The notes under the pieces are model-generated. The model saw only the letters and a program-made list of their open reading frames with translations, searched no databases and was not told where the DNA came from. Below are positions 1-64,000 of a stretch of DNA of 64,000 nucleotides, one piece after another. The position numbers were made by a program, and so were the translations under genes. Position 1 is the stretch's first letter, and each line of letters begins with the position of its first letter. The stretch spans positions 17,174,001 to 17,238,000 of the forward strand of contig JBHGNT010000006.1 of the NCBI GenBank assembly GCA_043228905.1. Reading direction: 5' to 3'. This DNA comes from Azolla caroliniana (lineage: Eukaryota; Plantae; Polypodiophyta).

Positions 1-1247
1 AAGGCCCCCGAGATCCTTCATCTCAAATGAGTCCGACAGCTGGGCCTTGACACGCCCGATTTCATCGGGTTCGGTGATGACTAAATCATCTACATAAAGT
101 AGGTTGCAAACCGGACCGTCTGGACCTTGCCGGATGAATAACGATGAGTTGGATTTAGAGGTCACAAACCCCATCTTACGCAACAATGAGTGATCTTCGC
201 ATTCCAAGATCAGGGGGGCTTGTTTCAGACCGTAAAGTGACTTCATAAGCTGGCACACTGCCACTTGTTCATCTCCGACTAAAAACCGAGAGGTTGGATC
301 ATATAGACCCGTTCTTCAAGGTCACCTTGAAGAAACGCATTCATGTCCATCTAGTGAAGATGCCACCCCCTTGCCGCAGCAACCGCCAATACCACATGAA
401 CCACTGTCATCTTCGCTACCGGAGTGAAGGTCTCATCGTAGTTGATTCCATGGGTCTGTGCGTATCCCTTCGCCACTAACCGGGCCTTGTACCGGTTAAC
501 CGAACCCTCAGCATTGTACTTTACCTTGCACACCCATTTGCAACCGAACGGTTTATAGTGTCGGGGAGGGTCAACGAGGTTCTATGTGTCATTGACATCA
601 AGTGCCCTCATTTCTTCTTCCATAACGGCACGCCAATTTGCGTCCTTTGTCGTTTTTGCGTAGCTCTCCAGCTCATGCACTTCCTCCACATTGGTCATGT
701 ATGCATAGTAATGCGCCATGTACTCATTATACCTGTACCGTGTAACGAGGTTCTTCTGGCGGGAAGACCGGTGTCACTTATCATCACCTGGTTTGGGGCC
801 CTTCTTGGCTGGTTCGGATTTCGTTCCCGAAGATCAACCTTCATACTTTCCGGAGTCTGATCTACTCTGATCCGACTCAACGTTACCGGTATTGTATTCC
901 GTCATCTTTTTCTTCCCCTTCTCTTTGCGCGTGAACCGTCTCCTCGGTTCCTTGTGCGGGGAGAGCACGACAAAGTCTCCACTACTCGTTGGTTCTCCAT
1001 CTGACTGGTAATCCCAACGCAGTTGCTCAGTCATCTAGAGTGCCGAAGTCTTCATCTTCTGCCTGAACCTCCTCGGGCTCACTAGCCTCATCTTCCGGAA
1101 TCGGGTCTTCGTCGGGAGTTGGAGTCGGTAAGGTGTCCCATGATGCTGTCTCATCAAACTCGGCATCTCGACTTACTCGGACCTACTTTGTCCGGGGGTT
1201 ATAGCACTCATACCCCTTCTGCTCATGCGAGTAACCGACTTGGATGC
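1..1247 (-). pseudogene. Copia element A0, integrase C-terminus to RT fragment (degenerate, runs off the window start)
   Basis: ORF 351..533 has KVKYNAEGSVNRYKARLVAKGY..DYDETF(T)PVAK, a Copia RT motif. The INT-RT linker RRRFTRKEKGKKK (834..1034) matches elements I and K. Multiple stops and frameshifts. Confidence 0.9.
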
Positions 1248-1335
1248 TGTAAAAAGAACAAGGTGTGGAAGCAACAGAAAACCGAATGTAGGAAAGAACA
1301 CAGGTTTAATGGAAAGCTTGGACACACACAGTATG

Positions 1336-1382
<47 letters not shown>

Positions 1383-1718
1383 CCCACCATTTTAAAAAAT
1401 AACATTACTCAATGTGTACATAGGATGTGCTCAGTGAGCACTTTTATACAAGTCCATACGGACTGACAGAAGTACTGACACCTACTTCGATGCTCATAAA
1501 TGAGCTCTACACTAACTCCCAAAATGTATTCCTACACGGAATATCTTTTCAACGGCCTCACGGTTTACGCACCGTTGCGGCTTCTTGTTGTGCACCGATT
1601 TGTGCACCGGTTTACGCACTTAATTTACGCACCAGTCTGCCCTAACCGATCCGTCCCAACCGATCCGATTCTCGACTTGCACAATCGATCTGGCCAATGT
1701 TGAGCTTGTATCTCAACA
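1248..1718 (-). repeat. 3' LTR of Copia A2
   Basis: TGTAAA..TCTCAACA termini, homologous to LTRs at 36592-36990, 47930-48329 and 49633-50065; abuts the PPT. Confidence 0.9.
1339..1378. repeat. (GA)20 microsatellite inside the LTR
   Basis: Read directly from the sequence. Confidence 0.95.
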
Positions 1719-1731
1719 CTCCCCCTCAAGC
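1719..1731 (-). promoter_or_regulatory. Polypurine tract of Copia A2
   Basis: Minus strand reads CTTGAGGGGGAG directly before the LTR TG. Confidence 0.9.
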
Positions 1732-2747
1732 TCAACTTGAGGCTCTTCAGGTTCTTCCAGATCACCACTCTGGTTTCTTCTAGCTTCGTGCCTCGCTCGC
1801 GCTCCTCGACCTATTCGATTCCGCGCGCCTCGACCCTTCCGGTCAGCGTGTGTGCTCGTGCGACCCTTCTCAATTCCCTTGTTGTCGCAGTGTTGGAGCC
1901 TCTTCGGCTGCCCCTTCTTCCGCTTGGCCCTAGGTTGATTCGGTGTCTCCGAATCAAACATCCAAACCGAATCGGCTTCCTCCGATCAGTTTTCGCTCTC
2001 ATCCGAGTTGGCTTCATCTCTCCCACGCTTGGCTGGCTTCAGCTCTTTCTTTCGATTGTTGTCCTCATGTCCGCTTTCGAACTCTTTCGCGGATCTACCC
2101 TCGGCTTCTTTAGCCGACCCGAAATCGAAATCGTCATCCGACTCGGCGTCACGGTCTCTTCCGCTCCTTTCCTGTTCCCATATGTGGTCTTCCAGGACTT
2201 CTCTCCCCCTCAAGTTCAGCACATCGAGGTGACGTAGCCCAAGCGCATCCAAGAATTGCTGCAACTTATCGAGACCAAGGGGCTTGGTGAAAATGTCGGC
2301 GGTCTGCCGATCCGTCGGAACATACTGAAGTTCGACTTCAACAGAGAGGACACGCTCGCGGACAAAGTGGTAGTGCACCTCAATGTGCTTAGTCTGGGCG
2401 TGGAGGATAGGGTTCTTCGCTAATTGGATGCTGCTAAGGTTGTCGCAGTAGATCGTCATTGGATCGGACACCTCCACCCGCAGATCCTTAAGTAGTTGTT
2501 TCAGCCAAATGGCTTCGCATGTTGCGATAGCCGCTCCGCTATACTCGGCTTCGGTGCTCGACAATGCAACTGTCGGTTGCTTCTTGCTACTCCATGTGAT
2601 CGCAACACTCCCAAGAGAGAACGTGAATCTGGATGTGGATCAGCGATCACCGGCGTTTCCGGCCCAATCAACATCGGTGTAATCGACTAACTGCGCGGCA
2701 ATATTGGTCTGATATAGATGCCCCCAGTCCTTAGTGCCACTGACGTA

Positions 2748-4104
2748 GATGGTACGAGACCTCCAGATTGCACAAGCAAAGAGGTACGGTGGCGAGCAAC
2801 CTTGTGACTGAAGGCCTCTGGCTAGGCATCAGTGCTTGTGGTGTGATGCAGTCGGTCACATCCGGAAGGACTGCAGGGAATTCATGGAAGCACTCAGGGC
2901 TAACATGTTGTACCTGTGAAACGGGTGAATACATGCTAGCGAGACCCGGAGAGCCCTGGAGTTGAACATCGAACGCGGAGGAATGAAGCGGCTGATGGAA
3001 GAAGCGGTGGCGCGCCATGTGGAGATCATCCAGTCCCTGGCGTCAGCAGGAATCTGGGTAGAGAGTGACGAAGGCCGGAGGACGAAGGACTATGGGTTCT
3101 GGCCATTGGTGCTAGAAGGCCTCACTGGTGTGCGGTTGAGGAAGGAGGAAGCAGACCGCGCGGAAAGATAGGTCCGGGAGGTCACCGGGTGGAGCGATCC
3201 GGTCGAGGAAAAGACCAACTTCGTGGAAGCCGTGTGCTAGAACTACGAGGTTCTGGTAGAAGACAAACGTGTAGGGAAGGCTGGAGGGGCCAGACCCTCG
3301 TAGTGGTACAAGACCAGGTTCGGGCCGAAGTAGAATGACGTCGGTACTTCCGGCACACAGGATAAAACAAACAAAGCCAGTTACCGGTTGAGCACCGAGA
3401 TAGAAAGAACGACGGACCTGCGGAAGGTCCTTGACGAATGAATCCTCGATAGCAAGGTGGAGCTGTCATTAAGGGAAGTGCTTGGGATCTCCAAGAAGGA
3501 TTTCCACAACTCCATCGCGGACTTGGTGAAGCGGAAAAGGCTTTCGACGGAGCCGGAGCTAGAGAAGTCGGTGGAGGTGCGAACGATGCACCTAGAAGAT
3601 ATGGCCCTAGAAGACAAGTTGGCGGAAAGCCACTATTCGAAGTTGCACTGGGCAAGAGCCACTACGGAGACCCCGGTTTGGATCAGACACGTCCAGGAGT
3701 CGGTGGTGGCATTGGTGGACCACGGCTCGAAGATCAACCTGATGTCTATGGACTTCTACAAGAAAGGCAAGTGGCTGATCAACACCAAGCACGGGTGGAA
3801 AATATGAGTGGCGACGCGCGCCTCGGAGGAGCTACACGGGGCCCGCCCAAATGTATGGGTGAAAATCGGTGATGTCGAGATTGACCAACACTTATTCGTG
3901 TAGGAGACATCCTCACATCCAGTGATACTCAGAGAACCGTACATTACGGCAGCACGCATGGAGAAGAAGGTGCTGGATAATGGTTTGGCGTACGCACGTG
4001 TGAAGAGCTAAGATGGGCGACACTCCGTCCAATTTCTGACGGTACGACCGAACCACGAGTGCAACCGCGAGACCCTCGGTGGCGAAAGCCGAGGGGATTT
4101 ATAG
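2748..4104 (+). pseudogene. B gag (zinc knuckle)-protease ORF, disrupted
   Basis: Fragments 2962..3171 and 3457..3807 match D ORF 44957..46225; ends GAT TTA TAG. Confidence 0.85.
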
Positions 4105-5569
4105 AGATGGCTATCAAGGCGTGGGGCCGCAATAGTCTGGACACCCCAGAAACACCCCACATGTGTACCATAGGAAGGAAGCCCAGTACTATAAATAGGA
4201 AATTTTGGTTCTCCGACAACGGAGGTTGTACGATAACCGGCATTAGCGGTCGGGAGAAGAAACGGGCGGAGGGACGTCTCAGGGCGTGCGGAGTCCTAGG
4301 CCCCGGCGATGAGATTGGTAGAGCCATGGAGGCGGTCTCTTTCGACGACACCTTGGGGGACTTAAAGAAGGTGTTCGAAGAAGGCCTCAGCGAAGACCAG
4401 ACGATTCCGGTTAGTTCGGAAATTATGTAGGAAGTCATCGCCGACTTTGGGGAGAGGGTTGAGTTGGATCGGGCGGCCCATGTGCATACGAAGTACAAGA
4501 CTGTGGACCAGAAGGTGAGGCCAGTCACGACACCCTTGCCGGAGGGCAACGAGTTACGGATGAAAGGGATCACGTCGGACCCAAGTCTACGGGATCTGGC
4601 CGGCATAGGACACCGGTTCACCAACATAACGCTACGGGAGCTCAAGTTGGTGGGGGTGGCTTTCTATTGCTGCCGGAGGAGGAACGATTTCGAAGAATGC
4701 TCGGGAGGCACAGGAAGGCCTTCGCATTCTCGCTGGAAGAGATCGGGTGCATAGACCCGACGTCGTTGAGCTGATGGTTATCTTCACGGTACCACATGTG
4801 CCGTGGAATCTCAAACCGATTCCAGTACCTAGAGTTCACATCTCGAAGCTGATGGAACTGCTGAAGCAAAAGGTGGAGATGGGCATCCTCGAACCGTCGA
4901 GTACCCCATACTCGAATCGGTGGTTTACCATGCCAAAGAAGAACAGCACGTTGCGCTTTATTCAAGACCTGCAATCGGTCAACAAGGTGACCATTCGGAA
5001 CGCAGGAATCGGACCGACCATTGACGAGCTCCTAGAGGCCTTCACTGGAAGGTCGATTTACTCGGTCAGGGATCTGTACTCAAGGTACGACCAATTCCAA
5101 CTAGCCGTAGAGAGTAGGGATATTACGACAATGCGGACTCCTCTCGGCCTAGTGCGGATGTGTACCCTTCCGCAAGGAGGGACAAACTCGGTAGCGCACA
5201 TAGTGAATGCGATGAATAAGGTGCTAAAGGACTGCATCCCGAACATCACCATGCCGTTTTTGGATGACATTCCGATCAAGGGATGTCCAGTGGAGGATAA
5301 GGACGCAACGGTCGGACCGGACGAGTGTTGGAAATTCGTCTCAGACTACATCGGAGACTACGAGAAGGTTCTACAGAAGTTGGAAGGCGTGCGGCTCACC
5401 TTCTCCGAGGAGAAATCAACTTTCGGACAATCGGAAATCATGGTCGTCGGACACCTATGTGGGCCTTATGGCCGGAAACCATCTCCGGCTAAGGTGGAAG
5501 CTATCTCCGCAATAAAGGAAGACTGCAGGTTGGTTACAGAATTGCGGAGGTTCTTGGGAGCTTCCGCGT
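4095..5569 (+). pseudogene. B pol part 1 (RT), starting in the -1 frame relative to gag-PR
   Basis: ORF 4747..5598: LRFIQDLQ, DLYSRYDQ, LPQGGTNS, PFLDD. Confidence 0.9.
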
Positions 5570-6559
5570 TGTCGTGTGGTTTTTCACACACGATATGAAA
5601 ACTAGTAAAATAATTATTTACGATTAGCTTAATATATTAATATGCAAAGATAGATGTGTTCAAGAGCTTCATAACGTATTTTACTACGCATAAAACGAAT
5701 AAACAAGTATCAAGTTATGTGAGTGTGAAGTTTGAAGAAAAGAAAAGAAAAGACAAAACTGTGAAATATCCCACATAAATAGGACAACATTGGAACCCAA
5801 AATATATAAGGGAAACCAAAACATATCCATTCTATCAATGTGTGGAGCACAGAATGTTCAAGGTGACTTGGGCTACATTGTGTGGTGTGCATGCTTCGGG
5901 CATACGCGTGTATACACGACTGGGCGTACGCGCGTGTGCATGGCCTCGTGGACGTTTTCAGGCATACGCGCGCATGGACGTCTTCGGATGGCCTCATGGA
6001 CATTTTCAGACATACACACATGGACGTCTTCGGATGTACGCGTGGACGTTTCGGACAGACGTGTATGTGTGGATGAGCGCGCGGATGGGTTCCAACTAAA
6101 AGTGGGCATGCAAAGTAACATTGGGAAGGAGGATCAACAAGGAGCTCGATATATGTCCCATTTTTTCCCTCCTAGTTTTTTTTTTTTTACTTCCTTCTTC
6201 TTCCCTCTCGGATTCCAGAAACAAATTATCTTACATATTGATATCAAACTCTTAGCTTTGTTTACTCGATTTTTCTGGTCAAAAATTATCTCTCATATTC
6301 ATATCAGACCACTCCTTGCATGGTTGTTGGCTCCTTTCTTTGAAAAATTGATCTCTCATTTCCATACCCAACCCATTGTAACACGATTCTGAAATTATAA
6401 AAAATCAATTTTCTTTTGCAATAAACTAATTATTTGTTTCTCCCACTTGTTTTATGCTTAAAACCTGCTTGTGTTGTACTTGTTGCACTAAATCCTTCTA
6501 GTCTAGAACCCCGGTGATTCCGTCTCACAATCCGCATATAGTGACGGATTTTCACGAGA
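5570..6559 (+). repeat. 5' LTR of C (990 bp)
   Basis: Direct repeat of 17421-18956 apart from the central repeat block. Confidence 0.92.
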
Positions 6560-6567
6560 TAATTAAG

Positions 6568-6585
6568 TGGTGAACTCGACGTGAA
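6568..6585 (+). promoter_or_regulatory. Primer binding site, tRNA-Trp
   Basis: TGGTGAACTCGACGTGAA is complementary to the plant tRNA-Trp 3' end (..UUCACGUCGGGUUCACCA, recalled) with one mismatch; 8 nt from the LTR. Confidence 0.85.
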
Positions 6586-6616
6586 AGGGGCGGTAGGGAT
6601 GATATCAAGTGCAACG

Positions 6617-8953
6617 ATGGCTTCCACAAGCGGAACTCAAGGAGAGGAATTAACGAAAGGCATGGTGTCCGTAGTGGAATACATGCTGAAGGTGAGAGAT
6701 CGAGAAGCTTTAATCGACAAAGATGTAGATCGCACGGTCGAGATAGCTCGACGATTTGGTGGCAAGAACATCACGGATTATCTTGCTACCTATCGGAACG
6801 AGATGCAACAAAGGGATGTCAATGATCTCAAACAAATTTCTAGCTTCAAACATGTGGTGGAACCAGGGATCCGCGAGCGCGTCATGGAGATCCTAAACGA
6901 GCATGCAACTTGGGCGGAGTTTGAAAAGGCACTTCTCGCCGAATACATGCTTTGAAGATGCATCGCGGATGACTCGACATACGCTAATGTCTTGGATCGA
7001 GAAGAAAGGGAAGAATATGTGTGCGTCTGGAGTATATGCCGAATTCGACCAGAAGTATAACCGACTTCCGAGTGTTGATCAACGAGTTCTCGATGGAGAT
7101 AAAGTCCTACTATTCCTTAAGGCAGTGGATGCAAAAGATCGGCGTGAATTGGGTAACTTTTTGGAGGATGAAACACAACCAAATGGCTTGGTAGGGGACT
7201 GGGCGGCGGTGGAGAAGGCTTGTAGCCATCTTGATAAGCGTCGACAATGGCAAGAGGAAACTGATATGGAGAATCCACAATCGTGGAGGAGGAAGGCGCC
7301 TATGACGATTGAGCCTAGCAAGCCGATCAACAATTTCGACAAGAAAGCGATGGAAGAATCCATAATCGAAGAGCTCTCCAAGAAGTTTGAAGCGGTATCG
7401 TTGGCCAACTTACTGATATGGAGAATCCACAATCGTGGAGGAGGAAGGCGCCTATGACGATCGAGCCTAGCAAGCCGATCAACAATTTTGACAAGAAAGC
7501 GATGGAAGAATCCATAATCGAAGAGCTCTCCAAGAAGCTTGAAGCGGTATCGTTGGCCAACTTAGGTCGACGCGGGCCCAAGGGAAAAGAAGTGTATAGA
7601 TGTGTGTGGTGCGATAGCTTCGAGCACTCACGAAGGGAGTGCACTGACTTGCAAGACGCGATTCGCAAGAATGTCGTCTATTTAGATGGCAATATGATCC
7701 ACTCGAGCGAGACCCGAAAGCCACTAGGAGTGAACTTCGGAAGAGGCGAGCTGAAAAAGATCGTGGAAGAGGAAGATGCAAGGCATGTGGAAGCCATGCA
7801 CTACGCCGCATCGGCGGGAATACGAGTCGGAAGAGAGAATCCAAAGACGATCAAGCCAGGAGTTGGGTTTTGGCCAATGTTATTCGAGTGTGAAAAGAAA
7901 GGAAAAATAGATTTGGAGGATCTAAAACATGCTGATCAGAATGTGCAATGAGTTACCGGATGGTCGGATCCAGTCGACGATAACACAAGCTTTGCAGAGG
8001 TTGTGTGTGACAACTATGAAGCTCTTGTTGAAGAGAAGAGGAAAAGAACCGGTGAAGAAGATGGCACATCAAAGCGTCATAATACGAGGAATGTAGGGAA
8101 AGAAGGACAAGCCCAACCTACACCACAAAAAGAGATAGGAGAAACAAGCATGAAGCCCGGTGGATCGAGCCAACCTTCTCGGATGGAAGTCGATGAATCT
8201 GTGAAGAAAGGAAAGGAATGAGTGCCGCCGACTTACAAGCTAAGGTCGGACATAGAATAAACAACCAATTTGCGGAAGGTCCTTTAGGAGAAGGTTTTAG
8301 ACAGTCATGTCGACCTTACTTTGAGAGAGCTACTTGGGATCTCTAAGAAGGAGTTCCACGATATTATCGTGGACTTGATTAAGCGGAAGTGGCAACAATC
8401 GGATGAAGAAGAGGTGAAAACAAGTCCCGTAACCATGGCAAGATCCGAAGAGGAGGAGGAAGAAGAAGTGATGGCAGACAGCCATTACTCATGGCCTCAT
8501 TGGGCAAGAGCGACAACAGAGACGCCGGTGAAGATCGGAGAGAAGAAGGAGACCGTGGTAGCCTTGATTGACCATGGTTCGGAGATCAACCTCATGTCGA
8601 CCGAATTCTGCAAGAAAGGAAGATGGCCGATCAACACAAACCACAGATGGAAGATACGAGCGGCAACGAAGGCCACGGAAGACTTGTACGGAGCTTGCCC
8701 CAATGTTAAAGTCACAATCGGAGATGTGGAGATGGATCAACACTTCTTCGTGCAAGACTCGGCTTCACATCCCGTCATCCTAGGACAACCATATATCACA
8801 TCGTCCTGGATGGAGACTAAGGTGTTCGATAATGGAGCGGCCTTCGCGCGAGTCAAGAGCCTTGACAATCAAAGATCTGTTCAATTCCTTACGGTGCGGG
8901 CTAATCACGAAAGGAACCGAGATAGCCTTGGAGGCGAATCCTCAGATTTTTAG
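6617..8953 (+). pseudogene. C gag-protease ORF, disrupted
   Basis: CVWCDSFEHSRREC zinc knuckle and LIDHGSEINL protease; frameshifts and stops; ends GAT TTT TAG. Confidence 0.9.
7261..7564 (+). repeat. 152-bp tandem duplication in C gag
   Basis: CTGATATGGAGAATCC..GCCAACTTA at 7261-7412 and 7413-7564. Confidence 0.92.
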
Positions 8954-9007
8954 AGCGGACTATTGAAGCGTGGGGCACAAATAGTCCGAGCAATCATAAG
9001 TCCCCAC
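8944..9007 (+). promoter_or_regulatory. Predicted -1 frameshift signal (slippery heptamer + H-type pseudoknot)
   Basis: A_GAT_TTT, 5-nt spacer, stem 1 CGGACTATT/AATAGTCCG, stem 2 GTGGGG/CCCCAC; conserved in B and D. Confidence 0.75.
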
Positions 9008-11539
9008 AAGGAAGCGAAATAACTGGATCGCAAGGAGAAGCAACATGTGTGACACCTAGTGGTGCATGTAAACTAACACTACTCAACAAGAAGGACAAGC
9101 GTCAGATACAAGACTTCAAGAAGATGCTGAAAGAAGAAAGCATAATTGAAGAAGAAGAATTCGTGTCTCATATTCTAGAGGTAGCCTCATTTAACGACAC
9201 CATCGGTGAAATCGAGGAAGTCGTGGAATTGAGCTACCCTCACGATCAAAATGTGATTTCGGTTAACTCCGTCAACATGTACGCTAGCATCGATGAATAT
9301 CATCGAGGCATCTTGATGGAGGAAGCTGAAGTCAACACAAAATATAAAACGGTGGATAAGAAGATCAAGCCAGTTGTGGTTCCGCTACCGGAAGATAGCT
9401 GGTAGAAGATGAAAGAAGTTGCCAATGATCCAAGCTTAAGGGATCCAAAGGCAATAGGTCATGTCTTCACCAAAGAGACGAAAGGAAAGCTACAAGTTGG
9501 AAGGGAAGATTTCCTTCTCCTTGAAGAGGAGAGAATGTTCCGCGGAATGCTTCCATGGGAAAGCCTTTGCCTTCTCTCCACAAGAGATCGGATGTGCCGA
9601 CTCGAAGATGATAGAGCCGATGGTGATTTTTACGGTGCCGCATGTACCTTGGAACCTCAAGCTGATACCAGTTCCAAGAGCTCACATTCCAAAGTTGATT
9701 GAGCTTCTAAAGGAAAAGGTTAGGATGGGAATTCTTGAGCCATCCAATGCTCCCTACTCTAATAGATGGTTTACGGTGCCGAAGAAGAACGGGTCCTTAC
9801 ACTTTATACAAGATCTCCAACCCGTCAACAAGGTGACGATCCGAAATGCCGGAATTGGTCCAAGCGTGGATGAATTTGCCGAAGCTTTCGCGGGAAGATC
9901 GATCTATTCCATTGGTGATCTCTATTCGGGTTATGATTAGTTTCAATTGCTCGTCGATAGTAGAGATATAATGACAATGAGGACGCCGATCGGGTTGGTA
10001 AGGATGTGCACCTTACCCCAAGGTGCGACAAATTCCGTAGCCCACATGGTGAATGCCATGAACAAAGTGTTGAGGAATTCTATCCCTGATATCACAATGC
10101 CCTTCTTAGACGACATTCCAATCAAAGGATGCTTGGTGGAAGAAAAAGATGAATCGAAAGATGACGATGGTTGCCGAAGATTCGTCATCGATTATATAAA
10201 GGATAGTGAGAAGGTGTTGCAAAAGCTTGAGGATGCGAATCTCACGTTTTCGGGAGAGAAGTCTGCATTCGGTCAACCAGAAATATTGGTAGTAGGAAAT
10301 TTATGTGGGTCTTATGGCCGGAAGCCATCTCCATCCAAGGTGAACGCTATTCAAGAGATGAAAGAAGAATGTGTGTCTCAAACGGAGGTGCGAAGATTCT
10401 TGGGATCATGTGCATTCTATCACATATGGATTCCACATTATGCCCATGTCGTTGAACCATTGTATGGACTATTAAAGAAAAGGAAGAAGTTTGAATGGGA
10501 AGATGAGCATACCTACGCGATTCGAAAGCTAAAGAAACTATTATTGGAAGCTCGAGCACTGCGCAAAGCCAACTACACCGATGGTACCCTGATATATGTG
10601 ACGGTGGATACGAGCCCAACCAGAATTGGATGGGTGATAAACCAAGAAGACAAAGAAAAGAATCGATATGCAATCCGATTCGGTGCGAAGGTGTTAACTG
10701 AAAGACAAAGGAAGTATGGTCAAGTAAAGAGAGAGCTATGGGGAATAGTATCCGCAGTTAAAATCGACTGTGACTACCTTATAGGAACAGAGGTCATAAT
10801 CGAAACCAATTGTCTACCTATTCTCGGAATGATATCCGGTTGTGCTACACCGGATATTGCTATGCTACGATGGATTGCTTATATCAAATCCCTCAACCCC
10901 GAGATTCGGCATATAAATGGAAAGCATAATGTGGTGGCTGATATGTTGTCAAGGGCGAGGTATGAGGGTGAAGAAGATTTGCACTCCGACGAAGAGGATG
11001 TTGGCCTAAACTTCTTTACGGTTTCTTGTGCTCGGGTGCTAGCAATGTTCAAAGTAGAAGATTATGAGGGTGAATTCATTGAAATTGGCAAATACTTAAG
11101 CTCTCTTACAAAAGATGAATCATGGTCAAAGGAAGACTTCTACCGAATTAGGAAGAAGGCCTACAAGTTCTTCCTCAAAGAAGGACATCTATGGAAGTTT
11201 CCGAAGAAGAAGAATGGAACTCCACTTCGAGTGGTGTGCAAGAAACAGGATCAACAAACACTAATTGCTAAATTTCATGATAGTGTGTGGGCAGGTCATC
11301 GTGGTATATGGGCAACATTTGCAAAGCTCAAGGAGAAGTATTGGTGACCGGGTGTTTACAAAGATGTAGCAAGCTATGTTGAAACATGTGAGCAATGCCA
11401 ATTATACTCGAATATTCAACATAGGGATGAACTTCAGCCGACATATCCATTATCAATGCACTATAAGTGGTTGGTAGACATACTGGTTATGCCAATGGGA
11501 TTGGGGCAAATGAAATATCTCGTGCTAGCAAGAGAGGAT
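8944..11539 (+). pseudogene. C pol part 1 (RT, RNase H, INT N-terminus)
   Basis: ORFs 9461..9940 and 9947..11347: PFLDD, VDTSPT, ADMLSR, FHDSVWAGHRG. Confidence 0.92.
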
Positions 11540-11975
11540 TGTTACCCGTTCCTTTGGGTGAACACCTTCGATAGATCTGCGTCTATCGGTCTTCAAGGGC
11601 GTGGTACGTGAAGGCTCGTATAGAGGCGTCGAGAGAGATACAGGGCTCAGAGAGAAAACACTAGCGAGGTTTTGATAGACGTGGCGGCGTGAAACTCATA
11701 GGTATAGATCGAACCACAGACTAATGCAACACAAATAGGCACAATTAAGATATATTACTATGGCAGAAAAGGGTTACAGAACACGGCCTATGGACGGTGA
11801 CCTTAAGAGTTTATCTAATTACGAATGACTAAGCTAGTGCTTCCGCCTATATTTTTTTCTCCCCTCGTTTAAATAACTTTTCCCCTAACACATAGCCGAG
11901 CCATCGGTGGCCCGTGATACTCGGACTCGGCGTTTGCTAATTTCCTAATTTTACATTTATGTCCTCTGGACAACA
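11540..11975 (-). repeat. 3' LTR of E
   Basis: Direct repeat of 16067-16523 with a ~21-bp deletion. Confidence 0.93.
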
Positions 11976-11977
11976 CC

Positions 11978-12020
11978 TGGCACGCCCGTGGGACAGGACC
12001 TTGTCCGTCGGACCCACGAC
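11978..12020 (-). other. tRNA-Arg 3'-half mimic ending in CCA at the PPT position of E
   Basis: Minus strand GTCGTGGGTCCGA-CGGACAAGGTCCT-GTCCCACGGGCGTGCCA, then GG, then the LTR. Confidence 0.75.
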
Positions 12021-12083
12021 TTACAAAATACGACAATATTACAAAAATTGCCTTTTAGGCGTGATCCTCGTTTCATTCCTCCT

Positions 12084-14997
12084 TTAAGATGTCGAGGATG
12101 CTTTCGGGGTCCGGGGTGGTGGCAGGGTGGTCTGGTTGGACTGTCGGTGCGGGGGTTGAGTTTGGTCCGGGGGTGGCATATCTTCTCGGGCATCCGCCTC
12201 GGGTGCGGCCGATTCTTCTGGTGGGGGTGTGGATTCGTGGGCGCTGACCTCTCCTTCGACAGGCTCTGGTACCGTGTGGGCGTCCAAGGGATGTCTGTTG
12301 GTCGAGGCAAGTTCCTCCTGTGCCGTGTCTGTGATCGCCTTGCTGGGAGGTTCTTCTTTCTGCTCAGTTGCCGTTGGAGGGCTGGTGGGGATGGCTGCGA
12401 GTCGTTCTCCTTCGAAGGCTTCTGCTTCCAAGCGAAATAGCATCTGACCGTCATTGAAGTCCTCCATTATTTGCTCGATTGCCGCGATGTGAGATTTTGC
12501 CAGGGACTGGTAATCCTCGGTTAAATCTGCACGCAGGTTTTGAATACTGGCTTCATCCATTTTGTAGAAGCCACGACCCTCCTTCCGTCGGTTCTCGGCG
12601 TCGGCGCGTAAAATATGCAATTCGGCAGCTTGGGCTGCCCATTCGTCTCCTGCGCGACTTAATGTTTCCTCGACCTTTTTGGTAAGGTGCTAGCGCTGTT
12701 TCTCGAGCAGTATGCGGATGCATGTCTCATCCATGTCGGGCTGTGCTCGGATGGTTGCTAATTCCTGTTTTAAGCCGTCGACCTCGGCCTGAATCTTCTG
12801 TGTCCTTAGCTCATAGATGGTCTGACTGTTCTTTGCATCCACGGTTACGAGCTGGAGAGCCTGCTCGTAACGCTTGGTGAGTTCTTCGGTGGCCTGCTCC
12901 CGTTCTCCGCGTTCATCCTCTCCTCCCGTTGGCGATTTCTTTCCTCCTGCCGCTGGTTCCAGTCTTTTGCATTGTCGAGCGCGGCCTGTAGGTCTAGAAC
13001 CTCCTTCTCTTTCTTCACCACTGTGGCTGCGTATTCCTCCAGCTTGCTTTTGAGTTCGGTTTCCTTGGCCGCGGCTTGCGCTTGTACCCGGCCCAGTGCT
13101 TCGTTCTGCTCGTGTATCCTTTTGTCGGCCTGGGCTCTTATCTCGGCCATCTGCTTGGAAGCTTCTTCTTTTAGGCGAGCCATCGCCTCTTGATGCCATT
13201 GCTCGTGTCTCTCGGTTCGCCGTTGTTCTTCTTTAAGCTCCGCACGGTAATCCCGGAGCGGACGTTCTGTCTAGGTTGCCACTTCCTTGGTTGCACGAGG
13301 TGCGGGTAATTCGGTTAGCTCCACGGCCGTGGCCGCCTTGGTTGTTGTGCAGGCATCGACCATTTGTAACGAGTCCGTTTGTGTACTGGCCTGCACCTTC
13401 AGGATGGAGTCGGTGATGGTGCTTTCATCCATCATTGTTATGCGTGGAGGCGCTTGGAGGGCCTCGGTGGTCGTTACCGGAAGGCTCGGGACTTGTTGTT
13501 CCGGCCGGTTTTGCTCCCAGGTTGCGAGCTTCTGGTTCGCAGCGTGCCATATTTCTGTAGCCATCTTAGCCTGTTTTTGGGCTACTTTTATCTTTCGGGC
13601 CATGTCTTTGGCTGCCCGCGTAGTGCAATCCAGGTCCCGATATGCCTCGATAAGGGCCGTGTTCAACTAGGGGACTTCCATGAGGAGAGCAGCCTGTTTT
13701 GCCTGCTTCTTCCTCTCGATTTTTTGTAAAGCACTGTCCTCCTGGGGCTCAATTTCACCTATTAGCGCGCGTTCAATCATTTTTGTTTCGGCGTGCTCTT
13801 CCGCCATTCGAGCGGCTACCGCGACTTGGGCTCTGGCGAGGAAGTCGACCAGCTCGAATGCTGTACCGAGGCGTAGGAGCGCACTAAATTCGTAAGGCTC
13901 CGCAGGGAGGTCCTTATACCCGAGGATTTCATCCTCCGAGATTTGCATTTTCTGCCCATGCTCGATCGTTCCCTGGTTCAGCGATGCCTCCGTAGGGGTG
14001 ATGGCCAGGTTGCTCTGTCTGACCACTAAGGCTTGCTCCTGATGTGGCTCCTTCTGTTCTTCCGAGAACTCGCGGTTGAGTCGTCTTCTTTTGCTTGGCT
14101 GTGTTTGGGGTTCCGGGGCCGGTAGTGTCGTTTCCTCTGCCTGCTTCCTTTTATGGGGTCGTGGTGGTGTAGCCTGCTATGCGTTGGGGCGTGGGCTAGG
14201 TCCTGGGGACGTTACCGAGGGGCGCGACGTTGGCTGTCGAATGGTGATGTCATCAGCCGTGTTGTCTTCCGCGACTACCTCCCCCTCCCATTCTTGGTAG
14301 GTCTCAGAAACTACCCTTTTTTGTTGGGGTTGGGCGGGTGGTGGTGCAGATGCGGTTTTCTGGTCGGCGGCAGGGGGTGAAGGCGATTTGGGCTCCTCCC
14401 ATGCTTCGTGGCTGATGGCCACGAATTTCTCTCTCTACCTTCGTGGTGGTGGTGGGGACGTGAGTGCGCGAGGGGAAGGAAGCGAAGAGGGTGGGTATAG
14501 CACCATCAAAAAGTGGGTAAGAACAGACAACATCTTCTTACCGGACTGAAATGAAGCTAAGGTGGCGTGGAGTCCCTCGCCTGTGATGATTCCCCAATCG
14601 ATTCTGTTTCCTTCGTAAGCGCTGATGATGATGGCTGCCTTGTTCTGCGGCATGCTCGTTGATTTCGTATGCACGAACGCATACTCCATCAATATACGAG
14701 CAATCTCCCCGAAAGCTTTGTTGGGCCCGCCATATGTGCGATATGCCTTCCCTGAGGCTGAGTACTCACCGAAGTACGCCTTCATCTTTGATGCCGGGGG
14801 TATGTCGACCTCATGGTCCCCTCCCCGTTGCAGGTCCAAAACAACCCGAAGCATTTGTTGGTGATGGCTTCGGGACTTATACGTTTAGCCACAGTTTGGG
14901 CATCTGGGTGCGCGGGGGCATCGATGATCTTCAGGTAACCGCCCATTCCCTGTTCCTGGAGCCAGGCGTGGGTTTCTGTTGAGGCAGTAAGAGGCAT
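12084..14997 (-). pseudogene. Extra ORF (ORF3) of E: globular N-terminal domain, Pro-rich linker, long coiled coil; disrupted
   Basis: Fragments 14435..14854, 13667..14026, 13271..13666, 12845..13183 and 12084..12620 are colinear with F ORF3. Confidence 0.8.
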
Positions 14998-15455
14998 GGT
15001 GGAGATGGAGGCTGGGTTCGACTGTGTGGAAGCGTGAAGCAAAGTGATGAGGCGAGGGCGAGTCACAGGAGGAACAGCAGGAAGGGGAAGTCCAGCAGAG
15101 AGGTTATGAAAGCGAAAGAGGGTTTGAGAGCAAGAGCGCTTAGCGTGATGAGGGCGAGATGGGGTTTCTGATCTTGAGAGCAATGGAGATGGAGAGCAAT
15201 AATGGTCTGTGTTGCATTTTGGAAACGGTTTTAGTAACTTATTCCTAGGGTTTTGTGCCTGCAGCGAATCCTGAAGATTCTGAGTCGTGGGTGCCATATT
15301 AAGTGACTAGCACCACGTGTCCTGAAGGTGAGTGGGGTGCTTCTAGTGCTTTGCATGTGGTTTGCATGTGTGAACAGCTTAAATAGGTTCTAACTAAGTG
15401 GTGGCGAGGGGTGCTCCTAAAATTGTGGGTGCCTAGGTGGGTGGTGTAGGTGTAA

Positions 15456-16063
15456 CTAAACAGTGGCTAAACTATGGTTAATCCTACCTACTACTACTTT
15501 TATTAATTTCAAGAAGGTGGGTGAGTCCTTATTCAGGGGGACACGTGGCGTCCTCCGTGGTGATCTCCCGAGTCTCGTTGGTGCCGTGTGGTTCGGTAAA
15601 CGGCTTGGGTGGTGTAGTCCCTCGATATGGTCTAAGTCGAAAACCATTGGCCCAGCTTTTGACCATGTCGCTGGCGAGTGTGCCGAGCTGGAACGTCCCG
15701 TTGAACTCATCGATAATCCAGAATGGACCGGTCCACCAAAATCTTAATTTCCCCGGCATTGACCCGAGTCGTGTTTGGAAAAGAAGAACTGGTTTGCCGA
15801 TGGTGAGCTCCTTCTCCAGCCCATGTCGATGTCAATCTACGAAAGCCTTGTGTTGCCGTTGGCGTTGTTCGAGCTGAGCCATACTCTCTATCCTATCTTC
15901 TCCGAGTTTGAGGAGTTGTTCCAGCCGGTATTGCTCGGATTCGGCCTCGGGGAGCCATGCTTTGACTTGAACTCGTAGGCTCGGGACTTGGAACTCGACG
16001 GGCATTACGGCTTCTAACCCGAATGCCATTCGAAAGGGGGTCGATTGTATGCTTGTTTTGAAA
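15456..16063 (-). pseudogene. Integrase C-terminal remnant of E
   Basis: MAFGLEAVMPVEF and GKLRFWWTGPF (GPY/F motif). Confidence 0.88.
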
Positions 16064-16066
16064 TTG

Positions 16067-16523
16067 TGTTACCCGTTCCTTTGGGTGAACACCTTCGATA
16101 GATCTGCGTCTATCGGTCTTCAAGGGCGTGGTACGTGAAGGCTCGTACAGAGGCGTCGAGAGAGATACAGGGCTCAGAGAGAAAACACTAGCGAGGTTTT
16201 GATAGACGTGGCGGCGTGAAACTCATAGGTATAGATCAAACCACAGACTAATGCAGCGCAAATATGAACAATTAAGATATATTACTATGGCAGAAAAGGG
16301 TTACAGAACAGGGCCTATGGCCGGTGACCTTAAGAGTTTATCTAATTACGAATGACTAAGCTAGTGCTTCCGCCTATATTTTTTTCTCCCCTCTTTTCTA
16401 AGGTACTTCTCCTCGTTTAAATAACTTTTCCCCTAACACACAGTCGAGCCATCGGTGGCCCATGATACTCGGACTCGGCGTTTGCTAATTTCCTAATTTT
16501 ACATTTCTGTCCTCTGGACAACA
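16067..16523 (-). repeat. 5' LTR of E
   Basis: TG..CA termini; TATA-like TTATTTAAA and CT-rich downstream region on the minus strand. Confidence 0.93.
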
Positions 16524-17354
16524 AGGATCTCACCAACCAAGTAGAAGGACGGGCACTAAGGAATAAAACAACTTCGGCGGTTTGTAAGTTTCTCCTTGAA
16601 GATGTTATTTGTCGATATGGATGCGTCGGCAAAATAGTGGCCGATAGGGGAGAATTAGATGCGAATGAAGTTAAAGAGTTCTTTTTAAGAATAAGCGTCA
16701 AATTATCACTCACCATGGCATACAACCCGGACGCAAATGGGAAGGTGGAACGAGGACATAGTCCAATTGTAAAAGCTCTAGCAAAGACTTGCAATGGCAA
16801 GATGGGAAATTGGCCACGATTACTACCTTATGCATTGTGGGCAGATAGAACTACACATAGCACGACTACGGGATATATGCCCGCCGAACTCATATTAGGA
16901 CAAAAAGCAATAATGCCTATTGAGCAAAGTGTTGCTTCGTGGACATTTTTGCCATGGCAAGAGGAAATGACTCGGGAAGACTTGCTAGCCACGAGGATTC
17001 AACAGTTAGAACGAAGGCCCGAAGATGTCGAGTTGGCAATAGAACGGTTGCGCCAAGCTCGATTGAAGAACAAGGAGAAAAATTGAAGAAGGAGATTGGG
17101 TTCTTGTCTATGATAGTAGACTCGATAATCATTATAGCACTGCTCGAAAGTTTGCAAAATGATGGTTTGGCCCGTATATGGTCAAGAAAATAGAAAGCAA
17201 TGCAACCTATTTTTTAGCGGAGTTAGATGGAACTCGACTTGCTTTGCCAATAGCAGGGAAGAGGATCAAGATCTTTAAGAGAAGAGAGGCACCAAATCTT
17301 GAGATCGAAGCTCTAGATGATGTATCCTCGAACATCGAGGTTGAAGAAGAGTAA
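16524..17354 (+). pseudogene. C pol part 2 (integrase core and C-terminus)
   Basis: ADRGE..AYNPDANGKVERG..LPYALWADRTT; frame ARED|LTNQ continues across E; no chromodomain evident. Confidence 0.9.
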
Positions 17355-17420
17355 TTAAAAAAGAGGAACCTCACCACAATTGGCACATACCGATGGATGT
17401 GCAGGTTTGGTGGGGGTGAA

Positions 17421-18956
17421 TGTCGTGTGGTTTTTCACACACGATATGAAAAATAGTAAAATAATTATTTACGATTAGCTTAATATCTTGATATGGAACA
17501 ATAGATGTGTTCAAGAGCTTCATAACGTATTTTACTACGCATAAAACGGATAAACAAGTATCAAGTTATGTGAGTGTGAAGTTTGAAGAAAAGAAAAGAA
17601 AAGAAAAGACAAAACTGTGAAATATCCCACATAGATAGGACAACATTGGAACCCAGAATATATAAGGCAAACCAAAACATATCCATTCTATCAATGTGTG
17701 GAGCACAGAATGTTCAAGGTGACTTGGCCTACATTGTGTGGTGTGCATGCTTTGGGCATACACGTCCACGATTGGGCATACGCGCGTGTGCATAGCCGCG
17801 TAGACGTTTTCGAACGTACGCGCGCATGGACGTCTTCGGATGTACGCGTGGATGTTTCAGACGGACGCGTATGTGCGGATGAGCGCGCGGATGCGTGTGT
17901 GTGTACGCGCGCATGCGTGGATGCGTACACTACGGCGCAGTTGAGATTTTTGGGTGTGGATGCGTACACGGTGCGGGTTGGACGCGCGCGCGCGTGGATA
18001 CGTACATTATGCAGTTGGGACTTTTGCAGTCGAGATTTTTGCGCGCGGATGCATACACAGTGCGGGTTGGACACACGTGTGCGTGGATACGCGCGCATGC
18101 GTGGATGCGTACACTACGGCGCAGTTGAGATTTTTGGGCGCGGATGCGTACACGGTGTGGGTTGGACGCGCGCGCGCGTGGATACGTACATTATGCAGTT
18201 GGGACTTTTGCGGTCGAGATTTTTGCGCGCAGATGCATACACAGTGCGGGTTGGACACACGTGTGCGTGGATGCGTACATTACGCAGTCGGGACTTTTGC
18301 GCGCGGACGCGTCTATGGTTTGGTTGCGACGCACGTACGGATTGCGCACGGGCTAAACTTTATGGATGATTGTGTCATTTGGCCGAATTATACAGACAAT
18401 CGCATGCAACCAAAAGCCAAGGCCATGCAACTAAAAGTTAAAGGCATGCAACTAAAAGCAGAGGCCATGCAACAAAAATTAGAGACCATCCAACTAAACG
18501 TGGGCATGCAAAGTAACATTGGGGAAGAGGATCAACAAGGAGCTCGATATATGTCCCATTTTCTCTCTCCTAGTTTTTTTTTTTTTCTTCCTTCTTCTTT
18601 TCTCTCGGATTCGAGAAACAAATTATCTCACATATTGATATCAAACTCCTAGCTTTGTTTACTCGATTTTTCTAGTGAAAAATTATCTCTCGTATTCATA
18701 TCGAACCACTCCTTGCATGGTTGTTGGCTCCTTTCTTTGAAAAATTGATCTCTCATTTCCATACCCAACCCATTGTAACACGATTCTGAAATTATAAAGA
18801 ATCAATTGTCTTTTGCAATAAACTAATGATTTGTTTCTCCCACTTGTCTTATGCTTAAAACTTGCTTGTGTTGTAGGTGTTGCACTAAATCCTTTTAGTC
18901 CAGAACCCCGGAGGTTCCGTCTCACGATCCGCACATAGTGACGGATTTTCACGACA
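17421..18956 (+). repeat. 3' LTR of C (1536 bp), preceded by G-rich PPT TTTGGTGGGGGTGAA
   Basis: TGTCGTG..CACGACA termini. Confidence 0.92.
17890..18310. repeat. CG/CA-alternating tandem array (184-bp unit x2 plus sub-repeats) in the C 3' LTR
   Basis: GCATGCGTGGATGCGTACACTACGG at 17911 and 18095. Confidence 0.88.
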
Positions 18957-20924
18957 ACGTTCTACCACATTTGGATCTCGCATTACGCCCATATCGCGGA
19001 GCCACTCTACGGGTTGTTGAAGAAAGGGCGCAAGTTCGAGTGGGGCGGGGAGCATGCGGAGTCAGTCCGGAAAATGAAAGAAGCGCTTGCCGCGGCACTG
19101 GCACTCCGGAAAATGGTCTACGGTAAACATGTTCCAATTTATGTAACCGTAGACACGACTCCGACCGGAATCAGATGGGTGATCAACCAGGAGGATGAAA
19201 ACGGCATGAGGTTCCCCATCCGGCTCAGTGCGAAAGTACTTAGCGAGCGACATCAAGGATACGCCCAAGTTAAACGCGAACTCTAGGGTATCGTTTCGGC
19301 GGTCAAGGCCGACTAAGACTACCTGATAGGGACAGAGGTAATAATAGAGACGGACTGCCTACCGATTCTCGTATGGTTTCGGATGTGCGACGCCAGACCT
19401 GGCAATGCTCAGATGGATAGCGTACATTAAGTCCCTGAATCCGGAGATACGGCACATCTCCGAGAAGGACAACGTCATGGCCGACATGCTTTCGAGAGCA
19501 AGGTTTGATGACGAGGGCGGCATGGTTTCAAGTGACGAGGAAGTCGGCGTGGACTTCTTCGAGACGGCTCACGTGACGACGAGAAAGGGGAGCACTCTGG
19601 CGCTTAATGAGTTCGATGAGAGCAAGTACGACGGGGAGTGGCTCCAGATCGATGGGTTCCTGAAAACGATGACGCCGGACACGGCGTGGACAAAGGAAGA
19701 GGCTAACCGAATCCAGAAGAAAGCGTACCGATTCTTCCTACGGGACGGAAGCATATGGAAGCACCCGAGGAAGCGAAACGACGTCCAACTCCGGGTAGTG
19801 GCAAGGAAGGAAGAGCAGGAAGCATTGCTAAGGGCGTACCACGAGAGTCCTTGGGCCAGACATCGGGGGACATGAGGTAGTTCGAGAAGCTGAAGGAGAA
19901 GTACCGGTAGTCGGGACTGTACAGGGACGTGCATCGGTTCATAACGACTTGCGAAAGCTATTAGATGCATTCCATAGTCCGACATCGAGACTAGCTGCAC
20001 CCGACTTACCCGCCGACTGTGCTCTTCAAGTGGATCGTGGATCTGCTGACAATGTCGATGGGGGTAGGGCAGATGTGATACCTGGTGCTAGCACAAGAAG
20101 ACCTGACGAACCAGGTGGAGGGCCGAGCGTTACCGAACAAGACGATCGCGGCCATGTGCTAGTTCCTGATCGAAGAGGTGGTATGTCGGTACAGGTGTGT
20201 AGGGAAGATCGTAGCGGACCATGGACAACTGGATGCATAAGAGGCCGAAGAGTTGTTTGATCGGTTAGGGGTTAAACTCTCGCTCACCACGGCGTACAAT
20301 ACGGAGGCAAACGGGAAGGTGGAACGTGGACATGGGCCAATTGTAAAGGCGTTGGTACAGGCATGTGAAGGCCAAGTCGAGAATTGGCCGTAGCTTCTAC
20401 CTTACGCATTGTGGACGGACCGAACTACGCACAATTCGGTAACCGAGTTCATGCAGGCAGAGCTGATGTACGGGCAAAAGCCGATCATGCCGATTGAGCA
20501 AACGATTTCCTCATGGGCGGCAGTGGACTTGAGCGAAGACTGGAGAACGTGGAACGAGCAACGGCGAAGCTGCGTGCGGCAAGGACAAAGAACAAAGGGT
20601 GATTCGACTGGACTCACCAACTACGATCGAAGAAAATTGAGGAAGGTGACTGGGTTCTGGTCTACGACAGCAGCCTCGATAACCAACACAAGGCGATGCG
20701 GAAATTTGCGAGGAGGTGGTTTCGGGCATTACCCGGTGACAAATGCCAACGACAATGGCACCTACCATTTCGCGGAGCTTGACGGAACAAGAATAGTTGT
20801 GCCAGTGGCCGGGAAGAGAATCAAGACGTTCAAGAAGCAGCACGAGGACGAACCGGACCCAGACGACATGGATAGCGACGGCGACCAATTCGGAGTGGAT
20901 GACGATCTGGAGATCGTAAGATAA
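18957..20924 (+). pseudogene. B pol part 2 (RT thumb, RNase H, integrase)
   Basis: VDTTPTG, MLRWIAYIKSLNPE, YHESPWARHRG, WTDRTT. Confidence 0.9.
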
Positions 20925-20980
20925 GCGTGGGCCAGTCTTCTCCGGCAAAGGTCTATTCTGGCGCATACCGGTGGATGCAT

Positions 20981-22372
20981 TGTCATGAAGATCCATCACT
21001 ATGTGCGGACCGTGAGGCGGTACCGACGGAGTTCTTGACCGGAAGGACTCGAAGTACGCACTAGCTTTAGCAAGAAAGGATTTAAGATTGATTGAGAGAG
21101 AGATTGAGATAGGATAGAACGCTTGACTTTAGATTGAGAGAGATTAAGATTGAACTCTTGACTTTAGATTTGAAGAACAAGATTGATACATCAATTGGAT
21201 AACGAATTTCTTCTTATTAAATTCTTGAATCATCCATAGCCTTTTTTTTCTTTTTCATCTACTCTTTTATAGATGCCCCCATGCATATGATGCATGGGGA
21301 GTACAAGACATGCATAAAATGCATGATGCATGTTTGTCATTTGGTGCTCATGCGTTACATGTGATGCACGATAATCATGTCACTCATTTAAGCTGTCATA
21401 TGAGAATTTTCAAGTAAAACTATATAACTAGTAAGTATATTGGCTTACTGGTAAGTATATTGTTTTCTATCTTGGAGATGCAAGGTTCAAGTCTTGCTTA
21501 CATCCCTTTTAAAGCACAAAATACTATTAGGCTTTTGGACTAAATATGTTTAAAACACCATGCATCGTGATTAACCGACCTGACCGATCCGTCCGATTTG
21601 CATCCGTTTGGTCTGGCCCGGTTCGGTCCGCATCCCGAGGTCGCCAAGTCTTGCTTACATTCCTTTTAAAGCACAAAATACTATTAGGCATTTGGACCAA
21701 ATATCTTTAAAACACCATGCACCGCAATCAACCGATCCGTCTAATTTGCATCCGTTCGGTCTGGCCCGGTTTGGTCCGCATTGAGGTTGTCGGATGTCGG
21801 TCATTGGTCGTCGGATGCCAGTAACCGGGTTTGCCGACACCGGTTGGTCACCGATTGCCGGTTGCCGGTTCCGTCGTCGGCCGATCGCCAAATGCCGGTT
21901 CCATCGCCGATTGACGCATCCTGAGCCCGTTCGGTCTGCATCCCGATCACCGATCGCCGGTTCTGTCGCCGTCCAAAACAAGTGAACTTGGCTACATGCA
22001 TTCGTTAGCTCATTCAATTCATCCTTTCTATTCTCCACACATAAACAAAGATAATAGCTTTTTCTCTACCTTATATATGGTGAGATTCTTATTTGTCCTG
22101 TCTATGTGGGACATCTCGCAATTTTTTATTTTCTCTTTTTCTTTGCAAACTTCATACCCACATAACTTGACACTTAGATGTCCGTTTGTTATGTAGCAAA
22201 GTGCATTCAAAAGCTCTTCAAGACCTCCATCCTCCATCTTTTTGTACCAAGATATTAAACTTATTTAAAATAGTATCTTCACTATTATTGTTTTGTATTT
22301 TGTGAGAAGAACCACACTCGATTTCGTATGTTCCTCACAAGTTTCACACTATCGCCGAAAATCTTCACGACA
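20981..22372 (-). mobile_element. Solo LTR H, related to family C LTRs, inserted just 5' of the B PPT
   Basis: Inverted termini TGTCATGAAGAT..ATCTTCACGACA; minus strand of 22030-22320 resembles the start of the C LTR; host motif CCGGTGGAT|GTGCGGTTAGG rejoins across it. Confidence 0.8.
21488..21790. repeat. ~157-bp imperfect tandem duplication within H
   Basis: CAAGTCTTGCTTACAT..AAAGCACAAAATACTATTAGGC at 21488 and 21645. Confidence 0.85.
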
Positions 22373-22393
22373 GTGCGGTTAGGTGGGGGCGGA

Positions 22394-23047
22394 TGTCGTG
22401 GAGAAAACCGTCCCTAGGAGGAATCAGTGAATAGAGAGCGTGAACCGGCCCTTGCACGCGGACACAAGTATTGATGAGGAGTATATAATTGGGGATAGGC
22501 CGACTAATGTAAACATACTAGGTAGGAAAGGTTTATTGCATGGGAAATCGATGCGTATCTCTGTCCGAAGGGACAGAGAATAAAGGTGATGTGACCACGG
22601 GGTAATGGTCCCTCCCCAGAGGCCTATAAAAGGGAAGGGAAGAAGATAGAGAAGGGATTGCGTTGTGGAGGACGAAGTGCTGTCGGACTGGGACTGAGCT
22701 CTTCTCCTCTGCCTTTCATCGTTCTCTGCAAGTTTTGGGAGGCTACCTCTGCTTCGTGGAAAGCCCGAGTGCTTCCAGCAGAGACTCCATCTCACGTTGT
22801 CTGTGTGCATTGTGTGAGTTGGTGTCAACGTGTTGATGCTTACCAGCTAGCCAGTTGTAACCTTGATCGTATATATATATATATATGCCTTATTCGTTGT
22901 TCGATCTTCGTTGTGAGTTCTCTGTGTATTTGTGTGTGTGGCTCCGCCGTGGTTTCATATCGCTCCTTCGTCTATCTGGTTGTTCCTCGGTTCAGGGTCC
23001 CTGCAGTCCCGCCTTGGTTTCTCTTGCGCATGCAGAATAATACGACA
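22394..23047 (+). repeat. 3' LTR of B
   Basis: TGTCGTGG..TACGACA after the PPT; homologous to the D LTRs; TATA CCTATAAAA near 22623. Confidence 0.88.
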
Positions 23048-23752
23048 CCGGGAAGTCTTCGCGTGTCGGCTCTAGCGCTACCTCATTTGTTCCTTTCACA
23101 AAGCTCCAATATCCATGCCCCAACAGGTACTAGTGCATCTTGTATGACCAGGACGCATAGTTGCTCCGGTCGAGCTTCTCTGTTGGAAGTGAACTTGTCA
23201 TTCCTCTATCCATATCTTCTCTCTGTCTGTTGTCACCGGGTGGGTTCTAGGGTTCGCCTACGAAAGCAAGTGTCGGTTGTAGAGGTTCTCAACCCTCACG
23301 CTCTAATACCATGTAAATGTTAATGTGCGGAAGCATGTAGAAAAAACCGACTCAGCCAGATAGCAACAGAGAATAAGATGAAGGTTTAATGCAGAAGCTT
23401 AATACACAAAGATTATACGCGGGAGAGACAGAGAGAGTAGAACGTAAACATAGATTCAAAATAATATTAAAAACACTCTGTAACTCTGTACATAGAATGT
23501 GCTCAACAACACTATTTATACAAGTCCTCAAAAGGACTGACAGAAGTACTATGTACTTCAATGCTCATACGAGCAACAGACACTAACTACGAGACAATGA
23601 TTACCTAGTAGTCTAGGCTACTACTAGGCTTCCGGTTCCCGCTCAAATCCGGCTCTCCGATATGGTCGGTTGTATCCGGATACCATCCGGATACCGATCC
23701 GGCTCTGGCTTTTTGAACCGATTCGGATCTAGTTGACCTTGTTTGCTCCATA
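23048..23752 (-). mobile_element. Copia 5' end (gag start, tRNA-iMet PBS 23300-23311, 5' LTR 23312-23752); probably the 5' end of A0
   Basis: Minus strand TGGTATTAGAGC adjacent to the LTR; gag SYKM..LLGHGYWSFV as in element I; the LTR interrupts G RT. Confidence 0.8.
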
Positions 23753-23814
23753 CTTGTTTTACCGGTCCGATGAAACCGACTCTCAGAAGCTTATCGATTT
23801 CCTCTTTAACTTTT

Positions 23815-24270
23815 TGTTACCCGTTCCTTTGGGTGAACACCTTCGATAGATCTGCGACTATTGGTATTCAAGGGCGTGGTACGTGAAGGCTCGTAACAGA
23901 GACATCGAGAGAGAGACAGGGTTCAGAGAGAAAACACTAGCGGGGTCTTGATAGATGTGGCGGCGTTGAACTCATAGGTATGGATCAAAGCACAGACTCA
24001 TGGAGAAAAATGGGCACAAATCAAATCTATTAATATGACAGAAAAAGATTACAGAACGCGGCCTATGGCCGGTGACCTTACAAGTTTATCTAGTTACGAT
24101 GGCCTAAGCTAGTGCTTCCGCCTATAGTTTTCGTCTCCCCCTCTCTGAGGTACTGGTCCTCGTTTAAATAACTTTTCCCATAATACACAGCCGAGCCGTC
24201 GGTGGCCCGTGATACTCGGACTCAGCGTTTGCTAATTTCCTAATTTTACATTTCTGTCCTCTGGACAACA
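23815..24270 (-). repeat. 3' LTR of F
   Basis: Direct repeat of 33199-33653. Confidence 0.94.
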
Positions 24271-24272
24271 CC

Positions 24273-24315
24273 TGGCACGCCCGTGGAACAAGACCTTGTC
24301 CGTCGGACCCACGAC
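24273..24315 (-). other. tRNA-Arg 3'-half mimic ending in CCA at the PPT position of F
   Basis: Minus strand GTCGTGGGTCCGACGGACAAGGTCTTGTTCCACGGGCGTGCCA-GG-LTR; same motif as in E with two transitions. Confidence 0.75.
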
Positions 24316-24379
24316 TTACAAAATACTAACAATATTACAAAAATTGCCTTTTAGGCGTGATCCTCGTTTCATTCCTCCT

Positions 24380-27300
24380 TTAAGATGTCGAGGATGCTTT
24401 CGGGGTCCGGGGTGGTGGCAGGGTGGTCTGGTTAGACTGTCGGTGCGGGGGGTTGAGTTTGGTCTGGGGGTGGCATATCTTCTCGGGCGTCCACCTCGGG
24501 TGCGACCGATTCTTCTGGTGGGGGTGTGGGTTCGTGGACGCTGACCTCTACTTCGACAGGATCTGGTACCGTGTGGGCGTCCATGGGATGTCTGTTGGCC
24601 GGGGCAAGTTCCTCCTGTGTCGTGTCCGTGATCTCCTTGCTGGAAGGTTCTTCCTTCTGCTCTGTGGCCGTTGGAGGGCTGGTGGGGATGGCTGCGAGTC
24701 GTTCTCGTTCGAAGGCTTCTGCTTCCAGGTGAAACAACATCTAACTGTCATTGAAGTCCTCCATTATTTGCTCGATTGCCGCGGTGTGAGATTTTGCCAA
24801 GGACTGGTAATCCTTGGTTAAATCTGCACGCAGGTTTTGTATGCTGGCTTCGTCCATTTTGTATAAGCCGCGGCCCTCCTTCCGTCAGTTCTCGGCGTCG
24901 GCGCGTAAAATATGCAATTCGGCAACTTGGGCTGCCCATTCGTCTCCTGCACGACTTAATGTTTCCTCGACCTTTTTGGTAAGGTGTTGGCATTGTTTCT
25001 CGATCAGTATTCGGATGCGTGTCTCATCCATTCCGGGTTGTCCTCGGATGGCTGCTAATTCCTGTTTTAAGCCGTCGACCTCGGCCTGAATCTTCTGTGT
25101 CCTTAGCTCATAGATGGCCTGACTGTTCTTTGCATCCGCGGTTACGAGCTGGAGAGCCTGCTCGTAACGCTTGGTGAGTTCTTCGGTGGCTTGCTCCCTT
25201 TCTTTTTGACACGTGGCCCGGATTTGTTCCCGTTCGACAATTCTCTCTTCTGGCAGGGCGAAGTAGGAATCCGATAATGCGTCTTTTTGTTCCGAAAGTA
25301 GCTTGCATTTGATGAAAAACTCGCCAGCCATTTCTTTGAGGGTCGTACGCTGACTCTGCAGCTGGGCATTCTCCGCGATCATCCTCTCCTCCCGTTCGCG
25401 ATTTCTTTCCTCCTGCCGTTGGTTCCAGTCTTTTCCATTGTCGAGCATGGCCTGTAGGTCTAGAACCTCCTTCTCTTTCTTCACCACTGTGGCTGCGTAT
25501 TCCTCCAGCTTGCTTTTGAGTTCGGCTTCCTTGCCCGCGGCTTGCGCTTGTACCTAGCCCAGTGCTTCGTTCTGTTCGTGTATCCTTTGGGCGGCCTGGG
25601 CTCTCATCTCGGCCATCTGCTTGGAAGTTTCTTCTTTTAGGCGAACCATCGCCTCTTGATGTCGTTGTTCGTGTCTCTCGATTCGCCGTTGTTCTTCTTT
25701 AAGCTCCGCACGGTAATCCCGGAGCGGGGGTTCTGTCTGGGTTGCCACCTCCTTGGGTGCACAAGGTGGTGGTATCTCAGTCTTCTCCATGGGCGTGGGC
25801 GCCTCGGTTGTTGTGCAGGCATCGACCATTTGTAATGAGTCTGTTTGTGTGCTGGCCTGCACCGTCAGGATTGAGTCGGTGATGGTGCTTTCATCCATCA
25901 TTGTTATGCGTGGAGGCGTTGGGAGGGCCTCGGTGATCGTTACCGAAAGGCTCAAGAGTTGTTGTTCCAGCCGGTTTTGCTACCAGGCTGCCAGCTTCTG
26001 GTTCGCAGCGTGCCATAGTTCTGTAGCCATCTTAGCCTGTTTTTGGGCTATTTTTATCTTTCAGGCCATGTCTTTGGCCGCTCGCGTAGTGCGATCCAAG
26101 TCCCGATATGCCTTGATAAGGGCCGTGTTCAACTCGGGGACCACCATGAGGAGAGCGGCCTGTTTTGCCAGCTTCTTCCTCCAGATTTTTTGTAAACCCC
26201 TGTCCTCCTAGGGCGAAATTTCACCTATTAGTGCACGTTGAATCATTTTTGTTTCGGCGTGCTCTTCAGCCATTCGAGCGGCTGTCGCGACTTGGGCTCT
26301 GGCGAGGAAGTCGACCAGCTCGAATGACGTACCAAGGCGTAGGAGCACACTAAATTCCTACGCCTCTGTGGGGAGGTTTTTATACCCGAGGACCTCATCC
26401 TCTGAGATCTGCGTTGTCTGCCCATGCTCGATCATTCCCTGGTTCAGCGATGCCTCCTCAAGGGTGATGGCCAGGTTGCTCTGTCTAACCACTAAGGCTT
26501 GCTCCTGTTGTGGCTCTTTCTGTTCTTCCGAGGACTCGCGGTTGAGTCGTCTTCTCTTGCTTGGTTGTGTTTGGGGTTCCGGGGCCGGTAGTGTCCTTTC
26601 CTCCGCCTGCTTCCTTTTCTGGGGTCATGGTGGTGCAGCCTGCTGTGTGTTGGGGCGTGGGCTAGGTCCTGGCTGTCAAATGGTGATGTCATCGGCCATG
26701 TTGTCTTCCGCGGCTACCTCCTCCTCCCATTCTTGGCAGGTCTCGGAAACTGCCCTTTTTTGTTGGGGTTGGGGGGGTGGTGGTGCAGATGCGGGTTTTT
26801 GGTCGGCGGCAGGAGGTGAAGGCAATGTGGCCTCCTCCCATGCTTCATGGCTGATGGCAATGAATTTCTCTCTCTGCCTTCGTGGTGGTGGTGGGGACGT
26901 GAGTGTGCGAGGGGAAAGAAGCGAAGAGGGTGGGTATAGAACCATCAAAAAGTGGGTAAGAACAGACAACATCTTCTTACCGGACTGAAATGAAGCTAAG
27001 GCGGCGCGGAGTCCCTCGCCTGTGATGATTCCCCAATCGATTTTGTTTCCTTCATACACGCTGATGATGATGGCTGCATTGTTCTGCAGCATGCTCGTTG
27101 GGTTCGTATGCACGAACGCATACTCCATTAATATACGAGCAATCTCCCCGAAAGCTTTGTTGGGACCACCATACGTGCGATATGCCTTCCCTGAGGCTGA
27201 GTACTCACCGAAGTACGCCTTCATCTTTGATGCCGGGGGTATGTCGACCTCATGGTCCCCTCCCCGTTGCAGGTCCAAAACAGCCCGAAGCACGTTGTTG

Positions 27301-27437
27301 GTGATGGCTTCGGGACTTATACGTTTAGCCACAATTTGGGCATCTGGGTGCGCGGGGGCATCGATGATCTTCAGGTAACCGCCCATTCCTTGTTCCTGGA
27401 GCCAGGCGCGGGTTTTTGTTGAGGCGGTAAGAGGCAT
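24380..27437 (-). pseudogene. Extra ORF3 of F (~1000 codons when reconstructed), in the env position
   Basis: ATG at 27437 (MPLTAST..); fragments 26676..27500, 25554..25955, 24885..25487, 24432..24740; E/Q/K/R/A-rich heptad-like region. Confidence 0.82.
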
Positions 27438-27877
27438 GGTGGAGATGGAGACGGGGTTCAACCGTGTGGAAGCTGAAGAAGAGTGATGAGGCGAGGGCAA
27501 GACACAGGAGGAACAGCAGGAAGGGGAAGTCCAGCAGAGGGGTTATGAGAGCGAAAGAGGGCTTGAGGTCAAGAGCGTTTAGCGTGATGAGGGCGAGACG
27601 GGGTTTTTCTGAGCTTGAGAGCAATGGAGATGGGGAGCGATAATGGTCTGTGCTGCGTTTTGGAAACGGTTTTAGTAACTTACTCCTAGGGTTTTGTGCC
27701 TGAAGCGAATCCTGAAGATTCTGAGTCGTGGGTGCCATAATAAGTGACTAGCACCACGTGTCCTGAAGGTGAGTGGTGTGCTTCTAGTGCTTTGCATGTG
27801 CTTAAATAGGTACTAACTGAGTGGTGGCGAGTGGTGCTCCTAAAATTGTGGGTGCCTAGGTGGGTGGTGTAGGTGTA

Positions 27878-30800
27878 GCTAATCAGTGGCTAAACTATGG
27901 TTAATCCTACCTACTACTACTTTTATTAATTTCAAGAAGGTGGGTGAGTCCTTATTCAGGGGGACACATGGCGTCCTCCGTGGTGGTCTCCCGAGACTCG
28001 TTTGTGCCGTGTGGCTCGGTCAACGGGTTGGGTGGTGTAGTCCCTCGATATGGTCGAAGTCGGAAACCATTGGCCCAGCTTTTGACCGTGTCGCCGGCGA
28101 GTGTGCTGAGCTGGAACGTCCCGTTGAACTTGTCGATAATCTAGAATGGACCGGTCCACCGAAATCTTAATTTTCCCGGCATTGACCCGAGTCGTGTTTG
28201 GAAAAGAAGAACTGGTTTGCCGATGGTGAGCTCCTTATCCAACCCGTGTCGATGTCGATCCAGGAAAGCCTTGCATTGCCGTTGGCGTTGTTTGAGCTGG
28301 GCCATACTCTGTATTCTATCTTCGCCGAGTTCGAGGAGTTGTTCCAGCTGGGATTGCTCGGATTGGGCCTCGGGGAGCCGTGCTTTGACTTGAACTCGAA
28401 GGCTCGAGACTTGGAACTCAACGGGCATTACGGCTTCTAACCCGAACGCCATTCGAAAGGGGGTTGATTGGATGCTTGTTTTGAAAGTCGTACGATACGC
28501 CCACAACGCGCTCTAGAGTTTGTCATCCCAATCGGTCCTGTTTTCATTGACGATCTTCTTCAATATGGTTTGGAGGATTTTAGTGGTCGATTCTGCCAAG
28601 CCGTTCACCTGCGGGTAGTATGGTGTGCTTTTCTTGTGCACCACCGCCTAGTGGTGTGTAAGCTCACGTATTATATGATTGATGAAGTGCCCACCTTGGT
28701 CACTAACGAGCTCGATTGGGCATCCGTAACGGCACCAGAGGTGCTCGTACACGAATTTATCCATGGATGCCGCCGTGTTATCTCGGAGTGCCTTAGCCTC
28801 GACCCATTTGGTGCAGTAATCCGTGGCAACGATAATATACCTATTCCCTGTTCAGCCCGCGGGTGGTTTGAAAGGGCCTACAAAATCCAAACCCCATTTT
28901 TGAAATGGGTCCAACGGAAGAATTGGCTGGTGTGGCATCCGTGACTGTTCCATTGGTTGCCCCATTCGTTTGCACAAATCGCACTGCCGGCAAAACTCGT
29001 GAGCGTCTTTCTTCGTTGTCGGCCACCACAATCCACTTTGCCAAACTTTCCTTGCCGTGGAATCCCCGGCGTAGTGCCCCCCAGCTACTCCCTGGTGGGC
29101 TTCCTGAAGAACGACGTTCTTCTCGAATTGCCGAATCGCTTGGCGCCATATGCCGTCCGAGCCTTTGTGGTAGAGAATGTCCGAGACGAGGCAAAAATTC
29201 CGGCTACGCACTTCTAGGCGTTTTCTCGTGTCAAGGGTCATGTGCTCGGGAGGTACACCGGTAGTGAGAAAATGGGTCATCTCCGTGATCCATTCATCTC
29301 CTTTATCGTCAGGTTAAATAGGCTGGCGTCCGGTAGCTCGTTGTACGTTGTTTTCGCCGGTTCTCCTGACTCAAGACGGCTCAAGTAGTCGGCGACGACA
29401 TGTTGTACCCCGGGTCGATGCTGAATCTGGAATTCAAACTCTTGTAGTAGGAGCATCCACCGAGCCAACCGTTCAGTAAGGGTTGGCTTATTGACCCAAT
29501 AAAGAAGGGCCAAGTGATCCACGTGAAAGGTAAATTTTCGTCCCAAGAGGTAATGCCGAAATTTATTGATGCTATAAATCATACCGAGGGCCTCCCGCTC
29601 GGTGGTGGAGTAATTCTTTTCCGCGGTCGAGAGCCGTCGGCTGGCGTAGTACACGGGCCTATACCAATTCGGGGGTGTGCATTGCATCAGGGCACTTCCG
29701 ATGGCGATGTCTGAAACATCTACGAAGACATGAAACGGTTCGGACCAAACCGGAGACTGGACCACCGGGGCATGTGACAGCATTCGTTTCAGGGTCTGAT
29801 AGGCCGTGTCCTCGACTAACATCCATTGGAAAGGAAGGTTGTTGCTGGTGACTAAGAACGCGCATTTCGCTAGGTTTAAACTCAATCGAGCTTGGCGACA
29901 TCGGTCCAGGTAGAGTCGTAACTGGGTCATGTGTTCCCGTCGATGGCCATACACGGCGAAATCGTCGAGAAAGACTTGCATGAACGCCGGGATGTAGTCA
30001 TGAAAGATTTCGGTGATGATGCGCTGGAACGTAGCCGACGCCGTTTTTAGACCGAACATCATAACTTCTGCTACAAAAACACCCCATTCCGTGACGAAAG
30101 CGGTTTTCTCCTGATCGTCCAGGTGCATTCTTATCTGGTTATAGCCGCTGAACCCGTCGAGGAAACTGTAGCATTCGTGGCCGGCTACCGTGTCGAGGAT
30201 GCTATTCGTGAATGGGAGAGGGAAACCGTCAGTGACTGTTGTCGCGTTAAGCTTCTGATAGTCGACGCAGACGCGGATTTTTCCGTTCTTCTTTGGGACC
30301 ACTACGATCGGGCTCAACCATGTAGCCCGTTTAACAGGGCGAATCAAGTCCACTCGGAGTAGTTTGTCAATTTCCTCTTTGACTTTAGCGGCGTAGTTGG
30401 GGTTCATCCTGTAGCGCCTCTGCTGAACCGGCTGAGTGTCGGGTAAGATGTGAATTTGATGTTGGTAGTATTGAGGATCCAGCCCCTTCATATCGGTGTA
30501 AGACCAAGCGAAAACATCTTGGTAGTCGGTGAGTAATTTTACGAGGCATGCCCGTTCTCCGGTTGGTAGATTATTGGCAATTTGTACCGTATGGGGATTC
30601 TTGTCTGAACCGAGGTTTATTGTTTCCAGGGTTGATGCTTTCACTCGTTGTGAAATGGCGAGTTCGCGTTCGAAAGCCTCCCGAGCATGAGGTAGCTCGG
30701 CAACTGTGGTTGCATCTGGTTCATCCTGGGGTGGTGACTCCTTCGTGACTTCCTCGTCTTTAGATGGCTCGATGGTTGGTAAGGCATTGATTTCGAAGAG

Positions 30801-31355
30801 AGGGATGATCGTGGGATGATCATCTAGGAAGTCATCGACCTCCTCATCGGCCAACCCGTCCAGTATATGGACCCCTTCCGCGTATAACGGCGAAGTGTTG
30901 AGGGCGACGGGGGCTCGTTCTTCAGTGATGATGCGGACTTTTTTCTTGCCTCTTTGGAACGAGATCATGTTGCGTTGCCAATGTTGCTTGATATTCGTTG
31001 TACGCAACCATGGTCGACCTAGTAACAATGGGTAGGCGCCTTGTGTCTCCAGTCTCAGCACGACGGCCGAGATCATGAACATATGGCCTCCGAGTGTGAA
31101 GTCGAGATGGCGGATTAAACCAATGGGGCGAACGGAGCGTGTGTCGGCCATCCGAAGCCAAAAGGGGCATGGTTCCCATTGATTCAGGCTGAGGTTGAGA
31201 CATGTTAACTCGCTAATAACGTTTACGCCGGATCCTCCGTCGATGATGCATCCGTGCAGGTCTTGTCCCTTAATGATGATTCGCACGGCTGGGTTCTGAG
31301 AATCCATGAGTGGTGGACCAGTTCCTACTTCGGTGAGGTGTACCGGTGGCGTCAC
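27878..31355 (-). pseudogene. F pol (PR, RT, RH, INT), disrupted
   Basis: IIDGGSGVN, VCVDY, LDGFSGYNQI, VFLDD, FVDVSD, EAHQG..GH..C..C, WGLDFVGP, WTGPF; in-frame deletion of the RT thumb near 29840. Confidence 0.93.
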
Positions 31356-33124
31356 GGCCTTAGTATGGCCTGGAGTGCCGCCAGGGTGTCCCGAAATCTC
31401 GGCATGAGTGGTAGCAGTTTATGTAGGGGCAGCGAGATGCGGAAGTTGGTAAGAACATCCCATAGTTGGTCGTCCTCCGACGACGTGGATGGTGTCGGGG
31501 TTTGTGGTACTTCACTGGGCCCATCCCTCATGTCAGTTTGCATGCGTGCGGCATTATTTTTATTGGCTGTGTCGACCCATTGTTTTGCTGTCTAACGTTC
31601 GTCATCCGGGATTTGCCACTGAGTATTCTGCGCTTTACTCCGAGTAGTGACCGTTTGAACATCGGCCATGATACTGTTCACCGCGGGTGCCTTGCCACGG
31701 CTGGTTGTCGGACATTGCGTGGCGTAGTGGCCTGGTTGATTACATTTAAAACATGTCACGTTGGCCGAGCTGCTGGTGTCCGCTCAGTCTGTGTGTGGAA
31801 GCTGTTGTTGTTGATTCTCGGTCTCGTTTGGTGGTGGGTTGTTCCGAGGTGCGTTGGAGTTGCGCTAGTCATTTTGAGGAGCATCCCGTCGGCGGTTGTG
31901 ATTAGGTCTTCTATTGTTGCGTGTGTTGCGGTTGTCGTTTCGCCGATCAATGCGTGAGTTCCTTCGGTCATACCGATCAGTGCGATCGTCATCGTATCGA
32001 GCATAATCGTCGTGTCGGTCATCGCGATAATAATCACGTCAGTAGTCGTCGTCTCGACGCCATCGATCCGGGGATCACGGTTGGTCGTTATCCTGGTCTC
32101 GATAGATATATCGCTCGTCCTGCCGAGAGTATGTATTTCGTGGCTCGATCTGGCGGACCGGTGCCGTCGTTGTGCGGTTCAGCATATTATATTCGCACTG
32201 CTCGACCGTGTGAGCTCGAGACTGACAGATCGGACACTGTGGTCGGTGGGGACATTCGAGGGCCAGGTGCCCTGATCCTGAACACGCAGTGCATTGGAGG
32301 GCTTGGCGAAAGCGATTGTCCTCTTGGGGAAGAGCGTTTTGCAAGGATGTCATCGAGAAGGCCGTGCCGTGCTGGTTCCGATCGAGGGCGAGAATGCACG
32401 CTATGACTTGTTCGATAGTATGGTTGGCGAAATTTGTAAGTGCGAGAATCGTTCGTAGAGGCTCTCATAAACTGGATAGGAAAGTGTCTGGTATATGTTG
32501 TGCCGAAACATCATTGGCCACTTGTCTGTAGAGATCCTGGAACCGGATCGTGAACTGCGCGACCATTTCGTGCGGTTCCTGGCATATAGAGAAGAATTGC
32601 CTGAGCAGTTCCCGTTTAGGCACCTCGCGATGAAAAAGTTCAAGGAACTTTGTACGCACGATTTGGAAAGTGGTGGCCTCTCCTATTTCGAGGCGAGAGT
32701 ACCATCGTGCGGCCGGTCCATCGAGGGAGAGTGTGAACTCGGCAATCTTCGAGGCATCGATTTCGGCCGGCGTGAGGCGGTGCATGGAGTGGTTAGCCTG
32801 CCATGTGGATATGAAGGCACGGATGTGTGACTCTGCGTCTGGTCCGTCGGTATATCGTGGGTATGGGTACGGCATGATGTCGTACTGTGGGTCTTCTGGT
32901 AGCACCGGAAAAGGGTTTAGTTCCAGTTGATTGACCTCCGGAGGGCTCGACGGGGGTTCTGGTGGTGAATCAACTCGCGATCGAGTGTCCGGTGGCGAGG
33001 ATTGCACTGGACAAGCCTCCGATTGATCGGGAAAGGATTGGTCAGTGACCGCCGAGTCGGAAGTTCCTTCGACTGGCTCAAGGCGTCGGGCGGGTGGCCA
33101 AGACCTCGTGGTGCGAAAGGGCAC
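31352..33124 (-). pseudogene. F gag, disrupted
   Basis: Retrotransposon gag-like SLDGPAARWY..FLELF; several CCHC knuckles (CTACSGSGHLALEC, CPICQSRAHTVEQC). Confidence 0.88.
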
Positions 33125-33180
33125 CGTAACGGCGGCTGGTGGTTACCTTCAACGAAGTTCGCTATGCACTCACAGCTGTA

Positions 33181-33193
33181 ACCGGGCGTGCCA
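33181..33193 (-). promoter_or_regulatory. Primer binding site of F (tRNA-Arg type)
   Basis: Minus strand TGGCACGCCCGGT, 5 nt from the 5' LTR; complementary to the recalled plant tRNA-Arg(UCU) 3' end ..ACCGGG(C/U)GUGCCA. Confidence 0.8.
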
Positions 33194-33198
33194 AATTC

Positions 33199-33653
33199 TG
33201 TTACTCGTTCCTTTGGATGAACACCTTCGATAGATCTGCGACTATCGATATTCAAGGGTGTGGTACGTGAAGGCTCGTAACAGAGACGTCGAGAGAGAGA
33301 CAGGGTTCAGAGAGAAAACACTAGCGGGGTCTTGATAGACGTGGCGGCGTTGAACTCATAGGTATGGATCAAAGCACAGACTCATGGAGAAAAATGGGCA
33401 CAAATCAGATCTATTAATATGACAGAAAAAGATTACAGAACACGGCCTATGGCCGGTGACCTTACAAGTTTATCTAGTTACGATGGCCTAAGCTAGTGCT
33501 TCCGCCTATAGTTTTCTTCTCTCCCTCTCTGAGGTACTGTCCTCGTTTAAATAACTTTTCCCCTAATACACAGCCAAGCCATCGGTGGCCCGTGATACTC
33601 GAACTCGGCGTTTGCTAATTTCCTAATTTTACATTTCTGTCCTCTAGACAACA
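33199..33653 (-). repeat. 5' LTR of F
   Basis: TG..CA termini, adjacent to the PBS and gag start. Confidence 0.94.
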
Positions 33654-36591
33654 CTTTTGCTACATAGTTTGGGTTCATCTGGTAACGTCGTTGCGCCACC
33701 AGCTTCGCATCTTTGCTAAGGTTGATCTGGTGTTGGTACAGTTGGGGATCCAATCCTCTCATATCCTCATATGACCTGGCGAACACATCTCGGAATTCTA
33801 TGAGCAATTCAATCATAACCCTTTTCTCTTCCCATGGCAATTCTTTTGCCACGTTCACCGGTTTCAGCGCTCCATCAGTAGCGAGGTCCACTTCTTCTAA
33901 CTAAGAGGCCTTCACTCATTGAGATACCACCATTTCCCGTTCTAACGATTCATGTGCCTGTCACAGTTCCCAGATCGCCTCCCGATCCGGTTCGTCAAAT
34001 ACTTCCTCTGAGTTCACGACATACGGTATGACGGCTTCGGCGACATCTACCTCAAATAACGGTACTATCTTCAGATGTTCATCTAGGTACCAGTCGATTT
34101 CGTCGTTTGCTAATCCATCCAACATGTTTATCCTTTTTGCGTATAGCGGCGTCAGCTCCTTACTGGTACCCGCGCGTGGTTAGGTCGGTACCCACACTTT
34201 CGTCTTTCCTCTTCAGAAGGTAATGACGTTCTTCTGCCAGTTTTGCTTTATATGCGTCGTCATTAGCCATGGTCTCCCTAACAACAGGGGGATAAGCTCC
34301 TTGCACGTTGAGTTGCAGGATTACCGCGAATATCCGGACTGCATATCCACCAATTGTAATCTCCAAGCTCCGAATGAATCTGGTTGGCCGAACCGAACTG
34401 GTATCCGTCATTCGCAGTCAGAAGGGGCATGGTTCCCATTCTCTGATACCAAGGGTGTGGCAGGTTCATTGGTTTATCACGTTTACTACAGAACCTCCAT
34501 CCACAAACTGTTTCAGGTATCTCTTTTCCTTTGATAATCATCGTTATCGTCGGACTACTGGTGTCCACTATTGTCGGTCCTTCCTCCAGGTTGGAGAAGA
34601 ATGTTGGTGCCGGTGCCAGGTTTTGTGATGTTACCACCGATTTAAGTCCTTCCGTGAATCAAGGAACTAACTGCAACACGCGTGCCACGTGGGGTCATTG
34701 TCCATGCTCCGTAATGGTTCCTCCAAAGGCTGGATCTATTCCTTCACTTCGGCCACGTTCCGTTCATTTGCTTTTTGTATCCATTTGGTGGCTTGCTTCT
34801 TGATGGCCTCCTGGGTCCCCCACTCGACAGTTTTTCCTTTGGATCATGTTGTGACTTGTTGAACATCCGTCACCTCGGCAATCACCATGTTTATCACTAA
34901 CTACTTCTTAGTGGACTTGATTGGGCACTGGCTACTGTAATGTCCTTCCTTTCACCAGTAGTAGCAATAAACCCTCCGGTTATTACTTGATTCTCCTTTT
35001 TCTATCATTCCCTAGTTAATACCAGAATTCATCTGGTTGGTTTCATCTGGCCTCCTTTGCTCTAGTTGTGGGACTGGGACCGTTATTCTTGTATCTGGCT
35101 CCCGTTGGTACTCTCTGGCCGGTTCCCAACATTCTTCTCGGTGATACTTTCCCTTACGGTTGTGGCGGCGGAGGTTCCGGTGCCCTTGGCGTTCCGGGTA
35201 CCGTCTATCCTGATCTAGGTACCCCTGTCGTTCCGGGTACCTTTCGCCGTCTCTCCTTCAATCATAATCTAGGGAGTAGTCGCAATCGTAACGGTCTTGA
35301 TTGTAGTCTTCCCCTCGCCGGTAGTTGTGGTCTCGGTCGTAATCCTCTCGTCTTTTGTCGTTATACCGGTCCCTTCATTTCGGTTGATATCATTCTTCCC
35401 TCTAGAATCGTTCCTCTTCCGGTTGTTGCTCGCTCTGGGGCTCAATATGTCAGACCGGTGCTGCTTGCCGATTGAATAGGTTGTACTCACACAGGTCCAT
35501 GGTGTGTGACTGGGAATGGCACATCATGCACTGTGTCCGCATCGTACATTCTAATGTAGAGAGACCGGGGTTGAAGCACATTGTACATTGGTCTGCCTGT
35601 CAAAACCGTAACTCCTCTTCTCTAGGTAGCGCTCATTGTAGAGCTCCCATCGCCATGTGATTGCTATTCTGGGCCCTATCCATTTCTAGCACCCGGTCGA
35701 CAACTTCATCAATGGTGTTGGTTCGGAAGTCGAATACTGACAGCGTCGTTCATAGCGGCTCCCGGAGTGTGGCCAGAAAGACCACTTTTGCCTCGTCTTC
35801 CGAAGGTGCCCTTTTCAGCTCAATGTGTAGTGTCTGGAAACAGATAACGAATTGCAGGACCGTTTCATTCGGCTCCTGATAGACCGTATAGAATTGGCCG
35901 ACTAGCTCTCTTTGCTCCACCTATCGGTCGGTGGAACAATCGCAAGAATTTATCCTGCAAGGCTTTGAATGTGGCCAACCTCCCGAGGAGGTACTTTTTG
36001 TGCCACCTTGCTGTTGGTCCCTCCAATGTCATTCCAAATTCCATGATCTTTGAGCGTTCGATCTCTGCTTCTGTCAACCGTTGCGAGACATGGTTCGCTT
36101 CCCATGTCTACATGAAAGCATATACGTGCGCCTCTGTGTCCAGTTCGTCCTGGTACTTCGGGTATGGGTATGGCATGCTATCGTCGTCGAAGGGTAGTAC
36201 TGAGACTGGTGTTGGTGTTTGATTCTCTTCTTTCTCCGACTTCCAGTTCGGTGTTGGCGTTGATACGCAATCAATCTTTTTCTCGTATTGTTGGCCCGGT
36301 GGTGGTGTTGATACACACTCAGCCATTTTCTCTGATCGTTGGTCTTGGTTTGTCTTGTGGCCCGGCAGTGTGGGTAATGTTGTTCTACTTCTGCTGTCAG
36401 TGTGTGCTCCGAAATCTCTTCCTCCGGATTGTCCGAGGTATCGTGATTGCTTCAATAATTTGACTTCATGTTGTGCTCGTTATCTGATTCTAACTCAAAG
36501 TTGGAAAAGGCTTCCGATTCTCTGGCGCCTGCGGCAAGGGTTTGCATTATCGATTCTGCCTTGCCGTAAATTGCTCAGGCTACAGCCTATT

Positions 36592-36990
36592 TGTTGAGAG
36601 ACAAGCTCAACATTCGTGCGTAATACGATGCGTAACCCAATGCGTAGACTGGGTGTGTAAATCAGTATGCACAACCTGGCCGTATTGGTGTGTAAACCGA
36701 AAGGCCGTTATAGAGATATTCCTCGTAAGCAATAATTTTGGGAGTGAGTGTCGAGGCTCATTTATGAGCAGTCAAGTACTGTCAGTACTTATGTCAGCCC
36801 GATTGTCAAGGCTTGTATAAAAGGTGCTCCTCAGCACGATGTAGGTACAGACTAAGTAATATTTTGAATTGAGTTTTTGTGTGTTCTCTCTCTCTGTCTC
36901 TCCCGTGTATTGTGTATATTCAAGCTCTCCATTAAACCTACGTATTTTTTGTGTTCGGTTTTCTATTGCTTCCGCACATAATCTTTTTCA
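36592..36990 (+). repeat. 5' LTR of I
   Basis: TGTTGAGAG..CTTTTTCA, followed by the tRNA-iMet PBS. Confidence 0.93.
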
Positions 36991-37086
36991 TGGTATCAGA
37001 GCGCGAGGGTTGAGAACCTCTGCAGCCGACATATCTTGAAAAGAAAACTAACCAAGAAGAACAAGAAAAACAAAATGGATAGAGGC

Positions 37087-40000
37087 ATGGCTACCTCGCT
37101 TCCTACCGAGAAGCTCGACAGAAACAACAACGCGTCTTGGTCCTACAAGATGCACCAATACCTGCTCGGGCACGGTTACTGGAGCTATGTCAACGGAGCA
37201 AATGACACAGCACCCGAATAGACACACAGAGATTTCCCGGTGTGGGAACAGTCGGCAATCAGAGTACTATACTGCTTCGCGTCTTGTGTGGGTGAATAAC
37301 TTCTGAGCTATATTCGGGATGCGAAAACGCCAAAAGATGCTTGGGGAAATCTGAAGAAGATTTTCGCCGCAAGCACTACAGCCAGGAAGCTTCAACTCCG
37401 ATAGGAGCTGAGCAACCTACGACAACGCGACTTGTCGGTGGCAGACTACACCTCCAAAATCAAGGACATTTGCGACTCTCTGGCCTCCATCGATGTGAAT
37501 ATCGAAGAAGCCGATATGGTGCAAATCTGTCTCGGAGGTTTGACGTCAAGGTTCCGAGCGTTCCGAACTGTTGTGTGTACACTGGAGAATACGCCGTCAT
37601 TTTTCGACTTACAGTCGATGCTCCTTATAGAGAACCACGAGGGTGCATCAACGAGCACGCATGCCGACAGCAAGATGTTGTACACGGAGGGAGATAGGCC
37701 CCGTGGTCGTGGCAAACGAGGCGAGTCGGTGCGCAATGGAGGCGGCCGATGGGATCAAGGAACAAGGCATTGAAGCGATGCCGACAGAATTCCGGACTCT
37801 TCGGAAACAGGGGGGAGTCGAGGCGACGAGAACCGGCAAGGGAAATCCGTCGCGGAATGCTGGTATTGTGGCAAGAAAGGCCATAGGGAGAACGAGTGCT
37901 GAAAAAGCGCACCGATTCGGAGAGAACCGGATCCGTATCAAGTCCCAGACAGACCGACAAAGGAAATCGACAGTGATCGCACTACACCGAAGGATCCGGA
38001 AAAGCCGGAAAAGGGTGAGTCTTCGTGACGAGACACGAAGAAAACTCGATGAAGAAGATCACCCCGAAGTCGGATGAGGTGTGGTATGTCGACTACGGCG
38101 CGTCAAACCACATGAAGTGCCACAAGGAGTGGTTCTCGTACCTGGAAAAACCGATGCAACCGAGAGTAGTCGCAACCGGAGATGACTCTCCGCATCCAAT
38201 CGCGAATGTCGGTGAAGTTCCCTTGAGCCGTGCCGAGCAAAAAGGGAAACTCATGAACGTGTTACACGTTCCAACAATCACAAAGAACTTGGTGTTGGTC
38301 AGACAGATCGTCAACCAGGGGATGCAGGTTCGGTTCATGCATCTCGGGTGCTTCATTGAGGAAGAAAGCCGAGTTATTGCACAAGGGCGAAGAGATGGGA
38401 GGATGTTTATCCTCGACTCTAGTGATGGTGGCACCGCAATGTTCACGAAAGGACAAAAAGTAGAGTCGGATATCGACTTATGGCACAATCGGATAGGCCA
38501 CGTCAACTATCAACGGCTTCAGAACTTACAATCGAAACAGGTGGTGTTCGGATGGCCCAAATTAAGTGGCCGGAAGGCACAAATTTGTGAACCTTGCCAG
38601 CTAGGGAAGCAACACCAACTTCCTTTCCCCAACAAGCGTAACCGAAGCAGGAACAAGATCTACTTGATACATTCCGATGTATGGGGACGGGCACAGAATG
38701 TTAGTCTTGGCAGAAGTCAATATTTTGTCTCCTTCATTGACGACTATACGCGGCACACGTGGATCTACCTCATTAAGAAGAAGAGTGAAGTCTTCGACTA
38801 TTTTCGGGACCTCAAGAATTTCGTCGAAAGGGAAACAGGAAGACAGATCAAGTGCTTGCGGTTGGATGGTGGAAAAGAGTACTTTTCCTGTCAATTCAAC
38901 GGGTATCTGCAACAGATGGGAATTCGGAGCGAATTCAATTGCAAATATACACCGGAGAAAAACAGCGTGGCCGAAAGGAAAAATCGGTCGGTTGTGGAAG
39001 TAGTGCAGGCAATGCTAGAAGAGATGAGCTTGCCCAAGTTCTATTGGGTCGAGGCAGTACAAACCGCAGTATACATCCAGAATCGGATCGGAGAAAAAGT
39101 GTCGGCGCATGAGCTATACTTCGGAACGAAGCCGAATCTGCGACACTTAAAGAGTTTTCGGTAGCATTGCATATGTGCATGTACCGAAGGAGAAACGAAA
39201 GAAGTTGGATGCGAAAGCCAAGAAGTGTATCTTGGTCGGCTATTTGGACAAGCAAAAGGGTTATAAGTGTTATAACCCTCGCACCAAACAAGCGTGTGTG
39301 AGCCGCGACGTTGTGTTTGACGAGTCTGCGTCCTGGTACTTGCCTCCGACTCTGGACCTCACCTTCAATCCGAGTTCTGACGATGAGATTATCGAGGCCG
39401 AGATGCCTCGGGATGAGACTGAAATCGGGACCCGCAAAGAGAGTCTGATTTCGTTTTGGTTAAGCGGACCGAATGGACGACTGAGTCGATTCGACCAATC
39501 CGATGAAGAGCCGGCGAGTAGTGGAGACTCTCTCGTGCATTTCCCACGCAGGAAGCCGAGGAGATGGCTTACGCGCAAGGAAAAAGGGAAAAAAAATTGT
39601 CGGATTACGGCTCGGATAAGAACGAGTCGAATCAACGCGAGTCCAACTCCGAGGGAAGTGATGACGGGTCATCGAGAGCGAAGTCCGTGTCGGCTAAGAT
39701 AGCCTCAACATCGGCTAATGAGCAATTGCGCCGATCTAAATGCCAGAAGAACCCTATTCTATAGTTCAGATACAATGAGTACATGGCGCATCACTATGCG
39801 TACATGACCCGTGTAGCGGAAGTGCGTGAGCCGGAGAGCTATGCAGAAGCGGCGAAGGAAGCAAATTGGCGCACCACAATGGAGGAAGAGATCCGCGCAT
39901 TAACGGAGAATGAAATCTGGGACCTAGTTGACGCACCGAAAGGTGTGAAGCCGATCGGATTTAGGTGGGTGTACAAAGTCAAGTACAACATTGACGGCTT

Positions 40001-41789
40001 GATAAACCGATACAAGGCCCAGTTAGTAGCGAAAGGCTACGCGTAGAAGCATGGCGTGGACTATGACGAGACCTTCGCACCTGTCGTGAAGATGACTATA
40101 GTGCGATTCCTGCTAGCCATAGCCGTCGCAAAGGGGTGGCACTTACATCAGATGGATGTAAAGAATGTGTTCCTGCAAGGTGAGCTTGAGGAACAGGTGT
40201 ACATGATACAGCCCCCCGGATTTCACTCCGGAATGAATACTTCGGCGGTGTGCCGACTGAAGAAGTCCCTTTATGGACTAAAGCAAGCCCCGCGTGCCTG
40301 GAACGCGAAGATCACGTAATGATTGCGTCGGTTGGGCTTAGTGACGTCAAAATCGGACTCCTCACTGTTCATCGGAAAAGGTCGACTCGGGCCGGTTAGC
40401 ATCTTACTTTATGTTGATGACTTGGTCATCACCAATGCCGACCTAGGTGAGATTGACCGTGTGAAGCTTCAGCTTGCGGCATCATTCGACATGAAGGACC
40501 TAGGGGACTTTCATTACTTCCTCGGGACCGAAGTGATCCACACCCCCGAAGGGATACTAATCAGCCAACAGCATTACACATTGAGTATGCTCTTCAAATT
40601 CGGGATGTCCGACTGTAAGTCCGTCTCAACTCCTCTGGATAGAACCGTCAAGCTTCGCCCCGATTCCGGAAAGGTATGCGACCCGAAGAGGTTCCGATAG
40701 ATAGTCGGAAGCCTTATATACTTGACCATCACCCGACCAGATCTCAGCTACCCGGTCGTGCTGATTACTCAGTTCATGACGCGACCGACCAAGGAGCACC
40801 TTCAATGCGCACAATACATACTCCGATACGTCAGTGGCACTAAGGACCAGGGGTTACTATATCGGACAGATACTGCCGCGCAGTTGGTTGGTTACACCGA
40901 TGCTGATTGGGCTGAAAACGCCGGCGATCGCCGATCCATGTCCGGTTTCGCGTTCTCTCTTGGGAGTGCCGCGATCGCATGGAGTAGCAAGAAGCAGTCG
41001 ATAGTTGCGTTGTTGAACACCAAAGCCGAGTATAGAGGAGCGGTTGTCGCGACATGCGAAGCCATATGGTTGAAGCGGCTACTTAAGGATCTGCAGGTGG
41101 AGGTATCCGATCCAACGACAATCTACTGCGACAACCTCGTAGCATCCAGCTAGCTAAGAACCTCGTCTTCCACGCCTGGACTAAGCACATTGAGGTGCAC
41201 TACCATTTTGTCCGTGAGCGTGTCCTCTCAGGTGAAGTCGAACTTCAGTATGTTCCGACGGATCGGCAGAACGCCGACATCTTCACCAAGCCTCTTGGTC
41301 TGGACAAGTTACGGCAATTCTCGGGTGTGCTTGGGTTGCGTTACCTCGACGTGCCGAACTTGAGGGGGAGAGACGTCCATGATGACCACAGAAGGGAGCA
41401 GGAAAGGAGCGGAAAAGACCGTGACACCGAGTCGGATGACAAATTCGATTTCGGATCGGCTAAAGAAGCCGACGGTGGATCCGCGGAAGACTCCGAAAGT
41501 AGACATAAAGGGAGCGGTCAAAAGAAAGAGCTGAAGCCAACCAAGCGTGCGGGAGACGAAGCCATCAAGGGAGAGAATACCGAAGACGAGTTGGAGACAG
41601 CCAACTCGGACAAGGGTGAAAACTGATTGGAGGAAGCCGAGTCGGTTTGGATGTTTGATTCTGATACGCTGAATCAACCAAGGGCCAAGCGGAATAGAAG
41701 GCAGCAGAAGAGGCGCCAACACCGCAATAGCAAGGAAGCTGAGAAAGGTTGTGTGAGCAGACCAGCCGACCGGAAGGGTCGAGGCGCGC
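37087..41789 (+). pseudogene. I gag-PR-INT-RT-RH polyprotein, disrupted
   Basis: WYVDYGASNH, LWHNRIGH, IHSDVWG, YVDDLVI, YTDADWA; Copia domain order. Confidence 0.93.
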
Positions 41790-42480
41790 TATCACGTTGT
41801 TACGCGCGTGCATGGAGAACGAGGCGGGACCACCGGGGTCTTGGACCAAGAAATAGCTGAGAAGGAGGAGAACGGAAAGGCGACAGACGCACTTGCACAC
41901 GCGCAGACACGGGAGCACACAAGAATCACAATCCAACAACACAGCAAAACGAGACGACTAGAAGTCCGAGTATATGAACATGTATGTATGTAAATATATA
42001 TATATATCAAGACGGTTACAACTAACAGACCGGCAAGGCGAACACCGAAGCATGTTCACTCACACACAGAAGAGCGAGATGGAGACTCTATCGGAAGCAC
42101 ACGGGCGTTCCACGGAGTAGAGTCAGCCTCCTGAAAACCTACGCAAAATGGCTATGGAGAGTGGCAGAGGAGAAGGGCTCGGTCCCAGTCTGGCAGCACT
42201 TCGTCCTCTCTAACCCGCGATATCCTTCCCATTCCTCTCCCTCTCTTTTATAGCCCAAGGAGGGAGGCCGTTATCATCCGTTACATCACATTAATTCTCT
42301 GTCCTTTCGGACAAAGATACACCTCGATTCTCTTCCTATTGAATGCGTGCTACCTAGGATTTCACCTCATCCGACTTGTACCTACCTACTTACCATACAA
42401 CGAAAAGTGTGCTCGCGTGCAAGGGCCGGTTTACACACGCTAAACTCGGTTTCCGCCTAGGGACGGTTTTCTTCACAACA
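41790..42480 (-). repeat. 3' LTR of D
   Basis: Direct repeat of 47129-47821. Confidence 0.94.
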
Positions 42481-42555
42481 TCCGCCCCCACCTAACCGCA
42501 CATCCACCGGTAGGTGCCAAAATTGGGCTCTTGCTGGAGAAAACCAGTCCATGCC

Positions 42556-44966
42556 TTACTCCTCGTCTTCTGAATCGTCATCCGCCTCGGACCGCCCGTC
42601 GTCGTCGTCCATGCTTTCCAGATCCGGCTCGCACTCATGTCGTTTCTTAAACGCTTTGACCCTCGTCCCCGCTACCGGTATTGCCATCCTCGTACCGTCG
42701 AGCTCCGCAAGATGGTAGGTCCCGTTGTCGTTGGCGCCTGTCACCACATAAGGCCCGAACCACCTCCTTGCAAACTTCTGTGTTGCCCTGTGCTAGTTGT
42801 CGAGGCTGTTGTCATACACTAGGACCCAGTCGCCTTCCTCAATTTTCTTCGGTCGCAATCGGTGAGTCCGGTCAAACCGCCCTTTGTTCTTCAACCTTGC
42901 CAACCGAAGCTTCTCCGCGGCTCGTTCCACGTCCTCCAGCCTTCGCTCGAGCTGTCGAATCCGTGCCGCTAGCAGCTCCTCCCGACTCATCCATCTCTCC
43001 AGTCCATCGTGGCCCATGAGGAGATGGTTCGCTCTGTTGGCATGATCGGCCTCTGTCCGTACATAAGCTCTGCCAGCATGAACCCGGTTACCGAACTGTG
43101 CGTAGTTCGGTCCGCCCACAAGGCATAAGGTAGCAGTCGCGGCCAGTTCTCGACTTGGCCTTCACACGCCCGTACTAGCGCTTTGACGATCGGCCCGTGT
43201 CCGCGCTCCACCTTCCCGTTAGCCTCCGGATTGTATGCTATGGTAAGCGAGAGTTTGACCCCTAGTCGGTCAAACAGCTCTTCAGCCTCTTGCGCGTCCA
43301 ACTCTCCGCGGTCAGCCACGATCTTGCCATAAGCCGCTTTACGGAGACCTAGTGCTACCGTAAGCGCCTCCTTTAGTCTCCGGACCGACTTTATGTGCTC
43401 CGTCCTCCACTCGAACCTACGCCCTTTCTTCAATAGCCCGTAGAGCGGCTCCGCAACATGTGCGTAGTGCGGAATCCAGATGTGGTAGAACGCGCACGCC
43501 CCCAAGAATCTGCGGACCTCCGTAACCGACCCGCAGTCGACCTTCATCGCGGAGATGGCTTCTACCTTTGCCGGAGACGGTTTCCTACCGTAAGTCCCGC
43601 ACAGGTGTCCGACCACCAAGATCTCTGACTGCCCGAACGCCGATTTTTCTCCGGAGAAGGTGAGTCGTGCGCTCTCGAGCCTCTGCAGCACCTTCTCGCA
43701 ATCGTTGATGTGGTTCACGACGAACCTCCAGCATCCGTCCGGCCCAACAGTCTCGTCCGCATCTTCCACCAGACACCCCTTTATCGGGATGTCGTCCAAG
43801 AATGGCATGGTGATATCCGGGATGCAATCCCTCAGCACCTTGTTCATTGTGTTCACCATATGCGCCACCAAATTCATCCCACCTTGTGGTAGGGTACACA
43901 TCCGTACTAGACCGAGAGGAGTTCACATCGTCGTGATATCCTTGCTCTCCACGGCTAGCTGGAACTGGTCGTACCCTGAGTACAGATCACCGACAGAGTA
44001 AATCGACCTTCCGGCGAAGGCCCCCGCGAACTCGTCTATGGTCGGACCGATTCCTGCGTTCCGAATGGTCACCTTGTTGACCGGTTGCAAGTCTTGAATA
44101 AAACGTAACGTGCCATTCTTCTTTGGCACGGTAAACCACCGATTCGAGTATGGGGCATTCGACGGTTCGAGGATGCCCATCTCGACCTTCTGTTTCAACA
44201 GCTCCATCAGCTTCGGGATGTGAGCTCTGGGTACCGGAATCGGTTTGAGGTTCCACGGCACATGCGGTACCGTGAAGATCACCATCGGTTCCACAACTGT
44301 CGGGTTTACACACCCGATCTCCTCCGGTGAGAATGCGAAAGCCTTCCCGTTCCTCCCGAGCATTCTCCGAAAGCGGTCCTCTTCTGCCGGCAGTAGAAAG
44401 TCACCCCCACCGATCTTGAGCTCTCGTAGCGTTATATCGGTGAACGTGTGTCCTATGCTGGCCGGATCTCGCAAACTTGGGTCCGACGCATGCCCCTTTA
44501 CTCGTAACTCGCTACCCTCCGGCAAGGGTGCCTCTACTGACCTCACCTTCCGATCCATAGTCTTGTACTTTATGTTCACCCGGGCCGTCTGATCCCACTC
44601 GAGCCCGTTACAGAAGTCGGCAATGACTTCGTACATCCCTTCCAAACATACCGGAATCGTCCGGTCCTTTTTAAGGCCTCCTCCGACCACCTCTCGTAAC
44701 TGTCCCAAGGTGTCGTCGAAAGAGACCACCTCCACGGCTCCGTTGATTTCCTCTCCAGGGCCGAGGACTCCACATGCCCGAAGTCGCTCCTCCGTCCTCT
44801 TCTTCTCCCGGCCAACGACGCCGACAATCATACAACCCCCTCTATCGGAGAACCAAAATTTCCTACCTATAGTACAGGTCTTCTTCCCTACTGTACATTT
44901 GTGGGGTTTTTCCGGGGTGTCCGGACTATCGCGGCCCCACGCCTTGATAGCCCTCTCTAAAAATCC
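42556..44966 (-). pseudogene. D pol (RT fused to INT core by deletion)
   Basis: ORFs 43923..44831 and 42987..43901; LRKAAYG|KIVADRGE junction. Confidence 0.92.
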
Positions 44967-47083
44967 CCTCGGGTTTCGCCATCGAGGGTCTCGCGGTTAC
45001 GCTCATGGTTTGGTCGCACTCTCAGGAACTGGACCGAGTGACGCCCATCCTGGCTCTTGACTCTTGCATAGGCCGAACCGTTGTCCACCACCTTGGTCTC
45101 CATCCGTGCCGCCGTGATGTATGGTTCTCCTAGTATAACCGGATGTGAGGACGTCTCCTGCACGAAGAAGTGTTGGTCGATCTCGACATCGCCGATTTTC
45201 ACCCATACGTTCGGGCAGGCTCCATGTAGTTCTTCCGTGGCGCGCATCGTTGCCCATATTTTCCAACCGTGTTTGGTGTTGATCGGCCATTTCCCCTTTT
45301 TGTAGAAGTCCATGGACATCAAGTTGATTTCTGAACCGTGGTCCACCAACGCCACCACCGGCTCCTGGACATCCCCGACCTTAATAGGGGTCTCCGTGGT
45401 CGCTCTGGCCCAGTGTGGCCTCAAATAGTGGCTCTCCGCCAACTCGTCTTCTAGCGCCATGTCCTCTATGTGCGTCATTCGCACTTCCACCGGCTTCTCC
45501 GGCTCTGGCTCTGTCGACAACCTCTTCCTCTTCACCAAGTCTACGATGGAGTCGTGGAACTCTTTCTTGGTGATCCCGAGCACTTCCCTCAGCGACAGCT
45601 CCACTTTGCTGTCGAGGATACGTTCCTCCAGGACCTTTAGCAGGTCCGTGGTCCTTTCGATTTCCGTGCTCAACCGGTACCCGACCTTCTTGGCTATATC
45701 CAGTGCGTCGGTCGCACCAGCCTCACTCTGCCTTTGACCGAATCGGGTTTCATACTGTTGCGAGGGCCCGGCCCCTCTAGTTTTACCTACTCGCTTGTCT
45801 TCCACCAGAGCCTCGTAGTTCTGGCATGCGGCTTCAACGAAGCCCGTCTTCTCTTCGACCGGGTCACTCCACCCGGTTACCTCCCAGACCCATTTTTCCG
45901 CGCAGTTCGCTTCTTCTTTCCTTATCCGTGCGTCGGCAAGGCCTTCCAGCATCAGCGGCCAGAATCCAGCTTCGTTCGTCTTCCGAGCCTCACCACCTCC
46001 GACCCGGATCCCAACCAACGCCGAGTAGTGGACGGTCTCCGTGTGGCGAGCCGCTGCTTCTTCCATCAGCCGTTTCATACCCCCTCTTCCGACATTCAGG
46101 TCCAGGGCCCTTCGGGTCTCGCTAGCGTGCACCCGACCATTCCATAGGTACACCACGTTGGCTCTCATTGCCTCGGCGAAGTTCCCGCAGTCCTTCCGGA
46201 CGTGGCCGACCGCATCGCACCACAAACACCGGTTTCCAGCCAGAGGCCTTTGGTCACAGGCCTGTTCGCCGCCGTCCCTCCGTGCCTGTGCATTCTAGAG
46301 GTCCTTTACCATCCTAGTTAGCTCCTCTAGAGCTGCTCCTCCGGACGAGCCTTTGACCATGCCGGTCGAAGTCGATCCGGTTTCGAGCCAGTCTTGGGTC
46401 TTTTCCCTTCGCGCTGGCGGGGTTGGGTCAAGTTTCCTTGCTGCTACAGAGCCGGCCCCTGTTGATCCTTTATCGACCCACTCTCGTCGTTTGTCGAAAC
46501 AGCCACAGATTCTCTTTACCAAGGCCCAGTCGGTCGTCAGCCCGTCATCAGTCTCCAACAGGAGACCCACTTGCTCCCGTTCCCTTGCATCCACCGACTT
46601 AACGAACAGCAGGACGCGACTTGTGTCTAGTACGGTCCGGTCGAGTGCCGAAAGATGCGCGAAGCGTTCTTCAAACTCCCGGAGGAGCACCGACACGTTT
46701 CTCCCCTTTTCGGGGGTCTCTACCCATTCCATGAAGTCCCATTTCGAGAGCCGAAGCGCGTCATCAAGCCCGTATTTTTCAAGGAGCCGACCTTCAAACT
46801 CTTCCCAGGTCCGGCTCTCAGCCCATACCTCGAGCACCTCCGCATGGATGCCCGGCATCACCACCCGAGGGAATCCGGTTAGTCGCCTTTCTTCCGGAAT
46901 GTCTCTCATTACCATCTCGACCCGGTAGGCCTCCAAATAGCTCATGGCGTCCTTCCCACCGAACCGGCCTATCGTGCCGACGACTACTTCAATAGCCCTA
47001 TCAAGGGCGCCTGCACCTTCGCGCGCACTCACTATCTGATCCACAGCCGAAGCCATGGCTTCCGCGAGATCCGATCCCCTCAT
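44957..47083 (-). pseudogene. D gag-protease ORF (one internal stop at 46295)
   Basis: ORFs 46295..47083 and 44957..46225; WCDAVGHVRKDC and LVDHGSEINL; ends GGG GAT TTT TAG. Confidence 0.92.
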
Positions 47084-47106
47084 CTTTCTATTCCTCTACC
47101 GCCCGT

Positions 47107-47124
47107 TTCACATCGGGTTCACCA
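47107..47124 (-). promoter_or_regulatory. Primer binding site of D, tRNA-Trp
   Basis: Minus strand TGGTGAACCCGATGTGAA, 4 nt from the LTR. Confidence 0.87.
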
Positions 47125-47128
47125 AATA

Positions 47129-47821
47129 TGTCGCGTTGTTACGCGCATGCGTGGAGAACGAGGCGGGACCACCGAGGTCTTGGACCGAGAAATAGCTGAG
47201 AAGGAGGAGAACGGAAAGGCGACGGACGCACTTGCACACGCGCAGACACGGGAGCCCACAGGAATCACAGTCCAACAACACAGCAAAACGAGACGACTAG
47301 AAGTCTGAGTATATGAACATGTATGTATGTAAATATATATATATATATCAAGACGGTTACAACTAACAGGCCAGCAAGGCGAACACCGACGCCTGTTCAC
47401 TCACACACAGAAGAGCGAGATGGAGACTCTGTCGGAAGCACACGGGCATTCCACGGAGCAGAGTCAGCCTCCCAAAAACCTGCGCAAAATGGCTATGGAG
47501 AGTGGCAGAGGAGAAGGGCTCGGTCCCAGTCCGGCAGCACTTCGTCCTCTCTAACCCACGATACCCTTCCCATTCCTCTCCCTCTCTTTTATAGCCCAAG
47601 GAGGGAGGCCGTTATCATCCATTACATCACATTAATTCTCTGTCCTTTCGGACAGAGATACACCTCGATTCTCTCCCTATTGAATGCATGCTACCTAGGA
47701 TTTCACCTCAGCCGACTTGTACCTACCTACTTACCATACAACGAAAAGTGTGCTCGCGTGCAACGGCCGGTTTACACACGCTAAACTCGGTTTCCGCCTA
47801 GGGACGGTTTTCTTCACGACA
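47129..47821 (-). repeat. 5' LTR of D
   Basis: TGTCG..CGACA termini. Confidence 0.94.
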
Positions 47822-47929
47822 GCGCGGAATCTAACAAGTCGAGGAGCGCGAGCGAGGCGTGAAGCTAGAAGGAACCAAAGCGTAGATCCGGTGGAGCAAG
47901 TGGAACCTCAAGTTGAGCTTGAGGGGGAG

Positions 47930-48329
47930 TGTTGCGAGACAAGCTCAACATTCGTGCGTAATACGATGTGTAACCCAGTGCGTAGACTGGGTGCGTAAAT
48001 CGGTACACACAACCTGGTCGTATCGGTGCGTAAACTGAAAGGCCTTTAGAGAGATATTCCTCGTAAGGAATAATTTTGGGAGTGAGTGTCGAGGGTCATT
48101 TATGAGCAGTCAAGTACTGTCAGTACTTGTGTCAACCCGATTGTCAGGGCTTGTATAAAAGGTGCTCACTGAGCACGGTGTATGTACAGACTGAGTAATA
48201 TTTTGAATTGAGTTTCTGTGTGTTCTCTCTCTCTGTCTCTCCCACGTACTATGTATATTCAAGCTCTCCATTAAACCTACATATTTTCTGTGTTCCTTTT
48301 TCTATTGCTTCCGCACATAATCTTTTTCA
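47930..48329 (+). repeat. 3' LTR of I
   Basis: Follows the PPT; repeat of 36592-36990. Confidence 0.93.
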
Positions 48330-48330
48330 C

Positions 48331-49632
48331 TGTTGAATACGGGTGTCTAATGGACGTATTCACATTGTCGCCTTTAGTACACACTAGGCTTAGACTATTT
48401 ATGTAAATACTGAGAAGGGCAGTTGCCCTAAGTTAGTCAATATATAAACTGACTTTGTAACCTAGTTGTTGGAGTTGCTCTTTGTTCTATTGCCTAATAT
48501 ACAACTAGTTTGTTGTGCCTTTCTCTCTCACTCTCTCTTGCATGCTCTGCAGCATCTTGTCTAATGTTTCCATCTGTCATTGACCTTTTTGTCTACATAC
48601 ACCACTTCATGATCATCATATAGAAGAGTTTGGCTTAAGTTCTGCATTCGAAGGCGGCCCTTTCCCAACATCTGGTATCAAAGCCCGGTTTATGTTCGAG
48701 CTTGCTGTAGCCTTCTATCTTAGCCTCTGAAAACTCTTCTTCGTGTATTCTGAAGATCTTAGCTAGTCACGACAGGCAAATCACAACGAGATTGTTCTTG
48801 CAAAGAGAAATGTGACGAAGTCGGCACTTCATTGTTCTAGATCACTCTTGTTTTGTGGTTATAGCCATTCGGAGTGGGACTTCTGTCTTGATTAGGTGAA
48901 ATCATTGCTTCAATCGACTAGGCGGAAATCGAATAGGTCATTTGACGCTACTCTCCTACTCGTCGTAGTCACCTGAAGCAAACAAGACTTCAGGGGAAAC
49001 CCCAATCCGTGTTTCACTCAGCTGAACGACATTTGGGAGGACCAGTTGGTTCCGTCCCTCTCATCGTTGCAGTCAACCGGAACAGGATCGGCCTGGAGTA
49101 TTGCATAGAATCGGTGTTGGGAGATTTCGGAGAAATCAAATCATCAAATCCTGGTTCAACTCGACTAAGTCTATTGATTGTAGTCACTCCGAACAGGATT
49201 CATGGTTCTTCGTAATCAACAAGACTTGTGTTCAAACTTCGGCTAGAATGACATCGAGTGGGCTAGGCTATCACACACCACCACAGTTCGTAGCTAACTC
49301 AAGACAAAGTTTATTATACCAACACACATGGTTTCAACATCCGGCTCGTCAGAGATGAGTCTACGGAAGTTCGATGGATCGAACTTCAACTTCTGGAAGA
49401 AACAAATGCAAGACAACTTGATAGTCAAGGGCCAGATTGAGCCCATTGAGAATGAAGATCCCCCAGAAGCATACAAACCAATCAAGTGGCAGAAGCTGGA
49501 CAGAATTGTTCGCGCCACAATCCGGATGCACAATCAGAATCTGTATATTTCACGATGCAATCGTGTAAGACAGCCTTCCAACTATGGAAGACACTGTCGG
49601 ACACTTACGAAAAGAAAGTCGCCAACACGAAG
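48331..49632 (+). mobile_element. Copia element J, 5' part (LTR 48331-48669, iMet PBS ~48672, long leader, gag start), interrupted by K
   Basis: TGTTG..CAACA LTR, TGGTATCAAAGCC, gag MSLRKFDGSNFNFWK..W.KLDR..ATIR. Confidence 0.82.
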
Positions 49633-50065
49633 TGTAAAGAATAGCGTGTGGAAGCAAGTAGAAAACCAAACACAGAAAATATGCAGGTTTAATGGAGAGC
49701 TTGAATATACACAGTATGCGGGTGAGACAGAGAGAGAGAAGACACACAGAAATTCAAAACAAAATAATACTCAATCTGTACATTGGATATGCTCAGTGAG
49801 CACTTTTATACAAGTCTATACGGACTGACAGAAGTACTGACACGTACTTCAATGCTCATAATTGAGCTCTACACTAACTCCCAAAATATATTCCTACGCG
49901 GAATATCTTTCCAACAGCCTCGCGGTTTACGCACCGCTACGGCTTCTCGTTATGCACCGGCTTGCGTACCGGTTTACGCACCCGTTTTACGCACCATTTT
50001 ACCCAACTGATCCGGTTCTCGGCTTGCACAACCAATACGACCAATGTTGAGCTTGTATCTCAACA
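49633..50065 (-). repeat. 3' LTR of K
   Basis: TGTAAAG..CTCAACA, homologous to 1248-1718. Confidence 0.92.
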
Positions 50066-53000
50066 CTCCCCCTCAAGCTCAACTTGAGGTTCCATCCGCT
50101 CTTCCGGATCTACGCTCCAGTTCCTTCTGGCTTCACGCCTTGCTCGCGCTCCTCGACCTATTCGATTCCGCGCGCCTCAACCCTTCTGGTCGGCTTGCGT
50201 GCCCGTGCAGCCCTTCTCAGCTCCATCATTGTCACGGTGTTGGCGCTTCTTCTGTTGCCCTCTCTTACGCTTGGCCCTCAATTGATTCGGCGTATCTGAA
50301 TCAAACATCTGAACTGACTCGGCTTCCTCCGATCGGTTTTCGCGCTTGTCCGAGTTGGCTGTCTCCAACTCGTCTTCGGTCTTCTCACCCTTGATGGCTT
50401 CGTCTCCCCCACATCCGCCCTCGGCTTCTTCAGCCGATCCGAAATCGAATTCTTCATCCAACTCGGTGTCACGGTCTTCCGGAACTTCTCTCCCCCTTCC
50501 GTGGTCATTCAGGACGCCTCTCCCCCTCAAGTTCGGCACGTCAAGGTGACCCAACCCAAGCGCACCCGAGAATTGCCGCAACTTGTCCAGACCAAGAGGC
50601 TTGGTGAAGACGTCGGTAGTCTGCCGATCCATTGGAACATACTAAACTTCGACTTCACCGGAGAGGACACGCTCACGGACAAAATGGTAGTGCACCTCAA
50701 TGTGCTTAGTTTGGGCGTGGAAGACGGGGTTCTTTGGTAGTTGGATGCTGCTGAGGTTGTCACAGTAGATTATCGTTGGATCGGGTACCTCCACCTGCAG
50801 ATCAATACGCCTTCGGGGGTATGGATCACTTCGATCCTGAGGAAGTAGTGAAGGTCCCCCAGGTCCTTCATGTCAAATGATGCCGCGAGTTGGAGCTTTA
50901 CACGGTCAATTTCACCAAGGTCGACGCCGGTGATGACCAAGTCATCAACATAAAGTAAAATACTAACCGGCCCGAGTCGACCTTTCTAGATGAACAATGA
51001 GGAGTCTGATTTTGACGTCACAAATCCCATCCGACACAATCGTTGTGTGATCTTCGCGTTCCAGGCATGTGGGGATTGCTTGAGTCCGTAAAGGGACTTC
51101 TACAACTGGCATACCACCGAGGTGTTCGTACCAGAGTGAAATCCGGGGGGTTGTACCATGTACACCTGTTCCTCAAGATCACCTTGCAGGAACGCATTCT
51201 TTACATCCATCTGATGTAAGTGCCACCCCTTAGCCACTGCTACGGCTAGCAGAACACGCATGATAGTCATCTTCGCGACAGGCGCAAAGGTCTCGTCGTA
51301 GTCGATGTCGTGTTGATGCACGTAGCCTTTCGCTACTAACCGGGCCTTGTATCGGTTGACCAAGTCATTGGTGTTGTACTTGACCTTGTACACCCACCTG
51401 CATCCGATCGGCTTCACACCCTTCGGTGCGTCAACCAGGTCCTAGGTTTCATTCTCTGCCAATGCGCGCATCTCTTCCTCCATTGCGGCACGCCAATTCG
51501 CGTCCTTCGCAGCTTCTGCATAGCTCTCCGGCTCATGCACTTCCGCTACCCAGGTCATGTATGCATAGTGATGCGCCATGTACTCATTGTATCCGAACCG
51601 CACAACAAGGTTCTTCTGGCAGGTAGATCAACGTAATTTCTCATTAGCTGATGTTGACGCTTTCTTAGCCGACGCGGACTTCGCTCTCGAAGGCCAGTCA
51701 TCACTTCCCTCGGAGTCGGACTCGCATCGATCCGACTCGTTCCTATCGGTGCCGTAATCCGACACCTTGTTCTTCCCTTTTTCCTTGCGTGTACGCCGTC
51801 TCCTCGACTGCCTGCGTGGGTAATGCATGGCCGAGTCTCCACTACTCGTCGGCTCTTCATCGGACTGGTCGAATCAACTCAGTCATCCATTCGGTCCGCT
51901 TAACTGAAACGAAATCGGACTCTCTTTACGGGTCCCAATTTCAAGCTCATCGGGCGGCGTCTCGGCCTCGCTGACCTCATCATCAGAACTCGGATTGGAG
52001 GTGAGGTCTGGAGTCGGAGGCAAGTACCAAGACGCGGACTCATCAAACACAACGTCGCGGCTCACGCGCGCTTGTTTGGTGTGAGGGTTATAACACTTAT
52101 AACCCTTCTGCTAATCCGAATAGCCGACCAAGATACACTTCTCGGCTTTCGCGTCCAGCTTCCTCCGCTTCTCCTTCGGTACATGCACATACGCAATGCT
52201 ACCGAAAAGTCTCCAGTGTCGTAGGTTCGGCTTCCTTCCAAAATACAGCTCATGCGCTGACACTTTGTCTCTGATCCGATTCTGGATGTATACCGCAATT
52301 CGTACCGCCTCAGCCCAATAGAACTTGGGCAAGCTCTTTTCTTCCAACATTGCCTGCACCGCTTCCACAACCGACCGATTTTTCCCTTCAGCCACACCGT
52401 TTTGCTCCAGCATATATCTGCAATTGAATTCGCGCTGAATTCCCATCTGCTGTAGATACCTGTTGAATTGAACGGAAAAGTACTCTTTTCCACCATCTGA
52501 CCACAAGCACTTGATCTTTCTTCCTGTTTCCCTTTCGACGGAACTCTTGAGGTCCCGAAAACAGTCGAAGAATTCACTCTTCTTCTCAATGAGGTAGATC
52601 CACGTGTGCCGCGCATAGTCGTCGATGAAGGAGACGAAATATCGACTCCCGCCAAGACTAACGTTCTGTGTCGGCCCCCATACATCGGAATGTATCAAGT
52701 CGAGCTTGTTCCGGCTTCGGTTACGCTCATTAGGGAAAGGAAGTCGGTGTTGCTTCCCTAGTTGGAAGGCTTCACAAATTTGTGCCTTCCGGCCATTAAC
52801 TTTGGGCAATCCGAACACAACTTGTTTCTATTGCAAGTCCTGAAGTCGTTGATAGTTGACGTGGCCTATCCACTTGTGCCATAAGTCGATATCTGACTCG
52901 ACTTTTTGTCCTTTCACGAACATTGTGGTGGCACCGTCAATAGAGTCGAAGATAAACATCCTCCTGTCTCTGCGCCCTTGCGCAATAACTCGGCCTTCTT

Positions 53001-53604
53001 CCTCGATGAAGCACCCGAGATGTGTGAACCGGACTTGCATCCCCTGGTCGACGATCTGCCCGACTGACACCAGATTTTTTGTGATTGTCGGGACGTGTAA
53101 CACGTTCATGAGTTTCCCTTTCTGCCCGACATGGCTCAAGGGAACTTCATCGACATTCGCGATCGGATGCAGAGTGTCGTCTCTAGTTGTGACTTCTCCC
53201 GATTGCATCGGTTTCTCAAGGTATGAGAACAACTCCTTGTGGCACGTCATGTGGTTTGACGCACCGGAGTCGACGTACCACACCTCGTCCGATTTCGGGG
53301 TGGACTTCTTCATCGACTTCGCTTTGTGTCTCGTCATGAAGGCTGATCCTCTTCCGGCTTTTCCGGATCCTTCGGCGTAGAGCGATCGTTGCCGATTTCC
53401 TTTGTTGGTCTGTCCAGAACCTGATACGGACCCGGTTCTCTCTGAATCGGCGCGCTTTTTCCAGCACTCACTCTCCCTGTGACCTTTCTTGCCACAGTAC
53501 CAGCATTCTGTGGCAGATTTCCCTTGCCGGTTCTCATCGCCTCGACTCCCCCAGTTTCCGGAGGGTCCAAATTTGCTGTCAGCATCACTTCGGTGCCTTC
53601 TTCC
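49633..53604 (-). mobile_element. Copia element K (family A), 3' LTR to gag knuckle, interrupted by L
   Basis: LTR 49633-50065 and PPT; RH/RT/INT/PR fragments colinear with I; ~0.5-kb deletion near 50805. Confidence 0.92.
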
Positions 53605-53877
53605 TGACAGGAACACATGCTCCCGATGAACAACGCTCGGCCACAACCGAGCTTAGAATCAAAACACCGAAAAAAAACGGGGAATGAATGCACGACACAA
53701 AGGAGAGAAGAGTACACAGGATGTTTAACGTGGAAAACCCCAAGAGGGAAAAACCACGGGAGTCCACAGACTCCAAACTATCACTATATCACAATGATTA
53801 CAACAGTGAGCTCACGGAGGCAACGACCTCATGCTCACGATCTTCGCCATAGGCGGCGGTTACAACAGAGGCAACGA

Positions 53878-53960
<83 letters not shown>

Positions 53961-54448
53961 CACTGTTACGCACTCTCTCTTCTTGCGCTAACAAGAATGA
54001 CAACAACCACCACACTAAGTTTTCCCTAAGTCATATTTACAAATATAGCCCCGATGGACTCTCAGAAACATATTTACGAATATGTCCCTTCATACGGTGA
54101 GCACTTCTCACCGGGCCTGCATCATCTAGCTCTTGCCAGGCACTTGTCATCCTGTTCTCACCGGGTCTTCCGTAGTCGGGTACTCTTCATCCGGTTCTCA
54201 CCGGGTGTTCACCATCCGACTCTTGCAGGGTACTTCTCATCCGGGTCTTCACCATCCGGCTCTTGCCGGGTACTCGTCATCCGGTTCTCACCGGGTCTTC
54301 ACCATCCAGCTCTTGCCGGGTACTTCTCATCCGATTCTCACCAGGTCTTCCGTTGCCGGGTACTCCACATCCGGTTTCGGCCTCGACCGAGTTTGCTCAT
54401 CAGTACTGTTCTTCTCACTTCCCATCCGGAGGGACTTGTTTCCTAACA
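53605..54448 (-). repeat. 3' LTR of L with (TC)~37 microsatellite (53883-53956) and CCGG-rich ~49-bp U3 repeats (54100-54375)
   Basis: Read directly; repeat of 58380-58823. Confidence 0.9.
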
Positions 54449-54458
54449 ACCTCCCCCT

Positions 54459-57400
54459 TCACTCCGGCATGGGATGTCTTACAAGTCTGATCCGGTTAAG
54501 GCATGCATCCAACTTGTCGGGTATCAATACTTTGGTCAGCATATCTGACCCGTCCTCAGCCGTGTGGATCTTCGTCGGCACGAACTCCTGGTCATCTACT
54601 CTTTCCCGGATCCAGTGATACCTTTGCTGAATATGCTTCGTCCGGGAATGGTAGGCCGCATTCTTAGCAAGGTAGATGGCACTTTGACTGTCACAATAGA
54701 GCTGGTATTCATCTTGCCGGATACCGAGCTCTCCGATGAAGTCCTTCATCCATAATATCCGGCTGGTATCCACATCAATCGACATGGCTGAATTGGTAAA
54801 ACCGTCAAGTTGAGGTTTACCGGAGCCAAATCGGAGACACGTATTTGAAGTGCCCTTCAAGTGCCGCAGTATCCATTTGACCGTGTTCTAGTGCTCCTTG
54901 CCGGGATTGCTCATAAACCGGCTCACCACTCCGACTACGTATCCTATATCCGGTCGGGTACACACCATTGCGTACATCAAGCTCCCGACGGCAGAGTCAT
55001 ATGGAACCTTCATCATATCAGCCTTCTTTGCTTTCATCTTCGGGCTTTGCTTACCAGATAATCTGCAGTTTGCCGGGAGTGTCGATCCAACCGGTTTCGC
55101 TTCTAACATGTTGAACCGCTGAAGCACCTTTGTCACGTATTTCTCCTGTGACAGCCACAATTGCTTCTTTGACCGGTCCCGGATGATATGCATCCCCAGC
55201 ATCTGTCTTGCCGGACCCAAGTCTTTCATTGAGAAGGTCCGGTTGAGAGCCTTCTTCAGCATCCGTATTTTGGCTTGGTCCCGTCCGACGATCAACATGT
55301 CGTCCACGTACAGAAGGAGTATCAAGAAGTCGCCTCCTTCGAACTTCTTCACAAACACGCAGTGATCGACCTGCGTCTTGTGGTACCCTTGATCTGTCAT
55401 GAAGGAGTCGAACTTCCGATACCATTGTCGGGGTGCCTCCTTCAGTTTGTACAGGCTCTTCTTCAATTGGCATACCAGGTGCTCCTTCCCTTTCTCCACG
55501 AATCCTTCCGGTTGCTGCATGTAGATCTCCTCTTCGAGGTCACCGTGAAGGAATGTCGTCTTCACGTCCAGCTGCTCTACCTCGAGGTCCATACTTGCCG
55601 CTATACTCAGCACCCTCCGGATGGAGGTCATCTTTACTACCGGGGTAAATATCTCGTCGAAGTCCACGCCCTTCTTCTGCTGGAACCCCTTCACCACAAT
55701 TCTGGCTTTGTATCTCGGGGGGTTGCCAGCATCTCCCAATTTCAACTTGTACACCCACTTATTTCGGAGTGCCCGCTTTCCTTTCGGCAACTCCACCAAT
55801 TCATACGTATGGTTCTCATGCAAGGAATCCATCTCATCCTGCATGGCACTTAACCATTTTTTGCTGTGGGTGTCATCCTTCGCTTCTTCGAAGTTTTCCG
55901 GCTCTCCCTCATCGGTCAGCAGCACATGCTTTGAATCCGGAAACCTTCGGGGGGGCCTTCTCTCTCTGAGAGGATATCTCCGTCTTTGGCCTTCGGCAAC
56001 CGGCTCCACTATTTTATCTTCATCCGAATCCGATTTGAGGTATTGGCCGGTTCCGGTTTCAGCTTCCTCTACTTCTTCTTTTGCCGGTTCGGTATCCTCA
56101 CCGTAACCGGCTGGTTCCTCAAGTGCTAACCGGTCTCTTGCCGGTTGGGTCTGCTCATCGTAAAATCGATCCTTACCGGTCGACTCGGAGTTCATTATCT
56201 TCTTCTCCGACTCCCAGTCAGCGAGTGTCTTGTCCTCCATGAAGATAATATCTCGACTCCGAAATACCTTCTTGTCGACCAGGTCCCACACTCAGTAGCC
56301 AAACTCATCGTCGCCGTAACCGAGGAATATGCATGGTCAGGTCTTTGGATCCAACTTTCCTCTCCGTTCCTTAGCTACATGCATGTACGCGAGACACCCG
56401 AATACCTTCAGATGCCGGTAGGACACTTCCTTACCGATCCAGACTCTCTGTGGCGTGTCTCCGTCCAAGGGTACTGAGGGTGATCTGTTTATCACATATG
56501 TCGTCGTCACCAGTGCCTCAGCCCAAAACTTCTTGGGTAGTTTTGCATGAGCCAGCATACTCCAGACCCTCTCCATTATGGTCCGGTTCATCCTCTCGGC
56601 TAGCCCGTTTAGTTCCGGCGTCTTCGGCACGATAAATTCGAGCCGGATTCCCTTCGAGTGATAGTACTCCTCGAACTGCCCCCGGTATTCACCTCCATTA
56701 TTTGCTTGAACCGCCTTAAGCTTCCGGCCAGTTTCTCTTTCCACTCTCGCGTGGAGCTCTTTGAAGACGGATAACACCTGATCCTTCGTCTTCAATGGTG
56801 TGGCCCACAGCTTCCAGTTGTTGTCATCTATGAACGTCACGAAGTACTGCGATCCAGCATGTGACTTCGTGTCCACTTGACACACATCAATATGCACCAA
56901 CTCTAGTGGTGCATTACGTCTCATCGGTGGCCTTGGTCGGAAGGAGGTCCAGTTTTGCTTACTGGCCAGACAATAAGTGCACTTCTCCAAGTGCACGTTC
57001 TTCACTGGAATGAGGTTGTCGTCTACAAGCCTCTTCATCCCCTTCTCGCTCATGTGACACAGCCTTTTGTGCCACAGCTCACCGGCAGTGTCGGATGCCA
57101 CGTTCACTTCCTCCAGACATAACCGGGCATTCATCAGGTACAGAGTGTTTACCTTCCGGGCCCGAGCCACAATCAGGCTCCCTTTGTTGAACTTCATAAC
57201 ACCATTCCGGATGCTACCCGTGTAGCCTTCATCATCTAGCCGACCGGTTGATATCAGGTTCAGACGAACCTCCGGAACGTGTCGGACATCCTTCAACAGC
57301 AGCTTACATCCGGTTGGTGTTGTCAACCACACGTCTCCTATGCCGACAATCCGGCATGTACCTTCATTCCCTATCCGGACACAGCCGTGATCACCGGCTG

Positions 57401-58349
57401 AGTAGGATGAGAAGCATTTCCGGTCCGGGGTAAGGTGGAACGACGCTCCGGAGTCGACCACCCAGGTCCTCTCGTCGCCGGCAAGGTTTATCTCACTCTC
57501 CTCAGTGATGAGCATCAACTCTTCTTCACTTGCCGCGATTGCCGTCGTTCCCTTCCGGTCTGTTCCCCTCCGGTCTTTACCGTTCCGGTCCGGTGTCCGC
57601 TTCGAATCGGTACCGTCGATTTCCTTGTCTTTTCGGAAGTGCCGACAGTTCTTCTTGAAGTATCCCGGCTTGCCGCAATAGAAGCAAGTAGGCCTCCCCC
57701 TTGACTTTGACCGTGTCCCCGACTTTTCCCGGTTCTAGGGACTATGGTTCCTTTGTCTTCCACGTTCCGATTCGGTAAGGAGCGCTTTGGAGTCGGAGCT
57801 CGTATCCTTATCTTTCCGACGCGCTCTTGCTAAGGATAACCGTTTCCCTTCCTGCCCGACGTTGCCCAAGGTAACAACCAACGTCTCCCAGCTATCTGGG
57901 AGGGAACCGAGCAGGAGTAGTGCTAGTACCTCATCAGCAAGAGGTACTTCCAATGATGTTTCCTGGTGGATCAGCCCCTGGAAGGCATTCATGTGCTCCG
58001 CCATGCTGGAGCCATCTTGGTACCGGAGTCTTACTAGCTTCCAGAATATCGAAACTTGATTAACATTTTTGTTCTGAAACATAATGTCAATCTTCTCCCA
58101 AAGCTCATGAGCCTTGCTCTCTTCATTGAAGTTGTAGTATAGACTCATGTCGATGAAGCACCATATGTACGCCGTTGTCTTCATGTGCATCACCTCCCAC
58201 ATCGCGGCGTCGATTTTGTCCGGTCTCTTGGCCCCAAACTGAACCGGCAACCAAAGGTCTTTAACCACGAGCATGTCCCTCATCTTCGACTTCCACACCG
58301 AATAGTTGGAGCCGGTGAGCTTGAACATGCCGCCCAACCATTCGTCCAT
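54459..58349 (-). pseudogene. L polyprotein, disrupted
   Basis: ORFs 57735..58349, 56337..57518, 54888..56291 and 54459..54860, all homologous to M; in-frame RNase H deletion DVDTSR|ILWMKD. Confidence 0.93.
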
Positions 58350-58379
58350 TTTCTGTGTTGTTTCGCTCTAATACCACTT

Positions 58380-58823
58380 TGATAGGAACACACGCTCCCG
58401 ATGAACAACGCTCGGCCACAACCGAGCTTAGAATCAAAACACAGAAAAAAAACGGGGAATGAATGCACGACACAAAGGAGAGAAGAGTACACAGGATGTT
58501 TAACGTGGAAAACCCCAAGAGGGAAAAACCACGGGAGTCCATAGACTCCAAACTATCACTATATCACAATGATTACAACAGTGAGCTTACGGAGGCAACG
58601 ACCTCGTGCTCATGATCTTCGCCACAAGCGGCAGTTACAACAGAGGCAACGACCTCTTTCTCTCTCTCTCTCTCTCTGTACATTATTACGCGCTCTCTCT
58701 TCTTGCGCCAACAAGAATGACAACAACCACCACACTAAGTTTGCCCTAAGTCATATTTATACTAATATGACTTTTCGGCTATTTACAAATATAGCCCTAA
58801 TGAACTCTCAGAAACATATTTAC
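58380..58823 (-). repeat. 5' LTR of L (partial, cut by M)
   Basis: Matches the L 3' LTR up to GAAACATATTTAC, then switches to the M LTR. Confidence 0.9.
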
Positions 58824-59253
58824 TGTTGGGATTTACGGTCCCTACGGATGGGATGTCCGGAGATGAATGACGGCAAGCCCGGTTGCGGTTACGGAACCGG
58901 AGGATGAAGAGTACCCGGCATGAAGCCGGATGAAGAGTACCCGGCATGAAGCCGGATGAAGAGTACCCGGCTACGGAGCCGGATGATGAAGACCCGGCTA
59001 CGGAGCCGGATGACGAAGACCCGGCTACGGAACCGGATGACGAAGACCCGGCTACGGAGCCGGATGATGTATGTACCCGGAGAGAGATCCGGATGCGGGG
59101 ACATATTTGTGAATATGTTTGCCAAGGGCCCTTGTGGCTATATTTGTAAATAGCCGGAAAGTCATATGTGTATAAATATGACTTAGGGCAAACAGTTTTA
59201 CGTTGCTGCTCATGTTTTCTGTTTTCCACTTAGAGAGAGTGAAGAGAGCAGCC

Positions 59254-59285
<32 letters not shown>

Positions 59286-59556
59286 CGAAGAGGTCGTTGC
59301 CTCTGTGTATTACCGCCGCCTGTGGCGAAGACAGTGAGCTCAAGGGTGTTGCCTTGAAGCTTCACCATTGTACATCTCTGTTCATAGTGATAGTTGGAGT
59401 TTGAGGACTCCCGTGGTTTTTCCCGTATAGGGTTTTCCACGTTAATCCCTGTGTTATCGTGTCTTTCTCTGTGTTTCCTATTTTCTGCTGCATTGATTCG
59501 TGATTTCTCGGTTGTGGCCGAACGGTGAAGGTGAATCGGAGCGTTGATTCGCAACA
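58824..59556 (+). repeat. 5' LTR of M with 26/27-bp U3 tandem array (~58902-59068)
   Basis: TGTTG..CAACA; units GGATGA(A/T/C)GA..ACCCGGC..GCC; TATAAAT near 59171. Confidence 0.95.
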
Positions 59557-59587
59557 AAGTGGTATCAGAGCGACGGCAGTGCAGAAA

Positions 59588-62500
59588 ATGGAAGGCGGCA
59601 ACAGCGGGCAGCCGGGGATGATGGTGCTGAATGCGCAGAACTACGCCGACTGGAAGATCAAGATGGAGGATCTTCTGATTGTTCGGGACCTGTACGAACC
59701 GATTGACAGGTCGGAAATACCGAAGGGGGTACTTGAGATGGAATGGAGGCTTCTGAACCGGAAAGCCGTTGCAACCATTCGGCAATACGTCGACGTGAGC
59801 GTTCTACAACATGTGGCGAACGACACCAACGCATACGAGATGTGGCGGAAGCTGTCGGGCCTCTACGAGAGGAAGAATGCGTTGAACCGGACCTCCCTGA
59901 TGAGGAAGATAGTGAACCTCAAGTACCGGGACGGCGAGAGCATGGTGGAACACGTAAGCACGTTCATGGGATTCGTGAACCAGCTTGCGGCGATCAAGTT
60001 CCCGCTGGAGGATGCAATGCAAGCCATCATTCTGATGTGTACATTGCCGGAAAGCTGGGAGAACTTGGTGGTGACTCTCAGCACCTCCTCCACCGAAGAT
60101 AACTTGTCTCTACAAACGGTAAAGACAAGTATTTTGAACGAAGAAGCGCGTCGGAGAGATAAAGAACCGGCCTCCGACCCGAAGGCGCTGCTTACCGAAT
60201 CGGAACGGGGAAGACACTGGAACCGGAGTCCGCAAAGACGGGAGAAGTCGGGGACCCGGTCGCAGTCAAGAGGAAGACCCACATGCTTCCACTGTGGGAA
60301 GCCGGGGCACTTCCGGAAGAATTGTCGGCATTACCGAAAGGACAACGGAGCCGACGACACCGATTCGAAGAAGTCACCGGAGAGAAACGGTGCATACCGG
60401 GGAGCCACGGACCGGAGAGGTCCGGATCGGCGAGGGCAGGACCGGAAAGGAACGACGGCACTCGCGGCAAGTGAAGAAGAAATAATGCTCATTACCGAAG
60501 AGAGGGAGCTGAACCTTGCCGGTGAAGAGATGACCTGGGTGGTCGATTCCGGAGCGTCGTTCCACCTGACCCCGGAGAAGAAATACTTCTCATCCTACAT
60601 AGCCGGTGAGCACGGCTGTGTCCGGATGGGAAATGAAGGTACGTGCCGGATTGCCGGCATAGGAGACGTGTGGCTGATGACATCAACCGGATGCAAGATG
60701 CTGTTGAAGGATGTTCGACACGTTCCGGAGGTTCGATTGAACCTGATTTCGGCCGGGAGGCTAGACGATGAAGGCTACACGGGTAGCATCCGGAACGGTG
60801 TCATGAAGTTCAGCAAAGGGAGCCTGATAGTGGCTCGGGCCCGGAAGATCAACACACTGTACCTGATGAATTCCCGGTTGTGTCCGGAAGAGTTGAACGT
60901 GGCAGCCGACACTGCCGGTGAGCTGTGGCACAAGAGACTGTGCCACATGAGTGAGAAGGGGATGAAGAGGCTTGCAGAAGACAACCTTATTCCAGTGAAG
61001 CATGTGCACCTGGAGAAGTGCACCGACTGTCTGGCCGGTAAGCAAAACCGGACCTCCTTCCACTCAAGGCCACCGATGAGACGTAGCGCACCATTGGAGC
61101 TGGTGCACACTGACGTGTGTCAAGTAGAAACGAAGTCACATGGCGGAGCCCAGTACTTCGTAACATTCATAGATGACCATAGCCGGAAGTTGTGGACGGC
61201 ACCGTTGATCACAAAGGACCAAGTATTGTCCGTCTTCAAAGAACTCCACGCGAGAGTGGAAAGAGAATCCGGCAAGAAGCTGAAAGCGATACGAGCGGAT
61301 AACGGAGGGGAATACCGGGGGCAGTTCGAGGAGTATTGTCGCTCGAAGGGAATCCGGCTCGAGTTTACTGTGCCGAAGACGCCGGAACTGAACGGGCTGG
61401 CCGAGAGGATGAACCGGACCATAATGGAGAGGGTCCGGAGTATGCTGGCGCATGCAAAATTACCCAAGGGGTTTTGGGCTGAGGCAATGTCGACGGCGAC
61501 ATACGTGATAAACAGATCACCCTCAGTACCTTTGGACGGAGACACGCCGCAGAAAGTGTGGACCGGTAAGGAAGTGTCCTACCGGCACCTGAAGGTGTTC
61601 GGGTGTCTCGCATACGTGCATGTGGCAAAGGACCGGAGAGGAAAGCTAGATCCAAAGACCCGGCCATGCATATTACTCGGTTACGGCGACGATGAGTTCG
61701 GCTACCGAGTATGGGACCCGGTCGACAAGAAGATATTCAGGAGTCGAGATATCATCTTCATGGAGGACAAGACACTCGCCGACTGGGAGTCGGAGAAGAA
61801 GATGAAGAGCTCCAAGTCGACCGGTGAGGATCAACTCTACAAGGAGCAGTCCCGACCGGCAAGAGACCGGTTAGCACTCGAGGATCCGGCCGAAGACGGT
61901 GAAGAAACAGAACCGGCCGAAGAAGATGAAAATGATACCGGAACCGGCCCCGATCCCGAAATGGATTCGGATGAAGAAGAATCGGAAGAACCGGTTACCG
62001 AAGCTCCGGAACGGAGATATCCTCTAAGAGAGAGAAGGGCCCCCCGGAGATTTCCGGAACCAGAGCACGTGCTGCTAACCGACGAGGGGGAGCCGGAGAA
62101 TTTTGAAGAAGCAGAGCTTGACACACATAGCCGCAGGTGGTTAAGTGCCATGCAGGAGGAGATGGATTCCCTGCATGAGAACCACACATATGAACTTGTG
62201 GAGTTGCCGAAAGGAAAGCGGGCACTTCGAAACAAGTGGGTGTTCAAGCTGAAACCGGGAGATGCCGGAAACCCCCCGAGATACAAAGCCAGGATCGTGG
62301 TGAAGGGGTTCCAGCAGAAGAAGGGTGTGGACTTCGACGAGATATTTGCCCCGGTAGTGAAGATGACCTCCATCCGGACGGTGCTGAGCATAGCGGCAAG
62401 CATGGACCTCGAGGTAGAACAGATGGACGTGAAGACGGCATTCCTTCACGGTGACCTCGAAGAAGAGATCTACATGCAGCAACCGGAAGGATTCGAGAAG

Positions 62501-63661
62501 AAAGGAAAGGAGCACCTGGTATGCCGGTTGAAGAAGAGCCTCTACGGTCTGAAGCAGGCTCCCCGGCAATGGTACCGGAAGTTCGACTCCTTCATGACAG
62601 ACGAAGGGTACCACAAAACGCAGACCGATCACTGCGTGTTTGTGAAGAAGTTCGAAGGAGGAGACTTTCTAATACTCCTCCTGTACGTGGACGACATGTT
62701 GATCGTCGGACGGGACCAGGTCAAGATACGGATGCTGAAGAAGGCTCTTCACCGAACCTTCTCAATGAAGGACCTGGGTCCGGCGAGGCAAATATTAGGG
62801 ATGCACATCATCCGGGACCGGAAGAAGAAGCAGTTGTGGTTGTCACAGGAGAAGTACGTGACAAAGGTGCTTCACCGGTTCAACATGTCGGAAGCAAGGC
62901 CGGTCGGATCGACCCTCCCGGCAAACTGCAAGCTGTCCAGGAAGCAAAGCCCCAAGACAAAGGCTGAGAAGGAGGACATGATGAAAGTACCATATGCCTC
63001 TGCCGTCGGGAGCTTGATGTACGCGATGGTGTGTACCCGACCGGACATAGGATATGCAGTCGGAGTGGTGAGCCGGTACATGAGCAATCCCGGCAAAGAG
63101 CATTGGAACGCGGTCAAATGGATACTCCGATACCTGAAGGGCACGGCAAACATGTGCCTCCGATTCGGCTCCGGTAAGCCCGAACTCGATGGATTTACCG
63201 ATTCGGATATGTCGGCTGATGCAGATACCAGCCGGTCCACATCAGGGTATGTGATGACGTATGCAGGGGGAGCTGTTTCATGGCAGTCGAGGCTGCAGAA
63301 GACGGTTGCACTGTCAACCACGGAGGCGGAGTACATGGCGGCTGTTGAAGCCGGCAAGGAAATAATATGGATGAAGGACTTCATTAGAGAGCTCGGTATC
63401 CGGCAGGAGGAGTACCGACTCTACTGCGACAGTCAGAGTCCCATCCACCTTGCGAAGAACGCGGCCTATCACTCCCGGACGAAGCACATCCAGCGAAGAT
63501 ATCACTGGATCCGGGAAAGGATAGAAGACAAGGAGTTCGTGCTGACGAAGATCCACACGGACGAGAACGGGTCGGATATGCTGACTAAGGTACTTACACC
63601 CGACAAGCTGGAAGCATGCCGGAAGAGGATCGGATTGGAGAGACATCCCATGCCGAAGTGA
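59588..63661 (+). CDS. Copia gag-PR-INT-RT-RNase H polyprotein (1357 aa from the first ATG)
   Basis: Uninterrupted ORF: CFHCGKPGHFRKNC, WVVDSGAS, LWHKRLCH, VHTDV/ADNGGEY/NGLAER, LLYVDDML, FTDSD..TEAEY..YCDSQS..SDMLTK. Confidence 0.97.
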   Translation: MEGGNSGQPGMMVLNAQNYADWKIKMEDLLIVRDLYEPIDRSEIPKGVLEMEWRLLNRKAVATIRQYVDVSVLQHVANDTNAYEMWRKLSGLYERKNALNRTSLMRKIVNLKYRDGESMVEHVSTFMGFVNQLAAIKFPLEDAMQAIILMCTLPESWENLVVTLSTSSTEDNLSLQTVKTSILNEEARRRDKEPASDPKALLTESERGRHWNRSPQRREKSGTRSQSRGRPTCFHCGKPGHFRKNCRHYRKDNGADDTDSKKSPERNGAYRGATDRRGPDRRGQDRKGTTALAASEEEIMLITEERELNLAGEEMTWVVDSGASFHLTPEKKYFSSYIAGEHGCVRMGNEGTCRIAGIGDVWLMTSTGCKMLLKDVRHVPEVRLNLISAGRLDDEGYTGSIRNGVMKFSKGSLIVARARKINTLYLMNSRLCPEELNVAADTAGELWHKRLCHMSEKGMKRLAEDNLIPVKHVHLEKCTDCLAGKQNRTSFHSRPPMRRSAPLELVHTDVCQVETKSHGGAQYFVTFIDDHSRKLWTAPLITKDQVLSVFKELHARVERESGKKLKAIRADNGGEYRGQFEEYCRSKGIRLEFTVPKTPELNGLAERMNRTIMERVRSMLAHAKLPKGFWAEAMSTATYVINRSPSVPLDGDTPQKVWTGKEVSYRHLKVFGCLAYVHVAKDRRGKLDPKTRPCILLGYGDDEFGYRVWDPVDKKIFRSRDIIFMEDKTLADWESEKKMKSSKSTGEDQLYKEQSRPARDRLALEDPAEDGEETEPAEEDENDTGTGPDPEMDSDEEESEEPVTEAPERRYPLRERRAPRRFPEPEHVLLTDEGEPENFEEAELDTHSRRWLSAMQEEMDSLHENHTYELVELPKGKRALRNKWVFKLKPGDAGNPPRYKARIVVKGFQQKKGVDFDEIFAPVVKMTSIRTVLSIAASMDLEVEQMDVKTAFLHGDLEEEIYMQQPEGFEKKGKEHLVCRLKKSLYGLKQAPRQWYRKFDSFMTDEGYHKTQTDHCVFVKKFEGGDFLILLLYVDDMLIVGRDQVKIRMLKKALHRTFSMKDLGPARQILGMHIIRDRKKKQLWLSQEKYVTKVLHRFNMSEARPVGSTLPANCKLSRKQSPKTKAEKEDMMKVPYASAVGSLMYAMVCTRPDIGYAVGVVSRYMSNPGKEHWNAVKWILRYLKGTANMCLRFGSGKPELDGFTDSDMSADADTSRSTSGYVMTYAGGAVSWQSRLQKTVALSTTEAEYMAAVEAGKEIIWMKDFIRELGIRQEEYRLYCDSQSPIHLAKNAAYHSRTKHIQRRYHWIRERIEDKEFVLTKIHTDENGSDMLTKVLTPDKLEACRKRIGLERHPMPK

Positions 63662-63671
63662 AGGGGGAGTT

Positions 63672-64000
63672 TGTTGGGATTTACGGTCCCTCCGGATGGG
63701 ATGTCCGGAGATGAATGACGGCAAGCCCGGTTGCGGTTACGGAACCGGAGGATGAAGAGTACCCGGCATGAAGCCGGATGAAGAGTACCCGGCTACGGAG
63801 CCGGATGATGAAGACCCGGCTACGAAGCCGGATGATGAAGACCCGGCTACGGAGCCGGATGACGAAGACCCGGCTACGGAACCGGATGACGAAGACCCGG
63901 CTACGGAGCCGGATGATGTATGTACCCGGAGAGAGATCCGGATGCGGGGACATATTTGTGAATATGTTTGCCAAGGGCCCTTGTGGCTATATTTGTAAAT
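63672..64000 (+). repeat. 3' LTR of M (partial)
   Basis: Near-identical to 58824 onward. Confidence 0.95.

Follow-up and report, generated by a model that had tools for sequence, protein, structure and literature searches.

We describe an element of the Ty3/gypsy type in Azolla caroliniana (element F) in which the polypurine tract (PPT) expected before the 3′ LTR is replaced by a 40-nt module copying the 3′ half of tRNA-Arg(UCU), CCA end included. The sequence and position of this module, its conservation, the accompanying loss of the PPT and its independence from the 5′ primer-binding site (PBS) are established. We consider it probable that the complement of the module in minus-strand cDNA acts as a second PBS, on which a host tRNA-Arg would prime the plus strand. 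With slightly less assurance, we also favor a broader reading: a clade of land-plant Ty3/gypsy elements without a PPT, in which host tRNAs would prime both strands from bipartite docking sites arranged as mirror images, each opening the tRNA's T-arm around a hairpin of the template; in some families a different arginine tRNA would serve each strand. In the literature searched we found no description of tRNA priming of the plus strand or of such a 3′ module, and searches with sequence strings returned unrelated primers.

Element F lies on the minus strand of the window, the 64,000-nt stretch of DNA analyzed here, and all its coordinates refer to that strand. It has the makeup of a Ty3/gypsy element: a direct pair of TG...CA LTRs (5′ LTR, 33199..33653; 3′ LTR, 23815..24270; 95.9% identity), a 5-bp target-site duplication (TSD), AAAAG (23810..23814, second copy at 33654-33658), the order gag-PR-RT-RH-INT and a tRNA PBS. 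Part of the gag frame (32465..33142) matches PF03732 (E 3.7e-9), the PR-RT-RNase H frame (29277..31418) is identified by RVT_1 and RT_RNaseH matches and by protein alignment, and the integrase (27952..29313) is interrupted by stops and has no chromodomain match. An extra 3′ ORF in sense orientation (24369..27437), coiled-coil-like and interrupted by stops, spans about 1020 codons and ends 57 nt upstream of the module; a Pfam search with it gave 0 matches, and the atlas gave leads only. Stop codons and an internal RT deletion, visible in the protein alignment, mark F as a decayed copy. Own ends were also sought for the host element, G, and none were found.

In F the module occupies 24273..24312 and begins with GTGGG. 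It comprises tRNA nt 49-58, a 13-nt hairpin insert (24302-24290), nt 59-65 and nt 67-76 with the CCA; that is, tRNA-Arg(UCU) nt 49-76 minus one base, with the hairpin inserted after position 58. Two nucleotides (24271..24272; GG in F and E) separate the CCA from the TG of the LTR. The match is based on rice tRNAs (PMC5492330 supplement, compared by eye) and on a bacterial tRNA-Arg(TCT) in L089, whose 3′ 28 nt are the same as in rice and which served as a stand-in, and the tRNA of the host may differ. The Arabidopsis tRF supplement (PMC5389709) contained no Arg(UCU) 3′ fragment. ARAGORN reported 0 tRNA genes in the window and Rfam no tRNA match over 11000-34500, the module being seen by neither, and its interpretation as a tRNA gene or tRNA-derived SINE was rejected, as it has no full cloverleaf or 5′ half.

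Element E, also on the minus strand (5′ LTR, 16067..16523; 3′ LTR, 11540..11975) and flanked by the TSD AGGAT (11535-11539 and 16524-16528, plus strand), is a deletion derivative without PBS, gag, PR, RT, RH and part of INT. Its module (minus strand, 11978..12017) is identical to that of locus L003 and differs from the F module by two C>T changes. An exact module 10-mer occurs three times, in every case at an F or E LTR junction, against a chance expectation of 0.13 occurrences over both strands of the window. The first-pass annotation had placed the motif at 24315-24273 in F and at 12020-11978 in E, two transitions apart, and had read it as the 3′ part of tRNA-Arg(UCU) with CCA and a 13-nt T-loop insert. 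The motif is present and the reading is supported by the further copies and by rice tRNA, with the correction that the conserved unit starts at 24312, not 24315. The lack of a PPT before the 3′ LTR of both elements, noted at the same time, is borne out: in 9/9 module copies, purine runs within the 15 nt preceding the LTR reach a maximum length of 3.

The module is present in 7 of 80 metagenome loci, in families with unrelated LTRs and flanks, which answers in the affirmative the question of conservation between subfamilies raised by that annotation; the sample amounts to about five independent families, with several contigs of low coverage or possibly assembly mosaics. All five near relatives with enough 3′ sequence carry it (5/5), and the sister clade has a purine tract in its place. 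Setting aside the near-identical pair L008/L013, the 60 nt upstream of the module are 25-63% alike between families and the LTR starts 30-60%, and in contigs from 4 runs the match stops at 24312-24313, with unrelated sequence upstream. Within the module, 24-26 of 27 tRNA positions are kept in 8/8 close copies, the insert is always 13 nt, and the spacer is 2 nt in 9/9 copies with differing letters (GG, AG or TG). A CCA fixed at -2 while spacer letters vary argues, at the level of sequence, for tRNA priming. In the high-coverage contigs L003, L008 and L013, departures are restricted to positions 55 and 68, and give G-U wobbles with the tRNA or a mismatch opposite position 55. Half of the departures scored (7/14) would mispair with the tRNA, among them C75>T in L079 (and in L028), and we read these as probable decay; in L028 only about 15 nt of the tRNA are left and the hairpin is different.

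Three loci (L042, L068 and L070) were left unscored, since their repeats defined no LTR junctions. ARAGORN printed no tRNA for the 80 metagenome loci, and viral contigs yielded nothing for the protein alignment and nothing for the tRNA pattern. In a quick version of the tree, built on 75 of 81 sources with L036 and L079 left out, module-bearing rows form a single group with a support of only 53, L028 lies outside the 43-row clade and elements with an Asp-type PBS fall outside the clade.

The PBS of F, TGGCACGCCCGGT (13 nt, 33181..33193), lies 5 nt past the 5′ LTR, where it had been annotated (33193-33181), and is complementary to tRNA-Arg(UCU) nt 64-76 including the CCA, a 13-nt match to rice tRNA-Arg(TCT) plus CCA that was assessed by eye on rice Arg tRNA57 (PMC5492330 supplement 1). 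Aligned contigs reveal one variable place in 13; in runs X18 and X19 no contig aligned on the PBS stretch, which is no proof of absence. Just 3′ of the PBS lie a predicted hairpin (33162..33175), with covariation not above shuffles (104/500), and a CGAAC box (33157..33161) complementary to the tRNA T-loop GTTCG, a putative second part of a bipartite PBS. The box is exact in 5/7 5′ sites, reads CGGAC in one and is missing in L028; no variant is listed at its 5 places in two runs, and its pairing with the T-loop was not chosen by the folding model. PBS, hairpin and a CG(A/G)AC box 30-34 nt from TGG are found together in 6/7 5′ sites versus 1% in the background, and the 5′ site appears to mirror on the template strand the layout of the module, as a bipartite PBS around a hairpin. 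In L079, L005 and L028 the PBS has switched to another tRNA with the module unchanged, and in L079 and L028 the module stays of the Arg(UCU) type despite this. The covariation between PBS and 3′ mimic that had been suggested as a check is thus not seen, as the module does not track the PBS in these two loci.

Under the proposed mechanism, RNase H would clear the genomic RNA and leave the minus-strand cDNA free for the tRNA. Of the last 28 nt of the tRNA, 27 are predicted to pair with the cDNA and the remaining one to bulge; the 13-nt insert, looped out following position 58 as a hairpin of 4 bp, would turn the duplex into a three-way junction. RT would extend from the tRNA CCA, the tRNA would be removed by RNase H just as happens at the end of the minus strand, and the 2 extra bases preceding TG would be trimmed by integrase. 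Because the module is inherited via the element RNA, selection rather than renewed copying of the tRNA would maintain its match. When the module complement is cofolded with the tRNA, using RNA parameters and the bacterial stand-in, E, L003, L008, L013 and L053 form the three-way junction and L036 and L079 come close to it; z ranges from -5.8 to -8.9, with 0/200 shuffles as good in all 9 copies. Any tRNA copy would trivially score this high, and the values cannot discriminate between a tRNA primer and a primer made of the element's own RNA. Of the three models put forward in the first-pass annotation, a host tRNA annealing to minus-strand cDNA fits best.

The main alternative, which we deem unlikely, is that the RNA copy of the module persists through RNase H digestion as a structured fragment resembling a tRNA, is cut after the CCA by the tRNA-primer-removal specificity of RT and itself primes the plus strand. 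Such a primer would make a second tRNA unnecessary, would fit the 2-nt geometry equally well and would account for the conserved inner hairpin. C>T at F 61 and L036 65 retains G-U pairs in the sense hairpin; PPTs may moreover include non-purines, according to part of PMC3185511. Shuffled sequences, however, fold as stably as the sense RNA of the module (z -1.26 to +0.44; with flanks, -0.79 to +0.48). Two-sided changes occur in 2/4 pairs of the insert hairpin but in 0/5 of the T-stem, and this compensation in the insert alone suggests that the T-stem letters are fixed by an outside partner. G>A changes on the 5′ side of the stem, in L053 and probably in L036, disrupt sense pairing but leave wobbles with the tRNA, and a primer of this kind provides no reason for keeping unpaired T-loop letters or the entire acceptor strand. 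Pairing of the CCA strand with an upstream TCACGCC stretch in E and F was considered and dropped, as other families lack it.

We regard as improbable a different role for the module (packaging, RNA-end pairing or a tRNA-fragment decoy) combined with plus-strand priming at a purine run that is short or lies farther away. Runs of 7-10 nt do lie 47-177 nt upstream in 9/9 copies, and those of L079 and L036, directly before the module, resemble the tract of the sister clade, but their distance varies, in F they coincide with the final codons of the extra ORF, priming from them would not yield the observed LTR boundary with its TSD, and the CCA stands at -2 throughout (9/9).

Self-priming, with the CCA end of the RNA pairing with its own PBS (by circularization or in trans) and replacing the minus-strand host tRNA, is very improbable. 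The complementarity between the last 11 nt of the motif and the element's own PBS that inspired it holds for F, and in E the PBS is deleted. F and L003 form a perfect 11-bp duplex (-24.6 kcal/mol), but the duplex drops to -15.8 kcal/mol with a mismatch in L013, and to -7.0 (L079) and -7.7 kcal/mol (L028) where the PBS is that of another tRNA; because the module remains of the Arg(UCU) type in the latter two, self-priming is rejected as a general model. It would also leave plus-strand priming unexplained. Pairing is poor in 3/5 of the elements with both ends present, and assignment to the self-priming class of Tf1/Sushi, Tcn1 and TAR, where a self-primer in the 5′ LTR replaces the minus-strand tRNA (PMC6317226, in part), was likewise rejected: both groups encode a sequence that can pair with their PBS, but the one described here is copied from a tRNA, sits ahead of the 3′ LTR and does not follow the PBS when that changes. 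A neutral relic of a single aberrant tRNA capture, without present function, is scarcely credible, for despite its evident tRNA-derived origin with CCA and the decay of F and E, it is contradicted by conservation amid randomized flanks and by compensatory insert changes, and there is no PPT to do the priming.

The TRIM elements Helenus, Ajax and Cassandra also carry small-RNA-derived sequence; it serves them as a promoter within the LTR, and their PPT is retained, whereas the module occupies the place of the primer, external to the LTR. With canonical Ty3/gypsy elements F-type elements share LTRs, gag-PR-RT-RH-INT, a tRNA PBS after the 5′ LTR and a primer end just before U3; they differ in that a tRNA 3′-half copy with CCA replaces the RNase H-resistant, purine-rich PPT that primes the plus strand in Ty3/gypsy elements (yeast Ty3) and retroviruses, as described in parts of PMC5371799 and PMC12789967. 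For the bipartite PBS of Ty1/Ty3 and the extended tRNA contacts of HIV-1, part of PMC5371799 describes acceptor stem and T-arm pairing with two template segments across a loop, and the 5′ site of F-type elements appears built alike. There the tRNA-complementary segments lie on genomic RNA and are used for the minus strand, whereas on RNA the module reads in the same sense as the tRNA itself, which leaves minus-strand DNA as the only form in which a tRNA can bind it; we therefore rejected it as a Ty3-type bipartite PBS.

Absence of a chromodomain, a length of about 10 kb, a 5-bp TSD and an extra 3′ ORF liken F to Athila, Tat/Ogre/Retand, Phygy and Selgy, and the tRNA-Arg PBS to TatIII, Ogre and Retand, following partial accounts in PMC6317226; the portions of PMC6317226 and PMC4408406 devoted to plant non-chromoviruses mention no such 3′ site. 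The Tat clade (TatI-III, Ogre, Retand) was rejected, as F, P0001, P0002, P0006 and P0008 have one RNase H region only and F differs from Tat in having no aRH; moss Tat-like elements without aRH exist, according to part of PMC4408406. The usual features of Athila (tRNA-Asp/Asn/Ala PBS, antisense 3′ ORF), as partially documented, are not those of F, which unlike most Athila has an Arg PBS and a sense ORF, and Phygy and Selgy (4-bp TSD, Trp or Ala PBS, no extra ORF) are excluded by its 5-bp TSD, Arg PBS and extra ORF. A chromovirus was rejected as well, no chromodomain match being found in the F integrase tail or in the 4 homologues scanned.

To our knowledge, the PPT is treated as universal in the replication of LTR retroelements and retroviruses, and annotation tools search for it. 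A diverse and successful clade without a PPT indicates that plus-strand priming can be rewired. If the tRNA-shaped RNA of the element proves to be the primer, it would constitute a new kind of plus-strand primer. If instead a host tRNA primes on the DNA template, this would represent a new natural mode of RT initiation, would make both ends of the element symmetrical and would provide a short, oligonucleotide-testable system for primer recognition by RT and RNase H.

Element F is a Ty3/gypsy LTR element on the minus strand (33653 to 23815; LTRs 95.9% alike; TSD AAAAG) that carries gag, PR-RT-RH, INT and a long extra ORF in the sense direction, and that has decayed, with stops interrupting several frames and part of RT deleted. 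Its 5-kb derivative E (16523-11540; TSD AGGAT) lacks the primer-binding site (PBS), gag and most of pol, a single deletion having removed everything from the PBS through part of INT, with TTT microhomology at the junction (16066-16061). The 3' LTR junction of both elements reads GTGGG...GGGCGTGCCA-GG-TG. Re-reading of the window sequence confirmed the coordinates and letters assigned to these sites in the first-pass annotation, together with its claim that no purine tract precedes the 3' LTR, the longest purine run in the last 15 nt being 3 in F and E.

The RT region into which F inserted belongs to an older element of this lineage, itself decayed (33654-36590 and 23810 downward, minus strand). 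That element has 66-69% nucleotide identity to the metagenome loci L005, L006 and L079, and a search for its LTRs found none. The LTR start can form a hairpin, TGTCC-nnn-GGACA (24270-24258, minus strand; 5028-5040 in locus L003), that could also pair with the insert described below and that is absent from the LTR starts of L008, L013, L053, L036 and L079. At the level of features, the N-terminal part of the extra ORF (24369-27437, minus strand) weakly resembles Transposase_32 and ATHILA ORF1 clusters (scores 0.83-0.85; leads only). Elsewhere in the window, a Ty1/copia polyprotein frame runs unbroken for 1385 codons (59504-63661, plus strand).

Position 58 of tRNAs is usually m1A and position 55 pseudouridine, and plant nuclear tRNA genes do not encode CCA. 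The module preceding the 3' LTR is a copy of nt 49-76 of tRNA-Arg(UCU), ending in CCA, in which 13 nt are inserted between positions 58 and 59 and 2 nt separate the end from the LTR in all eight close copies. In the part of PMC5492330 supplement 1 consulted, rice tRNA-Arg genes with anticodon TCT have the 3' end GTGGGTTCGAGTCCCACC-GGGCGTG or close variants, and the rice tRNA-Arg genes end without CCA. A tRNA pattern search gave 22 matches, with tRNA-Arg in 19 of the 20 loci scanned; one of these loci, L089, holds a bacterial tRNA-Arg(TCT) with the rice Arg(TCT) 3' end plus CCA, which served as a stand-in for the host tRNA. The eight close copies match it at 24-26 of 27 positions (nt 49-76 minus one base at 65/66, and not counting a base inserted in L079), which, with the rice 3' end, bears out the proposed tRNA-Arg(UCU) identity. 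Their 14 departures from the tRNA comprise seven wobbles and seven mismatches; in the three high-coverage contigs (L003, L008 and L013) departures are limited to positions 55 and 68, and the mismatches elsewhere, in F, L036 and L079, may reflect decay. Another locus from this search, L094 (129-274, a Saccharibacteria MAG), contains two unusual tRNA calls next to each other: one has an Arg-like acceptor and T-arm yet is called Asp(atc), and the other has a short anticodon loop.

An integrase alignment against the metagenome collection found 572 related stretches, in 16 of its 64 parts, and the best 80 stretches were retained. The module precedes a TGTT start in seven of these 80 (L003, L008, L013, L036, L053, L079 and L028, the last with a variant of it). 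Conservation between families is supported: among 52 near loci checked, all five with at least 2.5 kb after INT have the module, L036 and L079 carry it upstream in the contig, and the remainder are too short to score. Leaving aside the pair L008/L013, likeness between families is 68-100% for the module (42-50% for L028), 25-63% for the 60 nt upstream of it and 30-60% for the LTR starts.

In public sequencing data (four runs, three samples, three studies, two organism codes), summed contig depth, which is not a copy number, was, over 24268-24311, several times that of the immediately upstream sequence in all four runs, and 5, 7, 6 and 8 contigs diverged from the reference at 24312-24313 into unrelated sequence. 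At the two C>T places of F, most contigs in the four runs have the letters of E, and the loop of the insert is variable in organism B. No purine-tract junction occurred among the 24 loose contig ends listed. In runs X1 and X3, part of the LTR copies have 31-38 nt inserted at 24226-24233.

The pol sequences closest to F are on unnamed contigs, at 60-67% for the best matches and up to 82% for partial ones. Named relatives, mostly at 37-57%, were found in Riccia, Marchantia, Adiantum, Calypogeia, Tanacetum and pine gene models. The host is probably a non-seed land plant. Neither an archaeal-type RNase H nor a chromodomain was detected in the F-type element, and its features do not agree cleanly with any lineage tabulated in the consulted part of PMC6317226 supplement 5. 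A quick tree places F, E, L003, L008, L013 and L053 in one clade of 43 rows (support 99). A purine tract, with runs of 8, 8, 4 and 8, precedes the LTR in L057, L063, L077 and L080, which have LTR pairs, are more distant (INT 42-48%) and belong to a separate supported clade. The complete but decayed element L028 (80-634 and 10277-10321) stands outside the main clade; in its variant site about 15 tRNA nucleotides, without the deletion, follow a different hairpin, of 8 bp. L079 (about 401-407) and L036 (about 15-21) have a 7-nt run of purines, with GGGG at its end, 5-8 nt ahead of the module; this run is similar to the sister clade's tract and is possibly a relic of an ancestral polypurine tract (PPT).

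In Ty3 and retroviruses the plus-strand primer is a purine-rich fragment that resists RNase H and lies immediately upstream of U3 (PMC5371799 section 2 and PMC12789967, in the parts consulted), whereas F-type elements have a tRNA 3'-half copy with CCA at this place; PPT sequences vary and may contain a pyrimidine, according to the consulted part of PMC3185511. A primer for the plus strand has to terminate at the LTR or no more than a few bases from it, and the CCA at -2 is the sole conserved feature there. We infer that the plus strand is started by a host tRNA-Arg(UCU), which would anneal to the minus strand once this is cleared and then be extended, a reading we favour with some reserve. Cofolding of the tRNA half with the minus strand, using RNA energies as a stand-in for an RNA/DNA hybrid, predicts a three-way junction, in which 27 of the 28 nt are paired for E, L003 and L053, and 26 for L008 and L013.

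The main rival, that the element's own tRNA-like RNA is the primer, we regard as rather unlikely. The 4-bp stem of the insert does covary (seven two-sided cells, 0 of 500 shuffles, by a statistic that ignores relatedness), but the T-stem shows no two-sided change and six unpaired cells, partly from the register shift of L079, and the sense RNA of the module folds no more stably than shuffles. Self-priming on the element's own PBS, one of the three models first proposed, is consistent with the 11-bp module-PBS pairing in F and L003 but fails in other elements: L079 and L028 have PBSs for other tRNAs and still an Arg(UCU)-type module. The PBS TGGCGACCACGAT of L079 and of the related 5' end L005 matches rice tRNA-Arg(CCG) plus CCA at 13 of 13 positions by eye, in the rice genes consulted, and the 18-nt PBS of L028 is nearest to tRNA-Arg(ACG), at 14 of 18 against rice; the module-PBS duplex is about -7 kcal/mol in L079 and L028, and that of L013 contains a mismatch. 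The disagreement in L079 may reflect an assembly mosaic across its LTR, but other members agree at the family level: L036, whose LTR is related, has the same module, and L005, whose LTR end is related, has the same PBS.

At the 5' site, compared across about three families, a 13-14-nt PBS is followed by a short predicted hairpin and then by CGAAC, the complement of the T-loop GTTCG; the box is present in F, L003, L022, L005 and L079, reads CGGAC in L013 and is absent in L028, against a background for this arrangement of 161 in 16009 TGG sites. None of the five box places is listed as variable in two runs (organisms B and C), in which the neighbouring positions and the hairpin loop vary. Covariation in the 5' hairpin did not exceed shuffles, and the fold model did not select the box/T-loop pairing. 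The order and spacing of the 5' site recur in the 3' module when this is read on its template strand.

The literature searched yielded, by title or opening of the abstract, no account of such a 3' site, nor do the consulted parts of PMC6317226 and PMC4408406 mention one; subscription journals and Repbase entries lay outside this scope, and a prior description is possible. On the comparative sequence evidence, the replacement of the PPT by a conserved tRNA-3'-half site, a putative docking site, is real in this plant gypsy clade. Under host-tRNA priming, tRNA-Arg(UCU) would dock there on the cleared minus strand, and its extension from the tRNA end would yield the plus strand.
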